Source of the DNA: Candidatus Woesearchaeota archaeon | Lineage (GTDB): Archaea; Nanobdellota; Nanobdellia; Woesearchaeales; ARS49 | Assembly (NCBI GenBank): GCA_038891615.1 | Contig: JAWADY010000002.1 | Span: forward strand, 1-64,000 | Reading direction: 5' to 3' | Length of the DNA stretch: 64,000 nucleotides | Shown: piece by piece, positions 1-64,000 of the stretch | How the letters are laid out: each line of letters opens with the position of its first letter | How positions within the stretch are numbered: position 1 is the first letter of the stretch | Program-made: the position numbers and the translations under genes | Notes under the pieces: model-generated | The model's database searches: none | Seen by the model: only the letters and a program-made list of their open reading frames with translations | Told to the model about the DNA's origin: nothing

Positions 1-2
1 TA

Positions 3-437
3 TCAATCGTCGCGTTTGCCATTGCATACTCCTTTCTTGCAGGGCTTTGGAAAATACCCTTTCTTGGCATAGGCTTTATCAGGGAAAAAACCATTGACTT
101 CTTTGATATTTCTTTTATCATCTTTGCTTCAAGCCTTTCTGGAATTCTCTTCACACTAACAAAGCAGTCAACAAGCAAGCTTGGGGCGACCTGTGGCTCT
201 TTAATTGCTGGGCTCATCTCAGCTGCTTGTCCAGCATGTCAAGGGATAACTTTGATTGCTCTTGGAGGAACAGTCGCTGCTGTAAGGTTTGAGTGGTTGA
301 TTCCTTATCTTGGTCTCGTGAAGATTGTAAGCCTGCTTGTGCTTTTACTAGCCATTCTACTCGTTGCAAACACTAGTTATACAAAAACCTGCTTAAGCTG
401 CTCTGTTGGAAACCAAAAGACAAGAAAAAATATTTAA
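3..437 (+). CDS. 5'-partial membrane protein with CxxC motif (possible metal/redox membrane protein)
   Basis: The frame of ORF 252..437 stays open back to the window start (SIVAFAIAYSFL...LISAACPACQGITL...). It is hydrophobic, with CPAC and a C-terminal CLSC. Confidence 0.6.
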   Translation, partial: SIVAFAIAYSFLAGLWKIPFLGIGFIREKTIDFFDISFIIFASSLSGILFTLTKQSTSKLGATCGSLIAGLISAACPACQGITLIALGGTVAAVRFEWLIPYLGLVKIVSLLVLLLAILLVANTSYTKTCLSCSVGNQKTRKNI

Positions 438-446
438 AGAGAAGAA

Positions 447-1202
447 ATGGGCAGAACAAAGATGGAAGTAGGGGGAAAACAAAAAAAATCGATTGCAGCA
501 ACACTTTATGAAAATAAGGTTGCACTCGTAGCCCTTGTTGTGGTTGCAGTTTTTGGAGTAACAAACAATATCATTGTTGCAAAGGCACTTTCAAACGTCC
601 AAACTGCAGCCAGCGGTTCGTTCTTTGCGCCAACCACTGTTGGTGGAGAAGTTGTAAGCCTCAAACCTGGCTTTGAATACGGCCCAAAGCTTACTCTGAA
701 ACCAATGCCGCTTGCAACCGGTGAAAGCCCAAGAATTCCAGGGTATAGAACGATTGTGAAGAGCTTGCCAACAATAAGCGAGCTTCCAATCATTCCCTCC
801 ACTGGAGACGTTGTCAAAGACTTAGCAAATAACATCATACCTCGCGGCACGCCATGGTATGGGCCTGAAGCAGGAGTAAGCTTTGACGACCCTATAACAG
901 CACAAAAGCTATGGGCACGTGGGAGAGCCTTGCAGTTGACTACTGAGCAGGAAAAGCGCTGGCAAAGGATTGTAAACTCGTTCACTTGTGACTACTGCTG
1001 TGGAAGCCCACAACATCCAACAATAATTACGCGTTGTGGCTGTGCTCATTCCCTTGCAGCGCAAGGTATGGCAAAATGGTTCATAAAGAACTATGGCGAC
1101 AGGTTTTCAGATGAAGAGATATATGGCGAAATGGCCCGATGGTATGCACTCTGGTATCCAGGCCCAACTATTAAAAGAATAGTTCAAGAACTCAATGCTT
1201 AA
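447..1202 (+). CDS. Membrane-anchored Cys/His-rich hypothetical protein
   Basis: N-terminal TM segment; CDYCCG...RCGCAH motif; TTTAAA TATA-like box at about 433-438. Confidence 0.75.
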   Translation: MGRTKMEVGGKQKKSIAATLYENKVALVALVVVAVFGVTNNIIVAKALSNVQTAASGSFFAPTTVGGEVVSLKPGFEYGPKLTLKPMPLATGESPRIPGYRTIVKSLPTISELPIIPSTGDVVKDLANNIIPRGTPWYGPEAGVSFDDPITAQKLWARGRALQLTTEQEKRWQRIVNSFTCDYCCGSPQHPTIITRCGCAHSLAAQGMAKWFIKNYGDRFSDEEIYGEMARWYALWYPGPTIKRIVQELNA

Positions 1203-1226
1203 ATTTTAAAATTTTGGAGGAAAAAA

Positions 1227-1433
1227 ATGGAAAGGAAAGAAATTTTGATTGTGCTGCTCATTGGAGCGCTGCTTCTGACAACTGCTATACAGACGGTTGC
1301 ACTTGTTGGAATGAACAGCCGACCTGCAAGCATTGTTCAAGCAAACAGTGCTCCTGCACAAAGCAGCTCGGGCAGCCCTGTTGTTTCAACAGGAAGCCTG
1401 AATGACCTGCCAAGCATGGTCGGTGGGTGTTGA
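1227..1433 (+). CDS. Small membrane-anchored protein ending in LPSMVGGC
   Basis: GGAGG Shine-Dalgarno upstream; TM helix, low-complexity linker, C-terminal MVGGC. Confidence 0.7.
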   Translation: MERKEILIVLLIGALLLTTAIQTVALVGMNSRPASIVQANSAPAQSSSGSPVVSTGSLNDLPSMVGGC

Positions 1434-1451
1434 ATAAAGAATTGATGTAGA

Positions 1452-2582
1452 ATGGGCAACGCCACAGATAGGATAATCTACATATTTTTGATACTGGTTG
1501 TCCTTTTGTCTATTGCAAATATTGGGTTGGTGTTTAGCCAGCGTGCAAAGGTGCAAAAGGCATCACGGATTGCGCAACAGCCAGCAAAGCTTCAGCTAAT
1601 CTCCATAACAGCAGATTGTCCTGATTGCGCTGATGTTGGCATGATTGTACAACAAATTAAAAGGTCTAATGCAAACATAACTTCTGAAAAGAGCCTTTCA
1701 TTGGACTCGAAAGAGGCAAAGGAGCTTATTGAAAGATACAACATAACAAAGCTTCCAACTGTTATCGTTCAAGGAGAGATAAACAGGACTTTTTTACAAG
1801 GCTTTGGACTAAAAGAAGATGCACTTGTTTTTGAAGGCCAAGGTCCGCCATACTTTGATGTAAAAGCTGGAAAGGTTGTTGGAAGGGTTGTTCTGCTAAT
1901 GCTTGTCGACAACACTTGTAAGTTTTGTCAAGACCCTGCCGTTGCTGTTGAAAATCTTAACAAGTCAAAGGTTTCGTTGTCAGAAGTGAGAAAGCTTGAT
2001 TACAAATCTAGTGAGGCAAGCGACCTTATTAAGAAGCTAGGGATAAAAAAGGTCCCTGCTCTCCTTATCTCGCAAGACATTGATTTTTATCCAATTGCAC
2101 AAAACCTAAAACAGGCAGGACTCAAAGTTGTTGCTGGATTCTATGTGGTTGAAGGTCAGCCACCATATGTAGAAGTTGAGAGTGGAAAGCTTCGAGGGTT
2201 GGTGAAGCTTACTCTTCTAAATGACAGCAGTTGTAGCGAGTGTTACGATGTGGGGATTCATAGGCAAGTTCTTGAAAGGCTTGGCATCTATCTTTCTGAA
2301 GAAAAAACATTTGACATACTCTCAAAGGAAGGAAAAGAGCTTTTGAATGCCTATAACATAACTAAGGTTCCTACAATCCTACTCACAGGAGACCTTGCGG
2401 CATACGAGGGCTTTTCTAATCTTTGGTTGCAAGTGGGAAGCATAGAACCTGATGGGACTCATATTTTTAGGGAAATGTCTGCACTTTCTGGAATTTTCTA
2501 TAAAGATTTGTCTTCTGGAAAGATTGTGAAAGCCCTCCCAGCAGATGTTTCCCAAGAACAATCACAAGTGCGAATAGAGTAA
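1452..2582 (+). CDS. Membrane-anchored protein with three thioredoxin-like CxxC repeats
   Basis: CPDC, CKFC and CSEC, each followed by an I-T/K-K-L/V-P cis-Pro-like motif (YNITKLPT, LGIKKVPA, YNITKVPT). Confidence 0.75.
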   Translation: MGNATDRIIYIFLILVVLLSIANIGLVFSQRAKVQKASRIAQQPAKLQLISITADCPDCADVGMIVQQIKRSNANITSEKSLSLDSKEAKELIERYNITKLPTVIVQGEINRTFLQGFGLKEDALVFEGQGPPYFDVKAGKVVGRVVLLMLVDNTCKFCQDPAVAVENLNKSKVSLSEVRKLDYKSSEASDLIKKLGIKKVPALLISQDIDFYPIAQNLKQAGLKVVAGFYVVEGQPPYVEVESGKLRGLVKLTLLNDSSCSECYDVGIHRQVLERLGIYLSEEKTFDILSKEGKELLNAYNITKVPTILLTGDLAAYEGFSNLWLQVGSIEPDGTHIFREMSALSGIFYKDLSSGKIVKALPADVSQEQSQVRIE

Positions 2583-2583
2583 A

Positions 2584-3189
2584 ATGCAACAGAAAGCTGA
2601 GTTCAAATGCGAAAGCTGTAGAAAGAGTTTTGGAAGTTCAGAAGCCCTTGCAATGCACTCCAAAGCAAAGCACGGTGGCTCAACAACCATTCAATACAGT
2701 GCAAAGCCAAGAAAAGGTATTTGGAAAGTCATTGCTGTTGTTTTTATAATTCTAACAATTGGTTTTGTAATTTGGGCTATTTTTGGCAAAGGCGACAAAA
2801 GCATTGATGGCTCTGCCCAAAACACTGATTTTGTGCTTCCAAAAGGACCAATTCATTGGCACCCACATTTGACAATAAAGATTAATGGCAAAGAACAGAT
2901 AATTCCTGCAAATATTGGAATCACCCCCCGGCTGCACTATCCTGTCCACACCCACTCTGCGGATGGAATAATTCACTTGGAGATGGATAGACCAAGTTTA
3001 GAGCTGCTAAGACTCAGCTACTTCTTTAAGGTTTGGGGCAAACGCTTTGACAAAGAGTGCATTTTTGAATATTGCGCTGATAAAGGAAGTTTGAAAATGT
3101 TTGTGAATGGCAAAGAAAGCCAAGAGTTTGAAAAGCACATAATGCGTGATGGAGAAGAGATACTTATAGAGTACAACTCTTTTGAATGA
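2584..3189 (+). CDS. C2H2 zinc-finger/TM/His-rich putative metal-binding protein
   Basis: CESC...H...H finger, TM helix, then HWHPH...VHTH...IIHLE. Confidence 0.7.
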   Translation: MQQKAEFKCESCRKSFGSSEALAMHSKAKHGGSTTIQYSAKPRKGIWKVIAVVFIILTIGFVIWAIFGKGDKSIDGSAQNTDFVLPKGPIHWHPHLTIKINGKEQIIPANIGITPRLHYPVHTHSADGIIHLEMDRPSLELLRLSYFFKVWGKRFDKECIFEYCADKGSLKMFVNGKESQEFEKHIMRDGEEILIEYNSFE

Positions 3190-3211
3190 AGTAAAATAGG
3201 GTCTTTCTAGA

Positions 3212-3841
3212 ATGTCAATGGCAAGTCTTCTTAGAATGATAAAAAAGCTTAAGGCAAGTGGTTTAAAAGAAATAATTCGGCAGCGGATAAAAGAATTTGA
3301 GACTGTTAGAAACGCTGACTTTAAGAGGATTTTTAGCGAACTCTGTTTTTGTATTCTTACCGCGAACTGGAGTGCTGAGCGAGCAATTGATGTGCAAAAT
3401 GCCATGGGCGATGATTTTTTGAGGTTAGACTTTCAAAAACTAAGACAAAGGCTAAAGAGACAAGGTCATCGTTTTCCAAACACTAGGGCAAGGTATATTA
3501 TTGAGGCACGAAACATGCAAAAAGAACTTGAGCAAGCTCTAAAAAACTACAGTGGCAAGCAGCTACGCGATTGGATTGCTGAAACCATTCCTGGTTGTGG
3601 TTATAAAGAAGCAAGTCATTTTCTGAGAAACATTGGTTACAAAGATTTTGCAATCATAGATTTTCACATACTTGACATTCTTGCACGGCACGGCTTGATC
3701 ACAAAACCAAAAAAGATGAACAAAAGACTGTACTTGGAGTTTGAGGAGGTACTCAAGAGGATTAGTGAGAAGTGCGGCTTGAGTCTTGGTGAACTTGACC
3801 TTTATCTTTGGTTTGCAGAGACAAAAAAAGTTCTAAAGTAG
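3212..3841 (+). CDS. ogg: 8-oxoguanine DNA glycosylase/AP lyase (N-glycosylase/DNA lyase)
   Basis: FSELCFCILTAN, HRFPNTRA, GYKEASHFLRNIG, AIIDFHI, C-terminal KKVLK. Confidence 0.9.
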   Translation: MSMASLLRMIKKLKASGLKEIIRQRIKEFETVRNADFKRIFSELCFCILTANWSAERAIDVQNAMGDDFLRLDFQKLRQRLKRQGHRFPNTRARYIIEARNMQKELEQALKNYSGKQLRDWIAETIPGCGYKEASHFLRNIGYKDFAIIDFHILDILARHGLITKPKKMNKRLYLEFEEVLKRISEKCGLSLGELDLYLWFAETKKVLK

Positions 3842-3906
3842 TTTTATGGAAAGCTTTAAAAGTATCATAAGGTTGCAAAAAACGCGCAAAGGAGGAGGTG
3901 GTTTAA

Positions 3907-4470
3907 GTGGTGAAGATTGGTGAAAAGGTTCCTGATTTTGAGCTTGAGGTTTTTCACGAGAACAGTATCAAAAAGATAAGGCTGTCTGATTATGCTGGAA
4001 AATGGCTCATCCTTGTTTTTTATCCAGCTGACTTTACATTCATCTGCCCAACAGAGCTTGAAGAGCTCGCGGACAGCTACTCTCAGTTCAAGAGCCTAAA
4101 CGCAGAAATTGTTAGTGTTTCTACTGATACCGTGTTTGTGCACAAGGCATGGCATGACGCCTCAAAAGCCATAAAGAAAATAAAGTTTCCAATGGCTGCC
4201 GACCCAACGGGCAAACTTTGCAGGGAATTTGGGACATATATAGAGGAGCAGGGGCTTTCTCTTCGAGGCAGCTTTTTGATAGACCCAGATGGCATTCTTA
4301 GAGCGCTTGAGCTGCATGATAACAGCCTTGGCAGAAGTGCAAAAGAGCTTCTTAGAAAGCTTCAGGCAGCAATCTTTGTTAGGGAAAACAAAGGAATGGT
4401 TTGCCCTGCAAGCTGGGAACCTGGAAAGAGTGCTCTAAAACCAAGCCTGGAGCTCGTTGGGAAGATATGA
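3907..4470 (+). CDS. ahpC: 2-Cys peroxiredoxin (AhpC)
   Basis: FYPADFTFICPTE and VCPASW motifs; GGAGGTG SD before a GTG start. Confidence 0.93.
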   Translation: MVKIGEKVPDFELEVFHENSIKKIRLSDYAGKWLILVFYPADFTFICPTELEELADSYSQFKSLNAEIVSVSTDTVFVHKAWHDASKAIKKIKFPMAADPTGKLCREFGTYIEEQGLSLRGSFLIDPDGILRALELHDNSLGRSAKELLRKLQAAIFVRENKGMVCPASWEPGKSALKPSLELVGKI

Positions 4471-4474
4471 GGTA

Positions 4475-5221
4475 ATGAAAGGTATTAGAAGTTATCTTGT
4501 AAAGCTTTTGGAAAGAAAGGAGATTGCTGAAAAAACATATATCCTGACTTTTGAAAAGCCAGCGGGTTTTAGTTATCTTGCTGGCCAGTTTGTAATAATC
4601 TCTCTTATTGGAGAGCAAAAAGTTGATGAAAAAGGTGCTAGCAGAGCATTTTCACTCGCATCCGCACCTTATGAAGAAAAGCTGATGATTGCTGTGCGCG
4701 GCGGAGAGTCGGCATTCAAACAAGCATTACTAACTGCAAGTATTGGAGCTCAATTTGGTCTAGAGGGACCATTTGGGAGTCTTATTCTTGACAAGAGTAA
4801 ACGCCCTGTTGTCTTGATTGCAGGAGGAATCGGGATTGCTCCATTTAGATCAATAATCCTACAGGCTGTGCATGAGGGTTTGGAGCGGGAGATAACGCTG
4901 ATTTATTCAGAGAAACGTCCAGAAGATGCTGTTTTTCTAGAAGAGCTTTCTAAAATCAAAGTTCCGAAATTTAAACTCGTGGTTACAATGACAAGGGCAG
5001 GACAATCATCAAAAAAATGGCAAGGTCGTGTTGGAAGGATAAATGAGAAATTACTAAAAGAGTGCATTCCGGCTATCGAAGAAGCTCTTTACTATGTCGT
5101 TGGGCTGCCAGAAATGGTTCGAAGCGTGAAAGCCCTTCTTTTGGCTCTTGGAGTGAAGGCTGAAAACATAAAAGAGGAAATTTTTTCAGGATACCAAAAA
5201 AAGAGGGAGTCAAGCCTCTAA
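4475..5221 (+). CDS. FAD/NAD(P)-dependent oxidoreductase, ferredoxin-NADP reductase family
   Basis: AGQF, RAFSLAS, GPFG, LIAGGIGIAPF and YVVGLPEMV motifs. Confidence 0.85.
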   Translation: MKGIRSYLVKLLERKEIAEKTYILTFEKPAGFSYLAGQFVIISLIGEQKVDEKGASRAFSLASAPYEEKLMIAVRGGESAFKQALLTASIGAQFGLEGPFGSLILDKSKRPVVLIAGGIGIAPFRSIILQAVHEGLEREITLIYSEKRPEDAVFLEELSKIKVPKFKLVVTMTRAGQSSKKWQGRVGRINEKLLKECIPAIEEALYYVVGLPEMVRSVKALLLALGVKAENIKEEIFSGYQKKRESSL

Positions 5222-5284
5222 TAAGTTTTTTCTTGCGACAACAATGCTTTTTTGCCGAAAACAAAATTCAAGCGAATAGAAACC

Positions 5285-5292
5285 TTTATAAA
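5285..5292 (+). promoter_or_regulatory. TATA box of the uS13 operon
   Basis: TTTATAAA preceded by purine-rich BRE-like GAAACC; the predicted start at about 5315 coincides with a structured leader. Confidence 0.6.
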
Positions 5293-5314
5293 CGCGTACA
5301 TTGCTCTCATAAAT

Positions 5315-5396
5315 AGCCCGAGTTTGCAAAGTGCAGGCGTTTATAGGGCTAAGCTTGTGCTTAGTTCTGCTTCAGTTAAATCCAACAAACAGGGCA
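5315..5396 (+). promoter_or_regulatory. Candidate structured 5' leader of the uS13-uS4-uS11-rpoD operon
   Basis: Nested pairing of GCCCgaGTTTG (5316-5326) with CAAACAGGGC (5386-5395), plus inner hairpin AGGGCTAAGC-ttgt-GCTTAGTTCT. Confidence 0.4.
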
Positions 5397-5401
5397 TAAA
5401 A

Positions 5402-5875
5402 ATGGAAAACCAACTGAGACACATTGTTAGGATAGCAAACACCGACCTTCCAGGGAAGGTGCAGATAGCCTATGCCCTAAGAAACATTAAAGGGATTAGT
5501 TTTATGTTTGCAAATGCGGTATGCAAGCTTGCACAAATCGATGGAAGAAGAAAAGCGGGGAGCCTAAATGATGAGGAAATTTCACGCCTTGAAAATGTTA
5601 TAAAGAAACCCCTTGAGTTTGGTGTTCCGTCTTGGTTGCTTAACAGACGAAAGGATGTTGAAAGTGGTTTGGATAAACACCTTATTGGAACTGATGTTAG
5701 CTTTGTTATGGAAAACGACATAAAGCAAATGAAAAAGATAAAGTGTTACAAAGGAGTTAGACATTCGTTGGGCCTTCCTGTGCGCGGGCAGAGAACAAGG
5801 AGCAACTTCAGAAAAAACAAAGGCAAGGTTCTTGGGGTTAAGAGAAGGGCAGACATGAAGGCTGGAAGGACATAA
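5402..5875 (+). CDS. rps13: 30S ribosomal protein uS13
   Basis: RHIVRIANTDL, PSWLLNRRKD, YKGVRHSLGLPVRGQRTRS; start moved to ATG 5402. Confidence 0.96.
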   Translation: MENQLRHIVRIANTDLPGKVQIAYALRNIKGISFMFANAVCKLAQIDGRRKAGSLNDEEISRLENVIKKPLEFGVPSWLLNRRKDVESGLDKHLIGTDVSFVMENDIKQMKKIKCYKGVRHSLGLPVRGQRTRSNFRKNKGKVLGVKRRADMKAGRT

Positions 5876-5877
5876 AG

Positions 5878-6393
5878 ATGAGAAGACTTAGAAAAAAGTG
5901 GTCAAGGCCAGCGCAGCGCTGGAATCTGGAAAGAATAGAAGAGGAAAGGGTGCTGATGAAAGAATATGGCTTAAAGAACAAACGCGAGCTTTGGAAAACT
6001 ACTTCAATTCTTAAAAGCTTTGTCGATCAGGCAAAGAAGCTCATTGGTAAAAGGACTGCGCAAGGAGAGCGCGAACTTAAACAGCTTTTTGCGCACCTCC
6101 AACAAATGGGCTTAATTGGCCAAGATGCAACAATAGACTCAATCTTAAGCTTGACAAAGAAAGATCTCCTTGAGCGAAGGCTTCAGACAATCCTTGTAAA
6201 GAAAAAGTTAGCAAAGTCTATGAAGCAGGCGCGGCAGTTCATAACGCACAGACATATTGCAGTTGGGAAAAACATCGTAACATCCCCCTCTTACCTAGTT
6301 AGCAAAAATGAAGAAGATGCAATAAACTTTGTAAGCAGCTCACCATTATCAAAAGTAGATCACCCTGAGCGCGTTGTGGGTGAGAGGAGATGA
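5878..6393 (+). CDS. rps4: 30S ribosomal protein uS4
   Basis: [32 protein letters not shown]. Confidence 0.96.
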
Positions 6394-6785
6394 AAGAAGG
6401 CATACGCTGGGGCATTGCTCATATTTACAGCTCTTACAATGATACGATAATTCACATTACTGACATAACAGGGGCAGAAACAATAGCAATAGCATCAGGC
6501 GGCATGATGGTAAAGGCTGACCGACTTGAAGGAAGCCCAACAGCTGCAATGCTTGCTGCAAAAAAAGCATCCGAGATAGCCCTTGACAAAGGGATTCAAG
6601 GTGTGCATGTGAGGATAAGAGCCCCTGGAGGACACAATGGACCTCATGTGCCTGGTCCAGGCGCTCAAGCAGCAGTACGTGCACTTTCAAGGAGCGGATT
6701 GAAGATAGGGATAATTGATGATGTGACTCCAATACCTCATGGTGGATGCAGAAAAAAAGGTGGCAAAAGGGGCAGGAGGGTTTAA
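6390..6785 (+). CDS. rps11: 30S ribosomal protein uS11
   Basis: [45 protein letters not shown]. Confidence 0.97.
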
Positions 6786-6786
6786 A

Positions 6787-7620
6787 ATGCCTACAATAGA
6801 ATTCATCAAAAAAGACCCAAAATCAGGACGAATAACTTTGTTGTTGAAGGACTGCGATGTCAGCATTGCAAACTTTCTAAGGCGTGCTGTCATGGACGAA
6901 GTTCCAACCATGGCAATCGACGAGGTTGAGTTTAGAAAGAATGACTCTGTGCTCTACGACGAAATAATAGCGCACAGATTAGGACTGCTGCCCCTTAAAA
7001 CAGACCTTAAGTCATACACAGTCCGTGCAAATTGCAAGTGTGGAGGGAAGGGTTGTGAAAGATGTACACTCATTTTAAGCTTGAAAGCCAAAGGTCCTAC
7101 AACTGTGTACGCAGAAGAGCTTAAATCAGAAGATCCAAAAGTAAAGCCAGTATTCCCGCGAACACCTTTGGTAAAACTTCACAAAGGGCAGGAGCTAGAG
7201 CTGGAGGCAACGGCAGTTCTAGGCACAGGGGCAGAACATGTAAAATGGTCTCCATGCCTTGCGTGGTATGAATACAAGCCAAAAGTGACCGTGAACAATA
7301 GCCATCCTAAGCTTGCTGAATTCAAAAATAAGTACCCCCCACAAATTTTCAAGGATAATAAGATAGACACAAAGCTAATCGAGGAGTTAAATCTTTACGA
7401 CGCAGTTGATGGTGTAAATGACGAAATAATCAAGGTTGAAAGGGATCAAAGAAACTTCATTTTTTACCTTGAGCCATGGGGCCAGCTTAGTCCAAAAGAA
7501 ATACTCATAAGTGCAATAGAGCGCTATGAACAAAAGATGGACGAATTTGAGGAAAAGCTATCTGCTGCAAAAGGAGTTGAAGCTCGTGCGGGGGTGGCAG
7601 AGCCTGGTCCAATGCGCTAG
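6787..7620 (+). CDS. rpoD: DNA-directed RNA polymerase subunit D (Rpo3)
   Basis: ANFLRR..MDEVPTMAID, NDSVLYDEIIAHRLGLLPL, HVKWSP; conserved operon position. Confidence 0.95.
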   Translation: MPTIEFIKKDPKSGRITLLLKDCDVSIANFLRRAVMDEVPTMAIDEVEFRKNDSVLYDEIIAHRLGLLPLKTDLKSYTVRANCKCGGKGCERCTLILSLKAKGPTTVYAEELKSEDPKVKPVFPRTPLVKLHKGQELELEATAVLGTGAEHVKWSPCLAWYEYKPKVTVNNSHPKLAEFKNKYPPQIFKDNKIDTKLIEELNLYDAVDGVNDEIIKVERDQRNFIFYLEPWGQLSPKEILISAIERYEQKMDEFEEKLSAAKGVEARAGVAEPGPMR

Positions 7621-7685
7621 GTTGAGGGCTATGTCAAAAGCCTAGTCCCTTAGTGGGCGCGAGGGTTCAAATCCCTTCCCCCGCA
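7588..7685 (+). tRNA. tRNA-Leu(GAG) with a 12-nt intron at 37/38 (7628-7639)
   Basis: Acceptor stem GCGGGGG/CCCCCGC+A; anticodon stem CTAGG/CCTAG with loop TT-GAG-G; long variable arm; T arm GAGGG-TTCAAAT-CCCTT. Intron GCTATGTCAAAA forms a canonical bulge-helix-bulge (TTGA/TCAA). Confidence 0.92.
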
Positions 7686-7693
7686 TTAACAAA

Positions 7694-8047
7694 ATGTCAA
7701 AAAGAACAGGACCTACAAACGAGGAGCTAAGGAAGCTTGTTAGCACTCTTAAGAAAGAGAAGTCACCGCTCTGGCTAAGGCTAGCCAATGAGCTTTCGAG
7801 GCCAACAAGGAAGCGCAGAGAAGTAAACATCTCAAGAATAAATAGGTTCTCAAGTCCGAATGATACCGTTGTTGTGCCTGGGAAAGTCCTCGGTGCAGGA
7901 GCATTGACCCATTCATTGACTGTTGCAGCATTTGCTTTTTCTGCAGGCGCACGCAAGCGGATAGAGGAAGTAAAAGGCAGGTGTATAAGCATACTTGAAC
8001 TTATAAAGGAGAATCCAAAAGGTGCTGGCATAAAACTGCTTTGTTAA
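7694..8047 (+). CDS. rpl18e: 50S ribosomal protein eL18
   Basis: RPTRKRREVNISRI, VVVPGKVLGAG, VAAFAFS. Confidence 0.95.
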   Translation: MSKRTGPTNEELRKLVSTLKKEKSPLWLRLANELSRPTRKRREVNISRINRFSSPNDTVVVPGKVLGAGALTHSLTVAAFAFSAGARKRIEEVKGRCISILELIKENPKGAGIKLLC

Positions 8048-8054
8048 GACAAAA

Positions 8055-8480
8055 ATGGAAATAAACATCGATGCTGCAAATGCGATTGCTGGAAGGGTTG
8101 CAAGCTATGCCGCGAAGCAGGCCCTCCTTGGCAACACGATTCGAATAGTTAATTGTGAAAAAGCAATACTGTCTGGAAGCAGGAGATGGCACATCAATCG
8201 CTACAATAGGCTCATTAACGTAGTTGGTCAGCCACAATATGGCCCTTTTATTTCAAGAATGCCTGACAGGCTACTCCGAAGGATTATCAGAGGAATGCTT
8301 CCAAGGAAGAAGGCCCGAGGAAGAGCTGCGCTTAAAAGAATACGCTGTTTTATAGGCGTTCCTGCTTCCTTTGAAGGAAAACAACTTACTCGTGTTCCAG
8401 GAGCAGAAGCGTCAAAATTAAAAACAACAAAAGTTATAACGCTCAAAGAACTCTGCAACGAATTGGGTGCTGGCTTATGA
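8055..8480 (+). CDS. rpl13: 50S ribosomal protein uL13
   Basis: IDAANAIAGRVAS..AK, VNCEKA, PDRLLRRIIRGMLP. Confidence 0.95.
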   Translation: MEINIDAANAIAGRVASYAAKQALLGNTIRIVNCEKAILSGSRRWHINRYNRLINVVGQPQYGPFISRMPDRLLRRIIRGMLPRKKARGRAALKRIRCFIGVPASFEGKQLTRVPGAEASKLKTTKVITLKELCNELGAGL

Positions 8481-8872
8481 AGGTCGTACATGTCTCTGGA
8501 AAAAGAAAACAAGCCATTGCAAGGGCAACACTCAGGCTAGGCAATGGAATTGTTAGAATAAACTCAAAACTTTTGCAATTTTGGGAACCATCTTTCTACA
8601 GGACAAAGATTGAGGAGCCACTCATCATTGCTGGGGAAGCAGCAAAACATTTTGATATAGACGTAAATGTAAAAGGTGGAGGAATTAACAGTCAAGCAGA
8701 GGCTGCACGACAAGCAGTGGCAAAAGCCCTTAGCGTTGTTGACAAAAGCCTCCAACAAGCCTTCCTTTCATACGACAGGGCACTGCTTGTTTCAGATATA
8801 AGGAAGAAAGAAGAAAGAAAGCCTAACAGGCATGGCAAGGCTCGTGCAAAAGTTCAGAAATCATATAGATAA
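8477..8872 (+). CDS. rps9: 30S ribosomal protein uS9
   Basis: SGKRKQAIARA, VKGGG..SQAEA, YDRALLVSD, ARAKVQKSYR. Confidence 0.96.
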   Translation: MKVVHVSGKRKQAIARATLRLGNGIVRINSKLLQFWEPSFYRTKIEEPLIIAGEAAKHFDIDVNVKGGGINSQAEAARQAVAKALSVVDKSLQQAFLSYDRALLVSDIRKKEERKPNRHGKARAKVQKSYR

Positions 8873-8886
8873 ACAGGTGATAAACA

Positions 8887-9084
8887 ATGATGATTCCAAT
8901 AAGATGTTTCAGTTGCGGAAAGCCAATAGCCCATCTGTGGGAAAGATATTTAGAAAAGGTAACCCTCGGCGAGGAAAAGAAAAAGGTTCTTGATGAGCTC
9001 GGCCTTGAGCGGTATTGTTGCAGACAGGCGCTGCTTGGCCATGTTGACCTCATAGACGCTGCGCAGCCGTTCAAAAAATCGTGA
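8887..9084 (+). CDS. rpoN: DNA-directed RNA polymerase subunit N (Rpo10)
   Basis: MIPIRCFSCGK...LGLERYCCR. Confidence 0.96.
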   Translation: MMIPIRCFSCGKPIAHLWERYLEKVTLGEEKKKVLDELGLERYCCRQALLGHVDLIDAAQPFKKS

Positions 9085-9161
9085 GCGTCAGCGAGTTTTG
9101 CTATCTGCTTTCTTTCCATTAGCAGAAAGTTTTTTAAAAAAAAGTTGTGCAACTTTTTGAA

Positions 9162-11789
9162 ATGGATTTTAAAGAAATTGAGAAAAAGTGGCAACGTAAA
9201 TGGGAAGATGCTGGCATTTTTAAAGCAATTGAAAGGAGAAGAAAAAAGAAGTTCTACTGCCTTGAGATGTTTCCGTATCCAAGTGCAGCCTATTTGCACA
9301 TGGGGCATGTGCGAAACTATACAATTGGCGATGTGATTGCACGCTTCAAAAGGATGCAAGGATTCAACGTTCTTTATCCAATGGGATATGACAGCTTTGG
9401 TTTACCTGCTGAGAATGCCGCAAAAAAAGAAGGGAAACATCCTAAGCTTTACACAGAGTCAGCGATTGAGAAAATAATGTCGTACCAAAAAGCGCTTGGG
9501 AACAGCTATGACTGGGAGAGGGTTATTGCTACGCACAGACCAGAGTATTATCGCTGGAACCAATACTTTTTTCTGAAAATGTATGAAAAAGGACTTGCCT
9601 ACAGAAAGGCCGCACCAGTAAACTTTTGCCCAAACTGCAATACAGTCCTTGCAGACGAGGAAGTTATTTCTGGGAAATGCTGGCGTTGTGAAAGCGATAC
9701 TGAAACAATAGAGCTTGAGCAATGGTTCCTAAAAACAAGAGCTTATGCAGAAAAACTTTTGGAAGGAATTGATAGGCTTAATTGGCCAGAAAGACTAAAA
9801 GAGATGCAGCGTAACTGGATTGGTAAAAGCAGTGGTATTTTTATAGATTTTATTGTTGATGGTAAACCATGGCCTGTTTTTACAACGCGACCAGACACAA
9901 TTTATGGGGTGACATTCTTGGTCATCTCTGCACAGCACCCAAGACTTGCCGAACTTGTCAGAGGAAGCCCCGAGGAAGAGGCAACGCTAAAGTTCGCAGA
10001 GGCTTGTAGAAAAGCAAAAGCCAGGGAAGAAATAGAAAGACTTGGTAAAGAAGGCATTTTTATAGGAAAATATGCCAAACATCCTTTGACTGGTGAGGAG
10101 CTTCCAATTTGGGCAGGAAACTTTGTTCTTCCAGAGTATGGTTCTGGAATGGTCATGGCAGTGCCCGCGCATGACCAACGAGATTTTGAGTTTGCACGCA
10201 AATACAATCTGCCAATAAAAGTTGTTATAGTTCCCGAAAGTGGCAAAAAAACAACACTCACAAGGGCGTATGAAGGAGACGGTGTGCTTGTGAATTCTGG
10301 TGAATTCAGTGGACTTGGGAATAGATTTGCCATGGAAAAGATAATGACTTATCTTGAAAAAAAAGGCTATGGAAAAAGGGCAATTCAATACAAGATTCGA
10401 GATTGGCTCATTTCAAGGCAGCGATATTGGGGGACTCCGATACCAATAGTCTATTGTCAGCGTTGCGGGACTGTCCCTGTTCCAGAAAAGGAACTGCCAG
10501 TCCTTCTTCCAGAAGATGTAAGTTTCACAGAAAAAGGGAATCCTCTTCTGACAAGCAAAAGTTTTGTCAAGACGACTTGCCCGAAATGCAAAGAGGCTGC
10601 AAGGCGGGAGACAGACACGATGGGAGGTTTTTTCGACTCTTCTTGGTATTTCCTACGCTTCTGCTCGCCAAAAGAAAAAAAGAGACCTTTCAATGCAGCC
10701 GCTGTAAGGTATTGGATGCCTGTAGATCAATACATTGGAGGAATAGAGCACGCAGTTGGACACCTAATTTATGCGCGCTTCTTTACAAAGGTTCTTAATG
10801 AGCTTGGTTTTATTGATTTTGATGAACCATTCATTAGCCTCTTTAATCAAGGAGTTGTTTACAAGGATGGCAAGAAAATGAGTAAAAGCTATGGCAATAC
10901 TGTTACACAAGAAGAAGTTAGCAAAAAATACGGAATAGACACCGCGCGACTATTCCTCTTATTTGTTGCCGCTCCTGAGAAGCCAATCGAATGGACTGAA
11001 GAAGGAATTGAAGGAATGCACAGATTCGTTAAAAGGGTGATTGGACTTGTTGAAAAGGCTAACAGCTCACTCAGCCCTTCACCTGAAATTGAGCACCATA
11101 CAAACAAAACAATAGTTGAAGTTACAGAAGACATAGACAAATTTAGGTTCAACCTTGCCATAATAAAGTTGATGTCGCTCGTTGAACGACTTGAAAAAGA
11201 GCCATACCAAAAAGGAATTGAAGTCCTACTAAAGCTCCTTTCGCCGTTCGCCCCGCATATTTGCGAAGAACTTTGGGAAAGGCTTGGGAAAAGCGACTTC
11301 TTATCTGTTGCAGAATGGCCAAAACCAAAGCTAAAGAAAATAAAGCAGGAAATAGAGCTTGCTGAAGCCCTTGTTGAAAATGTTAGCAATGATGGGAAAA
11401 AGGTTATTGAACTTTCAGGAATTCCAAAGCCAAAAAAGGTAACGCTTGTTGTTGCAAAAGAATGGAAATTTGATTTTATGAGCGCATTAAAGGTTGAACT
11501 GACGAAAACAAGAGAGCCAGGAGAGATAATAAAAGCTCTGCTGCTCAAAGAAAGTTTAAAGGCTCATTCAGGCGAGATTTCAAAAAGGGTTCCGAAGCTT
11601 GTTGCCGAGCCTTCAAGAATGCCTCAAAATATTCTTGATCAGAAGAAAGAAATTTCAATTTTGAAAAAGGCACAGGGCGCTCTTGAGGATAAGTTTAATT
11701 GTGCCGTTGAGATTGTTGCAGAGCAAGACTCTAAACATCCAAAAGCATCGCAGGCAATGCCTGGAAAGCCGGCTATAATTGTTGAATAG
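9162..11789 (+). CDS. leuS: Leucyl-tRNA synthetase (bacterial-type core, archaeal-type C-terminus)
   Basis: LEMFPYPS..LHMGH, FTTRPDT, ISRQRYWG, KMSKS; C-terminal AMPGKPAIIVE. Confidence 0.95.
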   Translation: MDFKEIEKKWQRKWEDAGIFKAIERRRKKKFYCLEMFPYPSAAYLHMGHVRNYTIGDVIARFKRMQGFNVLYPMGYDSFGLPAENAAKKEGKHPKLYTESAIEKIMSYQKALGNSYDWERVIATHRPEYYRWNQYFFLKMYEKGLAYRKAAPVNFCPNCNTVLADEEVISGKCWRCESDTETIELEQWFLKTRAYAEKLLEGIDRLNWPERLKEMQRNWIGKSSGIFIDFIVDGKPWPVFTTRPDTIYGVTFLVISAQHPRLAELVRGSPEEEATLKFAEACRKAKAREEIERLGKEGIFIGKYAKHPLTGEELPIWAGNFVLPEYGSGMVMAVPAHDQRDFEFARKYNLPIKVVIVPESGKKTTLTRAYEGDGVLVNSGEFSGLGNRFAMEKIMTYLEKKGYGKRAIQYKIRDWLISRQRYWGTPIPIVYCQRCGTVPVPEKELPVLLPEDVSFTEKGNPLLTSKSFVKTTCPKCKEAARRETDTMGGFFDSSWYFLRFCSPKEKKRPFNAAAVRYWMPVDQYIGGIEHAVGHLIYARFFTKVLNELGFIDFDEPFISLFNQGVVYKDGKKMSKSYGNTVTQEEVSKKYGIDTARLFLLFVAAPEKPIEWTEEGIEGMHRFVKRVIGLVEKANSSLSPSPEIEHHTNKTIVEVTEDIDKFRFNLAIIKLMSLVERLEKEPYQKGIEVLLKLLSPFAPHICEELWERLGKSDFLSVAEWPKPKLKKIKQEIELAEALVENVSNDGKKVIELSGIPKPKKVTLVVAKEWKFDFMSALKVELTKTREPGEIIKALLLKESLKAHSGEISKRVPKLVAEPSRMPQNILDQKKEISILKKAQGALEDKFNCAVEIVAEQDSKHPKASQAMPGKPAIIVE

Positions 11790-11801
11790 TGAAAATAAAG
11801 A

Positions 11802-12081
11802 GGATGGGCAGGCACGCCTGCTGATGGACATGTTTATGCAAAAGCAGTTTTACCTCTGACCCTCCTCAGTTCCGTTTATCTGCAAGCATTGAGAACCACG
11901 GTTAGTGCTGCTGCATTCCTGCCCTGACACGGTTCCCGTAGCCACAATCCTGCAGGACAGAACCTCAACGTTGGGCCAAAGACTGCCATGCAAAAACAGG
12001 CCGCTCAACAAGCTTCGACACCGCCTATAGCCCGTTGACGGTTACAGGAGAGGGCTAGTCTCCCTGCCTAGCCTGCCCACC
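11802..12081 (-). ncRNA. ffs: Archaeal signal recognition particle (7S) RNA
   Basis: Terminal helix GGTGGGCAGGC/GCCTGCCCATCC; Alu-like GCTAGGC...CTGTAACC; helix 8 GGGAACCGTGTCAGGGCAGGAATGCAGCAGCAC. Confidence 0.9.
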
Positions 12082-12163
12082 TTTTTTGGTTTTTACATGC
12101 TTTTAAAGCTTACTGAGCATTTGCCAACAAAATTAACACGCATTTGGCACAAATGTGGCAATT

Positions 12164-13051
12164 CTAAAGTAAAGTAGAAAACAAAAGCGCTACAAGATAT
12201 CCAACTACACAACCAATACTTAAGAAGGGCATAGCAGGATAAAAGGTCTCCTTTTTGCCAAAAATTAGCAACAAAAGTAATGATGCGGCAACAAAAATTG
12301 GAATTACCAAGGTTGGCAAGAAGCCAAGAGACTTCATCGCAACACCTGCGAAAAGTAGTGGAAAGCCTATGTCTCCACCTCCAAGAATTGCTGCTTTGAT
12401 TCTTACTTTTCTAAACCTAAGTCCTTTAGGCGCCGGCTTCGGCAATGAATGTGGAATAAGTAGACCTGCAAAAATTCCTGCTTTCGCCTGCCATTTCGCC
12501 ATTCGTATCATGTGCCTGCTTTTCCACACAGCATATGCATCATAAGCTGAAATAAGCAGTAGGATTACAAACATCGCAAAGAGATTTATTATTGGTACAA
12601 AGATTGCTGCAAGGCCAGGGTAGATAAAAAGCTCTGTAGCGTTGTGAATGAATAAGTTTGGTTTGAAAACTTTTAGCAACGCAAAGATGATAGCTATTGC
12701 CGAAGCGGCTGTAGGAGGTAAAAATGCTCCAAATGCAATTGCCAGGGTTGTTGTAACGGCAAGCAGATACCATAACTTCCAAAGCAAAAAGCTTCGGAAT
12801 GACATTAAAAGCAAAAAAAGAAGCGTTCCAACAATAACCGCCGCAAAAATCCAAACAAATGAAATAGATGCATTAATCTGCGGCCTTTCTATTGAAACGC
12901 CCGCAATCGAAGGAAGAGCCTTCCAACTTAGCTCCCCTGTCTGAACAGTCTTTGGATAGTCCACATATTCGCGGAGAACAAAAAGTCCTACGAATTGCGA
13001 AAGAAGAAAAAGGCCAACAAGCCAAATAATGACTGCAAATGAGTGCTTCAT
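12164..13051 (-). CDS. Presenilin-family intramembrane aspartyl protease (PSH)
   Basis: Multiple TM helices with YD, LGGGD and PAMPF motifs. Confidence 0.88.
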   Translation of the reverse strand: MKHSFAVIIWLVGLFLLSQFVGLFVLREYVDYPKTVQTGELSWKALPSIAGVSIERPQINASISFVWIFAAVIVGTLLFLLLMSFRSFLLWKLWYLLAVTTTLAIAFGAFLPPTAASAIAIIFALLKVFKPNLFIHNATELFIYPGLAAIFVPIINLFAMFVILLLISAYDAYAVWKSRHMIRMAKWQAKAGIFAGLLIPHSLPKPAPKGLRFRKVRIKAAILGGGDIGFPLLFAGVAMKSLGFLPTLVIPIFVAASLLLLLIFGKKETFYPAMPFLSIGCVVGYLVALLFSTLL

Positions 13052-13132
13052 GAGCCAAAGAGTTCTAGAAAGTTATTTAAATGTAGCGGACTACCCGACA
13101 AATGATGCCTTAAGTCAAAGCAAAGAGGTGAG

Positions 13133-13342
13133 TTGATGGTTGGATATCGTGTTGCCTATCTTCCTGCTTCGTTCATGCTACTTTCAATTGCAGGTTTTCT
13201 TTTTTCTGCATTTTATCTTTGGCGTATTTCAGTGCGTTGGGCTTTTGCGCTCGGAACCCTATTCATCATAATGTTCATCGCATCCTTCATTTCAATGAGC
13301 TATGCCCCACTGCCTGAAAAGATAAATGAAACAAAGGTGTAA
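13133..13342 (+). CDS. Small two-TM membrane protein
   Basis: GAGGTGA SD; two hydrophobic helices (LPASFML...FIASFISM). Confidence 0.65.
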   Translation: MMVGYRVAYLPASFMLLSIAGFLFSAFYLWRISVRWAFALGTLFIIMFIASFISMSYAPLPEKINETKV

Positions 13343-13350
13343 CTGTTTGT

Positions 13351-14673
13351 CTAAAACTCAAAAAGTCCTTCCTTTTCAGGAATAGCAGATGGGGCAGCGC
13401 CCCCGTGCCAGCTAAATCTTGGCCTTATTTGCATTGGAAACATCCTTTCATTTATATCATCGACTGCTAGCGCCGCGCCGGAAAGTCTTGGCAGCTGGTC
13501 CAGTTCTTTGTCGAGGCTTTGACGCATATAACTCTGGAGGAGGTTACCAAGTGCTTCAACATCAACTTTTGCGGTAATCCTGTGACTTATGATTATGTCG
13601 GACTGCGTCATCACATCCGTGTGTATTTTGCCTGGCTGCTGAGTTGCTAGTATGAGTCCTATTCCTGGCTGCCTTCCTTCACGAAGGACTGTAACGAGAG
13701 AATCAGTAGCGGCTGTCTTTCCTTTGTTTGGAAGAAATTCGTGTGCCTCGTCCAAAATAAGCCAAATGAGAGGAACCTTTACCTCTGCAGGAGCTGTGCC
13801 AAAAAAGTGAATTGCAGATTGTATTGATTTGAACTCTTCAGCTCTCCTTGCTGACATGCGCTCAATGAAAAGCTTCTTTGTAACAAGGCCAACAATGAGG
13901 TTCTTTATTCGCCATCCTTCTGCCATTGCTGCATAGCAGCTGAGGTCGAGGATTGTTACCTTTCCAGCTTCTGCAAGCTGAGCAATCGGAGTTCCTTCTT
14001 TTGAAAAAACTCCCCAACGAGATACTGCCTCAAACCTGTTTCTTGCAGCTTCAGCAATGTACGGCTCTACAGCCTTTTCAGCTTGTACTGCAGCCATTAT
14101 GTCTCGAAGCTCGTAATCCTGACCCATCTGCTCTTGAAGTTGGAGAATCAACTTTTCAATGAAAACGGCAAGGGGTTCTGTTGGATGAAGCTCAAATGTT
14201 AGAAACCAATCCTCTGGGCTTAGCTCGCCAGGCTTGAGTGCAAATGGCTTGTCTGTTGGGATTCCTTTTTCTTTAAACTCATTAAAAAATCCTGTTGGCG
14301 TGTAAATAACTAATTCAAGTGGCTTTCCTTCAAGTCCCCACTCCTTTAGTAGTGCCGCATCACGATTGTTAGGATATTTTGCGGTCCAATAAACCCCCAT
14401 TGTGTCAAGAATGATTACGGAGATGTTTTGCTTTATCTCCAGCGGCAAGTCAGCAATCCCTTCTGCAATGACACCGAGTGTATAAGACTTTCCGCTACCC
14501 CTTTTCCCTGTAATAAGCACAACATGACTTTTTGAGATGTCAAGATATATTGGGGAAGAAAGTGTTGTTGTTTGTGCCATGCGTACATAATGCTTTCCTA
14601 TGAAAACAGCACCTCGAAGTCCAAACCTTTTCCTTTCTTCTTCGCTCCTTCCGAGCACTATTTCATAGACCAT
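13351..14673 (-). CDS. HerA/FtsK-like (DUF87) P-loop ATPase
   Basis: GKRGSGKS, ILDTMG, ILDEAH, REGRQPG..LATQQP. Confidence 0.88.
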   Translation of the reverse strand: MVYEIVLGRSEEERKRFGLRGAVFIGKHYVRMAQTTTLSSPIYLDISKSHVVLITGKRGSGKSYTLGVIAEGIADLPLEIKQNISVIILDTMGVYWTAKYPNNRDAALLKEWGLEGKPLELVIYTPTGFFNEFKEKGIPTDKPFALKPGELSPEDWFLTFELHPTEPLAVFIEKLILQLQEQMGQDYELRDIMAAVQAEKAVEPYIAEAARNRFEAVSRWGVFSKEGTPIAQLAEAGKVTILDLSCYAAMAEGWRIKNLIVGLVTKKLFIERMSARRAEEFKSIQSAIHFFGTAPAEVKVPLIWLILDEAHEFLPNKGKTAATDSLVTVLREGRQPGIGLILATQQPGKIHTDVMTQSDIIISHRITAKVDVEALGNLLQSYMRQSLDKELDQLPRLSGAALAVDDINERMFPMQIRPRFSWHGGAAPSAIPEKEGLFEF

Positions 14674-14828
14674 TGTCTAGAAAATCGACTCAAAAGCTAT
14701 ATAAAACTTACCGAGCCTTTAAGCACACTACCTTCCAAACGAAAGGATGGGGAGTTGTTGCAGAAAAGAAAAGGTATTTAAATAATGCTTTTTTAAACCT
14801 TTTAAGCTTTAAACTTGGAGGGGTAGGC

Positions 14829-15410
14829 ATGGGCAAAAAAACAACTACCAAAGGTGGCCAGAAAGAGTCTAAGCGTGAGATTAGCATTGTGAACATTGTT
14901 GTATCAGCATCACTTGGGAGAGATATTCCACTTGAAAAAATGGCTGCAACGCTCTCAAACACAGAATACAACCCAGAGCAGTTTCCAGGACTTGTTATAA
15001 GGATAAAGGAACCAAAAACCTCTGCTTTGATTTTTAGCTCTGGAAACATTGTCTGTACAGGCGCAAGGTCAATGGAAAAAGTAAGGGAATCAATTCGAAA
15101 GATAATGAAATCCCTTGAAAAAATAAACATCAAGATAAAACAGGAGCCTGAGGTAAAAATACAGAACATTGTTGCATCGGGCAGCATTGGAATGGATTTG
15201 AACCTTAACGTACTTGCGATGAAACTCGAAAATACTGAATATGAACCTGAACAGTTCCCAGGACTTGTTTACAAGCTTCCTGGTGCAAGGGCAACATTTT
15301 TGCTTTTTTCAAATGGCAAGATTGTTTGTACAGGGACGAAATCAGAGGAAGAAGTCCTGAAAGCTCTTGATTTGCTCATACAGAATATCAAGAAAGTCCG
15401 TGGCAAATAG
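14829..15410 (+). CDS. tbp: TATA-box binding protein
   Basis: Two repeats of NIV.S...EY(N/E)PEQFPGLV...LF.SG.IVCTG; start at ATG 14829 after GGAGG. Confidence 0.97.
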   Translation: MGKKTTTKGGQKESKREISIVNIVVSASLGRDIPLEKMAATLSNTEYNPEQFPGLVIRIKEPKTSALIFSSGNIVCTGARSMEKVRESIRKIMKSLEKINIKIKQEPEVKIQNIVASGSIGMDLNLNVLAMKLENTEYEPEQFPGLVYKLPGARATFLLFSNGKIVCTGTKSEEEVLKALDLLIQNIKKVRGK

Positions 15411-15423
15411 TTTCGGCTTAAAA

Positions 15424-17439
15424 ATGGAATCTGAAGAGCAAGCAAGGGTGTGGGCTGAATTCTTAGAAAAGAACTACCACGCAGAACTTCTTGAGAAGGT
15501 TCGTAAAGGAGAGCTTTGGCTTGTTGTAGATTTTAGCTTGCTTGCGAAACACAATCCAGACCTTGCTGATTCCCTTCTTGATAAGCCAGAAGATACCCTT
15601 CAGGCTGCAGAAGCTGCACTTGAGCAGTTTGACCTTCCTGAAAGGAGAAAGGACTTTACAATCAGAATAAAAAACCTTCCAAAATCAAACACAATCTTGA
15701 TAAGAGAAATACGCTCAACGCATATTGGAAAACTTATTTCTGTTGAAGGAATAGTCAGACAAAAATCAGAAGTCCGCCCAATGATAACCACAGCACGATT
15801 TGAGTGCCCCAGCTGTGGCAACAAAATAACGGTTATACAGACCGATATAAAGTTTAAAGAACCAAGCAGGTGTTCGTGCGGCAGAAAAGGAAAGTTCAAA
15901 CTTGCTGAGAAGGAACTTGTCGACGCTCAGGCATTAGTCTTGGAGGAGCTGCCTGAACAGCTTGACGACCCTTCCCAACCAAAGCGAATAAACATTTTTC
16001 TAAAAAAAGATCTTGTGAGCCCAATGTCCAACAGAAGGACAAACCCCGGCGCAAGGATCCATGTTGTAGGGATAGTGAAGGAAGTTCCAATCTTTCTTAA
16101 GACAGGAGGACAGTCAACAAAGTTTGATCTTTTCATAGAAGGGAACAACATTGAACCACTAGACAAAGATTATTCAGAGATTAGTATTTCTGAAGAGGAC
16201 AAAAAGGCAATCTATGAGCTCTCCAAAGACCCTTTTCTTCTTAAGAAGATGGTTGACTCAATCGCGCCTTCGATATATGGCCATGAAAAGATAAAGGAAG
16301 CACTCGTCCTACAACTTGTAGGCGGGGTGCGAAAGGTGCGAAAGGATGGAGTCGTAACAAGAGGAGATTCTCACATTCTCCTTGTTGGAGACCCTGGAAG
16401 CGCAAAGTCTCAACTCCTTAAAAGAATCGAAGTTGTGGCTCCAAAAGGAAAATATGTTACTGGAAAAGGTGCAACAGGTGCGGGACTGACTGCAGCTGTC
16501 GTAAAGGATGAGTTTATTCAAGGTTGGGCACTGGAGGGAGGGGCGCTTGTTCTTGCAAACAAAGGCATATGCCTAATTGATGAGCTTGACAAAATGTCGA
16601 AGGAGGATAGCTGGGCAATGCACGAGGCACTTGAGCAGCAGACAATAACAATCTCAAAAGCCAATATTCAGGCAACGCTAAAGGCCGAAACTACCGTTCT
16701 TGCAGCAGCAAATCCAAAATTTGGACGGTTTGACCCCTATGAAACAATTGCAGAACAAATAAACCTTCCTCCAACACTCCTAAATCGCTTTGACCTCATA
16801 TTTCCAATAAAAGACGTCCCTGACCCATCAAAGGATGAAAGAATGGCGCGATTTATCCTTCAGCTTCACAAGGACTCTGCTGCTGAAAATCCACCAATAC
16901 CAACTGAGCTACTAAGAAAATACATTAGTTTTGCAAGACAGAACTTTTTCCCAAAGCTTACTGAAGGAGCGATGGAAGAGATAAAAGAGTATTACCTAAA
17001 GATGCGCACATCAGGCTCAAAGGAAGGAGTTGTTAATGTTGTTCCAATCTCTGCCCGACAACTTGAGGCCCTTGTCAGGCTATCAGAGGCTTCAGCGAGG
17101 TTGCGCCTTTCTGACAAAGTTCTAAGAAAGGATGCAAAAAAGGCTATTGAACTTCTTGATTACTGTCTCCGCGAGGTTGCCCTTGATGTTGAAACAGGAA
17201 CAATTGACATCGACAGACTTGGTGAGATGCCAGCAAGCCAAAGAAGCAAGATTGTTATAATTCGCGAGATATTGGCGGATTTGGAAAACAAACTTGGCAA
17301 AACAATTCCCATCGATGACATTTTCAAACAAGCCTCGCTTAAAGGAATAGCCATCAGTGACGCTGAAGAGGCTATACAAAAACTAAAGCGTGCAGGGGAT
17401 GTTTACGAACCTAAGCCTGGATTCTTGAGCCTAATTTAA
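15424..17439 (+). CDS. mcm: MCM replicative helicase
   Basis: Zn motif, GDPGSAKS, GLTAAV, LIDELDKM, AAANP, LLNRFD, SARQLE; no intein. Confidence 0.97.
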   Translation: MESEEQARVWAEFLEKNYHAELLEKVRKGELWLVVDFSLLAKHNPDLADSLLDKPEDTLQAAEAALEQFDLPERRKDFTIRIKNLPKSNTILIREIRSTHIGKLISVEGIVRQKSEVRPMITTARFECPSCGNKITVIQTDIKFKEPSRCSCGRKGKFKLAEKELVDAQALVLEELPEQLDDPSQPKRINIFLKKDLVSPMSNRRTNPGARIHVVGIVKEVPIFLKTGGQSTKFDLFIEGNNIEPLDKDYSEISISEEDKKAIYELSKDPFLLKKMVDSIAPSIYGHEKIKEALVLQLVGGVRKVRKDGVVTRGDSHILLVGDPGSAKSQLLKRIEVVAPKGKYVTGKGATGAGLTAAVVKDEFIQGWALEGGALVLANKGICLIDELDKMSKEDSWAMHEALEQQTITISKANIQATLKAETTVLAAANPKFGRFDPYETIAEQINLPPTLLNRFDLIFPIKDVPDPSKDERMARFILQLHKDSAAENPPIPTELLRKYISFARQNFFPKLTEGAMEEIKEYYLKMRTSGSKEGVVNVVPISARQLEALVRLSEASARLRLSDKVLRKDAKKAIELLDYCLREVALDVETGTIDIDRLGEMPASQRSKIVIIREILADLENKLGKTIPIDDIFKQASLKGIAISDAEEAIQKLKRAGDVYEPKPGFLSLI

Positions 17440-17488
17440 CAAATGGCGCAAAGAGCCTTATAATTCACTTTTGAACTTAAAATATCAC

Positions 17489-18565
17489 TTACTGTACTTG
17501 ACTTAGCTGTAGTGCCCGAAGGTTTTTCAACGAGTTACAGGAGCGTCTTAAGTATGTATTTGATATTGAGCTGCAAATGCTAAAATCGTTTCTTTCAAGA
17601 GCAAAGCTAAGATAGCACCTGTCTCTTTTATCTTCTGCAGATATCTTTGCACAAAAGGTTGTGTTTGCTGCGTCCAGAGCTATTGCGCCGAAGCAGTCGT
17701 CTGAAAAGCTTTGCTGCGGAATTCCATCGCAAAGTGCCGCGGCCTCATCTGGGTTTGTTTTTACAATTGATTTTGCTTCATCGACAATCTCTTGTGGAGT
17801 CCTTGCAGCTGGGAGAGCGGCGCAATCCAAAGCGCAGGTTATTGAGGTTTCGCTTTCCTCGCAAATACCATTGCCACAACATGGCGTGAGCTCCTTGTGA
17901 ACGCATTTTCCCTGAACACAAGAGTCTTTGGTGCAGATATTCTTATCATCGCAACTTTCAGGACATGCTAGAGCAGCAGGAGCAGTTGGTGGTTGGAGCT
18001 GAGTTGGAAGCTCAACTACTGGTTCAACCAGTCTAAAGAAAAAATTAGAACGCACAACCTTGCTGTCAAAACTTGCCTCGGCTTCCAAAACATACCTTGA
18101 AGGAGCAACATCTTTTGGAAGTGTAACAGCTATTTCCCTACTCTCCTTTTCAAAAAGCAAAAATTCCTCTTCCCCTGATGCAAGAATGATTTTTTTTGTT
18201 GGTTCATAAACGTTGTGTCTAAGACGAATTGGAAAGCCTTTTGCTTTACCGAGGTTTGTAAGTCTTGCGTCAAAAACTAACGGCTCATTCTTGGCAATCT
18301 CTACAGAGACAGGTTCAAGAGCAAGCGTAATTGCCTTTCCAGGGGCTCGGACGAGAAAAAAAGTGGCAATGGCTGCAGAAAGAATAGCAACGCCGATAAT
18401 TAAAAAAAGAAAAGTTTTTGGCCTTGATTTTCTTGTTATACGCGAAATAATTGCAGCTATGCTTTGTGGCGAATAACCCGAAGCAATAAGATGTGCCTTG
18501 ATGGTTGCTTCATCATATCCTTCTTTCAACAAGCGCTTAACATATTCAGCTAGTTCGTTGGCCAT
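17489..18565 (-). CDS. Membrane-anchored surface protein with Ig-like and Cys-rich domains
   Basis: Short cytoplasmic N-domain, TM helix, CDDKNICTKDSC/CCGNGICE and C-terminal Cys-helical repeats. Confidence 0.7.
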   Translation of the reverse strand: MANELAEYVKRLLKEGYDEATIKAHLIASGYSPQSIAAIISRITRKSRPKTFLFLIIGVAILSAAIATFFLVRAPGKAITLALEPVSVEIAKNEPLVFDARLTNLGKAKGFPIRLRHNVYEPTKKIILASGEEEFLLFEKESREIAVTLPKDVAPSRYVLEAEASFDSKVVRSNFFFRLVEPVVELPTQLQPPTAPAALACPESCDDKNICTKDSCVQGKCVHKELTPCCGNGICEESETSITCALDCAALPAARTPQEIVDEAKSIVKTNPDEAAALCDGIPQQSFSDDCFGAIALDAANTTFCAKISAEDKRDRCYLSFALERNDFSICSSISNTYLRRSCNSLKNLRALQLSQVQ

Positions 18566-18602
18566 TTTTTTAAAAAAACAATTTCTGCTTATAAGCTTTC
18601 TG

Positions 18603-19448
18603 TCAAAAAAAGAGAGGCGTTACATAAACCTCGAGCAAGGCTGCAACAAAGAGGAGAAGAATTGCAATCAAAGTTAGGTCTGCTACATCAACAATAATCC
18701 TTTCAAAATGTGGAGTCTCAAACTCTTTTTTGATTATTGCTACTGAAAGAATTCCTCCTGCAAGTGCTCCAACAAAATAAGCAAGGATTTCTGGAATCCC
18801 ATGAAAAAGATATCTGAGGGCGCTTCCTACAGTTGCAAGCAGATATGTCTTTGGTGCTCCACTCAGCGCCAAATTGTGTGTAACATACTTCTGTATAAAA
18901 ATGCCCGCAGCTGTTCCTATTAATGAAGAATTCCAAATAATTATAAATATTGAGCCAGCGCCATAAAGCAGCGAGAATGCAATCGAAAGAATAAGAACAC
19001 GTAGATTGTTCAAAAATATTTTGCTAAGAATGGAGAAGTTTCCTAGTGCCGCAGCTGACAACTCATTGTTCAGGTTTATAATAGTAGCCGTCTGGATACT
19101 GAAAAGATTCGAAGAGGTTTCTGGCGGCAAAACAACAAACCAGAAGGCATAAGAAATTACCGTACCCAAAAAAAGGAACAATAAGAAAAGAAGCGTCCTG
19201 CCATGCTGCTTCAATATCTCACGTTCGCTCTTAAGCGCCTCGCCAACAAGTTCCTGATGGCGTATAAAGGAATAAAAAAGAGGCATAATAGCAATAACAT
19301 TTAAAAAGACCATAACAAGAGATGCTTGACTCTTAAAAGTCCAAAGCGAGACAAAAATGGCTGTTGTGCTGTAAAGTGCGCCTAAGAAAGCCATTTCCCA
19401 CGCTTTCCTGCCTTTCTTGAAAGGATTGAAAAGGTAGCTTAAGACCAT
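18603..19448 (-). CDS. Stage II sporulation protein M-like (DUF95) membrane protein
   Basis: IFLNNL, WNSS..G, HGIPEI, AALLEV motifs; multiple TM helices. Confidence 0.82.
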   Translation of the reverse strand: MVLSYLFNPFKKGRKAWEMAFLGALYSTTAIFVSLWTFKSQASLVMVFLNVIAIMPLFYSFIRHQELVGEALKSEREILKQHGRTLLFLLFLFLGTVISYAFWFVVLPPETSSNLFSIQTATIINLNNELSAAALGNFSILSKIFLNNLRVLILSIAFSLLYGAGSIFIIIWNSSLIGTAAGIFIQKYVTHNLALSGAPKTYLLATVGSALRYLFHGIPEILAYFVGALAGGILSVAIIKKEFETPHFERIIVDVADLTLIAILLLFVAALLEVYVTPLFF

Positions 19449-19535
19449 TTTGTTTTGGCACAGTTTCTTTTTTATAAAGTTTGTTGTAGTTAAGATATCC
19501 CAAGATTTATAAACACTAGCAGATTGAACCTCCAT

Positions 19536-19943
19536 ATGGATTATGAGCAACTGCTAAAACGTGCACAACGTCTTATGCCAAGCTCTGTGCTTGAAAGAAG
19601 TCGTTTTGAGATTCCGAAGGTTCGCGGCCACATAGAAGGAAACAAGACCGTTATAAATAACTTTTTGCAGATTGCAGACGTCCTGAGAAGGGATCCCGAG
19701 CACATCCTGAAATTCATATTAAGGGAGCTTGCAACACCTGGAGAAATTCGCAAGAATGTGCTTGTTCTTGGCGCTAAGATTGCGGCATCCAGGATTAATG
19801 AAAAAATAAGGCAATATGCAGACGAATTTGTGTTTTGCCACGAATGCGGTAAGCCAGATACCGATCTAAAAAAAGAGGTTGAATTTACTTACCTTGTTTG
19901 TTCGGTTTGTGGAGCAAAGCGTGCTGTTAAGTCTAAGATTTAA
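19536..19943 (+). CDS. eif2b: Translation initiation factor aIF2 beta subunit
   Basis: YEQLLKRA, RFEIP, GNKTVI.NF, CHECGKPDT, CSVCGA. Confidence 0.95.
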   Translation: MDYEQLLKRAQRLMPSSVLERSRFEIPKVRGHIEGNKTVINNFLQIADVLRRDPEHILKFILRELATPGEIRKNVLVLGAKIAASRINEKIRQYADEFVFCHECGKPDTDLKKEVEFTYLVCSVCGAKRAVKSKI

Positions 19944-22900
19944 TCTTTGTTTGCAAAAGCAAAAATTTCAAGTTGTTTTTCCTTTTCCTTTCCAAAAAGT
20001 TCTTCAATTCTTGTACGAAGGAGTTCAATCGACTGTATAAGATAACGAGGGAGGGTGTACTCCTTGGCAAGCCAGAGCATTGGTTCAAGGTATTTTACTA
20101 TGGAGCCTTTTGAAACAGTGAATATGAGTCTACCTCCGCATGAACAAATGCCTTTAAGAGGAACTCTTCTATATTTTAGATTGCATGCAACGCACCTAAA
20201 CTCCTGGTTAAAGAATTTTCTAAGATTCCCTTTTGTGTCTTTGAGGAGATGTTTTTCAACAACAAGCCTTGCCACTTCTGCGGCGTCAACTGCACGTATT
20301 TTAGAAGCAAGAGCCATCTGACCTTTTAGTTTTTCTTCCATTGTTGGAAGTGTTTTATACGCAGAACATAGAACACCACCATTTATATCTCGCGTTGGAT
20401 GGCTGAAGCCATGCCCTTCAAACTGTGCATCAGTACCAAGCACAGAACGCAATTGTTTCATCTGAACTGCTGAGGTTGACTTTGTTTCGAGAGCGGCCAG
20501 ATAAAGCTCAAGTGGAAGCTCCCATCCAATATCCAAGTCAAAAACCATGTCATCGACTTCTGTTGGAACAATTTCTGCAGTCACTACGAGTGGAGCGTCC
20601 ATTGTGCCTCCCCTTGTTGATGGAAGGAATTCCCTTGAAAAATTTAAGAGCGCATCCATAAGAAGCATAAAGCCTAGCTCATCACCATCGCAATCTCGTC
20701 TGTTTGCCGCGTGGAAATAAGGATGTGCTAAAAAGCACTGAGTTTTTGAAAAGCCAATCACTCTACCAATAACACCGGCTGAGGTGTGTGGAGCGATGCT
20801 AACGATTAAAGTTCCTATGAGTTCTTCTGCTGACTTAACGTTATAAAATGGCGGCAGACCATAAAGTTTGAGCAGGAGTTCATCAATAAATTGTGCTGTT
20901 CTTAAAAGCATAGAGTCTGCAGGTTCGCTGCCCAAAACTGGACAGCTGGGTAAAATAACATCTTGAGGTAAAAGCTCGAGAATCTGTTGGTCAGAAACTA
21001 AAGGCTTGCCATGAATGTCCTTTTCGTAGCCAAGCTCTCTGAGCTTGCTTATTGGTGTTCCTATTTCAAACGGTTTAAAATGTGTTATTGGGAGCTCCGA
21101 AGCATCGTAACGGATTGTACCGTCCTTGTTGACTGTTAAAGACCATTTTGCACGCAGGATACCTTTCGCAAGATGTTCTACAAAGTGTTTCTCGTTGGAT
21201 GTTCCGCGAACGCCTTTTATGATATCTGGATAAACCTGCATTCCAAGCTTCTTTATGAGCGCAGAAAAGATTTCTTTTATGTTGATTACCTGCTGCATAT
21301 AATCCTTCGCAGGTCCATGTCTAGGACAATTTTGTTGCATAACAACCTGCTTACAGCCTTCGCAATAGTATCTGTGTTCTGTTCTTGAGCCGCACACCTC
21401 ACAAACTCTATAAAGTCTGCTTTTGTTGCATAAAGGGCACCACCAGATCATTGCTTCTGCAACGATTTTCCCAACCTCAAGGGCAGACTGAACAGCACGC
21501 AACTTTCCTCCCTCTTTACCGACTGGAAAAAGGCAATTTGGGCTCCCAACAAGTTGCCGCATGTTTGCTTTTTCGGGTCTGCCCATCCGCGCTCCAATAT
21601 AAGTTCCTGATTTATCACGCAAAAAGACTTCTGAAAGCTTATTCACAACAGCAAGCGTATCTGTTTGAGGTTCTATCAAAACTTTTGAAGTTGCGCTTGA
21701 AAGCCATTTAACATCCTTTTCTGTAAGGCTAAAGGAAACTGCAAGGGCTAATGCCCAATCTTTTTCAACAACTATTTTTCCTTCATCAAGTCTGTGTGGA
21801 ACGCCAACCAACTCAAGTGTTCTTTTCACTCCATTTTTGTTTGGAAGCTCAATCTTTTCAACAATGCCGTTACTCTTAGATATCTTCGCATCCGGCAAGG
21901 CGTCTAGCAAAGACTTGAGTTGTTCAAGAGAGATGTCCTTCCAGTGGAAAGTGTATCGTGGATGCAAAGGTATAGTGAGCTTTTTGGAAAGAGAGACTGC
22001 TTGCAACGCAGTTGGCTTTGTTGTAAGGGGAGCTTTTAGCAGCCTTTCTAGAAATGTTTCTGGAATTTCACAAAGTTCAGAAAGCTTGCTGCAATCAATG
22101 CTTCCAAAACTTTCTACCATGGCCTTTTCCAATTCTTTTATCCACCATTCCTCACAATAGCCTACAGGTGCAAGAGGCTGTGCCCTGTTATTGAAATCTC
22201 CATAACTTATAAGAATGTCTCCAAGAAAAAGTATCTCGCTGATTTTTTGTTTGACAGCATTCGCCATTTCTTGTGTCTCGAGAAAAAGAACAGAGCCATC
22301 CTGAAGTTTAACAATAGGCCCTTCAATTGTATCACAAATAGTTATTGCGGTTGATTTTGATGGTCGTTCCAGCTTCAACTGAGTCCCAATCGCAAGGAAA
22401 TTGTTAAGAATTTCCATTGTTGCCGGATGCACTGCCTGTGCAGAATAACCTGAAGTCCGTGTCCTGCCGTAGCGCAATCTGAATGCTCCTGCCGCAAGAG
22501 GGTTCCCAAGCACAGGTCTACCAGCAACCAAATCGTTAAGATAAGTGTAGTCTGGTTCAAGTGGGCCTTTTTTTTGTTCGCCTTTCGCTTTTACGCTTTT
22601 CTGAATTTTAATGAAATCAGCTAGCCAATTCCATCCATCAAGACCAAAATCTTTTCCCCAAGCCGATATTTGCTTGTAAAGTTTAGGGGCCTTTAGCGAA
22701 AGTCCTGCGGAAAGGACTAAGCAGTACCCACTTCTTATATAATTTGTTGGAATTCTTGGAAGGTCTCTATAATTTGACACTTCTATTTTTTCTGATGGTT
22801 CTCCACCAATCTCTACAGGAAGATTTTTGATTAAAAAAGCAAGTTCTTCAGGACTTGGATTGTACTGAAGATTTGTAACGCGCTCATGATAATCCTGCAG

Positions 22901-23479
22901 TTCTGTTATGGCGCGCTTGACTTCTTCATCTGTTGCATCATAACTTGCATAACCCATCTTTCTTCTCACGTAATCAGCAATAAGGACTGAAACTGCCATT
23001 GCGGTTCCTCCAGCATTTCGCATAGGACCAGCAAAGTTGAGGCAAAAATATTCACCACCACCATCTGTTCGTTGTTTTAATTCAAGACCAACAAACCCGT
23101 CCAAAGGCGCCGAGACAACTCCGAGCGTAACATAAGCAAGACCAGTCCTTATACCAACTTCCATTGCTTCTTTTTTGCTTTGAAAGGTGCAAAAACGACC
23201 TTCAGCAACCTCTTCAGCTATCGTAAGAGCAATCCTCCAATCCAATGCGCCATATGTGCGTTCGAGTTGAAGGATTCGCTCAACAATCTTCTCATTTGCA
23301 ATTTGAGGTGCAATGACAGATATCAGGCCGACAACACGCTCAGCCATGTTTTTGGTAATGCGTAGTTCAACCTTATCTTGCGGATCAAAACCTTTTAAGC
23401 GGGCTTTTTGTGCAACCGCATATGCCTTGGAGAGTTTTTGATGTAACTCTTCAAAATATTGTTGAATTCTTTCAGTCAT
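19940..23479 (-). CDS. polC: DNA polymerase D large subunit DP2
   Basis: AGPMRNAGGT, FRLRYGR, GARMGRPEK, KDGTIRYD, RRDCDGD, C-terminal Zn finger. Confidence 0.97.
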   Translation of the reverse strand: MTERIQQYFEELHQKLSKAYAVAQKARLKGFDPQDKVELRITKNMAERVVGLISVIAPQIANEKIVERILQLERTYGALDWRIALTIAEEVAEGRFCTFQSKKEAMEVGIRTGLAYVTLGVVSAPLDGFVGLELKQRTDGGGEYFCLNFAGPMRNAGGTAMAVSVLIADYVRRKMGYASYDATDEEVKRAITELQDYHERVTNLQYNPSPEELAFLIKNLPVEIGGEPSEKIEVSNYRDLPRIPTNYIRSGYCLVLSAGLSLKAPKLYKQISAWGKDFGLDGWNWLADFIKIQKSVKAKGEQKKGPLEPDYTYLNDLVAGRPVLGNPLAAGAFRLRYGRTRTSGYSAQAVHPATMEILNNFLAIGTQLKLERPSKSTAITICDTIEGPIVKLQDGSVLFLETQEMANAVKQKISEILFLGDILISYGDFNNRAQPLAPVGYCEEWWIKELEKAMVESFGSIDCSKLSELCEIPETFLERLLKAPLTTKPTALQAVSLSKKLTIPLHPRYTFHWKDISLEQLKSLLDALPDAKISKSNGIVEKIELPNKNGVKRTLELVGVPHRLDEGKIVVEKDWALALAVSFSLTEKDVKWLSSATSKVLIEPQTDTLAVVNKLSEVFLRDKSGTYIGARMGRPEKANMRQLVGSPNCLFPVGKEGGKLRAVQSALEVGKIVAEAMIWWCPLCNKSRLYRVCEVCGSRTEHRYYCEGCKQVVMQQNCPRHGPAKDYMQQVINIKEIFSALIKKLGMQVYPDIIKGVRGTSNEKHFVEHLAKGILRAKWSLTVNKDGTIRYDASELPITHFKPFEIGTPISKLRELGYEKDIHGKPLVSDQQILELLPQDVILPSCPVLGSEPADSMLLRTAQFIDELLLKLYGLPPFYNVKSAEELIGTLIVSIAPHTSAGVIGRVIGFSKTQCFLAHPYFHAANRRDCDGDELGFMLLMDALLNFSREFLPSTRGGTMDAPLVVTAEIVPTEVDDMVFDLDIGWELPLELYLAALETKSTSAVQMKQLRSVLGTDAQFEGHGFSHPTRDINGGVLCSAYKTLPTMEEKLKGQMALASKIRAVDAAEVARLVVEKHLLKDTKGNLRKFFNQEFRCVACNLKYRRVPLKGICSCGGRLIFTVSKGSIVKYLEPMLWLAKEYTLPRYLIQSIELLRTRIEELFGKEKEKQLEIFAFANKD

Positions 23480-23491
23480 AAAAAATCACCG

Positions 23492-24949
23492 CTAGCTGGA
23501 AAGCCCATCGTAATTCCTGTCGGCAAAATTTAACATTATTGTCTTTCTTTTATGAAGGTCGACAACAGGAACTACGCAAGGGGTTGGTTCGTGTCCCATC
23601 TTTTCCTGAAAATCTGTTTTTTCTTGCCAACAGCTCGCACAAACCAACAGAACACCTCTGTAACTTGCTGTTGCTGCCCTGTGAATATGTCCTGAGATCC
23701 ATATATCTGGAATGCGTTCAATGGTGAGCCAATCTTTTTGTTCAGGGACCTGTAGTGTTGAGCCATATGTTGGAGCAATATGTCTTTTTTGAAGAAGGAA
23801 ACGCATTATTTGAGGTGTTCTTTCAGAAACATTTTTTCCTGAGTTTTTTATAGAAGGGACAGTTTCACTGTAATCGTCAAAGCCGAAACCATGATAGCAC
23901 AGCACATCAAAACCTCCAAAATCGCCGAATGCCGCAATATTAACGAGTGCTGGATTGCTTACAAAAATTGCGTTCTCAAGCTCAAGAAGCGGCATCGACC
24001 ATTTACTTGGGAATGGTGGTTGAGGCTCAGAAAGCCTTGTTGCATCGTGATTGCCAGGACAAATTATCAGTTTGACATTTTTTGGTATCTTTTTTAGATA
24101 ACGTGTAAGCTCAAGATATTGCTTTTGTACATCATCAATATCAAGAGACCTTTCTTGATTTGGATAGATGCCTACACCATCTACACAGTCACCAATGATG
24201 AAAAGATAACGTATCTTTTTTGCAAGTTCACGTTGTTCGTTGCTCCCAAAATCCCCACAAAGCCAATCGATAAATCTTGAGAATTCCTTCCTTAGAAATT
24301 TTGTGCTACCAACATGAATGCATGAAAGAACAGCCATTGCAACATCTTGTGGTGCACGCTTAAGTGAGGTTTTTATAGGGATATCTGGATGAAATATGTT
24401 CTGGGCATAGACCATACCATTCCTAAACTGACCAACAACACCAATCACTTCATCAAGAACAATATCTTGAGCGATGGTAATTAACTTGCTAGAGGAGGGT
24501 ACAAAAACCTTTATCATGCCAGTTGGGTCTTCAACAGTGAGAATGATATTTCCAGTCTTTGTCATCTCTTTTTCATAAACCATTCCAATGAGTGAAGCTT
24601 CATCCGAGTAGTGTTTGGTTGTTATTCGTGCAATCGAAACTACATTCGATAGCTCGCCCCTTTGCTTCAAAATTTTTTCAAGTGTACGGTAACGAGAATT
24701 AAATAAAGCGATGAAATCGCTAACAGTTCTATCTCTTGGTTGGCCAGAATAGCTGAAGAGAACTTTTATCTGTGCTTGCGCTGTTTCTTCAACCTCTGGC
24801 TCACTTTTTGATGTGTTTTTGTTAAGCCAAAGTTCTGCATCGTGAACTGTTTTAAAGCTTGCAACAAGTTCTTTTGTCGGGATTACTTTTTTTGAAAGTA
24901 GTAGCTCAACAACCCTTTTAGTTATCGTTGACATCCTTAATACCCTCAA
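23492..24949 (-). CDS. polB: DNA polymerase D small subunit DP1
   Basis: OB fold, IHVGS, GDCVDGVGIYPNQ, PGNHDA, HIAPTYG, GHIH, CWQ. Confidence 0.95.
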   Translation of the reverse strand: MRVLRMSTITKRVVELLLSKKVIPTKELVASFKTVHDAELWLNKNTSKSEPEVEETAQAQIKVLFSYSGQPRDRTVSDFIALFNSRYRTLEKILKQRGELSNVVSIARITTKHYSDEASLIGMVYEKEMTKTGNIILTVEDPTGMIKVFVPSSSKLITIAQDIVLDEVIGVVGQFRNGMVYAQNIFHPDIPIKTSLKRAPQDVAMAVLSCIHVGSTKFLRKEFSRFIDWLCGDFGSNEQRELAKKIRYLFIIGDCVDGVGIYPNQERSLDIDDVQKQYLELTRYLKKIPKNVKLIICPGNHDATRLSEPQPPFPSKWSMPLLELENAIFVSNPALVNIAAFGDFGGFDVLCYHGFGFDDYSETVPSIKNSGKNVSERTPQIMRFLLQKRHIAPTYGSTLQVPEQKDWLTIERIPDIWISGHIHRAATASYRGVLLVCASCWQEKTDFQEKMGHEPTPCVVPVVDLHKRKTIMLNFADRNYDGLSS

Positions 24950-26153
24950 ATCCTAAGTTATTTGATAGAATCTGAATTATTTTCTTTCGAATCTTGTCTG
25001 AAAAAGAAAGCTGTATTTTTCGAGTTCTGCCATATCTGCCCTTTGAAACAACCTTTGCATTTATGAGTCCAAGCATATCAAATTCAGCAATGATATCAGA
25101 AACTCTTCTTTGAGTTAACTGCCTTAAACCAACACGTTCGCAGACAAGCTTGTAAGCTTCATAGATATCTCCAGTATATATATCATCCTCGCGTTGTGAT
25201 GTTGAAAGGAAAATGGCATAAAGGACTGCCTGATACTGTTGAGGTTGTGTGGTTACTGTTTCAAGTATCCTATCATTTTCGATTTTGGCCTCAGCCTTGT
25301 CGATATGTTCTATTTTTATTTTAGGCGAACCTTCGCGTTCCGCGAGCTCTCCTGCCACACGAAGCAGCTCAAGCGCCCTTCGAGCATCACCATGTTCTCT
25401 TGCGGCATATGCCGCGCATTTTTCAATTGCACCTTCACCAATTGCATCCTTTGCTAATGCTTCTGCAGCCCTCTGTTTTAAAATCTCTTGCAGTTGAATG
25501 GCGTTGTAGGGTGGGAAGATCATCTCTTCTTCAGAAAGGGAACTTTGTACTCTAGGATCTAAATTTTCTGTAAAAACAAGATTGTTTGATATTCCAATAA
25601 TTGAAACCTTAACATTTTTTAATTCAGAGTTTATTCTGGTTAAATTATAAAGAAGCTGGTCACCTGTGTTCTCAGCCAACTCATCAATTTCATCAAGTAT
25701 TATGATAACATTTTGTTTTTTAGAATCGATTATTTTGCAAAAGGTATTATAGATTTCGCTTGTTGGAAGTCCTGTTTGTGGAACGTCACAACCTAATTCT
25801 CTACAAAGATGAGCAAGGAGACGATATTCTGTGTCTGAAATTTTTTTCAATTTACAATTTACATAAAGTACTTTTAGTAGAATGTTATGATGCGCTGCGA
25901 CGTTTTCTAGTTGTCTTGTTGTGTACCTCACAGTCACAGTCTTTCCTGTGCCAGTTTTGCCGTAAACAAATATATTTGAAGGTTTCTCCATTCTTAACAC
26001 AGGTGCAAGAATGTTTGCAAGTTGTTGCACTTGCTCATCGCGATAGAGTATTTTTTCTGGAACATAGTCTAGTTGAAGTGCTTTTTTGTTAACAAAAAGA
26101 GATTTTTTTGAAAGATACTGTTCAAAGAAATCAACCAACCTCCCCTCTTTCAT
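24918..26153 (-). CDS. cdc6: Cdc6/Orc1 replication initiator
   Basis: GKTGTGKT, LDEID, DPRVQSSL, HGDARRAL, SKGRYGRT. Confidence 0.96.
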   Translation of the reverse strand: MKEGRLVDFFEQYLSKKSLFVNKKALQLDYVPEKILYRDEQVQQLANILAPVLRMEKPSNIFVYGKTGTGKTVTVRYTTRQLENVAAHHNILLKVLYVNCKLKKISDTEYRLLAHLCRELGCDVPQTGLPTSEIYNTFCKIIDSKKQNVIIILDEIDELAENTGDQLLYNLTRINSELKNVKVSIIGISNNLVFTENLDPRVQSSLSEEEMIFPPYNAIQLQEILKQRAAEALAKDAIGEGAIEKCAAYAAREHGDARRALELLRVAGELAEREGSPKIKIEHIDKAEAKIENDRILETVTTQPQQYQAVLYAIFLSTSQREDDIYTGDIYEAYKLVCERVGLRQLTQRRVSDIIAEFDMLGLINAKVVSKGRYGRTRKIQLSFSDKIRKKIIQILSNNLGFEGIKDVNDN

Positions 26154-26500
26154 GCCACTCCACTTGAAATGAAGGTTTATAAACATTTTGATTTAAGTGG
26201 AAACACCCCTTTATTTCGTGTGGAAGTTTGTGGGTTTTTGAATTGATGGCTTGAGAATAACAATAATTTTTCAATATTTGAACAAAATAAAACAATAACT
26301 TATTCTTATTTTCAATATTAAAAAATAGTTATTAAATAAAAAAATTTTATTTCAATATTAAAAAATAAGCTATAAAAGAAGAATGATTAATTGTTTAAAA
26401 CCAATGAATTGAAAGTTTAAAAATAATGAATTAAACAATTGTGACATTTATAACAACTAAACAAAAATCACTGAAGTTCCAAACGAAACAAAGGGGTTGC
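26154..26500. other. Replication origin (oriC): ORB elements flanking an AT-rich DUE
   Basis: ORB-like TCCACTTGAAATGAAGG (+, about 26159), TTCCACACGAAATAAAGGGGT (-, 26205-26225) and GTTCCAAACGAAACAAAGGGGT (+, 26476-26497). An AT-rich core with repeated TTTCAATATT lies between them, directly upstream of cdc6. Confidence 0.85.
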
Positions 26501-26573
26501 TCTGAAGTTTGTCTATAAAAACCTTTATATATTAGTTATGCCTTTTTAGTAGTAACTTAAAGCTATTATAAAA

Positions 26574-27356
26574 ATGATTGTAAATGCCGAATTTTTAAGC
26601 AGACTTAGAGATTTTGGTTTGAATGCCTATGAAGCAAGACTTTGGGTTGCGCTAATTTCTAAAGGAATCTCGACTGCTGGAGAGCTTTCTGACATTGCCA
26701 ATGTTCCTAGGAGCAGAAGTTATGATGTTCTTGAAAGCCTCGAAAAAAAGGGCTTTATCATAATGAAGCTTAGTAAGCCGATAAAGTATATTGCTGTTCC
26801 TCCATCAGAGGTCATTGAGCGTATGAAAGAAAAGATTGCTGAGGAAGCAAAAAGAAAGGCGGTTTTTCTTGAAAAAATAAAAAATGACGCAATTCTAGAA
26901 AAGCTGGAGCTTCTGCATAATAATGGAATGGCCAAAGTTAATAAACAGGATTTGATTGGCTCAATAAAAGGTAAACAAAACATTTATCATCACATAAGGT
27001 TGATAATAAAATCCGCAAAAAAATCAATTCTCATCACAGCATCTAAAACCACACTTTTAGAGATTATCCTTTCACTTAAAGGTGCATTGGAAAAAGCAAG
27101 AGCAAATGGCGCTCATACACTCATCATTGCACCCGACAAAAAGCTTTCAACAGACATCAGAAAACTACTACCATTTGTGAAAGTAAAAGCTTGCAAACAC
27201 AATAGTGATGTTGCTTTTATTGTCGTTGATAAAAAAGATGTTCTTTTGACTGCTTTTGGCGATAGCACACTACCAGCAAATAGCTATGCTATCTGGGCAA
27301 GCAACGAATCCTTTGCAAAAGGCATTGAAGATGTTGTTCTTGCAACTATGAAATAA
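26574..27356 (+). CDS. TrmB-family transcriptional regulator (paralog 1)
   Basis: FGLNAYEA, ELSDIANVPRSRSYDVLESLEKKG, PIKY.AVPP; PLD-like C-domain. Confidence 0.9.
   Translation: MIVNAEFLSRLRDFGLNAYEARLWVALISKGISTAGELSDIANVPRSRSYDVLESLEKKGFIIMKLSKPIKYIAVPPSEVIERMKEKIAEEAKRKAVFLEKIKNDAILEKLELLHNNGMAKVNKQDLIGSIKGKQNIYHHIRLIIKSAKKSILITASKTTLLEIILSLKGALEKARANGAHTLIIAPDKKLSTDIRKLLPFVKVKACKHNSDVAFIVVDKKDVLLTAFGDSTLPANSYAIWASNESFAKGIEDVVLATMK
26679..26815 (+). repeat. 137-bp near-identical repeat, copy 1 (copy 2 at 51698-51834)
   Basis: Manual alignment shows 2 mismatches in 137 nt; flanking sequence is divergent. Confidence 0.9.
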
Positions 27357-27412
27357 AAAGACCAAAAGATTTTTAAACACAGCTAATTGGTTTTAAGAAA
27401 AAAGATGAGCAA

Positions 27413-27604
27413 ATGGTAGAGGATGTACTTTTAAGGTTAACGCTTGCTGTAATTATTGGTACACTTGCTGCAATAATATATTCCCTTAGAGTTCTTGTCA
27501 TGATGGAAAGGCGTATCGCTAGAATCGAACAGCACATAGATGCTCTTGTGCACAAAGCATTGAAGGAAGAAAGTTCAATTAAGCGCGTGCTAAAAAAACT
27601 TTGA
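27413..27604 (+). CDS. Small membrane protein with coiled-coil tail
   Basis: TM segment IIGTLAAIIYSLR followed by ERRIARIE. Confidence 0.65.
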   Translation: MVEDVLLRLTLAVIIGTLAAIIYSLRVLVMMERRIARIEQHIDALVHKALKEESSIKRVLKKL

Positions 27605-27614
27605 CGCTCAAACT

Positions 27615-28115
27615 TTAAAATTTTTCCTTTTTTAACCTTTCAATCTCTTTTTTCAACTCTTCAATCTTTTTTCTGTTGTCTTCTTGTTCAAGAAGCTCTC
27701 CACATTCAGGGCATTTGTAGCTAAAGCCACTTGCTTGGTCAAAATCTAGTCGCACACATTTGTTTTTGCACATAAAAAATATTTCTGATTCTTCACGCTT
27801 CAACCGCTCGATGTAACTTTCTAACTTTCGTTTTCTCAATTCTTCTGAAATTGCCTTAATCCTTTTTGTATTGAAAGTCCAGAAATATATGTACCAACCT
27901 TTTTTTCGATCTTTTTTCCGTGTAAAGTTTACTAGGTTTGCGTTGTATAACTTGTAAAGTGCGTTCCTAACAGGATTTACTTCTTTCTTCATCCGAGTCG
28001 CTATTTGATACTCTGACAAGTTTTTACCTTTTAGAAGCACTCTAGCAACAGGTAAGGCTTCCTCGCCTGCAACTTCACTCACAACCGACTCGATAAGCTT
28101 TTCTGAAAGCTTCAT
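27615..28115 (-). CDS. tfe: Transcription factor E alpha (TFE)
   Basis: Winged helix VRNALYKL...GWYIYFW, Zn ribbon C..C / CPECG..L...DN. Confidence 0.88.
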   Translation of the reverse strand: MKLSEKLIESVVSEVAGEEALPVARVLLKGKNLSEYQIATRMKKEVNPVRNALYKLYNANLVNFTRKKDRKKGWYIYFWTFNTKRIKAISEELRKRKLESYIERLKREESEIFFMCKNKCVRLDFDQASGFSYKCPECGELLEQEDNRKKIEELKKEIERLKKEKF

Positions 28116-28200
28116 TTTGGCAAAAATTATAAACGTTTTAGAATCAAGCTTTCGATTTATAAACCTTTCGTGCAACCAAAACCACATTTGATACTGGTTA

Positions 28201-28584
28201 TCAAGCCACCAGTTGCTCAAAGAGCAATCCTTTCATTCGGCACAACTCTTCATCCGCAGTAAAACCTTTTTTTGTTTCTTTGAAATCCTCTAGTGCAAGG
28301 AAAAACCACTCTCCACCAACCAGCCTAAGAGCAACCCAACTTTCTGCTCCAAATATGTGTGAAAATGTTTTTAAGTCCTCAATTTCTTTTCGAGAGATGT
28401 GTATCCTTTTCCTAAAAGTTTTACACTCAAGTGCAAGCTTTCTTACATTGTTTGCGGCAAGGATATCAGGTACAGGATAACGTATTGCACCCGAACCGGC
28501 TGAACGAAGAGCTGCCCAGCCAGCTTTCCAAAACATATGTACAAGTTCTCTTTCTGCAGCAGTTCCTTTGTCTTTGCTGCTCAT
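28201..28584 (-). CDS. hjc: Holliday junction resolvase Hjc
   Basis: KGTAAEREL, RSAGSG, PDILA, ECK. Confidence 0.92.
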   Translation of the reverse strand: MSSKDKGTAAERELVHMFWKAGWAALRSAGSGAIRYPVPDILAANNVRKLALECKTFRKRIHISRKEIEDLKTFSHIFGAESWVALRLVGGEWFFLALEDFKETKKGFTADEELCRMKGLLFEQLVA

Positions 28585-28585
28585 T

Positions 28586-29476
28586 TTATACAATTATTTC
28601 CATAAAATCCTTTGCAGCAATAACATTGTCAAAAGCTGTTCTTGCATCCAACTCAAGTTCCGCAGTATCTTTATATCTTGCACTAAAATGTGTTAGGACA
28701 AGCTTTTTGACGTTAGCTCTCGCAGCCAACTGAGCGCTTTCAAGTGCCGTCATGTGGCCATACTTTTTAGCTTGTTCTGCGAGATTACTGGCATAAACCG
28801 CTTCACAAATCAAAAGATCTGCGTCAGCAGCTATTTCTTCGCATTTTTTTGTAACAATGGTGTCTGTTATAAAAGCAACCTTTTTGCCTCTTACGACAAT
28901 CGTAGCTTCTTCTGGTGTTACCTTTCTTCCTTTCCATTGTATTGTCTTTCCCTCTTGAAGCTCTCCAAGGAGAACACCCTCTGGAATTCCTAGCTTTTTT
29001 GTTACATTAAGATTTATCTTTCTTCTATCAGCCTCGATAACTGCATACGCATTACAAGGAACCGGGTGTTGCATTTCTGCAGCTTCTAAGCGAATGTCCT
29101 TTGATTCAAAAAAAACGCCCCCTTCAACCTCACGAACCTTTACTTTTAGCCTAAGGTCAAAGTAAAATGAATTTTCAATCGAATTAAACCTTTTAACAGT
29201 TCCTTTTGGGCCATAAATTTCAAGAATACCAGGATAACTCATCGCCGCCATTGTTTGAACCAGACCAGGGAGTCCAAGACTATGATCTCCATGCCAATGC
29301 GTTAGAAGAATTTTTGTTATTTTTGTTGGTCTTATTCCTGCCAACATAAGCTGCCGTTGTGTTCCTTCGCCACAATCAATAAGTATACCTTCATTCTTAT
29401 GACTTATAAAAACAGCAGAAGTGTTTCTTTCTTTTGTCGGCATCATACACGACGTCCCAAGAAATGTGACTTTCAT
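28586..29476 (-). CDS. rnz: Ribonuclease Z
   Basis: FLGT..PTKERN, DCGEGTQRQ, THWHGDH, HMT, THFSARY; exosite insert. Confidence 0.95.
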   Translation of the reverse strand: MKVTFLGTSCMMPTKERNTSAVFISHKNEGILIDCGEGTQRQLMLAGIRPTKITKILLTHWHGDHSLGLPGLVQTMAAMSYPGILEIYGPKGTVKRFNSIENSFYFDLRLKVKVREVEGGVFFESKDIRLEAAEMQHPVPCNAYAVIEADRRKINLNVTKKLGIPEGVLLGELQEGKTIQWKGRKVTPEEATIVVRGKKVAFITDTIVTKKCEEIAADADLLICEAVYASNLAEQAKKYGHMTALESAQLAARANVKKLVLTHFSARYKDTAELELDARTAFDNVIAAKDFMEIIV

Positions 29477-29584
29477 ATACCTGTTTATCAACATTCTGTT
29501 TAAAAAAGTTGCTAGCAGACATTGTTTGACAACATCTGTCACGACTCAAAAAGTTTTTTAAAGAATAGAGCGTAGCTCTCTTCC

Positions 29585-30109
29585 ATGGTTGTGAAGGCAA
29601 TATTTGTCCATGGGAGAATTGTAACCGAGAATTCTGATGAAGCAAGAGAGCTCTATAACCAATCACGCTTTGGTTCCTTACTTGAGGATGGAAGGGTTCA
29701 ACTTGGACTTGCAGAGACGCTTTATCTTATTGAAAAGAAAAAACTTGAGCTTTATGACAGCAGGAATAAACCAATAACAGCTGAAAGTTTTACTAAAAAA
29801 GCATCACGACTGGAGCCTAAGTTTTGGACAAGATATACTGTTTTTAAGGACATAAGGGACAGAGGTTATATAATAAAAACAGCCCTCAAATTTGGAGCAG
29901 ATTTCAGGATTTATGACAGGGGAGTGAAGCCTGGCGAGGCTCACGCAAGATGGGTGGTCTATCCTGTTGATGAAAAGGAAAGCCTTACTTGGCACGATTT
30001 TGCAGCAAAAAACAGAGTTGCCCATAGCACGAGGAAGCGGCTTTTAATTGCTGTTGTTGATGAGGAAGGAGATGTTAGCTACTGGGAGGTTCGGTGGCTT
30101 AGACCTTAA
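29585..30109 (+). CDS. endA: tRNA-intron endonuclease (short alpha4-type)
   Basis: RGYIIKTALKFGADFRIY..G..P...H, RVAHSTRK. Confidence 0.93.
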   Translation: MVVKAIFVHGRIVTENSDEARELYNQSRFGSLLEDGRVQLGLAETLYLIEKKKLELYDSRNKPITAESFTKKASRLEPKFWTRYTVFKDIRDRGYIIKTALKFGADFRIYDRGVKPGEAHARWVVYPVDEKESLTWHDFAAKNRVAHSTRKRLLIAVVDEEGDVSYWEVRWLRP

Positions 30110-30113
30110 GAAA

Positions 30114-31004
30114 ATGGATAATCGTGAAAAGATTCTTTCTTTCATAAGATTGTCAGGACCCGTTCTACCTGTGGCTATCGCAAAAGAACTTAAGACAAAC
30201 ATTCTTTTTGCTTCCGCGATGCTGTCAGAGCTAGTTCAGAATGGTCACCTGAAGGCATCCAATCTAAAAATCGGAGGCTCTCCACTATATTATTTGCCAG
30301 GTCAGGAAGTTGCACTAGAAAAATTTGTTGGCAACCTTCATGAAAAAGATAGGAAAACTTTTGAGCTTTTACGCGAAAAAAAAGTTCTTCGAGACTCTGC
30401 CCTCGATCCATTAACAAGGGTTTCTTTAAGGCGCCTTAAGGACTTTGCAGTCCCGCTTAGCGTCACCGTTGGAGCACAGACAGAACTCTTTTGGAAGCTG
30501 TCAACGCTTACAAACGAAGAAGCGGAAGGGATTATTAGGTCAGTGCTCGAGGCTCAGCTTGCAGCTGAAGGGCCTAACAAGGTAGCCGAAGGTGGCTCTC
30601 AGCAAAGCCTACCAGAACTCGAAGATGTAGGACAGAGTGTTGAAACGACTCTCACAGAACGCGAGGCTAAAAGGCCCGCCTCGACAAAGACCGCTACAGA
30701 TTTTCTTGGGGCTGTTTTGGACTTTTTCTCTAAGCATGAGATAAAGGTTCTTGAGCAAAGATGCATAAAAAAGAATACTGAGTATGATTTTATCATTGAG
30801 TTGCCAAGCCCTTTAGGAAAGCTAACTTATTATTGTAAAGCAAAGTCAAAGTCTAGGATTGCAGAAGCAGATCTTGCTGCTGCATTTGTGCAAGGCCAAC
30901 TTAAAAAACTTCCAATCATTCTTCTTGCAAACGGCAGTCCATCGAAGAAGGTTGCACAGGCGCTTGAAAAGGACTTCAAAGGAATGCTTGTGAAAAAACT
31001 TTAG
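30114..31004 (+). CDS. Conserved hypothetical protein (N-terminal winged-helix-like, C-terminal restriction-endonuclease-like fold)
   Basis: GPVLPVAIAKEL...ASAMLSEL..GGSPLYYLPGQE; C-terminal EYDFII...YYCKAKSK. Confidence 0.7.
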   Translation: MDNREKILSFIRLSGPVLPVAIAKELKTNILFASAMLSELVQNGHLKASNLKIGGSPLYYLPGQEVALEKFVGNLHEKDRKTFELLREKKVLRDSALDPLTRVSLRRLKDFAVPLSVTVGAQTELFWKLSTLTNEEAEGIIRSVLEAQLAAEGPNKVAEGGSQQSLPELEDVGQSVETTLTEREAKRPASTKTATDFLGAVLDFFSKHEIKVLEQRCIKKNTEYDFIIELPSPLGKLTYYCKAKSKSRIAEADLAAAFVQGQLKKLPIILLANGSPSKKVAQALEKDFKGMLVKKL

Positions 31005-31016
31005 CAATAAATTCAA

Positions 31017-32027
31017 ATGGGTGTAAAAATTTTTGAACTTGTGCCATCAAAAAACATCGAGCTTTCTGAGCTGTCTGGAAAGACTATAGCAATCGACGCT
31101 CCCATGTTTCTTTATCAGTTTCTAACCTCAATACGCAAACCGGACGGAAGCCCTCTCACAGATTCGAAAGGTAGGATAACCTCTCATCTCGTAGGGCTTT
31201 TTAGTCGAGCAGCAAAATTTGTTCAGCTAGGCATCAAGACAGTTTTTGTTTTTGATGGCAAGCCACATTCCCTAAAAGCAGCTGAAATTGCCAAAAGAGC
31301 AGAAGCAAAAGCAGAAGCCATGCTAAAGTTCGAATTTGCAAGGGCAAAGGGGCACATCGAAGAAATGGCAAAGTTCGCTCCACGCACAACGAGACTAAGC
31401 CATGAAATGATTGACGAAGCCAAGAAACTTCTTAACGCTCTAGGCATACCTGTTGTTGATGGTCTTTCTGAAGGCGAAGCCCAAGCATCATTTATGGTAA
31501 AAAGACAAGACGCCTGGGCTGTTGCTTCGCAAGATGCGGATTGCCTTGTCTTTGGAGCACCAAGGCTTATAAGGAATCTTGCAGCAAGCCCGCACAAAGG
31601 AAGAGACCAGCCCCAGATTGTTCTTTTGAAGGAGCTTCTTGACACGCTTGGTATTGACTTACCCCAACTCATTGCACTTGCCATGCTTGTAGGAACAGAT
31701 TACAATCCTGGAGGAATAAAAGGCATTGGGCCAAAAAAAGCACTGCAACTTGTAAAAAAGTTTGGTCACGATTTTGTAGGACTTTTCGATAGCGTTCGCT
31801 GGAGCGATTTTTTCAATTTTGACTGGAAGAAAGTTTTTGAGCTGTTTGAGAGTCCCGAAGTTAATACAGATTACAATCTAAGTTGGGCGAGCCTTGATAG
31901 GAAAGCTGTTTTAAAACTGCTTGTCGATGAGCATGACTTTTCACAAGAGAGAGTTCTTAGCGTTCTTGACGAGCTTGAGGTGGCCCAAGCAAAGATGGCT
32001 CAACGCAAGCTTAAAGATTTTGGGTGA
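31017..32027 (+). CDS. fen: Flap endonuclease 1
   Basis: MGV, AIDA..YQFL.SIR, VFDG, EGEAQ, SQDAD, GTDYNPGGIKGIGPK, C-terminal PIP-like QRKLKDF. Confidence 0.96.
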   Translation: MGVKIFELVPSKNIELSELSGKTIAIDAPMFLYQFLTSIRKPDGSPLTDSKGRITSHLVGLFSRAAKFVQLGIKTVFVFDGKPHSLKAAEIAKRAEAKAEAMLKFEFARAKGHIEEMAKFAPRTTRLSHEMIDEAKKLLNALGIPVVDGLSEGEAQASFMVKRQDAWAVASQDADCLVFGAPRLIRNLAASPHKGRDQPQIVLLKELLDTLGIDLPQLIALAMLVGTDYNPGGIKGIGPKKALQLVKKFGHDFVGLFDSVRWSDFFNFDWKKVFELFESPEVNTDYNLSWASLDRKAVLKLLVDEHDFSQERVLSVLDELEVAQAKMAQRKLKDFG

Positions 32028-32031
32028 AAGA

Positions 32032-32829
32032 ATGTTAAGCAAATCTGCAAGTCAAACAAAACTAGCATCCTTTGAAATAGTCGGCACAATAGCAATCGTT
32101 GAAATTCCTCGAGGGTTTGGCAAGTATGCAAAGACTATTGCCAAAAGGTTAATGCTCCAAAATCCCCGCATCACCACTGTTGTCAAAAAAATTGGAGGAA
32201 GAAGAGGGACCTTTAGACTTCAAAAAGTCAGGATTTTAGCCGGCAGACGCACAACCTTAACAGAGGCAAAAGAGTCGGGCCTTAGAATGCTTGTTGATGT
32301 TGCAAAGGTATACTTTAGTCCAAGACTTGCTAACGAGAGGCTGCGGATTGCAAGAGCAGTAAAACCAGGTGAGCATGTTCTTGTAATGTTTTCTGGGGTA
32401 GCTCCATATCCCTTAGTCATCGCGCGATACTCCAGAGCAGAACGGGTTTATGGCATTGAAATAAATCCTGTTGCGCATGCGCTTGCTGTTCAAAATGTCG
32501 CGCTGAACAAACTTGGACACAAGATTGTGCTCTTTAAAGGAGATGTAAGAAAGATTATCCCACAACTCTGGCGCAAGTTTGATAGAATCGTGATGCCTTT
32601 GCCAAAAACAGGCAAAGGCTTTCTCAACCTTGCGCTTTTAGTCGCAAAAAAAGGTGCAACAATTCATTACTATACCTTTGCGCATGAGAATGAACTTTCA
32701 GCTGTTGCTGGAGATGTCGAAAAGGTATGTGCTAGCTTGAAAAAGAGGTGTAAGATCTTGCAAATAGTTCGAGCAGGCCAGCATAGTCCAAGAGTTTGGA
32801 GGATTTGTGTTGACTTTAAAGTTTATTGA
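32032..32829 (+). CDS. trm5: Trm5/Tyw2-family tRNA methyltransferase
   Basis: FEIVGTIAI, KVYFSPRL..ER, VMFSGV.PY, EINP, FDRIVMPLP, IHYY. Confidence 0.85.
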   Translation: MLSKSASQTKLASFEIVGTIAIVEIPRGFGKYAKTIAKRLMLQNPRITTVVKKIGGRRGTFRLQKVRILAGRRTTLTEAKESGLRMLVDVAKVYFSPRLANERLRIARAVKPGEHVLVMFSGVAPYPLVIARYSRAERVYGIEINPVAHALAVQNVALNKLGHKIVLFKGDVRKIIPQLWRKFDRIVMPLPKTGKGFLNLALLVAKKGATIHYYTFAHENELSAVAGDVEKVCASLKKRCKILQIVRAGQHSPRVWRICVDFKVY

Positions 32830-32837
32830 GCTAAACC

Positions 32838-33854
32838 TTATGGTAGGAATGTTTGCCCAAGCTCCTCAAGCACTTGTTTATTTTGCTCAAACCACTTTCT
32901 TGCCTTTGAGAAAAGTTTTGTAAGAGCGTCCGCAACACCTTTTTTTAGATCAGCTGGATGAAGCTTTTTTTCAACAAAAGCCTGTTCAAGTTCAGCATAA
33001 CTTTCAAACTCAGCCCTTCCACCAAACCTCTCTTGCCTTTCGATTGTTAGCCTTCCAACGATAGGAAAAATGATGTGCCTGCATATCTGGAGGACTGGAT
33101 TGTTTGCAATCTCTCCTGCCGGACAATATGCTGCGCTCAATTTCGCAGCAATCTGCTCTTCGCTATCATAGATTTTTATGTGCGAGGCTGGAATTGATGC
33201 TGACATCTTTGTTCCAGGCCCCTTTAAGGAAAGTACTAGGGGAGTCATTATTTCAACCCTTTTCTTGTAACCAAGCTTTGGAAGCCACTCACGAGCATAA
33301 GCAAAGATGTGTCTTTGGTCAAGCCCTCCTAATTGCATGTCAACTCCCAGATATTCCTCATCAAGGGCTTGCATTATTGGATATATCAGCTCAGAAACCT
33401 TTGGGCTTTTCATCCTCGTAACCTCTGAAGCAGCTCTTTTTGCACGCTCGACGGTGGTTAGTGTTGAGAGCTTAAGCACATCAAGGGAGTATGCCTTTTC
33501 AAGCTGAAAGCTTGAGCCTATGACAAAATTTGGAGTCTCTTGCCAAGGGAGTGCAAGTTCTATGCATTTTTTGTAGTATGCCGTCCTTTTCTCAGTTTCC
33601 TCCCAGGGTGTCTTTAGGTCATCCAGCGCCGCATGAATGTCAGCAAGTAGGATTTTTGTTTTTATTCCAGCTGACATAAAATCAAAAAGTTTCGAAAGAG
33701 GCACAAGATAGCCAATGTGAAAAGGACCTGTTGGCGCTGTTCCATAATACGCAAAAAGCCTTTTCTTTTCTCTTAGAAGGCTTACAAGCTCCTGCTCTGT
33801 CAATATTTCCGCAACATTCCGCTTGATTAGCTCAAGCCTTTTTTCAACATCCAT
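32838..33854 (-). CDS. tyrS: Tyrosyl-tRNA synthetase
   Basis: GTAPTGPFHIGY, LADIHA, YPIMQALD, GGLDQR, KMSAS, LHPADLK. Confidence 0.95.
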   Translation of the reverse strand: MDVEKRLELIKRNVAEILTEQELVSLLREKKRLFAYYGTAPTGPFHIGYLVPLSKLFDFMSAGIKTKILLADIHAALDDLKTPWEETEKRTAYYKKCIELALPWQETPNFVIGSSFQLEKAYSLDVLKLSTLTTVERAKRAASEVTRMKSPKVSELIYPIMQALDEEYLGVDMQLGGLDQRHIFAYAREWLPKLGYKKRVEIMTPLVLSLKGPGTKMSASIPASHIKIYDSEEQIAAKLSAAYCPAGEIANNPVLQICRHIIFPIVGRLTIERQERFGGRAEFESYAELEQAFVEKKLHPADLKKGVADALTKLFSKARKWFEQNKQVLEELGQTFLP

Positions 33855-33901
33855 TCCCTTAAGCAGCTCTGTGCTTTATTTAAAACTTTTCAGCAATTTT
33901 A

Positions 33902-34033
33902 GGCTGTTAACTTATTGTAGATAATTAGTTTTCTACTTAAAAGAAGACCTCATTAAAGTCTTAATGGCAATAGTGTTTGTAATAAAAAGGAAGATTTAAT
34001 GTTTAAGGCAGCAACATTAAGTTAACAGAACCC
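33902..34033. mobile_element. MITE-like internally deleted IS remnant (left island boundary)
   Basis: CTGTTAACTTA at 33904 is inverted relative to TAAGTTAACAG at 34018-34028; the same end sequences recur at 41048-41091. Confidence 0.6.
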
Positions 34034-34056
34034 TAAAAGGTGACTCCGCAGCAATT

Positions 34057-34542
34057 TCACTTAACGCTGGACGCATTTTCAAACTTCCCGTGGCATCTCT
34101 TATATTTCTTACCGCTCCCGCAGGGGCACGGTTGATTTCTCGCAATCCACCAATGGAATTGGGTTATCATCACCAAAAGGGTTGCTTTTCTTATCTTCTG
34201 GGACTGCATCCATATCTACGGTACCTACGACTCTAAATTTAAGTGATGGTTTTTTTCACGAATCAAAGACACCAAACCACCAAATGCATCTTGAGCACTA
34301 GATACTAATTCAACAAATTCATCCATATCCAAAACAACTATGGGGAAGTGGGGGCAAAAATAGCCGCCATCATTTCCAGTTACAAATGGCTTGGCATCTT
34401 TTTTCGTTTTTACAAACAATAAATACGATTTATACTCCTTTTGCAACAATGAGTTACATTTGGGACATCTCTTACTATCTTTTATATCAGATAACCAATA
34501 CATTTCACGAGGTATTGACAATTTATATCTTTCAGTTCTCAT
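34057..34542 (-). pseudogene. Frameshifted SEC-C motif protein (gene-cassette ORF)
   Basis: ORF 34225-34542 (CPKC...GGYFCP) continues in other frames as [24 protein letters not shown] and [18 protein letters not shown]; AAGGGGA SD right after the attC-like site. Confidence 0.7.
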
Positions 34543-34566
34543 TCATATCCCCTTGTTGCGTCTTGC

Positions 34567-34653
34567 GTATAACGTATGCGATTAAGAGAAGTTTTTGCGA
34601 AGCAAAAATTTTGGGAAAATTTGCAGGATTTTCCCTCCTAATCACTGTTAGCG
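34567..34653 (-). repeat. attC-like integron cassette recombination site
   Basis: On the minus strand: CGCTAAC...GATTAGGAG...CTCTTAATC...GTTATAC. It is an imperfect palindrome with two internal hairpins and is followed directly by the next ORF. Confidence 0.7.
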
Positions 34654-34679
34654 TCCTGAATGAAGTGAAAGCCCGTACA

Positions 34680-35155
34680 TCCACCCCATATAGAATTGGA
34701 AAGTCAAAACCTCTTGTGTTAAAGAGTATTATTTCTTTTAATTTTTCTATCTCATCATTAGAATATCCAAATTCTCCACCAAAAATAAGACCTTTTATTT
34801 TTTTAAATATGCCTAATAGTCTTAAATCGGCTAAAAAACCATCTATATTTGATAAAGATCTTCTTTAAAAAAGATTCCCCTTCAGGAGTTTCTAAAAAAA
34901 GAATTTTTCCTGAAAAATCAGGCCAATATTCAGTTCCTTTCGTATGCATAATTGAAGTAATACATCCGCCAATAATTTTTCCCATAGCATTCCCTTCTCT
35001 TAACCACTCATAACCTTTATTTTTTTATATTCTCTTTTTAATTGTAAATCCTCTTTTTTAACCAGTTTGCTTTTTTGCAATCAGTCCATTTTTCTGATGG
35101 TAAAACCTTGCCGATAGGTAAATTAGAACAAATACAATTAATAAATTTTTCATAC
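34680..35155 (-). pseudogene. Fragmented MccF-like S66 LD-carboxypeptidase (C-terminal half)
   Basis: Across frameshifts: EWLREGNAMGKIIGGC...PDFSGKILFLETPEG...LGIFKKIKGLIFG...FPILYGVDV, truncated before the catalytic GHT. Confidence 0.75.
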
Positions 35156-35180
35156 CAGCAGAAAATTTTCATTTATAAAT

Positions 35181-35936
35181 TCAAGAATAATTTCTACATA
35201 AAACTGCCCATTTTTGATAAGGTTCTTTTAATCCAAAATTTCTAAAAAAGATAATTTTCATATTAACTCTTTTAGCTAAGTTTTTTAGTAATTCTTTGGA
35301 AAAAGTTAAATACAGTGCTTCGCTACCTAATCTCATTTTATTATTTTCATCATAAAATGTAATTTTAAAATATCTTTTTCTATTAATTTTATATGTAGTA
35401 ACGTTAAAAGACCATTTATTTTGTAAATATCTTTTTTGAGATTGGCCGTCTTTGTAAGTTTTTGAATAATCTCGTTCATCAATCCAGCTAAAAATAATGA
35501 TCCCTTTTTCTTTCAGATTTTTTTTAATTTTATTCAAAAATCGTTGCAAAATTTTAATATTTGGAAACGTTTGGATTAAAAAAGTGGAAATGTAGATTAT
35601 ATTAAATTTCTTTTTAAGATTTAACTTTTTAATATCTTTTGAGATAAATTTTGCATTTTTAATTTTTTTATTTCTTGCAATCTTTATTAGTTTTTTTGAT
35701 ATATCAACACCAAATAATGCCTTGAAATCTTTGAGATATAAAAATAGATTTCCTGTACCACATCCTATATCTAATAAAGAAGTTTTATACGGACTGATCT
35801 TACTTTTGTTCAAAAGTTTTTTAATAAATTTTGCTTCTCCTTCATAGTCATTCAAAAAGAAATAAGTAATGTCATAATAATTTTTATCTCCAAAGAATCT
35901 AAATTTTGTTTCTTCAACATTTTTTAGTTTTTTCAT
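35181..35936 (-). CDS. Class I SAM-dependent methyltransferase
   Basis: YYD...DYEGEAKF, LLDIGCGTG, GVDIS, LKEKGIIIF. Confidence 0.85.
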   Translation of the reverse strand: MKKLKNVEETKFRFFGDKNYYDITYFFLNDYEGEAKFIKKLLNKSKISPYKTSLLDIGCGTGNLFLYLKDFKALFGVDISKKLIKIARNKKIKNAKFISKDIKKLNLKKKFNIIYISTFLIQTFPNIKILQRFLNKIKKNLKEKGIIIFSWIDERDYSKTYKDGQSQKRYLQNKWSFNVTTYKINRKRYFKITFYDENNKMRLGSEALYLTFSKELLKNLAKRVNMKIIFFRNFGLKEPYQKWAVLCRNYS

Positions 35937-36471
35937 ATTTCTCTTTAAGTAAACTTAGAATAATCTCATCATAAAATTTTCCTCTTAAATAATGATGTTT
36001 AGGATTTATTCCATCTACATTAAACTTAAATTTACTTAAAAGTTTAAGCGATTTTTTATTTTCAGCTATAACTTTTGTAAATATCTTTTTTAGATTTAAT
36101 TCGTTAAATCCAAAGAGTAGTACTCTTTCTACCGCTTCACTCATTATCCCTCTATTCCAATATTTTCTATTCAAAAGATAGGCCAAACCTGCTCTTTGGT
36201 TTATTCTATCTATCTCATATAAACTTATAGTTCCAATCAATTTCTTATTAAAAATTATGCCAAAATCATATGCCTTTCCTTTTTTAAAATTACGAATAGA
36301 TTCTTTTATGTAATCGTTAGCGTTATCAAGGGTATAGGGCCAAGGAATAGATGGAAGCCATTTTATCACTTCTTTAGTAATATTTTTCTTTATGCTTATA
36401 GAGTCTTCTTTTCTTAAGTTCCTAAGAAACAATCTTTTTGTTTTTAATAATATAAGATTATTCCGTTGCAT
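35914..36471 (-). CDS. RimJ/RimL-type GNAT N-acetyltransferase
   Basis: TKRLFLR, PWPYT, LIGTI, YWNRGIMSEA, N..S..LL.K..F. Confidence 0.88.
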   Translation of the reverse strand: MQRNNLILLKTKRLFLRNLRKEDSISIKKNITKEVIKWLPSIPWPYTLDNANDYIKESIRNFKKGKAYDFGIIFNKKLIGTISLYEIDRINQRAGLAYLLNRKYWNRGIMSEAVERVLLFGFNELNLKKIFTKVIAENKKSLKLLSKFKFNVDGINPKHHYLRGKFYDEIILSLLKEKYEKTKKC

Positions 36472-37465
36472 TTTCCAATATTTCTATAATCTTTTTTTCT
36501 GAATTTATTCTTGTTTTGACCCCTATCGGGAGAGTAATCATTGGCGATGTGTGTCCTATATCTACGTCCATTATAATCGGGATTTTATATTTTTCTCCGA
36601 AATCTTTTAATATATCAAATAATTCTCCTTCAGGAGAATCAATTTTTAGATTGAATGGTCTTCCGTATATTAAACCTTTTATTTTATTGAAGACTCCTAC
36701 TTGTTCTAAATGTACAAGATTTCTTTCAGTAGAAGAAGTTGATTCTCCTTCATCTTCTAAAAATAGTATTGCATTAGAAAAATCAGGAAAAAATTCTGTG
36801 CCAGTCATTGCACAAATAGTATTTAAATTTCCTCCAATTAAGACGCCCTCAGATTCTCCTTCATAAACACATTTAGGAGGGGAGGCTTTCTTCATTTTTC
36901 TTTTTCTATTATCTTCTTTTTCCCACCACAAAATTTCTTCAGTGTATTCGTCTGGGAATTCTAAAATCCCTAAAGGTCTTACTTCAAAAAGGGCTTTTTT
37001 AAACCATTTAATAGTAAATGGATCTGGGCCACCATACTCTCCAAAAGTTGGTAAAATAGTAGGTCCATTAAATGTTATTAAATTTGATTTTTGATATAAA
37101 GCTAGATTTAGCATAGTTATATCGCTAAAACCGCAAAAGATTTTTGGATTTTGTTTTATTAAATCGAAGTCCAAAAAAGGAAGCACAGAATTAGAATTCC
37201 ACCCTCCAGTTGAACATATTATTGCTTTTATCTCATCATCTTTAAAAAAATTCATAATATCTTCTGCTCTTTGTTTTGATGTCCCTCCTGTATGCCTAAA
37301 GGAAGATACTGCATATTTTCCAAGTTTTACTTTTAATCCTAACTTTTCTAAAGCAACAAGACCTCTCTGTAATCTTCTAGGAAAAGGTTTTATTGTAGAA
37401 GATGGACTAACTATCCCAATTGTGTCCCCTTCTTTTAAATGTTTTGGCTTGATTATTTTTACCAT
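36458..37465 (-). CDS. S66 peptidase, MccF (microcin C self-immunity)-like LD-carboxypeptidase
   Basis: PKHLKEGDTIGIVSPS; intact Ser-Glu-His triad motifs GFSDIT, LFLED, GHT; Trp-rich loop EILWWE. Confidence 0.9.
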   Translation of the reverse strand: MVKIIKPKHLKEGDTIGIVSPSSTIKPFPRRLQRGLVALEKLGLKVKLGKYAVSSFRHTGGTSKQRAEDIMNFFKDDEIKAIICSTGGWNSNSVLPFLDFDLIKQNPKIFCGFSDITMLNLALYQKSNLITFNGPTILPTFGEYGGPDPFTIKWFKKALFEVRPLGILEFPDEYTEEILWWEKEDNRKRKMKKASPPKCVYEGESEGVLIGGNLNTICAMTGTEFFPDFSNAILFLEDEGESTSSTERNLVHLEQVGVFNKIKGLIYGRPFNLKIDSPEGELFDILKDFGEKYKIPIIMDVDIGHTSPMITLPIGVKTRINSEKKIIEILENATE

Positions 37466-38286
37466 CTTTCTTTTGTCAAAAAAAGTTCTATCTCATCTTG
37501 TTTTTTTCTTTTTTGAAAGAGCAATATAGAAAAATTACAATATTGAAGATTTTTGTTAAATAATCTAAAAACTTCAAGAAGTTTTTTTCTAAGAATTTCT
37601 TTTTTATGAAAGTTACGAAGATGATCTTTATTTATAAGATAATTTACATAATCTTTAAGTCGTTTTTTTCTATCTAGATATATAAAATCTCTGTCATAAT
37701 ATAATTCTAAAGAAATATTTAGCTTTAGTGAGACACTTCTAAATAGATTTATCCAAAAATCTTTGTCCCAGATTTCAATCTTTGTTCCAATTACTTTTGA
37801 TATCTTCTCAACCAAAGAAATTGGAGGTTTTTTGGAATAATAGATAGGTATCGCCACTAAAGTTCCTCTTGTTTTCAAAACTCTTAAATATTCTAAAATA
37901 GCTTTCTCTTTATTTTCTAAAAAAGAAGTAACATTGCTACACCATACAATATCAAAACTTTCGTCTTTAAAAGGAAGATTTAAGGCATCGGCCACTTTAA
38001 ACCTAGTTCTTTTTTTAACACCTTGTTCTGATGCATATCTTTTTGCTTCCCTTATTGACTCTTCGTTAATATCAATTCCTACAGCTTTACATCCTGTTAA
38101 CAAAGCAAGATTTACAGACGTAAAACCAGTGTTACATCCAATTTCTAATATTTTTTTAGATTTATCTATATTGGCATATGTTGCAACATAATTAATAGTA
38201 CGTATTCCTCCTGAAGGCCTATTTCTTTCTCTAGTAAGAGCCACTAATTCTGAGTAGGTCATATTATCTATTTCTTTAATATTCAT
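37459..38286 (-). CDS. Class I SAM-dependent methyltransferase
   Basis: NRPSGG, ILEIGCNTG, GIDI, ADALNLPFKDESFD, EYLRVLK. Confidence 0.87.
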   Translation of the reverse strand: MNIKEIDNMTYSELVALTRERNRPSGGIRTINYVATYANIDKSKKILEIGCNTGFTSVNLALLTGCKAVGIDINEESIREAKRYASEQGVKKRTRFKVADALNLPFKDESFDIVWCSNVTSFLENKEKAILEYLRVLKTRGTLVAIPIYYSKKPPISLVEKISKVIGTKIEIWDKDFWINLFRSVSLKLNISLELYYDRDFIYLDRKKRLKDYVNYLINKDHLRNFHKKEILRKKLLEVFRLFNKNLQYCNFSILLFQKRKKQDEIELFLTKERW

Positions 38287-39388
38287 TTTTAAGAAGATCA
38301 TCCAAATTTTTATAATAAACATTTTCTCCTTTTTTTATTGTTATTCTTCCGCTCTCAACTTCTTTATCTCCTATAAGATATTTTTCGTTTACACTCCAAA
38401 AATCAGCGAAGTCTAATTTTTCTTTTAATGTTAAATTTTTTCTATCATCCAAATAAATTTTATTATAGTTTTTTCTTAAAATAGTATACACTCTATCTGC
38501 CAATTCTACTTGTTTTTTTTCATTTATCTTAATAGGTATCACTACTTTTTCGAAAGGTTTTATTTTTTCTGGAAGATTAATTCTGCTTCCTAAAAGATTC
38601 GATTTTAAAGATGCTAGTAAAATACGTTGTGTTCCAATTCCATAAGTCCCTACAATGACCTGTTTAAATTCATTAGTTGAAGAGATGTATCTTACATTAA
38701 ATTTTTTAGAATCTAAATAACGATAGGCCATTGCTAAACTTAATCCTACAATCTTTTTTCCATTATATTCAAAAACTTCCCCATTATCATAAGGAAATAT
38801 ATATTCTATCCCATTATTTTTTTCTTTTTTCACAAAAGAAACATTCATCTTTTGGAACAAGCAGTCTAATGTTTCTTCAAAAAGAGCCATGGATTCAATA
38901 AATTCTTTTTCATTTTTGTCTAAAGTTATCATTACTATTCCTCCAAATTGTTTAGTTTTGAGGGTTCCTTCTGGACGTTTTATATTTCTGAAACATTCAC
39001 TTAAAGCAAAATATCTTAATGGTAGCTGATAATGAGATAATATGTCTTTTTCAAATAGTTCTAGTAAATATTCTTCGGATGTTGCAAGAAGAACTTTATT
39101 GTTGAATTCAAATATTTGATCTGAAAAATCTTTATACTTCCCGCTTTTTAATAATAAATCTTTTTTATGGATTAAGGGTATCTGTACTTGATAAAACTCT
39201 TTTTTATTTAAATAATCAATAATTAAGTTATTGATGTTATCTAATAAAATCTTTCCAAAGGGAGAAAAGAAAAGAAATCCTGCATCTATGTAAGAAGCGA
39301 GTCCTAAATTTAAAACTAAATCTTTATCATTAACATGTTCTTGAAATTTTCTAAATTTTTCTTGAAAAATAATTTTTGATAGTCTCAT
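38276..39388 (-). CDS. Prolyl-tRNA synthetase-like paralog (class IIa catalytic plus anticodon-binding domain)
   Basis: SPFG, QIP..LLKSGK, LLATSEE, QLPLR..FRNIKRP, TYGIGTQR, PFEKVVIPI, LDDR..GDKEVE. Confidence 0.8.
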   Translation of the reverse strand: MRLSKIIFQEKFRKFQEHVNDKDLVLNLGLASYIDAGFLFFSPFGKILLDNINNLIIDYLNKKEFYQVQIPLIHKKDLLLKSGKYKDFSDQIFEFNNKVLLATSEEYLLELFEKDILSHYQLPLRYFALSECFRNIKRPEGTLKTKQFGGIVMITLDKNEKEFIESMALFEETLDCLFQKMNVSFVKKEKNNGIEYIFPYDNGEVFEYNGKKIVGLSLAMAYRYLDSKKFNVRYISSTNEFKQVIVGTYGIGTQRILLASLKSNLLGSRINLPEKIKPFEKVVIPIKINEKKQVELADRVYTILRKNYNKIYLDDRKNLTLKEKLDFADFWSVNEKYLIGDKEVESGRITIKKGENVYYKNLDDLLKNEY

Positions 39389-39390
39389 TT

Positions 39391-40527
39391 TCAAGGCACC
39401 ATTATTTTATCTACCCTTGGAAAATGACAAACACTCCAAATAAAAGGCATTTCTAATAAGCCTTGTAAAAACCTCTCCCATCCAAGTCCAAACCCTGATG
39501 TTTCTTTGTAGTTTTCTAATATTCTTGATTGTAAATAGGGTTCATAATCTTTTTTTGGTAAATTAAAAATTTTTGCTTTTTCTTTTAATTCTTTTATATT
39601 TCTTACTCTATGACCGCTACCAACTATTTCTATATAGCCAGGCCATATGAAATCTGCATTATCTGCTACTAATGGTTGTTTACCATCTACTACTGCATGA
39701 TAAAAAGGAACTTCGAATAGAGGAAACTCTTTAATTATGACCATTGTCTCTAAGATCTCTGTTATTTTGACTTCTTCCCATGCTCCAAAATTTTTTAGAG
39801 TAAATTCTTTATATTTTCTGTTTTTTGTCTCGTTATACAATAAATCCAAACACTCTTTAAAAGTTATTTTAGGAGTTTTTAAAATATTTTTAGCAAATTT
39901 TTTAAGTTCTTCTAACTTACTTTCAGTTAAAAAATAAGAAAGATCTTCTTTATGGCTTTTAAATAAATCAAAAATAATCTTTTTTATTAATTTCAAGACC
40001 ATCTTTTCATTTTCTTCTTGACTAATTTTTCCTTCAAATTCAATATGATGAAATTCTGATAAATGTGTAACATCTGCTCTTTCTTTCCTAAAAGAATTAT
40101 ATATAGAATACGCCTTATTGATATTTTTTTGAAGCAAAGCTAATTCTAAATAAATTTGAGAAGATTCTGATAAAAAAACTTTTTTTGGCAGGTTAAACCA
40201 TTTTAAAGTTATTGGACAAGTATCTTTTATGTAATTAAGTTTATACTTTCCATAAACTGCACATGGTGAAGAAATCATTCTCGTAGTGAGAGGTAAAGTT
40301 ATAAATAATGCTCCTTCTTTATCAAAAAATTCATTAGCAGATTTATTTATAGAATGGTTTATTTTAGATAAATGAAACCACACATCATTATTCTTCAAAG
40401 ACTCAACTCGGTTTTTAATTTCATTCACAGAAACGTCAATTTCAAGAACATCCTTAATAGGCCTAAATATTTTATTTCCCCTATAAGAAATAGTTCCATC
40501 TTTATTGGCATGATAAGGGCCAAGCAT
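39391..40527 (-). CDS. Asn/Asp-tRNA synthetase-like catalytic-domain-only paralog (class IIb)
   Basis: FLSESSQIYLE, SFRKE...HLSEF.HIE.E, PFYH, EIVGSG.R, SGFGLGWERF, FPR; no N-terminal OB anticodon domain. Confidence 0.82.
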   Translation of the reverse strand: MLGPYHANKDGTISYRGNKIFRPIKDVLEIDVSVNEIKNRVESLKNNDVWFHLSKINHSINKSANEFFDKEGALFITLPLTTRMISSPCAVYGKYKLNYIKDTCPITLKWFNLPKKVFLSESSQIYLELALLQKNINKAYSIYNSFRKERADVTHLSEFHHIEFEGKISQEENEKMVLKLIKKIIFDLFKSHKEDLSYFLTESKLEELKKFAKNILKTPKITFKECLDLLYNETKNRKYKEFTLKNFGAWEEVKITEILETMVIIKEFPLFEVPFYHAVVDGKQPLVADNADFIWPGYIEIVGSGHRVRNIKELKEKAKIFNLPKKDYEPYLQSRILENYKETSGFGLGWERFLQGLLEMPFIWSVCHFPRVDKIMVP

Positions 40528-40551
40528 AACATAAATACAAAAAATGGATAT

Positions 40552-40559
40552 TTATAAAA
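40552..40559 (-). promoter_or_regulatory. Archaeal-type TATA box for the aaRS-paralog operon
   Basis: TTTATAAA about 25 nt upstream of ATG 40527. Confidence 0.45.
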
Positions 40560-40649
40560 ATTGCTCTTTAAAATTCGTAAAATTTTTTAGATTAAGCAAC
40601 CCCTCTCAATCTTGTGGCAGATGGTCGGGGGACAGCCGAATTCTGAATT

Positions 40650-40690
40650 ACGCCTAACAACTATTAAGCGAGATAAATATTCGCTTTATA
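40650..40690 (-). other. attI-like recombination site
   Basis: Minus-strand GTTAGGC (GTTRRRY) at 40652-40658, preceded by inverted repeat AAGCGA...TCGCTT, between the operon and a divergent recombinase. Confidence 0.55.
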
Positions 40691-40696
40691 GTATAG

Positions 40697-41038
40697 ATGA
40701 GGTATAAAAAGCGAGATTTTATGAAGTTAGTTTCCATAATAAACTGGATGGTAGATGATAGTAAAATCCATTCTCCAGAAGAAAAATATAAACTGATTGG
40801 TAAGCTAGTCGAGGAACTAAAACTTAGAAGATATTCCTATCAAACAGGCAAGTCATATATTTCCACAGTGAAAGACTTTCTGTCTTCAGGTAAAACGCTG
40901 AGAGAGTTTCTGCTATTAGAATCTGGTACGGATATTCGATACATTCAGCAGTTATGAGGGTATAAAGATTTGAAAACGACACAAATCTACACTCACGTTG
41001 CAAATGAGAATATAAAGAAACTTGCAAATCTGCTTTAG
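40697..41038 (+). pseudogene. Tyrosine recombinase/integrase remnant (internal deletion, nonsense mutation)
   Basis: The N-domain LKLRRYSYQTGKSY is fused directly to the C-terminal [28 protein letters not shown]. The catalytic R and HxxR segments are missing. Confidence 0.85.
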
Positions 41039-41169
41039 CCTTTAGAGTTCTTTTAAGCAGAAGATTAATGCCTACAATAAGTTAACAGAACACCAAAAAG
41101 AAAGATTTAAATATGAGCATCATCCTTTTTGATTTAAAAGTTGTAACATTTTTGTGAAAAGGTGAACAG

Positions 41170-41433
41170 ATGGCTGATGATGAAAAGAAGTTCTCAAGAC
41201 AAATTCTTGGCAAAACTGTTGTTTCCAAAGCAGGAAAGCGCTTTGGGACTGTAGGGGATATTATTTTTGAAACAAAGTCGGGTGAGCTAATACATCTTGT
41301 GCTTACCGATCCTACGATATATGCTGAAAAGCTTGAGCTTGAGCGCTCAAAAGAAGGTGAAATGCTCATCCCCTTTAGCGCAGTCATTGCTGTTGGCGAC
41401 TTTGTAGTCGTGTCCGAAGAAGACCTTGTTTAG
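41170..41433 (+). CDS. PRC-barrel domain protein
   Basis: LGKTVVSKAGKRFGTVGDIIFETKSG...IPFSAVIAVGDFVVV. Confidence 0.88.
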   Translation: MADDEKKFSRQILGKTVVSKAGKRFGTVGDIIFETKSGELIHLVLTDPTIYAEKLELERSKEGEMLIPFSAVIAVGDFVVVSEEDLV

Positions 41434-41508
41434 CAATTTTCTTGTAGCTTAGCGATTGCAAACCTTTCAACAGGCAAAGTTATTTAAAGCAGCATTTCTT
41501 GGCTTTTT

Positions 41509-42477
41509 TTGGGGGTTAAATTGGAGAGCATATGGACTGAGAAGTATAGACCAAAGAGCTTTTCGGAATTTTATGGTCAAGAAGGAATAATTGAAAGGAT
41601 AAAAGCACTTGTTGAAAAAAAGAATCTTCCCCATCTACTATTCATAGGTCCTGCAGGGGTTGGCAAGACTTCCCTTGCACTCGTCATTGCACGAGAGGTT
41701 TTTGGAAGCAGGTGGTCTGAAAATTTTCTTGAGCTGAACGCCAGCGATGAACGAGGTATTGATGTTATTCGCAGCAAAGTAAAGGATTTTGCACGTACGC
41801 GTGCTATTGGTGATGTGCCTTTTAAGATAATCTACCTTGATGAGTGTGATGCCCTAACAAAAGAAGCCCAGCAAGCACTTCGCAGGACAATGGAAAACTA
41901 CACAAGGACCTGCCGATTTATCCTTTCTGCAAACTATGGCTCAAAAATAATTGATCCAATTCAGTCAAGATGCGCGCTATTCCATTTCAAGCCTCTCGAA
42001 AAGGAACATATCTATGGGGTCATTGAACGTGTGGCAAGCGCAGAAGGATTGTCCATAAGTTCAGAAGCAAAAGAAAGCCTTTATACAGTTTCCGAAGGAG
42101 ACTGCAGAAAGCTTCACAACATTCTTCAAAGCTGCGCAGCTCTTGGAAAAGAAATTACGCCTGAACTTGTACTCTCAGTCGCAGGCGCTAGTGCTTCTAC
42201 AGAGTTAAGGAAAGTTCTTGAGCTTGCCCTTGCAGGTCGGTTTGTTGACTCACGAAGGCTTCTCCTTGATGTTATGCTTACAAATGGCTTGTCTGGCGTT
42301 GATGTCATAAGGCAATTGCAAAAAGAAATTTGGTCGCTTCCTCTTGAGCCAAGGAAAAAAGTCGCCATAATTGATAAATGCGGTGAAATAGAGTTTAGAA
42401 TGGTAGAAGGATCAGACCCATACATCCAACTTGAAGCACTCTTAGCACACATTTGCGCAGAAGGAATGTACAAATAG
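41509..42477 (+). CDS. rfcS: Replication factor C small subunit
   Basis: WTEKYRP, GPAGVGKT, ELNASDERGID, LDECD, AQQALRRTME, QSRC. Confidence 0.96.
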   Translation: MGVKLESIWTEKYRPKSFSEFYGQEGIIERIKALVEKKNLPHLLFIGPAGVGKTSLALVIAREVFGSRWSENFLELNASDERGIDVIRSKVKDFARTRAIGDVPFKIIYLDECDALTKEAQQALRRTMENYTRTCRFILSANYGSKIIDPIQSRCALFHFKPLEKEHIYGVIERVASAEGLSISSEAKESLYTVSEGDCRKLHNILQSCAALGKEITPELVLSVAGASASTELRKVLELALAGRFVDSRRLLLDVMLTNGLSGVDVIRQLQKEIWSLPLEPRKKVAIIDKCGEIEFRMVEGSDPYIQLEALLAHICAEGMYK

Positions 42478-42497
42478 TTTTAACAAGCGTTTTATGG

Positions 42498-43421
42498 CTA
42501 TCCAGAGCGTTTCACTGTCAGGCTTGTCTGCTTAACCCCTTCAAAGTCATAGCTTGCGGTTATTGTTAGTCTTTGCTCAAAGTCAGCCGGTTTGACCTGT
42601 TGCGTACAGCTAATGCTCTTCTTGCCATCGAAAAGCGTAACGGTGCCTGATGCAACTGTTCCAGAGGTTGTTAATCCGGTGCAACTTATCTCTCCAAGCC
42701 CTGCGTCAACCGTTACACTAACTTTGTTTTCTTCAAGGCAGTTGCTCCCCGACGCAAAAACCTTTCCTTCTCCTTTTTTGACAATATCAAAGCTAAATCC
42801 AATCTTGTCAGATGTCCGCGCCGTCTCTCGAAGGTTTTCAATTTGTATCGGCGCACCCGAATTAAAGACGGTCTTTGCTTCATTAATTTCACACAATCCA
42901 CCAGCCTCTGGATTTAGTATGTTTTTGCGTACGCAAAGCAAACTTTCAGCTTTTGTGCCGTAGTTGTAACAAACACTTGCGGCAAGTGGGAATGTGAGAG
43001 ATGCTCCTGCTAGCCTTGACTTGTAATTTAGGTTTTTGAACTCAACAGTCACAGGTAGACTCTCAATGATACTGCCACTTAGGTCACGCTTGCGTTCAGG
43101 AAGATCCTCTGTAGGCCTTCCAACGAGCTGTTCCTCAAGAACACCAAACTCAGATGGATTTATTCCAAAAAGTTTAACCCGCACCTTATCCTTGCTTACT
43201 GTCCACTCCCCCTTATTTTGAAGTCGCACCGTTACATCAAAAAAGTCTCCCCCGCCATCAAAAACTTCTGAACGGAAATCAACAAATTCTATAGAAAGCC
43301 CGGTTGTTCCTCCAAGAAATGGCGTTCTTTCTGGTGTTTTTTCCTTAACAGGCTTGCAAGCTACTAACACAAACAAAAGCAATGAGAGCAAAAGCAGTTT
43401 CTGGAAAAACTTTCTTTTCAT
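42498..43421 (-). CDS. Lipoprotein-like Ig-fold surface protein (paralog family A)
   Basis: LVAC lipobox-like signal; NKGE, CYNYGT, GAPI motifs. Confidence 0.75.
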   Translation of the reverse strand: MKRKFFQKLLLLSLLLFVLVACKPVKEKTPERTPFLGGTTGLSIEFVDFRSEVFDGGGDFFDVTVRLQNKGEWTVSKDKVRVKLFGINPSEFGVLEEQLVGRPTEDLPERKRDLSGSIIESLPVTVEFKNLNYKSRLAGASLTFPLAASVCYNYGTKAESLLCVRKNILNPEAGGLCEINEAKTVFNSGAPIQIENLRETARTSDKIGFSFDIVKKGEGKVFASGSNCLEENKVSVTVDAGLGEISCTGLTTSGTVASGTVTLFDGKKSISCTQQVKPADFEQRLTITASYDFEGVKQTSLTVKRSG

Positions 43422-43463
43422 TTTTTCAATTTCTCTTTTTATACTTATATAAATCTTTCTGGT

Positions 43464-44408
43464 TTACCTGCTTGAAAGGATTGTAATATCGCGAACAACA
43501 GAGCTTCTATAACCATAGCTTATGGTGATTGTGAGTGGACTAACAAATGCGCTTCCTTGCGGTATTCCTGAGAGCTCACAAAAAACTGTCGCAAGCCCGC
43601 CAGAAAGCTTTACATCTGGGGCAGGTCTGCAGGTTGATGTTATTGAGCGACCTGCAACAGATACATCATCCAGCCGCACATAGTCAAACTCATCATAGCG
43701 CAAGCCTTCTGCTGCATAAGGGGAGCATTTGCTTAGATATGTTGCACCTGGCTTAAAGACCTCTCCACCGCCAACATTTGCAATTGCTATCCTGAACCTT
43801 GTTTTACCTTTTGAAGGCTCAAGCTGGATGTTTGTGACTGCTATTGGCGCTGCCTGCCCTCCTCCGAGCGCAACATTTTGCGGAGTGCAAACCTTTTGCT
43901 TAACCGTCAGCGAGTATGGGTCTGGGTCTATGCAAACATTTGCAGTAGCAATCGTTTGGTAGCCATAGCAAGCTGTTCCAAGGATTCTTGTTCTGTACTG
44001 GTCGATGCCTTTTGACCTCAAATCCCTTATTGTACCTCTAAATTGTACAACATCCTGTAGCCCAATTGGCTGAGCCAAACTTTTACCTTCGAGCTTAGGA
44101 ATTTGTGCTCCAAAAGTTGAAATCCCAGTTATTATGCTTGGGTCAAAGCCTGAAATGTATACCTTGTCTCCAGCCCCTCCAACATCAAATGCTCCTCTGT
44201 TCTCAATCCTCAACACGGCTTCAAAAGGTTGGTCGTCATAGAGCCTTGTTGGCGGAAGGTTTGGTTCAAAGCTTAGTACAAGTCCTTGGCTTCCAACTCT
44301 AAAATCAGGCACAAGCTGTTCTTCACGCTGCCGTCCCCTCAATGGCGCACAAGCAGATAAGAGCAAAAGTGCTAAAAGCAAGCCTGCAATGGCCATTACT
44401 TTTTTCAT
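43464..44408 (-). CDS. Lipoprotein-like Ig-fold surface protein (paralog family A)
   Basis: LSAC signal; GSQGL, ENRGA, CYGYQTIA..VCIDP, AAPI, YGY. Confidence 0.75.
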   Translation of the reverse strand: MKKVMAIAGLLLALLLLSACAPLRGRQREEQLVPDFRVGSQGLVLSFEPNLPPTRLYDDQPFEAVLRIENRGAFDVGGAGDKVYISGFDPSIITGISTFGAQIPKLEGKSLAQPIGLQDVVQFRGTIRDLRSKGIDQYRTRILGTACYGYQTIATANVCIDPDPYSLTVKQKVCTPQNVALGGGQAAPIAVTNIQLEPSKGKTRFRIAIANVGGGEVFKPGATYLSKCSPYAAEGLRYDEFDYVRLDDVSVAGRSITSTCRPAPDVKLSGGLATVFCELSGIPQGSAFVSPLTITISYGYRSSVVRDITILSSR

Positions 44409-44625
44409 ACCGCTACTTTGCCAACGTTCTTATTTAAAACTATCGTTAGAGGAGACAATTTTGCATTTATATCTTTGAATTTTGCCTTTATTTTGAGTCT
44501 CCCAATTTCATCTTTCTTAATACTTTTTTGAGTGCATTTTAGACAAATAATATTCTCCATCATATGTGCTACAGATAATTATATGGTGAAAAGTATTTAA
44601 ATATAAAAAAGATAAAAGAAAAAAA

Positions 44626-44835
44626 ATGTACAAACAAAAAACTACTTATAGCACGAATGCAAGTGGGCGTACCGACGAAAGATCTAACTATAACACGCGA
44701 GTGAAACGTATAGAAGACAGGGATAAAAGCGGGCTTTTGATGAAATTGGAGTGGCCAGAAGAGAGTATTTTTGATGATGGGAAACAAAATAACACTCTCA
44801 CTGGAGCAGCTCACCCAGGATGCTGTAAGCAATAA
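44626..44835 (+). CDS. Small peptide, candidate RiPP precursor
   Basis: TTTAAATA TATA about 23 nt upstream; 69 aa ending AAHPGCCKQ; immediately precedes the radical SAM/SPASM gene. Confidence 0.5.
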   Translation: MYKQKTTYSTNASGRTDERSNYNTRVKRIEDRDKSGLLMKLEWPEESIFDDGKQNNTLTGAAHPGCCKQ

Positions 44836-46023
44836 GTCAGATCTAATCAGGATAGATAAGGATGTATATGCAGTAGTACGTCCAAACGAGATTTTATATG
44901 TGCGTAAAGAAGAATTAGACAATTTTAAGGATTATTCTATCCAGCCTATAAAGGAAAAAGGAAAATCCTGTCTTTCAGCAACATTTGTTCCAACACTTGA
45001 TTGTAATTTGAGGTGCATATATTGTTATGCTCGTGGTGGGGAACAAAAAGATATGATGCCCTCTTCAATGGCTCGTAGATTTTTAGAAAAAATGTATGAT
45101 CCAGCAAAACACGATGGAATTCACTTAAGATTTGCAGGCGGGGGAGAACCTTTTCTCAATTTTGCGTGTATAAAAGAAGCAGTAGAAACTGCTAAGAAAT
45201 TAACAGTAAAGTTTCTTTACATTGTATAACTAATGGGACTTTTAATAAAGAACAATTGTTTTGGATATTAAAAGAAAGGCCTCATATGAGGGTTTCTTAT
45301 GATGGTTTATCTCAGGAAATACAAAGGCCTTATAGAGGAGGAGGGGATTCATCAAACATAGTAAGAAGAAATATCCGAGAGCTTACAGATAAAGGAATAG
45401 AAACTGTTGTTCAGTCTACAATTACATCTTTAAATGTTTCTAAGATGAGAGAACTTGTATCAGAATTTTATGAGCTAGGCGTTCGAACAATAAAAATGGA
45501 ACCAGTTTATATAACCGAGAATTCAAGGGGAAATGCGAAATTGAATATTTCCCCTTCTGAATTCGTTTCAAATTTTCTAGACGCGGTTAAATATATCAGA
45601 GAAAATAATCTGGAAATGCAGATAGATACTGCTTTTTTTTCACGACCAACGCTAGGAAATTATTGTAGCTTATCTACTGGAAATATAATCTTAACTCCAA
45701 GTGGAGGTATTAGTGGATGTGTTGAAATAACAAATAATTGTGATTATCATTCAGGAGATGTCTTTTATGGAAAATTTGAAGAAGGTTTAGGGGAAATCAG
45801 GTTTGACGAGTCTAAGAAAAAATCTTTTGGGAAATTTCATTTTAGTAATTACACTAATTGCCCATCCTGTAATTTAAAACTTATTTGCAAAGGAGGATGC
45901 CCTCTTAGAAGAATCTGGAATCAGGAAGATCATTTTTGTAAAATTACTAGAAGGTTAGTTCCGCAACTTCTAAAATTATTTTACAAGGATCCTTCTTATG
46001 TTAAAATATTTATTAAAAAATGA
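44771..46023 (+). pseudogene. Radical SAM/SPASM peptide-maturase-like gene split by one frameshift (about 45197)
   Basis: CNLRCIYC and GGGEP in ORF 44771-45229. The shifted frame gives SKVSLHCITNGT and runs into ORF 45256-46023 (VSYDG, QRP, C..G...SGC, CPSCNLKLICKGGCP). The true start is uncertain. Confidence 0.8.
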
Positions 46024-46724
46024 GACTAGATATTGCTTTAAAAAATAAAAAATTTGCCGATAGCAGGGAGAAGGCAAAATATCTTATTAGAGAAGGATAT
46101 GTCAAAGTAGACGGATCCATCGTTACAAAACCTAGTAAAAACGTTAGTGAAACCTCAAAAATTGTTTTGATTAAAGATTTTGAATTTGTTGGAAGAGGTG
46201 GCTATAAACTTGATGCGCCTGTGAAACATTTCAAAATCAGTTTTAATGACAAAATTGTCGCTGATGTTGGTTGCAGTACAGGAGGTTTTACAGATTATGC
46301 TTTAAAGCATGGGGCTAGGAGAGTATATTCTATAGATATAGGCGATCCTCTCTATGAAACTTTAAGGAAAGACCCAAGGGTTGTTTACCTTCCAAATAAT
46401 GACGCAAGAAATATCAAACGCTTGGACGAAAAGGTGGATATATGCTTAATTGATGTAACTTTCTCACCATTAGAAGAAATTCTTTTGGTTGTTAGAAATT
46501 GGTTAAAAGATAAGGGAGAAGTTCTTGGACTAATAAAACCTCCTTTTGAACTAGAAGGAAAACCTAAAAAAATATATGATTATAAAAAATGTTTTGATAT
46601 TGCTAAGGCTGTTTCTAATTGGGCATCAAAAAATGGATACGAAGTAAAGGGCTTAATTGATTCAAAATTAAAAGGCAAATCTTCAAAACAACAGGAATTT
46701 TTCATTTATCTTCTTAAGCAATAA
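46020..46724 (+). CDS. tlyA: TlyA-family rRNA 2'-O-methyltransferase (S4 domain plus FtsJ-like)
   Basis: MRLD..SREKA, VGRGGYKL, DVGCSTGGFT, DVTF, LIKP.FE. Confidence 0.9.
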   Translation: MRLDIALKNKKFADSREKAKYLIREGYVKVDGSIVTKPSKNVSETSKIVLIKDFEFVGRGGYKLDAPVKHFKISFNDKIVADVGCSTGGFTDYALKHGARRVYSIDIGDPLYETLRKDPRVVYLPNNDARNIKRLDEKVDICLIDVTFSPLEEILLVVRNWLKDKGEVLGLIKPPFELEGKPKKIYDYKKCFDIAKAVSNWASKNGYEVKGLIDSKLKGKSSKQQEFFIYLLKQ

Positions 46725-46749
46725 CAAACCTGCATGTGCGTTAGAGGCA

Positions 46750-47667
46750 CTACCTTGGCAACTTCTTTATCTCAAACTCTCTGCTAAATGCATCGTTATA
46801 ACCATACTCTAGTTCAATGCCAAGAACAGCATTAAATGTTCCAAGCCTTTTGTCAATTCCTTCTGGTAGCGTGCAGAGCGCCTCTGCTTCATTTTTTGAA
46901 AAGACCAACTCGCGTTGGCAGTTCATACTTTTGTCAAGAAGAGTAACGCGTAAGCCAGCCTTGTTAAAATCCTCAGCCTTAAGTAGTCCTGCCGCGCAAG
47001 CATCTGCTGCCCTTCCTGGTCTGACAATTATCCCTTTTCCATTATTCCTGAACTTCAGTAGAACTTGTGGCAAGACTTTTCCTTTGTCTGGATGGCTCAA
47101 AATTTTAGGTTCAACGCTTGTTAGCACAACCGGTGCGCCTTGGCCTGTCAGTTTAAGGCTTTGCATTCTACAAACTTTTTTATTCGAAGAGATCTCAGCA
47201 AAAAGGTCAGTATCTATACAAATCTCGGGAGCAGCAATTGTGGCATACTCATAGCAAATGTCAACAGTCGCTTTGGCTGGCAACCGCTCAAGCCCTGGCC
47301 CTAGTCCCATTGCTTTTGCTGGAATGGTCTCAATAATCTTTTCGCCAGTCGGGTTGTCGAGAGACTTGCCTTGAAGCTCAATAAAGCCGGACTCCTTTGA
47401 AAGCTGCACAGCATCCCTATTATAGTTTATGACATAAACTCCTCCAGAAACATCATTTGCTCCTTTGTTCCAAATCTCAAAGGCGAGGTCAAAGCTTGAG
47501 CCTTCATAAACAATCTGTGGTGGAGAGTTTTCAATCCACCTCAACACAAGCCCTTCTGTACCAGTATGTATTTGAGGCTGGACGCCTGCTGGTCGTGTTG
47601 TTACAAACTGGCAACCAGCAACCAGCAACGCTGCAAAAATGCCTATAAAAATAAGCCCTTTGCTCAT
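46750..47667 (-). CDS. Lipoprotein-like Ig-fold surface protein (paralog family A)
   Basis: VAGC signal; HTGTEGL, NKGA, CYEYAT.A..ICID, QGAPV, YGY. Confidence 0.75.
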   Translation of the reverse strand: MSKGLIFIGIFAALLVAGCQFVTTRPAGVQPQIHTGTEGLVLRWIENSPPQIVYEGSSFDLAFEIWNKGANDVSGGVYVINYNRDAVQLSKESGFIELQGKSLDNPTGEKIIETIPAKAMGLGPGLERLPAKATVDICYEYATIAAPEICIDTDLFAEISSNKKVCRMQSLKLTGQGAPVVLTSVEPKILSHPDKGKVLPQVLLKFRNNGKGIIVRPGRAADACAAGLLKAEDFNKAGLRVTLLDKSMNCQRELVFSKNEAEALCTLPEGIDKRLGTFNAVLGIELEYGYNDAFSREFEIKKLPR

Positions 47668-49115
47668 CTCATTCGCCTTATAACATTTATTGTTCTTGCA
47701 TGCTCAATTTCATACTCGTACTTCGCAATGGTCCAAAAGGAATGTGTTGTTAGGGGTGTTTGGAGGATGGTTCTTGGTTCGAGTTCAAACAGTGCAAGAT
47801 ATGGAGTCTTCTCAACCGGATTATCGACGACAAATACATTGTTCTTCAAGTCGTCACAGAATGTAGTTTCTGCCACGGCACAACTTCCCTTGTACCAGTC
47901 AGAGGAAGGATTTAGGTTGAAGCCTTTTGGGGTTATCAGCACGAGCTTTTTACCCTTCTTTATTTTTCCAGTCCAACCAAGCGAGCTTTTCAGCATAATG
48001 CTCAGTGAAAACTCGTTCTTCCCTTCAAAATCTATAGGAATTGGAGAGCTAATTAGTGAATATTCAATAGAAACAGGGGCTGAGGTGGCTTTTTTTTCAT
48101 AACTCTTGTTTGATTTTGGAGGCTGTGCAATCAATCTTTCTTTATCTATGAAGTCTGCTTTTTGATACGCCATTGTAACAAATTCAAAATCAGCTGTAAA
48201 TCTAATTGTTTTTGTTTCTTGACTGATATCCGGAGAAAGGTCAAAGCCGTTTTCAATCCTGCAGAACACAGGCACATCTTCAGCGCCGCTTAAAGTTTTT
48301 GAGGATGGGATTACCCTTACTCTTTCCGGCGCAACTCCTGGCGCGCTGCAGTTAAGTGACAACTGAAGCTGATAGTCCAGTGTTGAAGCTCGTAATCTTG
48401 ATTCGATAGTAACCGTCTCGCCGGCTTGCCAATCCTCTTTTGGAAGAGGAACCGGTGAGAAATAAACACCTATTCTTTCTGCTGATTTTGTATCTACAAG
48501 CTCCTCATATGAACGAAAACCAATGATTGCTTCCTTTTGTTTTTCTGCTTGTGCCTTTGTCACATTGGTAAATCTTTGCAGACCGCCGATTGCGCCTTTG
48601 ATAACTTCTTTTAACTGAGTTCCTGGTTCAACCTTTATTACTTCTTGCACACCAGCTGCTTCAGCAGCACGCCTTGAAGCCTCGCGTATTTCAGCTGCGT
48701 ATGTCAAGCTGAAAATTGTCAGCCAGAATATGACATATAATGTCCCAAAAACCCTTGCGGTGTTTCCAACAAACTCTGGTTTTGCGAACACAAGAAAGAT
48801 TGGCCATATCGGCGCAAATATCAGTATCAGTTGCGCAGCGTTGGCAGCTGCCGGAATGAATTTTACAAAAAATGTAGCAACATATGGCAATGCAAACGCG
48901 ATAACAGAAACAAGTAAGTATCCTCTCTTTTCATCCCAGCTCTTTGCCTGAAAAACGCTCCAAGCAAAAACAGTAATAAGAGAGTAGGAAACAAGCATAA
49001 GGATTGTTGTGAGAGGCGTGCTAACCCCACTCAGTCTTCCAAAAAAGAGGTCAACAATGTGAACAAGTAATGTGAGCCAGAAAAGCCCAGATGCTGGCGC
49101 GGTTGGGAGAGGCAT
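47664..49115 (-). CDS. Multi-TM membrane protein with C-terminal extracellular Ig-like domains
   Basis: About five N-terminal TM helices; FEF.T...APV...YEY motifs resembling family A. Confidence 0.7.
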   Translation of the reverse strand: MPLPTAPASGLFWLTLLVHIVDLFFGRLSGVSTPLTTILMLVSYSLITVFAWSVFQAKSWDEKRGYLLVSVIAFALPYVATFFVKFIPAAANAAQLILIFAPIWPIFLVFAKPEFVGNTARVFGTLYVIFWLTIFSLTYAAEIREASRRAAEAAGVQEVIKVEPGTQLKEVIKGAIGGLQRFTNVTKAQAEKQKEAIIGFRSYEELVDTKSAERIGVYFSPVPLPKEDWQAGETVTIESRLRASTLDYQLQLSLNCSAPGVAPERVRVIPSSKTLSGAEDVPVFCRIENGFDLSPDISQETKTIRFTADFEFVTMAYQKADFIDKERLIAQPPKSNKSYEKKATSAPVSIEYSLISSPIPIDFEGKNEFSLSIMLKSSLGWTGKIKKGKKLVLITPKGFNLNPSSDWYKGSCAVAETTFCDDLKNNVFVVDNPVEKTPYLALFELEPRTILQTPLTTHSFWTIAKYEYEIEHARTINVIRRMR

Positions 49116-49123
49116 TTTAAAAA

Positions 49124-50299
49124 TCACTCTGGCCAAATTTCTAGGCTTACTATGTTGAGTTCCGTCTGCGGCATGAGCTCAATATAGTTATTACCAACGA
49201 TAACATCATTCGTTATATCTTTGATGTAAGTTTGCTGTTGTTGGTCTATCTGTCTTAGCCTTCCATTGATGTTGAGAACAGCCAGCTTTAGCTTCCTGTC
49301 GTCAACAAATGTTATGTTGAGCCATACCTTTTTTGTTCCAGCCCTTATATCGCTCATATTTGCCTCATTAATAAAGAAATAGTTTATGAAAGACTTTGGC
49401 TTCTTAAGAATATTCTTTATCTTTATCTGCTCAATGATGTAGCTTCCTTTTGTTATTCTGAATATTAGAGTGTTTCTTCCTTCAACAAAGTCCTCTTTTG
49501 CCAATTCAATTTTATTGAGGCTACCGCAATCAGGGATTGAAGAATAAATGCTTTTTTCGTTAACGAAAACATCGAGCACGCCGACAGCTGATTGTTCACA
49601 CAATGGGCTGAAAGTCAGGCTTGAGCTTTTTAAGCTGTTTATCTCTTCAGCACTTAGCACAAATGTATTTGTTGCCTGCTGCCTTGACCATTCAACAAGG
49701 TCTCCGATAACCTTAAGGCCTGTTATTTCATACTCGTTTATCTTCCAGAATGCAAGCCCAGGAGAACTCAGCTCGAACTCAAGCAGGTTCTCTTTCTGCA
49801 ATAACTCGCGCTTCAACTGAATTGGTGGAACGCTTGAGGTAACTGGCCTACCTTCAAAAACAGTTCTTCCATTTAGCTTTATTGTTAGTATTCCTTTCCG
49901 CACACTTGCAGAGAAGCTCAATTGGACATTAAAGGTATCCTCTGGCTTTTCAATTGTGAATGGAATCCGCTCAAAGTCCCTCACAAACCAGCCCCTTCTC
50001 ACAACAAAAGGGTTTGCTTCTCCAAGAACGAGTGCATTTTTGGTTTCTGAAATCTGCAAGTTTGGTATTGCATGTTCTATAGTTCCTTCCTCAACAAAAC
50101 TTAGGAGCCCAGGATATGCCTGAAGGAAGAAGCCCTTTTGGCCAGCCACAGCTTCCGGCACCCTTGTCACATTTTCTGCAAGCAACTCGCGCCTTGTCTC
50201 GGGCGGTAAGAAGACCAAATAAAATATGAGCAACAAAAGGATTAACCCAATAAGGCTTGATGCACCAGTGGCTGCCTGGCCCAAAGACCTCTTTTGCAT
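49124..50299 (-). CDS. Surface protein with class III (pilin-like) signal
   Basis: KRSLG|QA followed by hydrophobic LIGLILLLLIFYLVFLPP; repeated beta-sandwich segments. Confidence 0.7.
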   Translation of the reverse strand: MQKRSLGQAATGASSLIGLILLLLIFYLVFLPPETRRELLAENVTRVPEAVAGQKGFFLQAYPGLLSFVEEGTIEHAIPNLQISETKNALVLGEANPFVVRRGWFVRDFERIPFTIEKPEDTFNVQLSFSASVRKGILTIKLNGRTVFEGRPVTSSVPPIQLKRELLQKENLLEFELSSPGLAFWKINEYEITGLKVIGDLVEWSRQQATNTFVLSAEEINSLKSSSLTFSPLCEQSAVGVLDVFVNEKSIYSSIPDCGSLNKIELAKEDFVEGRNTLIFRITKGSYIIEQIKIKNILKKPKSFINYFFINEANMSDIRAGTKKVWLNITFVDDRKLKLAVLNINGRLRQIDQQQQTYIKDITNDVIVGNNYIELMPQTELNIVSLEIWPE

Positions 50300-50354
50300 T
50301 TTCTTTTTAGCAAAGAGAAAGTATATATAAAGGTTTCCCAGCCTATCGAATAAA

Positions 50355-51416
50355 ATGAAAATCCTAAAACAAGATCTTAAACACGGCGAGATTACTGTAA
50401 GGGTTGAAACAGCCGATGATCTTTGGCTTCTTGGCCAGATTGTTTATGTTGGAGATGTTGTTAGAGGAAAGACTGTGCGTAAGATAAAATTTGGTGATAC
50501 AGAGACAAAAGTAGTGTCAGAAAAAAAGGTCGTCTTTTTGGCATTGTCTGCTGAAAAGGTGGAATGGAATCCTGAGACAGGCTTAAGGGTTTCAGGAAGG
50601 GTTCTTGAAGGTCCTCAGGATGTTCCAAAGGGAAGCTGGCACACCTTTGATGTGTCTGAAGGAGATACCTTGACAATAACAAAGCCAAGCTGGCCAAGGT
50701 TTCATCTTGAAAGGTTGCGTGAGGCCGTTGAACTTGAGCCAAAAGTTCTTCTTTGCTTGATGGATAGGGAAGAAGCTCTTTTTGCACTTCTAAAAAAGCG
50801 TGGCTATGAGCTTCTTGGAAGAATAAAGGGAATTGTAGCAAAAAAGGCAGCAGAGGTGAGGGCAAAGGACTTTTATAAAGACATAATTTCTGAACTAAGG
50901 CGATACGATGCGAGATTCAAGCTTAGCAGCATAATTGTTGCAAGCCCGGCCTTTTGGGCAGAAGAACTGCTAAAGGTTCTTGGCGCAGACCCTCTTACTG
51001 ATAAGATTCGTACAACTTCTTGCAGTTCTGTCGATGAAAGCGCCATTGTAGAGGTGGTTGGCAAGCCTGAAATACAGGAGGTGTTAAAGCGACAGAAGTT
51101 TGCACGCGAGCTTAGAATTGTGGAACGCTTTATTGGAGAGCTTTCAAAAGGCGGTAAAGTTTGTTACGGCCTTGATGAAACTTCCGCTGCTATCGAGGCT
51201 GGCGCGGTGGATACCCTTCTTATTACAACTGCAAAAATTGCAGATGCGAAGGCACAAGGAAGCGAGGCATTTGAGCAGCTAGACAAACTGATGAAGCAGG
51301 TCGAAGCAGCAAAAGGTTCTGTTGTTGTAATTTCATCTGAGCATTCTGGTGGACAACGCATTGATGGTCTCGGGGGAATTGCAGCACTTCTTAGATATAA
51401 GCTTCAGGAAGCGTAA
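50355..51416 (+). CDS. pelA: Pelota (Dom34) mRNA surveillance/ribosome rescue factor
   Basis: DDLWLL, GD.V.G.T.RK, LRVSG, WHTF, CYG, GAVDTLL, LGGIAALLRY. Confidence 0.94.
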   Translation: MKILKQDLKHGEITVRVETADDLWLLGQIVYVGDVVRGKTVRKIKFGDTETKVVSEKKVVFLALSAEKVEWNPETGLRVSGRVLEGPQDVPKGSWHTFDVSEGDTLTITKPSWPRFHLERLREAVELEPKVLLCLMDREEALFALLKKRGYELLGRIKGIVAKKAAEVRAKDFYKDIISELRRYDARFKLSSIIVASPAFWAEELLKVLGADPLTDKIRTTSCSSVDESAIVEVVGKPEIQEVLKRQKFARELRIVERFIGELSKGGKVCYGLDETSAAIEAGAVDTLLITTAKIADAKAQGSEAFEQLDKLMKQVEAAKGSVVVISSEHSGGQRIDGLGGIAALLRYKLQEA

Positions 51417-51487
51417 ATGCGCCCAAACTCTATTTTTAAGGATATAAATCTTTAAATATCAAAGTTTATCGCTACTTCTGAGTGCTA

Positions 51488-51561
51488 TCCCCAGTGGTAC
51501 TAACCTGTTGGGACAAAACCGCAACATTTATATTATGACCAACATTTAGTCCCAAAGGGTA
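51488..51561 (+). promoter_or_regulatory. Promoter of TrmB paralog 2 with three TCCC-N4-GGT candidate operators
   Basis: TCCCCAGTGGTA (51488), ACCTGTTGGGA (inverse, 51503-51513) and TCCCAAAGGGTA (51550) around TATA TTTATATT (51527). Confidence 0.4.
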
Positions 51562-51589
51562 GAAACCAAAAAAAAGGGGGAGGATTTGA

Positions 51590-52399
51590 ATGATTGTAAG
51601 TGAGGAGTTTCTAGCAAAGCTGAGGCGTTTTTTTTCTCTGAACCTTTATGAAGTAAAGATATGGACAGCACTTCTTTCACGTGGTGTTTCAACAGCCGGA
51701 GAGCTTTCTGACATTGCCAATGTTCCTAGGAGCAGAAGTTATGATGTTCTTGAAAGCCTCGAAAAAAAGGGCTTTATCATAATGAAGCTTGGTAAGCCGA
51801 TAAAGTATATTGCTGTTCCTCCATCGGAGGTCATCGAAAGGGTAAAGAAGTATATGTCTCAGGAAGCTGAGCAAAAGTTAAAGCGCCTTGAAGCTCTCAA
51901 GAATTCTGACATTCTTACAGAGCTGAGCATACTTCATAGGCAAGGCATTGATGTGATTGATCCAACAGAACTTTCTGGTTGTGTCAGGGGAAGGCACAAT
52001 CTTTACAGTCATCTTGAAATGGCACTAAAGAATGCAGAGCACTCCGTTACCCTTGTGACAACATCAGAAGGTCTCTTGAGAAAGGTAGAAGGACTCAAGC
52101 CTATTTTTGAAAAACTAAAGAAACGAGGGGTGCGCATAAGGATAGCAGCGCCGCTAGGGAAGGAAAACAAGGGCATACTGAAAGAGATTTCATCCTTTGC
52201 CGAGATCAGACATTTTGACACAAGGTCGCGCTTTTGCATAGTGGATGGCAAAGAGCTAATATTCATGCTTGTCGATGACAAAGAAGTTCATCCAACCTAC
52301 GATGTGGCTATATGGGTGACAACGCCTTTTTTTGCAAGTGCCCTGGAGAACATGTTCGACACCGTCTGGAAGAGTATGAAGGCTCCTTCTTTCAAGTGA
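51590..52399 (+). CDS. TrmB-family transcriptional regulator (paralog 2)
   Basis: LNLYEVKIW, VPRSRSYDVLESLEKKG, RFCIVDG. Confidence 0.9.
   Translation: MIVSEEFLAKLRRFFSLNLYEVKIWTALLSRGVSTAGELSDIANVPRSRSYDVLESLEKKGFIIMKLGKPIKYIAVPPSEVIERVKKYMSQEAEQKLKRLEALKNSDILTELSILHRQGIDVIDPTELSGCVRGRHNLYSHLEMALKNAEHSVTLVTTSEGLLRKVEGLKPIFEKLKKRGVRIRIAAPLGKENKGILKEISSFAEIRHFDTRSRFCIVDGKELIFMLVDDKEVHPTYDVAIWVTTPFFASALENMFDTVWKSMKAPSFK
51698..51834 (+). repeat. 137-bp near-identical repeat, copy 2 (copy 1 at 26679-26815)
   Basis: Manual alignment, 2 mismatches. Confidence 0.9.
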
Positions 52400-52424
52400 G
52401 CCTGATAACAGAGGCGGTTTCTCT

Positions 52425-53960
52425 ATGGCAATAGCCCAGAGGGCAAAAAGGATTGCTGCAACGCTAAGTCCGCTCGAAAGGAAGATTCTTCCATTACTAC
52501 CTACACACGCAACCTTGCCAGAACTTGTCAAAGCTTCAGCTCTAACACCACCACAAGTCACAAGAGCACTGCACTGGCTTGTTAGTAAAAAGTTGGTCCA
52601 GCTTGTAGGTCAGCCAGTTGAGTTTATTGAGCTTGACACAAATGGCAAGGCTTATCTTGTCAAGGGCTTGCCTGAACGCAGATTTCTTAACGCGCTGAAG
52701 GAGCGCGAGCTGCCTGTTTCAAAAATCAGCGAGCGTGCTGGTCTGACAAAAGAGGAGGTTCATGTCTGCATAGGCTTGCTAAGGGCTCGCGGCGCAATTC
52801 TGCTGTTGAAGGATAAAGAGTTAAAACTAAAAATAACCGATATTGGAAAGAAAGCCCTTCAACAAAGCTGGCCAGAAGAGAACTTTCTAAAGAAAAACTT
52901 TCCACTCCCTCTTTCAAGCCTGACTGAGGAAGAGAGGTATGTTTATGAGAGCCTTAAGTCGAGGAAAAAAATTCTCAAGGTTTATACCTCAAAACAAAAG
53001 TTTGCAGCTCTTACAGAACTTGGCAAAAAGCTTGTTGAGGAGGGAATTATCGAGGAAAATGTTATTGAGCGGCTGACCCCTGCAATTTTGAAATCCGGCG
53101 AATGGATGGAAAAGAAATTCAGGGAATATGACATCCATGGTCCTGTTCCACGCTTTTTTGGTGCCAGACCGCACCATTACAGAGCATTTCTTGATTCTGT
53201 CCGCATTAAGTTTCTCTCGCTTGGATTTGAAGAAATGACTGGACCAATTGTTGAAAGCGAGTTTTGGAACATGGATGCGTTGTTCATGCCTCAGTTTCAT
53301 TCTGCCAGGGAAATCCATGATGTCTATGTTGTCAAGGAGCCCTCGAGCTGCGAGCTTGACCCAACAATCCTCAAGAGAGTAAAAGCTGCTCATGAATCAG
53401 GCGGTGACACGGGCTCAACTGGCTGGCGATATGCTTTTGACATCGCAAAAAGTCAAAAAGCAATCCTAAGGTCGCAAGGCACTGCCTGCTCTGCACGTAT
53501 GCTTGCTTCAAAAGATTTAAAGATTCCAGGCAAATATTTTGGCATAACCCGTTGCTTTAGAAAGGATGTCATCGATGCTTGGCACAATGTTGATTTTTAC
53601 CAAACAGAAGGAATTGTTATTGAGGAAGGGTTGAACTTTCGTCACCTCATTTGGCTTCTTGAGATGTTTGCGCGCGAATTTGCAGAAGCACGTGAAATAA
53701 AGATTGTACCTGGATACTTTCCATTTACAGAGCCAAGTTGTGAGCTTTTTGCAAAACATCCTCAAATGGGCTGGATAGAGCTGGGGGGTGCAGGAATTCT
53801 TAGGCCAGAGGTTGTAAAGCCTCTGGTTGGAAGGGAGATTTCTGTTCTTGCTTGGGGACTAGGGCTTGACAGAATAGCAATGTTCAAGCTTGGAATAAAC
53901 GACATACGACAGCTTTTCAGCAACAGCCTAGCATTTATCAGAACAGCAAAGGTGATCTGA
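52425..53960 (+). CDS. pheS: Phenylalanyl-tRNA synthetase alpha subunit
   Basis: GLPE, FWNMDALF.PQ.H.ARE.HD, FRKD..DA.H, YFPFTEPS, WIELGGAG..RPE, AWGLGLDR. Confidence 0.96.
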   Translation: MAIAQRAKRIAATLSPLERKILPLLPTHATLPELVKASALTPPQVTRALHWLVSKKLVQLVGQPVEFIELDTNGKAYLVKGLPERRFLNALKERELPVSKISERAGLTKEEVHVCIGLLRARGAILLLKDKELKLKITDIGKKALQQSWPEENFLKKNFPLPLSSLTEEERYVYESLKSRKKILKVYTSKQKFAALTELGKKLVEEGIIEENVIERLTPAILKSGEWMEKKFREYDIHGPVPRFFGARPHHYRAFLDSVRIKFLSLGFEEMTGPIVESEFWNMDALFMPQFHSAREIHDVYVVKEPSSCELDPTILKRVKAAHESGGDTGSTGWRYAFDIAKSQKAILRSQGTACSARMLASKDLKIPGKYFGITRCFRKDVIDAWHNVDFYQTEGIVIEEGLNFRHLIWLLEMFAREFAEAREIKIVPGYFPFTEPSCELFAKHPQMGWIELGGAGILRPEVVKPLVGREISVLAWGLGLDRIAMFKLGINDIRQLFSNSLAFIRTAKVI

Positions 53961-55606
53961 TGCCAACAATAAAATTTTCAATGACAGACCTGTCAGGGCT
54001 TGTTGGTAAAAAGCTTTCAGAAGAAGCCCTTGCCAAGCTTCTCGAGTCTGTCAAAGGCGAACTTGAGGGAATCTCAGGAGATGAGGTTACAGTAAAGCTC
54101 AATGACACAAACCTTCCATACCTTTGGTCTGTCGAAGGACTCGCGAGAGCCTTTAGGGGCTTGCTTGGGCTATCAAAAGGACTTCAAAGACTTAAGGTAA
54201 CAAAAACAAGGCTAAAGCTTATTGTAGAGAGTTCGGTTAAGCATGTCAGGGGACACATTTCTGCGTTTGTCGCAAAGGGAAAAAAAATAGACCAGTACCT
54301 TCTTGGTCAGCTTATTCAGTTTCAAGAAAAGCTATCAGAAGTGTTTGGAAGAAAGAGGCAAAAGCTCGCGATTGGGCTATACCCTTGCAAAAAGATTCTT
54401 TTTCCAATTCGTTACAAAGCCGTTGCACCAAATACGGTAAAATTTGTTCCACTTGGCATGAGGGCAGAGCTTTCACTTTCAGAGATACTTCAAAAGCATT
54501 CAAAAGGTCGAGAGTATGGTTGGATACTTGAAGGCCAGAAAAAAGTGCCAATCCTCGTTGACAGCAAACGCGATGTCCTGTCTTTTCCACCCATAATAAA
54601 TTCAGAGCTTACAGGAAGGCTTGGACCAGGAGATAGTGAGCTATTTTTTGAAGCAACGGGAACAGACGCTGCAACTGTGAGTTGTGCTGCAAACATTTTT
54701 GCTCACGCACTAGCAGATAGAGGATTCTCGATAGAAGCTGTTACAGTGATGTCTGGTGGAAAAACATTCCAAAGCCCTGATGATAAGACAGCAAGAATAA
54801 AATTTGACTCCGCCCTTCTCACATCAATCCTTGGCACAAGTTTTTCAGAAGCAGAGCTTAAGCCTCTTTTTGCTCGCGCGCAGCTTGGCTACTCTTCTGG
54901 AATTGTTGAAGTCCCTTCTTACAGGCAAGATGTGATGCATCCAGTTGACATCGTTGAGGATATTGCAATTGTTTATGGTTATGAAAAGTTCAAGCCCATT
55001 CAGTTAAAGAGCTACACAATCGGTAAGCCTTTGCCAATTTTACACATCATTGACAAGTTCAGAACTTTGGCGCTCGGCGCTGGTTATCAAGAGGTCTTCT
55101 CACCAATCCTTACAAGCAAGGAAGTTCTTTTGGACAAAATGGAGTTAAAGTTAAGTGATGTTATTGAGATATCAAACCCTGCCTCACACACATATTCCAC
55201 AGTCCGAAGCTGGCTCCTTCCATCTCTAATCGAATTTCTTTCTAAAAACAAGAATGTGGAATATCCTCAAAAGGTTTTTGAACAGGGCACTGTTGTGCGT
55301 CTTGTTGGGGGCAAGGCAATTGAGAGCGAAAGCTTTGCCCTTGCATCCTGCCATTCAGAAGCAGACTTCACAGAAATAAAACAAATCCTCGAGTGGATGA
55401 TGAGGCTCACAGGGCTTGTTTACAGGCTCGAGGAATCAAACCATCCTTCTTTCATTCAAGGAAGGCAGGCAAAGCTTTTGGTTAATGGAACAGAGGTTGG
55501 CTTTTTTGGCGAGCTTCATCCTGCTGTTCTCTCAAATTGGGGGCTCGAGCTGCCAGTTGCAGCAGCAGAGCTTTCGCTCACTGCAATAAGAAATCTTTCA
55601 AAGTAG
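53960..55606 (+). CDS. pheT: Phenylalanyl-tRNA synthetase beta subunit
   Basis: MPTI, SVEGLAR, QEKL, SFPPIINS, PSYRQD..DIVEDIAIVYGY, GELHP. Confidence 0.95.
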   Translation: MPTIKFSMTDLSGLVGKKLSEEALAKLLESVKGELEGISGDEVTVKLNDTNLPYLWSVEGLARAFRGLLGLSKGLQRLKVTKTRLKLIVESSVKHVRGHISAFVAKGKKIDQYLLGQLIQFQEKLSEVFGRKRQKLAIGLYPCKKILFPIRYKAVAPNTVKFVPLGMRAELSLSEILQKHSKGREYGWILEGQKKVPILVDSKRDVLSFPPIINSELTGRLGPGDSELFFEATGTDAATVSCAANIFAHALADRGFSIEAVTVMSGGKTFQSPDDKTARIKFDSALLTSILGTSFSEAELKPLFARAQLGYSSGIVEVPSYRQDVMHPVDIVEDIAIVYGYEKFKPIQLKSYTIGKPLPILHIIDKFRTLALGAGYQEVFSPILTSKEVLLDKMELKLSDVIEISNPASHTYSTVRSWLLPSLIEFLSKNKNVEYPQKVFEQGTVVRLVGGKAIESESFALASCHSEADFTEIKQILEWMMRLTGLVYRLEESNHPSFIQGRQAKLLVNGTEVGFFGELHPAVLSNWGLELPVAAAELSLTAIRNLSK

Positions 55607-55613
55607 AAGCGGC

Positions 55614-55847
55614 TCAATCAATTGTCATACCTGCTGCCTTAAGTGCAGCAACAACCTCTTCATGACTTGCCCCTTTTTTTATGTCTATTTTTTTATCAAG
55701 TGGCTCCAGATGTGCAATGTTGCATTTCCTTCTTCTTGTAGCACCATCTATCAAAACCATTCGTTCGTTAATCACATCAACTACTGCACATGCTTTGCCA
55801 GCATCCCTTCCAGCAATTTTTACACAAATCCTTCCAATTTCAAACAT
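55614..55847 (-). CDS. rpl14e: 50S ribosomal protein eL14
   Basis: EIGRICVKIAGRDAGK...RRRKCNIAHLEP. Confidence 0.95.
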   Translation of the reverse strand: MFEIGRICVKIAGRDAGKACAVVDVINERMVLIDGATRRRKCNIAHLEPLDKKIDIKKGASHEEVVAALKAAGMTID

Positions 55848-56109
55848 TTTGCTTCACTAGCTTAATAATTCTCTGCCTTGAGCAGCTAGGGCAAAGACCT
55901 GGAAAAGGTCTTTGAGGCCTTCTTGAACTTGGTGGTATCTTGTGCATTTCTACAGCTCTTGCTCTTGGAATTGAAAGCAATACAGCCCCACAATCCCCAC
56001 AATGCGCTTTGCCAGGCTTTCTTCTGGCATACCTAAGGACAGTCCTTCCTCCAGGGGTCTTCTTAAAAACCCTTCTAAAAGTCCTTGATTTATACCTTCC
56101 AGATACCAT
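55840..56109 (-). CDS. rpl34e: 50S ribosomal protein eL34
   Basis: KTPGG, CGDCG..L..IP, RRPQRPF..LC..C. Confidence 0.93.
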   Translation of the reverse strand: MVSGRYKSRTFRRVFKKTPGGRTVLRYARRKPGKAHCGDCGAVLLSIPRARAVEMHKIPPSSRRPQRPFPGLCPSCSRQRIIKLVKQNV

Positions 56110-56187
56110 TGCATTAAAGGTCAAGAATGCTTTTTTAAATCTTTTGCCGTAAGTTTTAAAAATCCTGAAAGCAAAATTTATACTAAA

Positions 56188-56478
56188 ATGACAGAAGCAC
56201 ACTCTGATATTGGAAAAGTAGCCATTGATGAGCTAGACGAAAAGCTAATCATGCTGCGAGATAAGCATCACGATGGAAGTTGGGAGCTGTTTGAAAAATT
56301 TTTAGAAGCAAATTGTACTTACATGCGTGAGTGGATTGCAAATTATTCACAGAAAAAAGATTGTGAATCAACCTTTGCAACTATCCAAGAGCTTCTAGCG
56401 ACTACAGAAAAATACCTTACTCGCATAAAAGTTCTTAAAACCTATGCACAAAAAAGTAATGGGCGGTACCGAGCATAG
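56188..56478 (+). CDS. Hypothetical protein
   Basis: 96-aa ORF with TTTAAA upstream; fills the intergenic gap. Confidence 0.5.
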   Translation: MTEAHSDIGKVAIDELDEKLIMLRDKHHDGSWELFEKFLEANCTYMREWIANYSQKKDCESTFATIQELLATTEKYLTRIKVLKTYAQKSNGRYRA

Positions 56479-56535
56479 CTTCTCCTTGAGAGCTTCTGAA
56501 AAGCTTTGAGCTCTTGGCTAAAAATTTTCTTGAAA

Positions 56536-57699
56536 ATGAAAGTATATCTTGATAATGCCGCAACAACTGTTGTAGCTCCTGAAGTGCTTGCTGCAATGAG
56601 GCAATGGTTCGTGAAGGATTATGGCAATCCAGCAACTCTTTATTCTTTTGGCGCTCGAGCATCAGCAGCTCTCGAAGCTGCTAGGGCAGAAATTGCAAAA
56701 CGCATTGGAGCGCAGCCACATGAGATTGTTTTTACCTCTGGTGGAACGGAGTCAAACAATCTTGCAATAAAAGGAATTGCCTACTCAAAAGGACGCGGCC
56801 ACATAGTAGCATCAGCAATTGAGCACGCCTCTGTGCTTAACTGTTGCCGCGAACTCACAAAGCAGGGGTTTAAGATTAGCTATCTTCCTGTCGACAAGGA
56901 TGGAATAGTAAAGCTCGAAGAGCTTGAGAATGTGTTGACAAAAGAAACAATCCTTGTCACTGTAATGCACGCAAACAACGAAATCGGAAGCATTCAGCCA
57001 ATTGAAGAAATCGGCCGAATTTGCTCAGAAAAGCAAATTCCATTCCACACAGATGCTGTTCAATCTTTTACAAAAGAACCGTTGGATGTTAAAAAAGCAA
57101 ATCTATCACTTGTTAGTCTTTCAGCTCATAAGATTCATGGCCCAAAAGGGGTTGGCGCACTTTTTGTTAAGTCGGGGCTAAAGCTAAAACCGCTTCTCCA
57201 AGGTGGAGAGCAGGAATTCGGCATCCGTCCTGGAACACAAAATGTTGCTGGTGCGGTTGGTTTTAGTACAGCAATCCGCCTTGTAAAGCCTTCGCATATT
57301 TCAAAGATGAGAGCTCTCAGGGATAGGCTGATCAAAAGAGTACTTAGCACTATTCCTGGAAGCAGTCTCAATGGCAGTGCCAAAAAAAGGCTTTGCAACA
57401 ATGCTAATTTCTCTTTTGATTTTATAGAAGGTGAAGCGCTTGTGCTTGAGCTTGATAAAATGGGAGTTTACGCATCAACAGGTAGTGCCTGCACAAGTCA
57501 CATGCCTGAGCCGAGCCATGTCCTTTTAGCCCTTGGCCTTCCAACTCATAAAGTTCATAGCAGCCTAAGGCTCACACTCAGTATGTACACAACAAAAAAA
57601 GAAATCGATTACACCATTGAGCAGTTAGCAAAAGCAGTTCAGACTTTAAGGCAGAGAAGCCCACCACGCCAGCTTGCAAGCACACACACAATGAAATGA
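56536..57699 (+). CDS. iscS: Cysteine desulfurase (IscS/NifS family)
   Basis: YLDNAATT, TSGGTESNN, EH.SV, HTDAVQ, SAHKIHGPKG, STGSACTS. Confidence 0.95.
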   Translation: MKVYLDNAATTVVAPEVLAAMRQWFVKDYGNPATLYSFGARASAALEAARAEIAKRIGAQPHEIVFTSGGTESNNLAIKGIAYSKGRGHIVASAIEHASVLNCCRELTKQGFKISYLPVDKDGIVKLEELENVLTKETILVTVMHANNEIGSIQPIEEIGRICSEKQIPFHTDAVQSFTKEPLDVKKANLSLVSLSAHKIHGPKGVGALFVKSGLKLKPLLQGGEQEFGIRPGTQNVAGAVGFSTAIRLVKPSHISKMRALRDRLIKRVLSTIPGSSLNGSAKKRLCNNANFSFDFIEGEALVLELDKMGVYASTGSACTSHMPEPSHVLLALGLPTHKVHSSLRLTLSMYTTKKEIDYTIEQLAKAVQTLRQRSPPRQLASTHTMK

Positions 57700-58559
57700 T
57701 AATTGTTCGTTACTCAGAAATTGGTTTGAAAGGAAAAAACAGGGCCTTTTTTGAAAAGGCGCTTGCTAAAAACATAGCGCTTGCAGCAAAAAGGGCTGGA
57801 ATCAAGATAGCCTCTATAAGCAGACCATATGGCAGGTTGATGGTTGATTGTGAGCAGTGGAGCTTTCTTAAAACCGTTTTCGGCATTGCTTCCTATAGTC
57901 CTGCATTTGATGGAGGGAGTTCTATCTCAACTGCAATGAAGAAGCTATCAGAAGCTCGAGCACTTGATAAGTTTGTCGGGAAAACCTTCAGGGTTAGCTG
58001 CCAACGTCTTGACAAGACTTTTGCCATGAGCTCTGAGATGATTTGTCGTGAGCTTGGAGCCGCAATCATTGCGCACACAGGTGCAAAGGCAAAAATGACC
58101 GCATACGACATTGAATTGGGTGTTGAGGTAATCAAAGGAAGGCTTTGGCTTTTCACTGAAAGAGTGCAGGGTCTCGGAGGTCTTCCGCTTGGTGTTGAAG
58201 GAAGGGTTGTAGGGCTTTTGAAATCAGAAAAGGATGTTCTTGCAGCTCTTCTTATGATGAAACGGGGTTGCGAAATCATTCCAGTTCTCTTGAAATCAAA
58301 AAAAATTGACACATCGCTTTTAGAGTCTTTTGGAAACACTGTAAAGCCAATAACTCTTACCAAACCCTCTGAGCTTGACAAGCTCATTAACCAAACAGGA
58401 GGAAAAGCAATAGTCACAGGCCAAACGCTTTCCGACTTCAGCAATTTAAGCTCAAAAAGCATTGTTCTAAGGCCTCTTATCACATTCTCAGACAAAGAGA
58501 TTTCAGAAAAGCTTGGCTTTTACACGGAAATTTCAAGAGAAGCTTTACAAGCAAGCTAA
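57696..58559 (+). CDS. thiI: ThiI-like THUMP protein with degenerate PP-loop domain
   Basis: VRYSEIGLKGKNR, THUMP domain, GLGGLPLG, MMKRG, LRPL; lacks SGGxDS. Confidence 0.75.
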   Translation: MIIVRYSEIGLKGKNRAFFEKALAKNIALAAKRAGIKIASISRPYGRLMVDCEQWSFLKTVFGIASYSPAFDGGSSISTAMKKLSEARALDKFVGKTFRVSCQRLDKTFAMSSEMICRELGAAIIAHTGAKAKMTAYDIELGVEVIKGRLWLFTERVQGLGGLPLGVEGRVVGLLKSEKDVLAALLMMKRGCEIIPVLLKSKKIDTSLLESFGNTVKPITLTKPSELDKLINQTGGKAIVTGQTLSDFSNLSSKSIVLRPLITFSDKEISEKLGFYTEISREALQAS

Positions 58560-58615
58560 CACTTTTCATAGCTTTTTCAGCAAGCTTTATAATTGGATTT
58601 TTAATACCAAAATGC

Positions 58616-59218
58616 ATGGACATTGTTTTTCCAAATAACAATGAAAAAGAGTTTTTAGAAATTGCTGAGTGGTTAGGCACAAATGAACTCCTTCTAGCAT
58701 ACCCACTTAAAAGGCTTGAAGCTGTAACAACTTCAGAAGGCTTTATTAAGCTAATTGAGAGTTCAAAAGTAAAGATTCGAGTAGGAATTATTGCAGAGCC
58801 AAAAGAGGTTCAGCTTGCAAGAAAAGAAGGCATAACTGTCCTTTGCAGGGCATTGGCAAAGCCTGCAGACAGATGGCTTTTTGAGAAAGCAAAGCCGGAT
58901 ATAATCTTTGACCTTGAGCAAAGCCCAGAGCCAGACAGCCTTCACCAAAGAAACTCTGGGCTAAACCACGTACTTGCAGCCATTGCAGCAAAGAACAGAA
59001 TTGCAATAGGCTTTAGTTTTGCATCAATCCTTAATAGCTCAGGCACGAGGAGGGCGCAGCTCCTTGGAAGGATTGCTCAAAACACCGCCCTTTGCAAGAA
59101 GTATGATGTGAAGTGCTTCTTTGCCAGCTTTGCAAGCAGCCCTTGGGAAATGAGAGGTGAGCACGAGTTAAAAGCAATCGGAGAACTTATCGGGTTTTCT
59201 CTAAAACAAAATTTATAA
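58616..59218 (+). CDS. RNase P subunit p30 (Rpp30)-like protein
   Basis: SGLNHVLA..A...I.IGF.F..IL, N..L..KY....AS.A..PWEMR. Confidence 0.75.
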   Translation: MDIVFPNNNEKEFLEIAEWLGTNELLLAYPLKRLEAVTTSEGFIKLIESSKVKIRVGIIAEPKEVQLARKEGITVLCRALAKPADRWLFEKAKPDIIFDLEQSPEPDSLHQRNSGLNHVLAAIAAKNRIAIGFSFASILNSSGTRRAQLLGRIAQNTALCKKYDVKCFFASFASSPWEMRGEHELKAIGELIGFSLKQNL

Positions 59219-59241
59219 AGCAGAACGCTTTTAGTCACAAA

Positions 59242-60774
59242 ATGAAAAAAGAGGGCACGAAGTGTTTTTTGATTCTCTCAATACTCCTTGTGCTTCTTGC
59301 GGGTTGTGGTGGAGGAGGTGGCGCCGCGCTTAGCATATCTCATGTTGGGCAAGCTTTTGTTGGAGAAAAGGTTGATATTTTAGGGAGTTATCAAGGCGAT
59401 TTACCTGGTGGAATAGCGAGTTGGAGTTGCAATCTTTTTGTTGATGGCTCTGACAAAGGAAGGATGGAACTTACAATGTCGGGTGGGATTACCACTGCTA
59501 GGACCCAGTACACATTTACAACGCCAGGAACTCACACTTTGCAGATTAAATGCAAGGGCCCCAACCAGGAAGCTGGAAGTTCTCAAAGTTCAATAACAAT
59601 TTTACTAGACACTGAACCTCCAACAGTTGCCATAGCGCAGTATCCTTCAGAAGTACTGGTTTATGAGACTGTTCATGTTTCTGGAAGCTATTCTGATAAT
59701 TCCGGAGTAACGAGTTGCAATCTTTTTGTTAACGGTGCTGACACGGGGCGAATTAAGTTGAGTTCCTACGCAGAGAAAACAGGAGCTGCTTATGGTTCAT
59801 ATGTTGCAACAAAAGTTGGAACTAATACCTTGCAGCTCAAGTGTGAGGATGGTTCGGGTAATGAAGGCATGAGTTCTCAGGTCACAATAGAAATTTTACC
59901 AGACTTAGTCCCACCATCACTTACCATAGTTCATAAACCAGAATCACTAGTAGATGAGACGGTTTATGTTTCAGGTACCTATTCTGATAATTCCGGAGTA
60001 ACGAGTTGCAATCTTTTTGTTGATGGTGCTAACAAAGGAGTGATGAGCTTAAAAGGAGATAAAAAAGCAGGGACTGCTCAGGGCTCATATGTTTTTACAA
60101 TGCCAGGAAATCATACCTTTCAGATTAAATGCAAGGATCTTTCAGGGAATGAGGGTGCTAGTGTTTTAAGTACTATAAAAATCTCTTTCCCAGAGCTAGA
60201 CTCTTATCGTGGAGACCCTCAGCTTGACTCAAAAAGGCAGATGTGTAAGAGAGCCACAGAAGTGTTTAAGTTTATCAGCACAGGTACAAAGTGTTGTGGT
60301 GGTGATGATGCTGGTGAGTACTATAATGATCCTTACTACCAAGAGCCTGGTTATGAGAACAGTGGTGGGTGCTGGAATAGCGGAGTTAAGTACAGTGGTG
60401 TTTATGACATTGCTGGTGGCAAGGTTGCTGTTATTAATGGAAGCTTTCATGGCTGTTCTATAGACCAAACAATTGCCGCGATAAGGGATACACACACCGG
60501 GTCTCAGCTTGTTATTAATTCAACACTTTGCGAAGCTTTTTTTGATGCCCCTTCAAAGACTTGGTTGACTTGTAATGTCAGTGGTGCTTGGAAGCTAGGA
60601 AAGGCTGTCAAGAGTAACATTACTTGGCCTCCTGCTAAAGGTGAAACAAGCTTTGGTTGCTGCCCAGAAAATGAGTGCTGGGATGGCACAAGGTGTGTTA
60701 GGCTTAATACTATTAAGAAGACGGGTGTCGGTGCTTTTGTTTGTACAGCAGAAGGTTTTGTACGCCAAGGCTAA
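59242..60774 (+). CDS. Lipoprotein with three Ig-like repeats and a Cys-rich C-terminal module
   Basis: LAGC signal; three SCNLFV(D/N)G repeats; CCGGDD...GCCPENECWDG tail. Confidence 0.8.
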   Translation: MKKEGTKCFLILSILLVLLAGCGGGGGAALSISHVGQAFVGEKVDILGSYQGDLPGGIASWSCNLFVDGSDKGRMELTMSGGITTARTQYTFTTPGTHTLQIKCKGPNQEAGSSQSSITILLDTEPPTVAIAQYPSEVLVYETVHVSGSYSDNSGVTSCNLFVNGADTGRIKLSSYAEKTGAAYGSYVATKVGTNTLQLKCEDGSGNEGMSSQVTIEILPDLVPPSLTIVHKPESLVDETVYVSGTYSDNSGVTSCNLFVDGANKGVMSLKGDKKAGTAQGSYVFTMPGNHTFQIKCKDLSGNEGASVLSTIKISFPELDSYRGDPQLDSKRQMCKRATEVFKFISTGTKCCGGDDAGEYYNDPYYQEPGYENSGGCWNSGVKYSGVYDIAGGKVAVINGSFHGCSIDQTIAAIRDTHTGSQLVINSTLCEAFFDAPSKTWLTCNVSGAWKLGKAVKSNITWPPAKGETSFGCCPENECWDGTRCVRLNTIKKTGVGAFVCTAEGFVRQG

Positions 60775-60815
60775 AGCTTTAAATAATTCATGCAAGAATT
60801 TAGTTTGGAAAAAGA
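60277..60815 (+). repeat. 539-bp direct repeat, copy 1 (copy 2 at 63105-63643)
   Basis: Collinear without gaps at offset 2828; covers the Cys-rich tail, stop codon and about 40 nt downstream. Confidence 0.92.
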
Positions 60816-60960
60816 AAGGTTCTCAAAAATTCCAATTTTTATAGTCGCAGACCAAGAAGATGCCTAAAGGGTACTGTGTCTCTTTGCCAAAAACTCGAGT
60901 ATCGAACTTTGCAGCAGTGAATGAATAAAATTTATAAACACCTTTTGGCTCATTCACGAA

Positions 60961-61392
60961 ATGCGTAAAAAAAGAGGAGCAAAAATTAGCACATTCTCTG
61001 GCATTGTTCTTATCGTTATCGTTGTAGTGGTTGTTCTTTTTGTTCTTTTTAAACCTTTTCAAAGGCAAAATGTTCAAAAGGTTCCTTTTACTGAGGCCCT
61101 TCGCTCGGTCAATCCTCTTGTTTCAGAATGCATCTTGTTTGGCATTGGAAAGTTTTATCCAGATGCTGATGTTGATGATGTTCCTGACATTTGTGAGGTT
61201 TGCTTAGGCTCTAATGATTTGAATGATTCTGACTTTGACAGGATGCCTAATGGTTGTGATGCTCATCCTTCTACTTCAGGAAATCCTGTTATGGAATGCT
61301 GTGATGCTCCTGTACAAGAGCCTGTTCCTGGCTCAGGCGCTTGTGCAAGGCTTGTTTCAACGCAGCCATTACAGTGCAAGGCAAGGGTTTGA
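60961..61392 (+). CDS. Pilin-like signal protein with Ca-binding (TSP3-like) Asp/Cys motifs
   Basis: KKRG|A followed by a hydrophobic helix; DADVDDVPDIC, DSDFDRMPNGCD. Confidence 0.65.
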   Translation: MRKKRGAKISTFSGIVLIVIVVVVVLFVLFKPFQRQNVQKVPFTEALRSVNPLVSECILFGIGKFYPDADVDDVPDICEVCLGSNDLNDSDFDRMPNGCDAHPSTSGNPVMECCDAPVQEPVPGSGACARLVSTQPLQCKARV

Positions 61393-61397
61393 CAAAA

Positions 61398-63602
61398 ATG
61401 CGAACATCAAAAGGGTTGTGGCTTAATGCTTTTGTGCTTCTGCTTTTCCTTCAAACAGTCTCTGTTGTTGGTGCGCAAACATGGTCTGTTAGTAGCAGCC
61501 CTGACATTCCTACAAAAATTGCTGTTGATTCCTCACAAGTTTATGTCTTAGGTGATGATCAAAACTATCGCCATTTCAGAATAGAAAGACGAGACAAAAG
61601 TTCTGGTAATTTATTAGGCGCTGTTAAAGACTCTGACTACCAACTTTCAAATTGGGGCGCTTATGGAAGTGCTATGGCTATTGATGCAGATTCAGTGTAT
61701 GTTGCAGGAGGTTTTGATTGCAAGGGAGGAAATGAAAGGTGTCCTTTCGACGTTGATAATACCGCTGCATTTGTTATAAAAATAGGTAAAGATTTTAGCA
61801 CTAACAATCCTAGTCGAAAATGGTTAAGAATCGACAACCCAAGCTATGGTGATGACTTTGTTAATGCGATTTTTGTGGACGACGCTGTTTATGCTGTGGG
61901 TCATTATGTCGATCGGTTTTGGGTGTGCCCTCAGGGTGCGCCTTCCTGTACAGTATATCCAGCCACAAATCAGCGCCCAACAGACTGCAGCAAGCCTCTT
62001 ACCACGTGTTACGCGGTTTCAGGTTGGTGGCTTAGAAAACTTGATAAATCAACAGGAGCTGTGCTTTGGGAGAAAAAATTCAGGCCAGGAGACCCTACTT
62101 ATAGTGCTTACTCTGCAGCATCCGTAATTGCTGCAGATAACCAATATCTCTACATTGCAGGCTTCTATCATATTATGTATGGCAATACTGCTTTAAGGCT
62201 TGAGAAGAGATATAAATCAAATGGTGAATTGGTTAAAGGCTTTGGTTCAGGGGGGGTGATAATTTTTAATCCATCAGAAGGAAGTGATTATCCTGAAGAT
62301 ATTGAAGTTGGGGATGGTTATATTTATTTGGTTGCTCGCACAAGTTATCCATATCTTATATTTATTCAAAAATATGATTCAACGACAGGCGAACTAAGAG
62401 CATTTATCAATCTTGCTGAGTCTAACATTGCCAAAGACCTTTTGTTTGATTCCCCTTCAGTTTATATTGCAGGTTCTAAAGGAGGTCAAAGTGCAGGATT
62501 TATTGAAAAAAGGAACGCTTTGAACTTGTCCCTCCTTGTTCCTGAGTTCGGCAGTGCTGGTGTTTTGGAATGGAATCCTAATCCCTCTCGTCCATATGAT
62601 GTTGTTTTTTCGATTTCTGCAGATTCTGACTACATCTATGTTGGTGGTAGTAACGCCACCACTGACGGCTCTCGTTATTGGCTAATTGAAAGGCGCGACA
62701 AGAGGACAGGAGCAGGAGTGACTGCAGCAAAACCAGACTCAACGCCACCAATAGTCACCATTTATACTACAAGCATAACTGTGGAAGTCGATGCATCAGT
62801 TTCTATTTCTGGTAGTTATTCTGATGATTCTGGCGTTTCTAGTTGTAGGCTTTTTGTTGACAGCGCTGATAGAGGTGCAATGAGCTTAAGTGCGCCTGGT
62901 CAAAAAACAGGTACTGCTTCAAGCTCTCTTACATTCACACAGCCTGGAAGTCACAACTTTCAGATAAAGTGTAAGGATTTGGCAGGAAATGAAGGGGTTA
63001 GTTCTTTTGGTACAGTCACTGTTACACCTCCTGAGTATGATTCTTATCGTAATGATCCAATGCTTAGTTCGAGGCGGCAACGTTGTAAGAACGCTGGGTT
63101 TGTTAGCACAGGCACAAAGTGTTGTGGTGGTGATGATGCTGGTGAGTACTATAATGATCCTTATTACCCAGAGTCTGGTTATGAGAACAGTGGTGGGTGC
63201 TGGAATAGCGGAGTTAAGTACAGTGGTGTTTATGGCATTGCTGGTGGTAAGGTTGCTGTTATTAATGGAAGTTTTTATGGCTGTTCTATAGACCAAACAA
63301 TTGCCGCGATAAGGGATACACACACCGGGTCTCAGCTTGTTATTAATTCAACACCTTGCGAAGCTTTTTTTGATGCTCCTTCGAAGACTTGGTTGACTTG
63401 TAATGTCAGTGGTGCTTGGAACCAAGGAAGGTCTATCAAGAGTAACATTACTTGGCCTCCTTCTCTAAACGAGACAAGCTTTGGTTGTTGCCCAGAAAAT
63501 GAGTGCTGGGATGGCACAAGGTGTGTTAGACTTAATACTATTAAGAAAACAAGTGTCGGCGCTTTTGTTTGTACAGCAGAAGGTTTTGTACGCCAAGGCT
63601 AA
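61398..63602 (+). CDS. Secreted beta-propeller + Ig-like + Cys-rich surface protein
   Basis: Signal peptide; repeated D..YIYVAG...IEKR...G blades; Ig repeat; tail shared with 59242..60774. Confidence 0.8.
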   Translation: MRTSKGLWLNAFVLLLFLQTVSVVGAQTWSVSSSPDIPTKIAVDSSQVYVLGDDQNYRHFRIERRDKSSGNLLGAVKDSDYQLSNWGAYGSAMAIDADSVYVAGGFDCKGGNERCPFDVDNTAAFVIKIGKDFSTNNPSRKWLRIDNPSYGDDFVNAIFVDDAVYAVGHYVDRFWVCPQGAPSCTVYPATNQRPTDCSKPLTTCYAVSGWWLRKLDKSTGAVLWEKKFRPGDPTYSAYSAASVIAADNQYLYIAGFYHIMYGNTALRLEKRYKSNGELVKGFGSGGVIIFNPSEGSDYPEDIEVGDGYIYLVARTSYPYLIFIQKYDSTTGELRAFINLAESNIAKDLLFDSPSVYIAGSKGGQSAGFIEKRNALNLSLLVPEFGSAGVLEWNPNPSRPYDVVFSISADSDYIYVGGSNATTDGSRYWLIERRDKRTGAGVTAAKPDSTPPIVTIYTTSITVEVDASVSISGSYSDDSGVSSCRLFVDSADRGAMSLSAPGQKTGTASSSLTFTQPGSHNFQIKCKDLAGNEGVSSFGTVTVTPPEYDSYRNDPMLSSRRQRCKNAGFVSTGTKCCGGDDAGEYYNDPYYPESGYENSGGCWNSGVKYSGVYGIAGGKVAVINGSFYGCSIDQTIAAIRDTHTGSQLVINSTPCEAFFDAPSKTWLTCNVSGAWNQGRSIKSNITWPPSLNETSFGCCPENECWDGTRCVRLNTIKKTSVGAFVCTAEGFVRQG

Positions 63603-63643
63603 AGCTTTAAATAATTCATGCAAGAGTTTAGTTTGGAAAAAGA
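63105..63643 (+). repeat. 539-bp direct repeat, copy 2
   Basis: Aligns to 60277-60815 with scattered substitutions. Confidence 0.92.
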
Positions 63644-63653
63644 GGTGTTGTGA

Positions 63654-64000
63654 ATGCGTGGCGTGGCTTTGTTTTTAGTTCTTTTACTAATTTTCTTATT
63701 TCTCATACCAACACCCGTAAGCGCAGGGGTTTGGACGAAAGTCTATGAAAAGCCAAGCCCAAGCTGGCAGTACACTGGCTATTGCGATTCCACTAAAAAA
63801 TGTTTCTATGGCATTGTCAATCAGTTTGGTGATTTAAGTGAAAGTTCTTGTTCTGATATCAGTGCTTGTTATTGCATTGACTCAAATCAAGCAATAAAAG
63901 ACAATTATTGTGAAGATGGTAATTGGACTACTAGAACAAAATTTGTTGCTCAAAAACTTGCTGATTTTGCAACAGGTTATGGCAATTTTGCACTTTATTG
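63654..64000 (+). CDS. 3'-partial secreted Cys-rich protein
   Basis: GAGGTG SD; MRGVALFLVLLLIFLFLIPTPVSA signal; ...DNYCEDGNWTTRTK...FALY; open to the window end. Confidence 0.75.
   Translation, partial: MRGVALFLVLLLIFLFLIPTPVSAGVWTKVYEKPSPSWQYTGYCDSTKKCFYGIVNQFGDLSESSCSDISACYCIDSNQAIKDNYCEDGNWTTRTKFVAQKLADFATGYGNFALY

Follow-up and report, generated by a model that had tools for sequence, protein, structure and literature searches.

A probable decayed integron-type platform with a single six-gene cassette in a small-genome, DPANN-like archaeal order

The cassettes of bacterial integrons are mostly single promoterless genes driven from the Pc promoter, the spacer of bacterial attC sites is unpaired and carries extrahelical bases, and class 1 integrons are embedded in Tn402/Tn21 or lie between IS26 copies. 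Integrons are defined by an integrase that carries a special domain. A 2022 report described integrons in archaea, nearly all lacking a detectable integrase (Ghaly et al. 2022, PMC9668308); the same report, citing Messier and Roy, describes the IntI-specific domain as a presumed requirement for attC recombination in bacteria. In the 64,000-nt stretch of DNA analyzed here (the window), we found a locus that is probably a decayed integron-type platform with one six-gene cassette, in a small-genome (DPANN-like) archaeal order. The platform would consist of three parts: a dead tyrosine recombinase gene, an attI-like region ending in GTTAGGC, and one cassette of 6085 bp. The order of integrase gene, attI, and cassettes is that of bacterial sedentary chromosomal integrons such as the Vibrio superintegron, with which the locus and its relatives also share a hybrid 3' box in each site and a greater likeness of sites within a genome. 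As in the archaeal integrons and CALINs of the 2022 report (PMC9668308), the arrays are on the same strand, the folded sites have AAC...GTT ends, an attI with a canonical insertion point lies beside a divergent tyrosine recombinase, the hosts are of the DPANN type (Nanoarchaeota), and most arrays have no detectable IntI. Unlike the archaeal IntIs of that report, which have the domain, the recombinase here is XerA-like and has no IntI-specific domain, and, unlike the archaeal integrons described there, many of the cassettes are multi-gene units with their own promoter. A sequence-only reading had already proposed an integron here. Our analysis supports that proposal, in that the site family, the attI crossover point, and the single-cassette interval all hold in related loci.

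The attC-like site of the cassette lies at 34558–34660 on the minus strand and is the only such site in the genome (95 bits, E 1e-15) found by R1, a covariance model built from six sites. R1 covers the outer stems and one hairpin, because RNAalifold gave only the outer stems, the inner hairpins being missed since MAFFT mis-registers them. Within the site, on the minus strand, are a 5' box CGCTAAC (34647–34653) and a 3' box GTTATAC (34567–34573; GTATAAC on the plus strand); an L-box stem pairs 34578–34591 with 34636–34646, and two inner hairpins occupy 34592–34608 and 34613–34635. The palindrome noted in the sequence-only reading is real, with its boxes at 34647–34654, where GTTAGCGT reads ACGCTAAC on the minus strand, and at 34567–34573. 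It folds as a single strand with z scores of -2.3 (plus) and -3.4 (minus), values that place it only in the top 3.6–6.8% of 101-nt windows with matched GC content from the same 64 kb, so that energy alone does not discriminate. A search of 30000–45000 using R1 with filters off found no second site near the locus; the next-best match was the attI region, at a non-significant 13 bits (E 0.7). The palindrome showed no resemblance above shuffles to the attI side or to the locus on contig C3, and an Rfam search over 33700–41300 at E<=1 gave three chance-level matches and no known RNA family. One point against the preferred explanation is that the integrases of this family are without the domain regarded as a requirement for attC recombination in bacteria (Ghaly et al. 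2022, citing Messier and Roy).

On the opposite side of the operon, GTTAGGCGT at 40650–40658 (minus strand) has its only match in the window. It lies upstream of the recombinase remnant, as had been claimed, 39 nt from the start of the remnant's open frame; the motif alone is not significant, since one or more matches also occur in 29 of 100 shuffles. The attI-side crossover box GTTAGGC is at 40652–40658 on the minus strand, and the cassette begins after its G, at 40657. Next to it, an attI-like region (40659–40790) with a hairpin at 40661–40671/40681–40691 is conserved in five platforms, across which the AAC/GTT triplet and the neighboring hairpin are kept and the GTTAGGC box is the invariant crossover point. 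With a GTTRRRY end adjoining the integrase gene and a predicted insertion point at G|TT, the region is a putative attI. The palindrome had been described as complementary to the attI core except for one base, and this holds: sister sites in loci L048, L073, and L076 have ACGCCTAAC, which complements GTTAGGCGT exactly, and the window site has lost one C, its 5' box carrying a 1-nt deletion relative to an ancestral GCCTAAC that pairs with GTTAGGC.

The limits of the cassette were obtained by comparison with a mid-array copy in L048. Homology begins exactly at G|TTAGGC, with unrelated sequence on the other side of G|TTAGGCGTAATT, which defines the cassette as 34573–40657 (6085 bp). A conserved leader (40563–40657, minus strand), starting with TTAGGCGTAATT and containing a hairpin at 40600–40631, is common to L048, L065, and G146, the last of which carries it before a different cargo. 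The same operon is followed by the attC-like site in L048 (80% over 98 nt, E 2.5e-17) and in L065, so that the 6.1-kb interval of the window recurs with its operon and terminal site in two other genomes. In L065, the six genes are in the same order and form an island of 26–31% GC in a contig of ~39% GC; the window interval is likewise a compositional island (18–33% vs about 42%). The suggestion that the whole interval is one cassette is borne out by these homologous ends and by the hybrid-box signature of related arrays. The description of it as fixed and unusually large stands as to a single cassette, while its size is at the upper end of the 2–7 kb range of the family and is not unique. The operon itself is mostly not a cassette, since only 2 of 41 other loci with the gene for its AsnRS-like protein have R1 sites. 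A public contig of 24,951 nt crosses both borders without differences in two metagenome runs, which may be source data. Four hot-spring metagenome runs, from which the assembly may derive, contain neither an excised cassette nor an empty attI among their public contigs, and the sole joint present in all four (40794 to 41040) is the C3 copy. Because the host genome has one R1 site and no live recombinase, the locus alone shows one cassette and not an array.

The relatives provide the arrays. Same-strand arrays of R1 sites are present in 55 of the 151 genomes of the order, L048 having seven such sites in 14 kb, and other R1 sites adjoin intact or decayed homologs of the recombinase remnant. The conserved ends of the family are yTAAC...GTTRRRy, with AAC...GTT invariant in the six aligned sites. 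In that alignment, 86% of cells are paired, compared with 74% in shuffles (none of 500 reaching 86%), and 11 of 22 pairs show compensatory changes; slid controls give 35–53%. The family sites have boxes, stems, and covariation; they differ from the canonical attC in having a 3–5-nt bulge on one side only, an almost fully paired spacer, and a branched center that forms a three-way junction. R1 sites flank unrelated genes in either orientation, some cassette genes facing the opposite way, and multi-gene cassettes of 2–7 kb are not rare. The 5' box of a site complements the tail of the 3' box of the site upstream at all four positions in 18 of 25 consecutive pairs, with a mean match of 3.28/4 (n = 25); the controls gave 2.16 for the site's own tail, 1.88 for the reversed, and 1.95 for random pairs, and none of 5000 permutations was as good as the observed match. 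This complementarity is the classic signature of integron cassettes and identifies the cassettes as discrete units.

The recombinase remnant (40697–41038, plus strand), whose homology to intact enzymes starts near 40790, is divergent to the six intact genes (35181–40527, minus strand), as first described. The integrase is dead, as had also been stated: about 167 codons are lost in frame, the catalytic Arg/Lys/His-x-x-Arg region among them, and there are also a TGA stop and a change of GH to GY. Its intact relatives are XerA-like proteins of 252–288 aa. The IntI-specific insertion, for which intact homologs were to be checked, is absent from them: 57–61 residues separate KGxKxR from HxLRH, whereas IntI4 (2A3V) has about 105, about 45 more. 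The family is therefore not of the IntI type by this measure, the remnant itself having lost the relevant region. No protein in the 151 genomes reached the integron-integrase cut-off (TIGR02249), and among the matches listed, which cover model positions about 1–192 or about 235–315, none spans the part between. Archaeal XerA (PDB 4A8E, 5HXY) gave the best sequence and structure-sequence matches, aligning in one stretch and belonging to the same length class. The array-adjacent enzymes nevertheless fall below the XerA equivalog NF040815, with 198–208 bits against a cut-off of 220. All 12 sampled array-adjacent enzymes are in one clade (SH-aLRT 90), 16 non-adjacent enzymes form a separate clade (SH-aLRT 98), and nine genomes have one of each. 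Unlike XerA acting at a single dif site, the array-adjacent enzymes adjoin attI and cassette arrays, and their clade is sister to that of the XerA presumed to do the housekeeping in these genomes; the remnant belongs to the array-associated clade, in which its four best matches lie. The sequence-only reading had counted ordinary XerA-like homologs without cassette arrays as evidence against itself. The homologs are indeed XerA-like and lack the insertion, yet cassette arrays lie beside them, and their clade is a separate one. In the platform reading, an XerA-derived clade without the IntI-specific insertion would serve the arrays.

The location of these genes bears on whether the arrays could be ordinary archaeal CALINs served in trans by a canonical IntI absent from these fragmented genomes, with the XerA-like neighbor a passenger or in another role, such as resolving or stabilizing the array. 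Ghaly et al. (2022) do report archaeal IntIs with the IntI-specific domain and most archaeal arrays without a neighboring integrase, and 34 of the 55 genomes with R1 sites have no recombinase on the same contig. However, the absence of any protein above the integron-integrase cut-off extends to complete or near-complete single-contig genomes such as G096. By hand comparison of the listed coordinates, 21 genomes have a recombinase gene no more than about 10 kb from R1 sites on the same contig; in every one of them the two are on opposite strands with the 5' end of the recombinase facing the sites, a count that, like the tree, overstates its statistical weight because genomes of one order are not independent. 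The separate clade of the array-adjacent enzymes and the conserved attI-like region directly at their 5' ends also argue against service in trans, which we regard as unlikely.

The platform interrupts an otherwise conserved tyrS/PRC-barrel/RFC neighborhood and lies between IS ends, and it therefore probably arrived as an IS-bracketed block. The left bracket (33897–34038) is an internally deleted, MITE-like IS with inverted ends TTTTAGG..CTGTTAACTTA / TAAGTTAACAGAAC CCTAAAA that retains a 29-nt scrap of transposase coding sequence. The right bracket (41040–41098) is one end of the same IS family and abuts the integrase stop codon; a 92% identical copy adjoins a second integrase scrap on C3. When the integrase region of the window was aligned to C3 with MAFFT, only the final 60 nt and a scrap of 25 nt were informative. 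As in IS-bracketed class 1 integrons, a single IS family supplies the inverted ends on either side of the platform, and the genome has a second copy; unlike in those, only ends remain of the two IS copies (142 bp and ~59 bp). Transposase was seen only as frameshifted scraps in G096, with weak matches (rve_3, E 3.5e-4; DDE_Tnp_IS240, E 0.08). No intact IS copy was found, L081 holding one end only, and no target-site duplication of the block was identified.

The locus might be considered simply a genomic island delivered by an IS-bracketed, composite-transposon-like block, with the palindrome as a transcription terminator or a small-RNA element of the operon. The inverted IS ends around a 7.1-kb block and the second such block on C3 are consistent with this idea, as are the position of the site after the last gene of the operon, its hairpins followed by T-runs, and its unexceptional fold energy. 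A terminator, however, leaves unexplained the complementarity, at 4/4 positions, to the tail of the upstream neighbor's box, the homology break exactly at G|TT, the sites flanking unrelated genes in either orientation, and the fixed geometry with the recombinase. Delivery by IS is compatible with the integron platform and is part of that explanation. We consider an island without cassette recombination very unlikely. Another candidate was a prophage-like integrative element inserted by site-specific recombination, for which the exact 14-nt direct repeats at 34018 and 41078, extended to 22/25 nt, would be attL and attR and the recombinase remnant would mark one end. This candidate, to which we give almost no weight, is refuted by the identity of the repeat: it is the terminal inverted repeat of the IS, occurs inverted at 33904 and on C3, and in G096 comes directly after a transposase scrap. 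A tRNA integration target was also rejected, since the window contains no tRNA gene.

Six intact genes and an archaeal TATA box had been placed inside the interval, and both are there. The TATA-like box TTTTTATAAAT (40550–40562, minus strand) is 23–35 nt before the first ATG, at a position kept in L048 and L065, so that the cassette has a promoter-like element of its own and is not of the promoterless, Pc-driven kind. All genes are on the minus strand. The first (39391–40527) encodes an AsnRS/AsnA-like class II catalytic core of 378 aa without an anticodon-binding domain, which belongs to a family of tightly conserved proteins of 378 aa. Matches are confined to the catalytic core, with 132 bits against AsnRS cut-offs of 342–414 and 110 against 389 for AsnA, and neither the equivalog nor the anticodon-domain features of AsnRS/AsnA are present; three canonical PF00152 enzymes are encoded in the host genome outside the cassette. 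The second (38276–39394) encodes a ProRS-like class II aaRS paralog of 372 aa with an anticodon-binding domain, scoring far under all equivalog cut-offs. They are followed by SAM-dependent methyltransferase 1 (37459–38322, 287 aa), an S66 serine peptidase (36458–37465), a GNAT acetyltransferase of the RimL/RimJ/MccE C-terminal-domain type (35914–36471, PF13302), and SAM-dependent methyltransferase 2 (35181–35936, 251 aa). The peptidase matches MccF entries over its full length (residues 7–332, E 2.5e-58 to 1e-53) and entries for LdcA-type murein LD-carboxypeptidases less well (E 1e-29 to 1e-18), and by sequence it is assigned to the MccF subfamily. Downstream lies the C-terminal part of a second S66 (MccF-like) gene, disrupted by a frameshift (34700–35040, minus strand; 45% and 32% identical to the intact copy). 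Its 3' limit is uncertain because the final ~60 nt also fall within the conserved flank of the attC-like site. Beyond that site, a decayed gene with a zinc-ribbon-like N-terminus, a SEC-C C-terminus, and two in-frame stops (34057–34542, minus strand) is the remains of the next cassette, its own attC missing; no relatives of it were found in the fetched loci or the genome.

The operon is common to DPANN archaea and CPR bacteria, and PADLOC gave no matches other than to methyltransferase domains. It resembles the microcin C (mcc) genes for MccF, the MccE C-terminal domain, and MccD (reviewed in PMC8323819) in its MccF-subfamily S66 peptidase, MccE/RimL-type GNAT, class I SAM-dependent transferases, and an enzyme predicted to form an Asp/Asn adenylate. 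It differs from the mcc operon in having no gene for an MccA peptide, a ThiF-like MccB, or an exporter, and in that its predicted adenylate-forming enzymes are aaRS paralogs. We tentatively suggest, with low confidence, that the cargo makes, or protects against, an antimetabolite of the aminoacyl-adenylate type.

The locus may have formed as follows. A six-gene, self-promoted operon would already have existed and would have been captured whole as a cassette. By analogy with integrons, the recombinase would have joined the attC-like site of the circular cassette to attI at G|TT; joining at this point would account for a cassette whose first bases, TTAGGC, are the tail of its own 3' box and whose other end is made up of the 5' box, the stems, and G. 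Later loss of the catalytic core of the integrase would then have fixed the cassette in place.

These results incline us, though only slightly beyond an even balance, to the wider view that DPANN-type archaea run a distinct integron. Its XerA-derived integrase, lacking an IntI domain that was never acquired or was lost, would act on folded attC-like sites and insert cassettes at their G|TT; whole self-promoted operons of 2–7 kb would often serve as cassettes, and the platforms would be moved between genomes by IS. If true, this would explain why an integrase has been scored as absent from nearly all archaeal arrays and would provide a living model of the transition from Xer to IntI, or of a convergent reinvention. 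If the XerA-like enzyme works, detection tools overlook an entire class of integrons because of the definition that they apply, the IntI domain is not a general structural requirement, and a direct test of the descent of integron integrases from Xer recombinases becomes possible. The locus also indicates that six genes with their own promoter can travel as a single cassette in the form of a complete operon, and the operon carried here is a candidate cluster for the production of, or immunity to, an aminoacyl-adenylate antimetabolite.

The interval lies on contig C2, whose positions 1–64000 form the window, in a 661-kb host genome (five contigs, 41% GC, estimated to be 98% complete), flanked by archaeal-type TyrRS and RFC genes. 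It forms a sharp compositional island of 18–33% GC from about 34.7 to 40.56 kb, compared with about 42% around it. The nearest genomes compared belong to other genera, with TyrRS identities of 49% at most. The conserved tyrS/PRC-barrel/RFC neighbourhood is broken by the interval in the host: the distance from tyrS to the PRC-barrel gene is 0.4–1.1 kb in eight of the 11 relatives' loci compared, with the RFC gene beyond in seven of those eight, and the corresponding gap in the window is 7.3 kb. The window sequence is present in public runs labelled as hot-springs metagenomes, which may be the source data. In the two loci with a gap of about 1 kb that were inspected, L002 (from the unpublished genome G009) and L006, tyrS and the PRC-barrel gene are separated by a Cas4-like nuclease gene (about 270 aa); comparison of window 33855–41170 with both loci showed that this gene is absent from the host locus. 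Two more low-GC stretches (31–35% compared with about 42%) are found in the window at 26001–28000 and 45001–47000. At 34057–34542, ORFs of 105 and 50 aa constitute one reading frame split by two in-frame stops. The encoded protein starts with a zinc-ribbon-like CxxC...C pattern and ends with a SEC-C motif, and no relative of it was found in any locus compared.

All features described in the sequence-only reading are present in the window, among them the attC-like palindrome (placed here at 34558–34660, minus strand), the attI-side core (here the GTTAGGC box at 40652–40658, minus strand), and the recombinase remnant (40697–41038, plus strand). The 9-mer alone was unconvincing, with at least one match in 29 of 100 shuffles, as was the fold energy of the palindrome alone (top 3.6–6.8% of GC-matched windows). 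In nucleotide comparisons with loci in which relatives of the first cargo gene occur, the palindrome of about 100 nt recurred directly after the last operon gene in L065 and was also found in L048 (80% over 98 nt, E 2.5e-17), and both loci contain further, more distant copies. Alignment of six such sites revealed invariant AAC...GTT ends, an L-box stem of the GCGATTAA/TTAATCGC type, and a pair of inner hairpins with compensatory changes in their stems. In the 22-pair structure, 86% of the cells are paired compared with 74% in shuffles, none of 500 being as high. Double changes occur in 11 of the 22 pairs, and the pairing falls to 35–53% when the partners are slid. The palindrome is a member of a site family.

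A covariance model of the six aligned sites (R1) detected seven same-strand sites over 14 kb in L048, two in L065, two in genome G051 next to an intact gene homologous to the remnant, and one in G096 next to a decayed homolog. No site other than that of the window was detected over the host genome. Matches at E ≤ 0.01 were obtained in 55 of the 151 genomes of the order, often as same-strand clusters. Very short sites (5' box, 11–23 nt, and 3' box), which R1 missed, occupy the place of the expected full attC-like site upstream of the operon cassette in L048 (about 4415–4436) and L065 (about 9870–9905). In low-depth contigs from the same hot-spring metagenomes, both halves of the site (window 34580–34651) were matched with 52 other letters between them, indicating that related sites with longer centres exist in other community members.

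Upstream of the operon, the window and L048 have in common TTAGGCGTAATT and a leader of about 90 nt. In both, G directly precedes TT, and beyond this G the sequences are unrelated, being a short site in L048 and the attI-like region in the window. The palindromic site had been noted to be complementary to the attI-side core except for one base; the 5' box in L048, GCCTAAC, exactly complements GTTAGGC, and one C has been deleted from the box in the window. The homology limits at the junction of G and TT and the box complementarity therefore led us to define the cassette as 34573–40657 on the minus strand (6085 bp), in agreement with the proposal that the whole interval is one cassette. Between GTTAGGC and the recombinase gene, five platforms share a conserved region in which the AAC/GTT triplet is invariant and is adjoined by a hairpin. 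The cassette leader of about 95 nt (40563–40657) contains, in this order, TTAGGCGTAATT, a hairpin, and GAGAGGGGTTGCTT. The same leader precedes a cassette of unrelated genes in G146 (locus L076, about 4430–4520) and is therefore not operon-specific. No Rfam family was matched by it.

In an integron, the 3' box tail of each site belongs to the next cassette and is hence complementary to that cassette's own 5' box. All 40 R1 matches from the mapped loci, weak ones included, gave 25 consecutive site pairs for examination of this relation. The 5' box matched the 3' tail of its upstream neighbour at a mean of 3.28 of four informative positions, compared with 2.16 for its own tail, 1.88 for reversed pairing, and 1.95 for random pairs. 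All four positions matched in 18 of the 25 pairs, and the observed sum was reached in none of 5000 permutations. The misses include the two weakest matches and one pair with an overlooked short site between its members. In this respect, the sites of the R1 family behave as integron cassette sites.

The remnant is the sole PF00589 match in the host genome and was aligned to the first 44 or so and the last 41 or so residues of 252–280-aa proteins. The integrase had been judged dead, and the defects bear this out: an in-frame deletion of the catalytic core, a TGA, and a GH-to-GY change. With no tyrosine-recombinase match other than this remnant, the host, at its estimated completeness of 98%, apparently lacks any XerA, though its relatives have one. 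Homologs of the remnant were found in 96 of the 151 genomes. They score best as archaeal XerA, yet under the cut-off (198–208 vs 220 bits), and match the integron-integrase model in two pieces only. The integron-integrase matches listed span model positions of about 1–192 or 235–315, none of them bridging the stretch between, and the cut-off of this model was exceeded in none of the 151 genomes. The unpublished genomes G123 and G143 are counted in this tally and in that of the homologs.

The coordinates of the R1 sites were compared by hand with those of the listed recombinase homologs and integron-integrase matches, 14 and 148 weaker rows, respectively, being left out. Among the matches listed, at least 21 genomes carry both a recombinase gene and R1 sites within about 10 kb of each other on a single contig. 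In 21 of 21 co-located cases the two are on opposite strands, the 5' end of the recombinase gene facing the sites. Ten such loci were mapped; their recombinase genes are intact (252–288 aa), and their cassettes range from 0.3 to about 7 kb. In one of the loci compared, L075 (G077:C2:103000–118000), the entire platform, comprising the array and an intact recombinase at 31–40% GC, forms an island of 11.5 kb within a contig whose GC content is about 60%, and six same-strand ORFs make up a 6.4-kb block adjoining the recombinase.

A tree was constructed from 36 proteins: 12 array-adjacent enzymes, 20 without a nearby site, which were hand-picked from full-length homologs, and four of unknown context; decayed or partial copies were excluded. 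All 12 array-adjacent enzymes were placed in one clade (SH-aLRT 90), which also holds two whose context is unknown and two "non-adjacent" enzymes located no more than 150 nt from the end of a contig. The sister clade consists of 16 non-adjacent enzymes (98), and nine genomes supply one enzyme to each clade. The four best matches of the remnant are members of the array clade. The enzymes of this clade are tied to arrays, and we infer that they catalyse cassette recombination. The homologs align with XerA structures in one stretch but with IntI4 in two, and about 45 IntI4 residues between KGxKxR and HxLRH are missing from them. The IntI-specific insertion, which the sequence-only reading had named as the feature to look for in intact homologs, is absent: in all 16 clade members the two motifs are 57–61 residues apart.

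The cassette had also been regarded as fixed and unusually large. It is fixed, and its 6.1 kb comes near the top of the size range in the arrays, but its multi-gene content is not exceptional. Multi-gene cassettes are common in related arrays (L048, 4.4 kb and four genes; L073, 4.0 kb and three; L077, 3.8 kb and four), and a cassette of about 7 kb, possibly with an undetected site inside, lies beside the integrase in L075. The cargo (35181–40527, minus strand) is an old operon and not an assembly of cassettes; the same six genes occur in the same order in L065, where they form a low-GC island, and the two operons have 69% nucleotide identity over 5.4 kb. The AsnRS-like and MccF-like genes are paired in 15 of 17 GTDB loci (Woesearchaeota, Nanoarchaeota, CPR bacteria, and Bdellovibrionales); the first methyltransferase is present in nine of the 17 and the ProRS-like gene in five of the 17. 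R1 sites were found at just two of 41 other loci with the AsnRS-like gene; the operon has therefore been captured as a cassette on rare occasions. In the window, the last operon gene and the site are separated by a frameshifted piece of another MccF-like gene; in L048, the site comes after an intact MccF-like gene. This difference suggests that two cassette versions have rearranged with each other. AsnRS-like, methyltransferase, and MccF-like genes occur as a shared trio (L034–L046) in DPANN archaea, CPR bacteria (Moraniibacteriota, Minisyncoccota, and Saccharibacteria), Bdellovibrionales, and a gammaproteobacterial MAG, with identities of 44–60%. This distribution suggests that the trio is a module spread horizontally among small-genome or predatory organisms.

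The AsnRS-like protein possesses a complete class II catalytic core without the anticodon-binding domain, and its family (378 aa) is 60–87% identical across many metagenomes. Canonical enzymes are also encoded in the host genome, besides these aaRS-like paralogs. The S66 protein clearly belongs to the MccF subfamily, and MccE is among the best structural-database matches of the GNAT protein. No known defence-system family matched the operon. In the microcin C system, as described in a review (PMC8323819), the aspartamide-adenylate warhead is detoxified by MccF and the MccE acetyltransferase domain and is decorated by a class I SAM-dependent transferase. On account of these MccF/MccE-type parts and the microcin C roles of their counterparts and of the transferase, the likeliest role of the operon, which we infer only tentatively, would be to make, or protect against, an aminoacyl-adenylate-type inhibitor.

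An exact 14-nt direct repeat is located at 34018 and 41078, and a scrap of a recombinase marks one of the two ends. The repeats were first read as attL and attR of an integrated element. This reading was dropped: the repeat sequence also occurs inverted at 33904 and recurs on contig C3 of the host, where it surrounds a methyltransferase gene together with a 22-nt scrap derived from this recombinase gene, and in G096 the "left-arm + core" sequence immediately follows a frameshifted transposase scrap, whose resemblance to known families is weak (rve_3, E 3.5e-4; DDE_Tnp_IS240, E 0.08). The inverted copy, the recurrence on C3, and the transposase adjacency therefore led us to regard the repeats as ends of an IS. 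An internally deleted IS copy occupies 33897–34038, and a lone IS end at 41040–41098 abuts the recombinase stop codon. The outermost two IS ends are mutually inverted in the style of a composite transposon. A second IS-bracketed block on C3 (18858–20310; 2359–3811 of locus L026) contains an FkbM-family methyltransferase gene and the 22-nt scrap, and its junction of the recombinase 3' flank with the IS end is identical to that in the window.

According to Ghaly et al. 2022, integrons occur in Archaea including Nanoarchaeota, archaeal IntIs have the IntI-specific domain, and the integrase is missing from most arrays. Full-text literature searches found no report of XerA-like enzymes without the IntI domain beside cassette arrays, and no mention of them was found in the accessible part of a 2021 review of archaeal tyrosine recombinases. 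A 2026 permafrost study notes numerous "integron-type" recombinases for which attC sites were not detectable. The covarying site family, the hybrid-box signature, and the enzymes tied to arrays support the integron interpretation of the sequence-only reading, and the locus is most probably the fossil of an integron-type platform that holds a single fixed cassette. More broadly, the putative integrase of this family is not an IntI.

What the first reader, a model, noticed from the sequence alone, without database searches (positions are those of the whole stretch)
35181..40527. Candidate new aminoacyl-nucleotide system: AsnRS-like + ProRS-like paralogs + 2 methyltransferases + MccF-like peptidase + GNAT
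Seen: six intact genes with overlapping or abutting stops and starts form one operon in foreign AT-rich DNA. Established: MccF (S66 peptidase) cleaves, and the RimL-like GNAT domain of MccE acetylates, aminoacyl-adenylate analogues such as processed microcin C. aaRS paralogs act either as resistant targets or as amide-forming biosynthetic enzymes. No MccA precursor, MccB/ThiF adenylase or exporter is visible, so this is not a microcin C cluster. Inference: either the aaRS paralogs build a methylated aminoacyl-nucleotide or peptide toxin with MccF/GNAT self-immunity, or this is a multi-layer shield against aaRS-targeting antibiotics. Either would be unusual in a reduced-genome archaeon, and the cargo genes stayed intact while the mobility genes decayed.
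Basis: partly seen in the sequence, partly recalled or inferred. Interest (0 to 1): 0.88.

Follow-up and report, generated by a model that had tools for sequence, protein, structure and literature searches.

The report
Agrocin-like aminoacyl-nucleotide operon in tiny archaeon
A small symbiotic-type archaeon carries, on a decayed mobile island, a six-gene operon whose core genes match those that make the antibiotic agrocin 84 and decorate or detoxify microcin C, so it most likely makes a nucleotide mimic that blocks protein synthesis and protects the producer from it.

Summary
Six overlapping minus-strand genes (35181-40527) lie in 22-30% GC DNA inside a ~42% GC, 661-kb archaeal genome, next to an integrase remnant. 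The genome has its own AsnRS, AspRS and ProRS, so both aaRS-like genes are extra paralogs. No ThiF/MccB was found in the genome. The gene set is conserved. In 53 non-redundant related loci (DPANN archaea, CPR bacteria, Bdellovibrionales), the AsnRS-like gene sits with a methyltransferase in 51, an S66 peptidase in 43 and another aaRS-like gene in 43. The S66 protein keeps MccF's Ser-His-Glu triad and its adenine-stacking Trp. Relatives swap in HIT hydrolases, a PLP decarboxylase and extra Pro/Leu/Met/Lys/Asn synthetase genes. Best reading (about 0.58): a biosynthesis-plus-immunity cassette for an N-acyl-phosphoramidate nucleotide that inhibits an aaRS, possibly prolyl and phosmidosine-like. 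The chemistry is inferred; nothing was tested at the bench. It is a new variant of a known kind, first noted here in archaea.

The parts
39391..40527 (-). AsnL: AsnRS-derived catalytic domain without the anticodon-binding domain, a member of the AgnA-like clade. Candidate adenylate-forming / N-P-bond-forming enzyme.
   Evidence: Pfam tRNA-synt_2 covers residues 37-372 only. asnS scores 133 bits against a cut-off of 414. Motif 2 (FRKER..HLSEF) and motif 3 (GFGLGWER) are kept. AF2 pLDDT 84, best fold match AsnRS with TMq 0.75. 26% identity to the pAgK84 'asparagine synthetase A', E 1e-26, with the shared TT..SSP motif. Clade support 100/99.
38276..39394 (-). ProL: divergent bacterial-type ProRS paralog (class II core plus anticodon-binding-type domain, no INS editing domain). 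Candidate ligase that sets the acyl or aminoacyl group.
   Evidence: tRNA-synt_2b plus HGTP_anticodon. proS scores 111 bits against a cut-off of 558. Matches E. faecalis ProRS residues 22-192 and 408-537, skipping the INS domain. The motif 2 Arg, motif 3 G..R and the T.E motif are conserved in the family. 29% identity (E 5e-56) to a Streptomyces plasmid protein and 28% (E 2e-29) to a Xenorhabdus protein in the same kind of cluster.
37459..38322 (-). MT2: class I SAM-dependent transferase of the MccD/AgnB1 family. Candidate alkyl (methyl or 3-amino-3-carboxypropyl) transferase acting on the phosphoramidate.
   Evidence: Best PDB match is MccD 5fcd over its full length (17-269 vs 13-264 of 267; E 1e-22); the next matches cover only the Rossmann core. 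36% identity to the pAgK84 methyltransferase next to agnA, E 8e-62. 31% identity to E. coli MccD, E 2e-27.
36458..37465 (-). S66 serine peptidase of the MccF/AgnC5 type. Candidate amidase that cleaves the aminoacyl-C(O)-NH-P bond, for immunity and/or an intermediate-processing step.
   Evidence: MccF structures match at E 2.5e-58 and 2.4e-55, against LdcA at 1e-29 to 1e-18. E. coli MccF residues S118/W186/E243/H311 align with S114/W181/E237/H305. 34% identity to the pAgK84 S66 protein, E 5e-62.
35914..36471 (-). GNAT of the RimL/RimJ/MccE-C-terminal type (Acetyltransf_3). Candidate acetylating immunity enzyme.
   Evidence: Acetyltransf_3 at 94 bits. PDB matches: YdaF 1nsl at 1e-13 and MccE 3r95 at 4e-12. 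27% identity to MccE residues 440-585, E 1e-14. The same family follows S66 in L052 and L067 and lies upstream of AsnL in L083.
35181..35936 (-). MT1: second class I SAM methyltransferase, an accessory tailoring candidate.
   Evidence: Methyltransf_31/25/23/11. Found in one other locus, L052, which has the same six-gene set. Only a weak Rossmann-core match to the pAgK84 methyltransferase at 42303-43052 (E 6e-7).
34532..35024 (-). Remnant of a second S66 peptidase gene: C-terminal domain only, in two frames, with the catalytic His position lost.
   Evidence: Fragments match S66 residues 202-242 (55% identity, E 1e-11) and 241-314 (32%, E 2e-7).
40697..41039 (+). Tyrosine-recombinase (integrase) remnant: an N-terminal SAM-like piece fused to the C-terminal end, with an in-frame TGA.
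   Evidence: Translation. Weak Phage_int_SAM_4 hit (E 0.0015, below the cut-off). Reading the C-terminal motif as an integrase motif is my own.
34014..34038 (+). Left copy of the 25-nt direct repeat at the GC transition; possible att-like island border.
   Evidence: Repeat D11, 88% identity. The exact 13-mer occurs only here and at 41079.
41074..41098 (+). Right copy of the direct repeat.

Best explanation
The operon is an archaeal member of a widespread, horizontally moving family of gene cassettes related to the agrocin 84 (agn) cluster of pAgK84. These cassettes also share tailoring and immunity enzymes with microcin C clusters. I propose that it makes an N-acyl (aminoacyl) phosphoramidate of a nucleotide, that is, a non-hydrolysable aminoacyl-adenylate mimic that inhibits an aminoacyl-tRNA synthetase, and that it protects the producer from that product.

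Shown by homology:
- AsnL belongs to the AgnA-like clade of AsnRS-derived adenylating enzymes.
- MT2 belongs to the MccD/AgnB1 family of SAM-dependent transferases.
- S66 is of the MccF/AgnC5 type, with the catalytic triad and the adenine-stacking Trp.
- The GNAT is of the RimL/MccE-C-terminal type.

Inferred:
- AsnL uses ATP to create the N-P-linked core. This is the role proposed in the literature for AgnA.
- MT2 alkylates the phosphate, either with methyl as in phosmidosine or with 3-amino-3-carboxypropyl as MccD does.
- ProL, a ProRS-derived ligase, supplies or specifies the acyl group, most simply proline.
- S66 hydrolyses the acyl-C(O)-NH-P bond, either as self-immunity or as a processing step.
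- The GNAT acetylates the free alpha-amino group as a second immunity layer.
- MT1 adds a further methyl group.

The cassette arrived on an integrase-bearing island that has since decayed.
For: 1. Conservation. I examined 97 related loci. Of these, 94 have an AsnL ORF, falling into 85 groups at 97% identity, and 53 groups have at least 3 kb downstream. Among those 53: a methyltransferase lies next to AsnL in 51 (MccD-like 39, another class I MTase 12); S66 in 43; S66 or a HIT hydrolase in 48; S66 or a 328-aa amidohydrolase-like protein in 49; a ProRS-like gene in 26; any further aaRS-like gene in 43. L052 carries the same six families in the same order.
2. Homology to a proven producer. On pAgK84, the 'asparagine synthetase A' gene, a methyltransferase and leuS are consecutive, and an S66 peptidase lies in the same strand run. 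AsnL, MT2 and S66 match these at E 1e-26, 8e-62 and 5e-62. AsnL and the three AgnA-like proteins form a clade with 100/99 support and share the TT..SSP motif that replaces the AsnRS EGG loop. A review states that AgnA was proposed to form the phosphoramide bond, that AgnB1 is a SAM enzyme and that AgnB2 is the immunity LeuRS (PMC8323819, passages read).
3. The same four families (AgnA-like, MTase, ProRS-like, S66) occur together on a Streptomyces plasmid and a Xenorhabdus megaplasmid.
4. Microcin C links. MT2's best solved relative is MccD, over its full length. S66 keeps the residues that align with MccF S118/W186/E243/H311. Relatives carry a HIT hydrolase, the MccH enzyme class (PMC7157772, title and short abstract in the outline read; MccH passages of review PMC8323819). 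L045, L054 and L055 carry a PLP decarboxylase that matches MccE residues 22-336.
5. Candidate resistant-target copies, as with AgnB2. True-like INS-less ProRS genes (500-502 bits, cut-off 306.7) sit beside divergent ProRS-like genes in L044 and L090; L005 and L016 show the same pairing (473 and 341 bits). True AsnRS genes sit beside AsnL in L101, L107, L110 (two copies) and L113.
6. Catalytic residues are conserved in the AsnL, ProL, S66 and MT2 families.
Against: - No product, enzyme activity or expression is known. No RNA run holding the locus was listed, so expression is simply unknown.
- The agrocin 84 pathway is itself unresolved; the review says so. The analogy therefore transfers proposals, not demonstrated steps.
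- AsnL is only 26% identical to AgnA.
- ProL has no BLAST match to AgnC1 and only a weak profile match (probability 6.9%, E 0.005).
- The island holds no exporter and no full-length resistant aaRS, unlike the agn and mcc clusters.
- S66 peptidases are common on their own in this phylum: 62 of 400 other sampled genomes, and only 8 of the 13 AsnL-positive genomes. S66 may therefore be a general defence gene.
- GNAT and MT1 are rare in the family (3 and 1 of 53 loci).
- The neighbouring S66 copy and the integrase are pseudogenes, so the island is decaying and the operon could be a silent relic.
- All loci were found by searching with AsnL, so its universality in the set is by construction.
Confidence: 0.58

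Rival explanations
1. Resistance-only island. The genes form a multi-layer shield against aaRS-targeting aminoacyl-nucleotide antibiotics made by other organisms. S66 hydrolyses the antibiotic, the GNAT acetylates it, the methyltransferases modify it, and the aaRS paralogs are insensitive substitutes or decoys.
For: MccF, the MccE C-terminal domain and RimL-type GNATs are established resistance enzymes (review PMC8323819). S66 occurs on its own in 62 of 400 other genomes of the phylum. The island has no exporter.
Against: AsnL lacks the anticodon-binding domain, so it cannot simply replace AsnRS. AsnL and an MccD/AgnB1-type transferase have no known role in resistance, yet they are the most constant pair (51 of 53 loci). 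The same trio sits in the agrocin 84 producer plasmid.
Confidence: 0.12
2. Microcin-C-type warhead made directly from asparagine. AsnL alone turns Asn plus ATP into an aspartamidyl/asparaginyl-adenylate analogue that targets AspRS or AsnRS. S66 and GNAT serve purely as immunity, and ProL only adds an N-terminal residue or is itself a resistance gene.
For: AsnL keeps the AsnRS-like S.Q...E and G.G.R positions (which residues bind the side chain is recalled, not tested). E. coli and B. anthracis MccF act on aspartyl/isoasparaginyl adenylates. True AsnRS copies flank AsnL in L101, L107, L110 and L113.
Against: The same AgnA-like enzyme and S66 occur in the agrocin 84 cluster, whose acyl group is a leucine analogue and whose target is LeuRS. 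The variable partner aaRS-like genes and their true-like duplicates track Pro, Leu, Met and Lys rather than Asp.
Confidence: 0.12
3. Primary metabolism or salvage. AsnL is an archaeal-type asparagine synthetase A, ProL is a spare ProRS, S66 recycles peptides, and the methyltransferases and GNAT are unrelated housekeeping genes that happen to travel together.
For: AsnL matches asparagine synthetase A models over their full length (110 bits). The pAgK84 homolog is annotated 'asparagine synthetase A'.
Against: The score is far below the cut-off (110 vs 389). Distribution is patchy (13 of 400 genomes). The gene is strictly linked with MccD-like and MccF-like genes across archaea and bacteria. An S66 LD-carboxypeptidase has no murein substrate in an archaeon (established knowledge).
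Confidence: 0.06
4. Macromolecule modification. AsnL, like EpmA/PoxA, transfers an amino acid to a protein or RNA target. MT2 and MT1 methylate the target and S66 reverses the mark.
For: aaRS catalytic domains without anticodon-binding domains are known to modify EF-P (established knowledge). AsnL has weak EpmA model hits (E 0.008-0.009).
Against: No conserved target gene lies in the loci. The homology points to small-molecule enzymes (MccD, MccF, AgnA).
Confidence: 0.05
5. Same chemistry, different biology. The nucleotide analogue is made inside the cell as an abortive-infection or dormancy signal against viruses and is not exported as an antibiotic.
For: Island location, patchy spread and lack of an exporter. 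A divergent double wHTH AsnC/Lrp-type regulator occurs in 16 of 97 loci.
Against: PADLOC gives only generic methyltransferase hits. No phage-sensing component is seen. The known relatives are secreted antibiotics.
Confidence: 0.07

Closest known systems
Agrocin 84 biosynthesis/immunity (agn) cluster of plasmid pAgK84, Agrobacterium radiobacter K84
   Same: The AsnRS-derived adenylating enzyme without an anticodon domain ('asparagine synthetase A', taken to be AgnA) is followed directly by an MccD-like SAM enzyme (taken to be AgnB1). An S66 peptidase lies in the same cluster. An aaRS gene lies in the cluster, and a remote ProRS-like protein (AgnC1) is reported by the review. E values are 1e-26, 8e-62 and 5e-62. 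Relatives such as L017 even share the order AsnL-MTase-LeuRS-like-ProRS-like-S66.
   Different: The window has none of the following: a full-length resistant aaRS, an ABC exporter, or the radical SAM, dioxygenase, SDR, PEP-utilising and nucleotidyltransferase genes of pAgK84. It adds a GNAT. ProL is a clear ProRS relative, whereas AgnC1 is only remotely ProRS-like. The host is a DPANN-type archaeon. Mapping agn gene names onto the plasmid's annotated genes is my inference from the review's descriptions.
Microcin C (mcc) operon, E. coli plasmid MccC7-H22
   Same: MT2 is of the MccD family (31% identity, E 2e-27). S66 is of the MccF family (36% identity, E 1e-59) with S118/W186/E243/H311 conserved. 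The GNAT matches the MccE acetyltransferase domain (E 1e-14). Some relatives carry an MccE-N-terminal-type PLP decarboxylase or a HIT hydrolase like MccH.
   Different: No MccA peptide gene was found. No ThiF-type MccB was found in the whole genome. There is no MFS exporter. An AsnRS-derived enzyme stands where the N-P-forming enzyme would be.
Phosmidosine (Streptomyces durhamensis), a nucleotide antibiotic with no published gene cluster in the library searched
   Same: As I recall its structure (not from a tool), it is an N-prolyl, O-methyl phosphoramidate of 8-oxoadenosine. That would need exactly a ProRS-like ligase, an O-methyltransferase and an N-P-forming enzyme. A Streptomyces plasmid cluster (L126) has AgnA-like, MT2-like, FAD/molybdopterin oxidase, ProL-like and S66 genes.
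   Different: The window has no molybdopterin oxidase, so no 8-oxo group is expected. No link between L126 and phosmidosine has been shown. The library search for 'phosmidosine' plus 'biosynthetic gene cluster' found only a review, whose passages I read call phosmidosines phosphoramidate nucleotide antibiotics; neither those nor the passages searched give the structure.
Archaeal asparagine synthetase A (AsnRS paralog AS-AR, PDB 3p8t)
   Same: It is an AsnRS catalytic domain without the anticodon-binding domain.
   Different: The match is weak (E 3.5e-6, over the C-terminal part only) and below the NCBIfam cut-offs. AsnL has the TT..SSP insert and a distinct N-terminus and clusters with AgnA-like proteins. 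The tree did not include an AS-AR sequence.

Membership tests
agn-like (agrocin 84-type) cluster | AgnA-type aaRS-like adenylation enzyme | tested here: met
   26% identity over 339 aa, E 1e-26. Shared TT..SSP motif. Clade support 100/99.
agn-like (agrocin 84-type) cluster | AgnB1-type SAM-dependent enzyme next to the AgnA-type gene | tested here: met
   36% identity over 97% of the query, E 2e-51 (tblastn) and 8e-62 (blastp). Adjacent to the AgnA-type gene on pAgK84. In the window ProL lies between the two genes; in 25 of 53 related loci the MccD-like gene is the immediate neighbour of AsnL.
agn-like (agrocin 84-type) cluster | S66 peptidase in the cluster | tested here: met
   34% identity over 336 aa, E 5e-62. 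Triad and Trp are shared.
agn-like (agrocin 84-type) cluster | AgnC1-type (remote ProRS-like) protein | tested here: inconclusive
   No BLAST hit at E 0.01. hhalign of 37 ProL-family sequences against AgnC1 gives probability 6.9%, E 0.005, 243 colinear columns including the FRN.K motif.
agn-like (agrocin 84-type) cluster | Resistant copy of the target aaRS (AgnB2 LeuRS) | tested here: not met
   The island holds no full-length aaRS. Relatives do have candidates: true-like ProRS, LeuRS-like, MetRS-like, LysRS-like and AsnRS genes.
agn-like (agrocin 84-type) cluster | Dedicated exporter (AgnG) | tested here: not met
   All ORFs between the island borders are accounted for and none is a transporter.
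agn-like (agrocin 84-type) cluster | Product is an N-acyl phosphoramidate nucleotide that inhibits an aaRS | not testable with these tools
   Needs expression, LC-MS and enzyme assays.
microcin C (mcc) cluster | MccA precursor peptide ending in Asn | tested here: not met
   No conserved ATG-started small ORF ending in Asn lies within 400 nt upstream of AsnL in the window and 17 loci. Other positions and start codons were not searched.
microcin C (mcc) cluster | MccB, the ThiF-type adenylyltransferase | tested here: not met
   PF00899 gives no match in the 97.9%-complete genome; the same search hits 12 of 14 control genomes.
microcin C (mcc) cluster | MccD-type SAM-dependent transferase | tested here: met
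   PDB 5fcd matched over its full length, E 1e-22. E. coli MccD 31% identity, E 2e-27. Whether it transfers methyl or 3-amino-3-carboxypropyl cannot be tested here.
microcin C (mcc) cluster | MccF-type S66 peptidase: Ser-His-Glu triad plus adenine-stacking Trp186 | tested here: met
   S114/H305/E237/W181 align with S118/H311/E243/W186. MccF structures score far above LdcA structures. The Trp is kept in at least 80% of 53 family members.
microcin C (mcc) cluster | MccE: N-terminal PLP decarboxylase and C-terminal GNAT | tested here: inconclusive
   The GNAT matches MccE residues 440-585 at E 1e-14, but YdaF and SpeG score as well or better. The window has no decarboxylase; three relatives have one.
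housekeeping AsnRS | N-terminal anticodon-binding OB domain and a score above the curated cut-off | tested here: not met
   No tRNA_anti-codon domain. 133 bits against 414. The true AsnRS lies elsewhere in the genome.
housekeeping ProRS | Score above the curated cut-off; editing or C-terminal domains | tested here: not met
   111 bits against 558. The INS region is missing. The true archaeal ProRS lies elsewhere in the genome.
archaeal asparagine synthetase A | Score above the NCBIfam cut-off | tested here: not met
   110 bits against 389.

The most novel reading that the evidence does not exclude
The constant trio may be a three-step 'phosphoramidate module' that uses asparagine as the nitrogen donor.
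1. AsnL activates Asn and, through a succinimide as MccB does, builds Asp-C(O)-NH-P-adenosine.
2. The MccD/AgnB1-type enzyme alkylates the phosphate.
3. The MccF-type S66 amidase then works biosynthetically: it releases aspartate and leaves a free nucleoside 5'-(O-alkyl)phosphoramidate.

A swappable aaRS-derived ligase (Pro-, Leu-, Met-, Lys-, His- or Ala-like) then acylates that nitrogen. Exchanging one gene would thus retarget the inhibitor to another synthetase. In this reading the window's product is a phosmidosine-like prolyl (O-methyl)phosphoramidate of adenosine, made by an ultra-small episymbiotic archaeon for use against its host or its competitors. The same logic would explain the unresolved N-P step of agrocin 84.
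Probability: 0.2. Interest if true: 0.9.

Novelty: new variant of a known kind. Interest (0 to 1): 0.78.

Why it matters
Natural aminoacyl-adenylate mimics with an N-P bond (microcin C, agrocin 84, phosmidosine) are potent inhibitors of aaRS enzymes. The enzyme that makes the N-P bond is known only for microcin C (MccB). The review read here says the agrocin 84 pathway is unknown.

- This finding shows that the AgnA-like, MccD/AgnB1-like and MccF-like genes form a conserved module. The module is spread across DPANN archaea, CPR bacteria, Bdellovibrionales, Xenorhabdus, Streptomyces and Agrobacterium, with exchangeable aaRS-derived partners and exchangeable immunity enzymes.
- That gives a short, directly testable enzyme set for a long-open biosynthetic question.
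- It offers a genome-mining handle for new aaRS inhibitors.
- It is a first indication that genome-reduced, host-dependent archaea and bacteria carry antibiotic-type chemistry. My library searches found no paper linking agn- or mcc-type genes with archaea, DPANN or CPR.

Tried and rejected
- ARAGORN found no tRNA in the window. Rfam found nothing in 33500-41600 at E 0.1. No tRNA-type integration site can therefore be named.
- A search for a conserved MccA-like small ORF upstream of AsnL (ATG starts, 400 nt, window plus 17 loci) found none.
- PADLOC gave only generic methyltransferase hits (mad2) for MT1 and MT2.
- tblastn of AsnL against phage records gave only 25-28% matches, no closer than AsnL's ~25% identity to this genome's own AsnRS, in unannotated records.
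- blastn of the S66 gene against E. coli genomes gave no match.
- The sigma-70/terminator scan is uninformative for AT-rich archaeal DNA.
- Sequencing runs: six DNA holders from two studies, all possible sources of this DNA. No RNA holder was listed.
- The c26 decarboxylase against plasmids gave only generic lysA-type hits. Its link to MccE comes from the direct comparison.
- The MTc3 family (the alternative methyltransferase in the same slot) is not MccD-like; only the Rossmann core matches.
- ProL against AgnC1: no BLAST hit and only a weak profile hit, so I do not claim orthology.
No ProL model exists, and I made no residue-level test of proline specificity.
- Complex prediction was not used, because the report claims no protein-protein binding.
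- Kim et al. 2006 (PNAS), the primary paper on agn genes, is not held. What I say about AgnA, AgnB1, AgnB2 and AgnC1 comes from passages of review PMC8323819.
The review's supplementary figures and its Fig. 9 gene table could bear on the gene-name mapping.
- The structure of phosmidosine, the MccB mechanism beyond the quoted passage, and the identity of the Asn-binding residues in AsnRS are recalled and come from no call.

Full report
**What is there.**
Six minus-strand ORFs occupy 35181-40527 with overlapping junctions and no internal stops. GC per kb is 0.225-0.293 across them, against about 0.42-0.44 in the flanks.

Pfam and NCBIfam give the following:
- MT1 (35181-35936): class I methyltransferase.
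- GNAT (35914-36471): Acetyltransf_3.
- S66 (36458-37465): Peptidase_S66 plus S66C.
- MT2 (37459-38322): class I methyltransferase.
- ProL (38276-39394): class II core plus HGTP anticodon-type domain. Its best model is bacterial ProRS, 111 bits against a cut-off of 558.
- AsnL (39391-40527): class IIb catalytic domain only. asnS scores 133 bits against a cut-off of 414; asparagine synthetase A scores 110 against 389.

The flanking genes are archaeal replication and translation genes: Cdc6/Orc1, a DNA polymerase small-subunit type, FEN1/XPG, RFC, TyrRS and tRNA-intron endonuclease. The genome is 661,270 bp in five contigs and 97.9% complete. It encodes a true AsnRS, AspRS, archaeal-type ProRS and SerRS elsewhere, all above their curated cut-offs. 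AsnL and ProL are therefore extra paralogs.

**The island.**
- Upstream of AsnL lies a recombinase remnant (40697-41039). An N-terminal SAM-like piece runs straight into the C-terminal end, with an in-frame TGA (the Pfam hit is weak).
- Downstream of MT1 lie two fragments of a second S66 gene in different frames, without the catalytic His.
- Further downstream is a SEC-C-motif ORF split from its upstream part.
- A 25-nt direct repeat sits at both GC transitions. Its exact 13-mer core occurs nowhere else in the window (0.18 expected; 2 of 100 shuffles reach two).
- No tRNA or Rfam family is present.
- I read this as a roughly 7-kb integrated element whose mobility gene and one cargo copy have decayed.

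**Is the set conserved?**
A scan of species-representative genomes with AsnL found 17 loci in Woesearchaeota, Nanoarchaeota, Moraniibacteria, Minisyncoccota, Saccharibacteria, Bdellovibrionales and a gammaproteobacterial MAG. tblastn found S66 in 15 of these 17, MT2 in 9, ProL in 5, and GNAT and MT1 in none. A metagenome scan kept the best 80 of 179 relatives.

I called and clustered ORFs in all 97 loci. Of these, 94 have an AsnL ORF, in 85 groups at 97% identity. 53 groups have at least 3 kb downstream; the other 32 were left out of the counts. Among the 53:

| Feature near AsnL | Loci of 53 |
|---|---|
| Any methyltransferase | 51 |
| MccD-like methyltransferase | 39 |
| Other class I family in the same slot (MTc3) | 12 |
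| S66 | 43 |
| HIT-domain protein | 8 |
| S66 or HIT | 48 |
| S66 or the 328-aa amidohydrolase-like protein | 49 |
| ProL-type gene | 26 |
| LeuRS-like gene | 7 |
| Any further aaRS-like gene | 43 |
| GNAT of the window's family | 3 |
| MT1 family | 1 |

L052 has the same six families in the window's order. Because every locus was found with AsnL, its presence is by construction.

As a partial control, I used a sample of 400 other genomes of the phylum:
- AsnL occurs in 13 (1 of 28 in the same family).
- S66 occurs in 62; one of these, G395, is unpublished.
- 8 of the 13 AsnL-positive genomes have S66, and in 6 it lies within about 6 kb on the same contig.
- 54 of the 387 AsnL-negative genomes have S66.
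- Related genomes are not independent, so I give no test statistic.

**What the parts are.**
- **S66.** Its best solved relatives are MccF proteins (B. anthracis 3gjz, E 2.5e-58; E. coli 3tla, E 2.4e-55). Murein LD-carboxypeptidases lie far behind, at 1e-29 to 1e-18. Aligned to MccF from the E. coli plasmid MccC7-H22, the residues S118, W186, E243 and H311 correspond to S114, W181, E237 and H305. W186 is named in the review as stacking on adenine, and S118 as the residue changed in the catalytic mutant. Taking E243 and H311 as the rest of the triad is recalled.
- **MT2.** Its best solved relative is MccD (5fcd) over the full length, E 1e-22. All other methyltransferases match only the Rossmann core.
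- **GNAT.** It falls among RimL/RimJ/SpeG/MccE-type enzymes. MccE 3r95 is the fourth distinct hit, and it matches MccE residues 440-585 at E 1e-14.
- **AsnL.** It keeps class II motifs 2 and 3. It folds confidently (pLDDT 84.2, pTM 0.87), except for a conserved loop at 82-120 and another at 148-158. Its best structural matches are AsnRS structures, TMq 0.75.
- **ProL.** It aligns with E. faecalis ProRS on both sides of the missing INS domain. Its family keeps the motif 2 Arg, the motif 3 G..R and a T.E motif.

**The decisive link.**
tblastn of MT2 against plasmids gave pAgK84, the agrocin 84 plasmid, as the best hit: 36% identity over 97% of the query, E 2e-51. On pAgK84, one strand run carries these annotated genes:
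- 'asparagine synthetase A' (353 aa), then this methyltransferase, then leuS, then a 420-bp ORF;
- a gene crossing the record's origin;
- an SDR, a class I methyltransferase, an amidohydrolase, an S66 peptidase, a dioxygenase and a radical SAM protein.

AsnL matches the 'asparagine synthetase A' (26% over 339 aa, E 1e-26). MT2 matches the methyltransferase (E 8e-62). S66 matches the S66 peptidase (34%, E 5e-62).

AsnL and its plasmid relatives share a TT..SSP...D(T/S).P motif. It replaces the 'EGG' loop of AsnRS and AspRS. In a maximum-likelihood tree of 24 sequences, ten AsnL and three AgnA-like proteins form a clade with 100/99 support. The clade lies beside the AsnRS sequences and apart from AspRS and the class II LysRS-like neighbours. 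No archaeal AsnA sequence was included.

Review PMC8323819 (passages read) says:
- the agrocin 84 pathway is unknown;
- AgnA has an aaRS-type adenylation domain and was proposed to attach the pentanamide precursor to AMP through the phosphoramide bond;
- AgnC1 is remotely ProRS-like;
- AgnB1, AgnC3 and AgnC7 are SAM enzymes;
- AgnB2 is the immunity LeuRS;
- agn-like clusters exist in Ensifer and Actinobacteria, often with a MetRS gene.

My assignment of these names to the annotated plasmid genes is inferred from those descriptions and the gene order.

**The same module elsewhere in bacteria.**
- A Xenorhabdus bovienii megaplasmid carries, in order: asparagine synthetase A-like, class I methyltransferase, LD-carboxypeptidase, nucleoside phosphorylase, two VOC-type genes, leuS and an 'aminoacyl-tRNA ligase-related' protein. 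The last matches ProL at 28% identity, E 2e-29.
- A Streptomyces plasmid carries an aaRS-related (AsnL-like) gene, a methyltransferase, FAD- and molybdopterin-binding oxidase subunits, an HGTP-type protein (29% identity to ProL, E 5e-56) and an LD-carboxypeptidase.
- MAG locus L004 also has a molybdopterin protein beside the cassette, E 8e-57 to the Streptomyces one.

**Accessory genes in the relatives point to the same chemistry**.
- HIT-domain proteins. MccH is a HIT hydrolase that cleaves the phosphoramide bond of processed microcin C-type compounds (review passages; PMC7157772, title and short abstract in the outline). I did not test MccH-specific residues.
- A PLP Orn/DAP/Arg-type decarboxylase in L045, L054 and L055. 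It matches MccE residues 22-336 at E 9e-13. Together with the MccD-like gene it would complete the aminopropylation pair described in the review.
- A divergent double winged-helix AsnC/Lrp-type regulator in 16 of the 97 loci.
- Many aaRS-type genes:
  - a LeuRS-like protein of 670 aa (277 bits, cut-off 677);
  - a MetRS-like protein of 498 aa (197 bits, cut-off 587);
  - a weak HisRS-like and a weak AlaRS-like protein;
  - a class I LysRS;
  - class II LysRS-like proteins, all below their cut-offs;
  - true AsnRS copies next to AsnL in L101, L107, L110 (two) and L113, all above the cut-off.
- Where two ProRS-type genes stand together (5 of 53 loci), the four pairs I scanned each have one INS-less bacterial-type ProRS above the TIGR00409 cut-off and one divergent copy. 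The true-like copies score 500-502 bits in L044 and L090, 473 in L005 and 341 in L016. The divergent copies score 119-218 bits. By analogy with AgnB2, I read the true-like copies as candidate resistant targets and the divergent ones as biosynthetic ligases. This is inference.

**How it most likely works.**
Shown by homology: an AgnA-type adenylating enzyme, an MccD/AgnB1-type SAM transferase, an MccF-type amidase with the nucleotide-binding Trp, and a RimL/MccE-type GNAT are co-transcribed with a ProRS-derived enzyme.

Inferred: the cassette builds an acyl-NH-P(O)(OR)-O-nucleoside, an aminoacyl-adenylate mimic, and detoxifies it in the producer by hydrolysis (S66) and acetylation (GNAT). Two orders of steps fit the data.
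- (a) AsnL or ProL activates the acyl group and joins it to a nitrogen on phosphate, with S66 serving as immunity only.
- (b) This is the bolder reading. AsnL makes Asp-NH-pA from Asn and two ATP, as MccB does on a peptide. MT2 alkylates the phosphate. S66 removes aspartate and leaves a free nucleoside phosphoramidate. ProL then acylates that nitrogen.

Reading (b) would explain two things: why the trio is constant while the partner aaRS-like gene varies, and why the trio is present in the agrocin 84 cluster, whose acyl group is leucine-like. It rests on no experiment.

**Against the proposal.**
- The island has no exporter and no resistant aaRS.
- AsnL is a distant relative of AgnA, and ProL is not demonstrably related to AgnC1.
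- S66 is common on its own in the phylum.
- GNAT and MT1 are rare accessories.
- The island is decaying.
- No expression data exist.

**Literature.**
Full-text searches combined these terms: MccF/AsnRS/methyltransferase; aaRS-like/BGC terms; MccD/MccF/CPR/DPANN; AsnRS-paralog terms with microcin C; agrocin 84/pAgK84/asparagine synthetase/phosphoramidate; phosmidosine with 'biosynthetic gene cluster'; and agrocin 84/AgnA/archaea. They returned reviews and agrocin or microcin papers, but nothing that places such clusters in archaea, DPANN or CPR, and no phosmidosine gene cluster. The library lacks most subscription journals, so this is not proof that nothing is in print.

**Verdict.**
The system is best filed as a new archaeal/CPR variant of the agrocin 84 / microcin C kind of aminoacyl-nucleotide antibiotic cluster. 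Its three-gene core may hold the unsolved N-P chemistry.

Noticed in passing
window 34532-35024 (-): Remnant of a second S66 peptidase gene just downstream of the operon. The two fragments lie in different frames and match residues 202-242 and 241-314 of the intact copy. The catalytic His position is lost and the N-terminal domain is missing.
   Followed up: yes
window 34057-34542 (-): A 105-aa ORF with no Pfam match (34225-34542) is followed, in another frame, by a 52-aa stretch with a SEC-C metal-binding motif (E 4e-11). It is probably one frameshifted gene at the island's edge.
   Followed up: partly
L126 (Streptomyces sp. NBC_01707 plasmid, locus 5895-14037): The cluster carries an AgnA-like gene, an MccD/AgnB1-like methyltransferase, FAD- and molybdopterin-oxidase subunits, a ProRS-like protein and an S66 peptidase. 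This is the gene set one would expect for phosmidosine (8-oxoadenosine, N-prolyl, O-methyl phosphoramidate; structure recalled). MAG locus L004 has a similar molybdopterin protein.
   Followed up: partly
L125 (Xenorhabdus bovienii CS03 megaplasmid, locus 5825-14475): An agn-like cassette with an AgnA-like gene, a methyltransferase, S66, a nucleoside phosphorylase, leuS and a ProL-like protein lies next to recombinase and transposase genes. The nucleoside phosphorylase recalls the Mtn requirement of MccD described in the review.
   Followed up: partly
L110 218-1498 and 4503-5795; also L101, L107, L113: Full-length AsnRS genes that pass the curated cut-off stand directly beside AsnL, two of them in L110. 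They may be resistant-target copies or traces of the duplication that gave rise to AsnL.
   Followed up: partly
sample of 400 genomes of the window's phylum: S66/MccF-like peptidases occur in 62 of 400 small archaeal genomes that have no murein, mostly without AsnL. One of the 62, G395, is unpublished. This suggests widespread stand-alone protection against aminoacyl-nucleotide compounds.
   Followed up: no
window 26001-27000: A GC dip to 0.307 lies in the gap beside the Cdc6/Orc1 gene (24918-26186). It is a possible replication origin.
   Followed up: no
window 45001-47000: A second low-GC patch (0.33-0.35). It was not examined.
   Followed up: no
L074, L091, L097, L099, L101-L103, L107, L108, L110, L113: A variant cassette without S66. 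In most of these loci AsnL is followed by a 328-aa protein with a weak Amidohydro_2 match, often also a HIT protein and sometimes a small GNAT. pAgK84 also has an amidohydrolase next to its S66 gene, but I found no BLAST similarity between the two amidohydrolases.
   Followed up: partly
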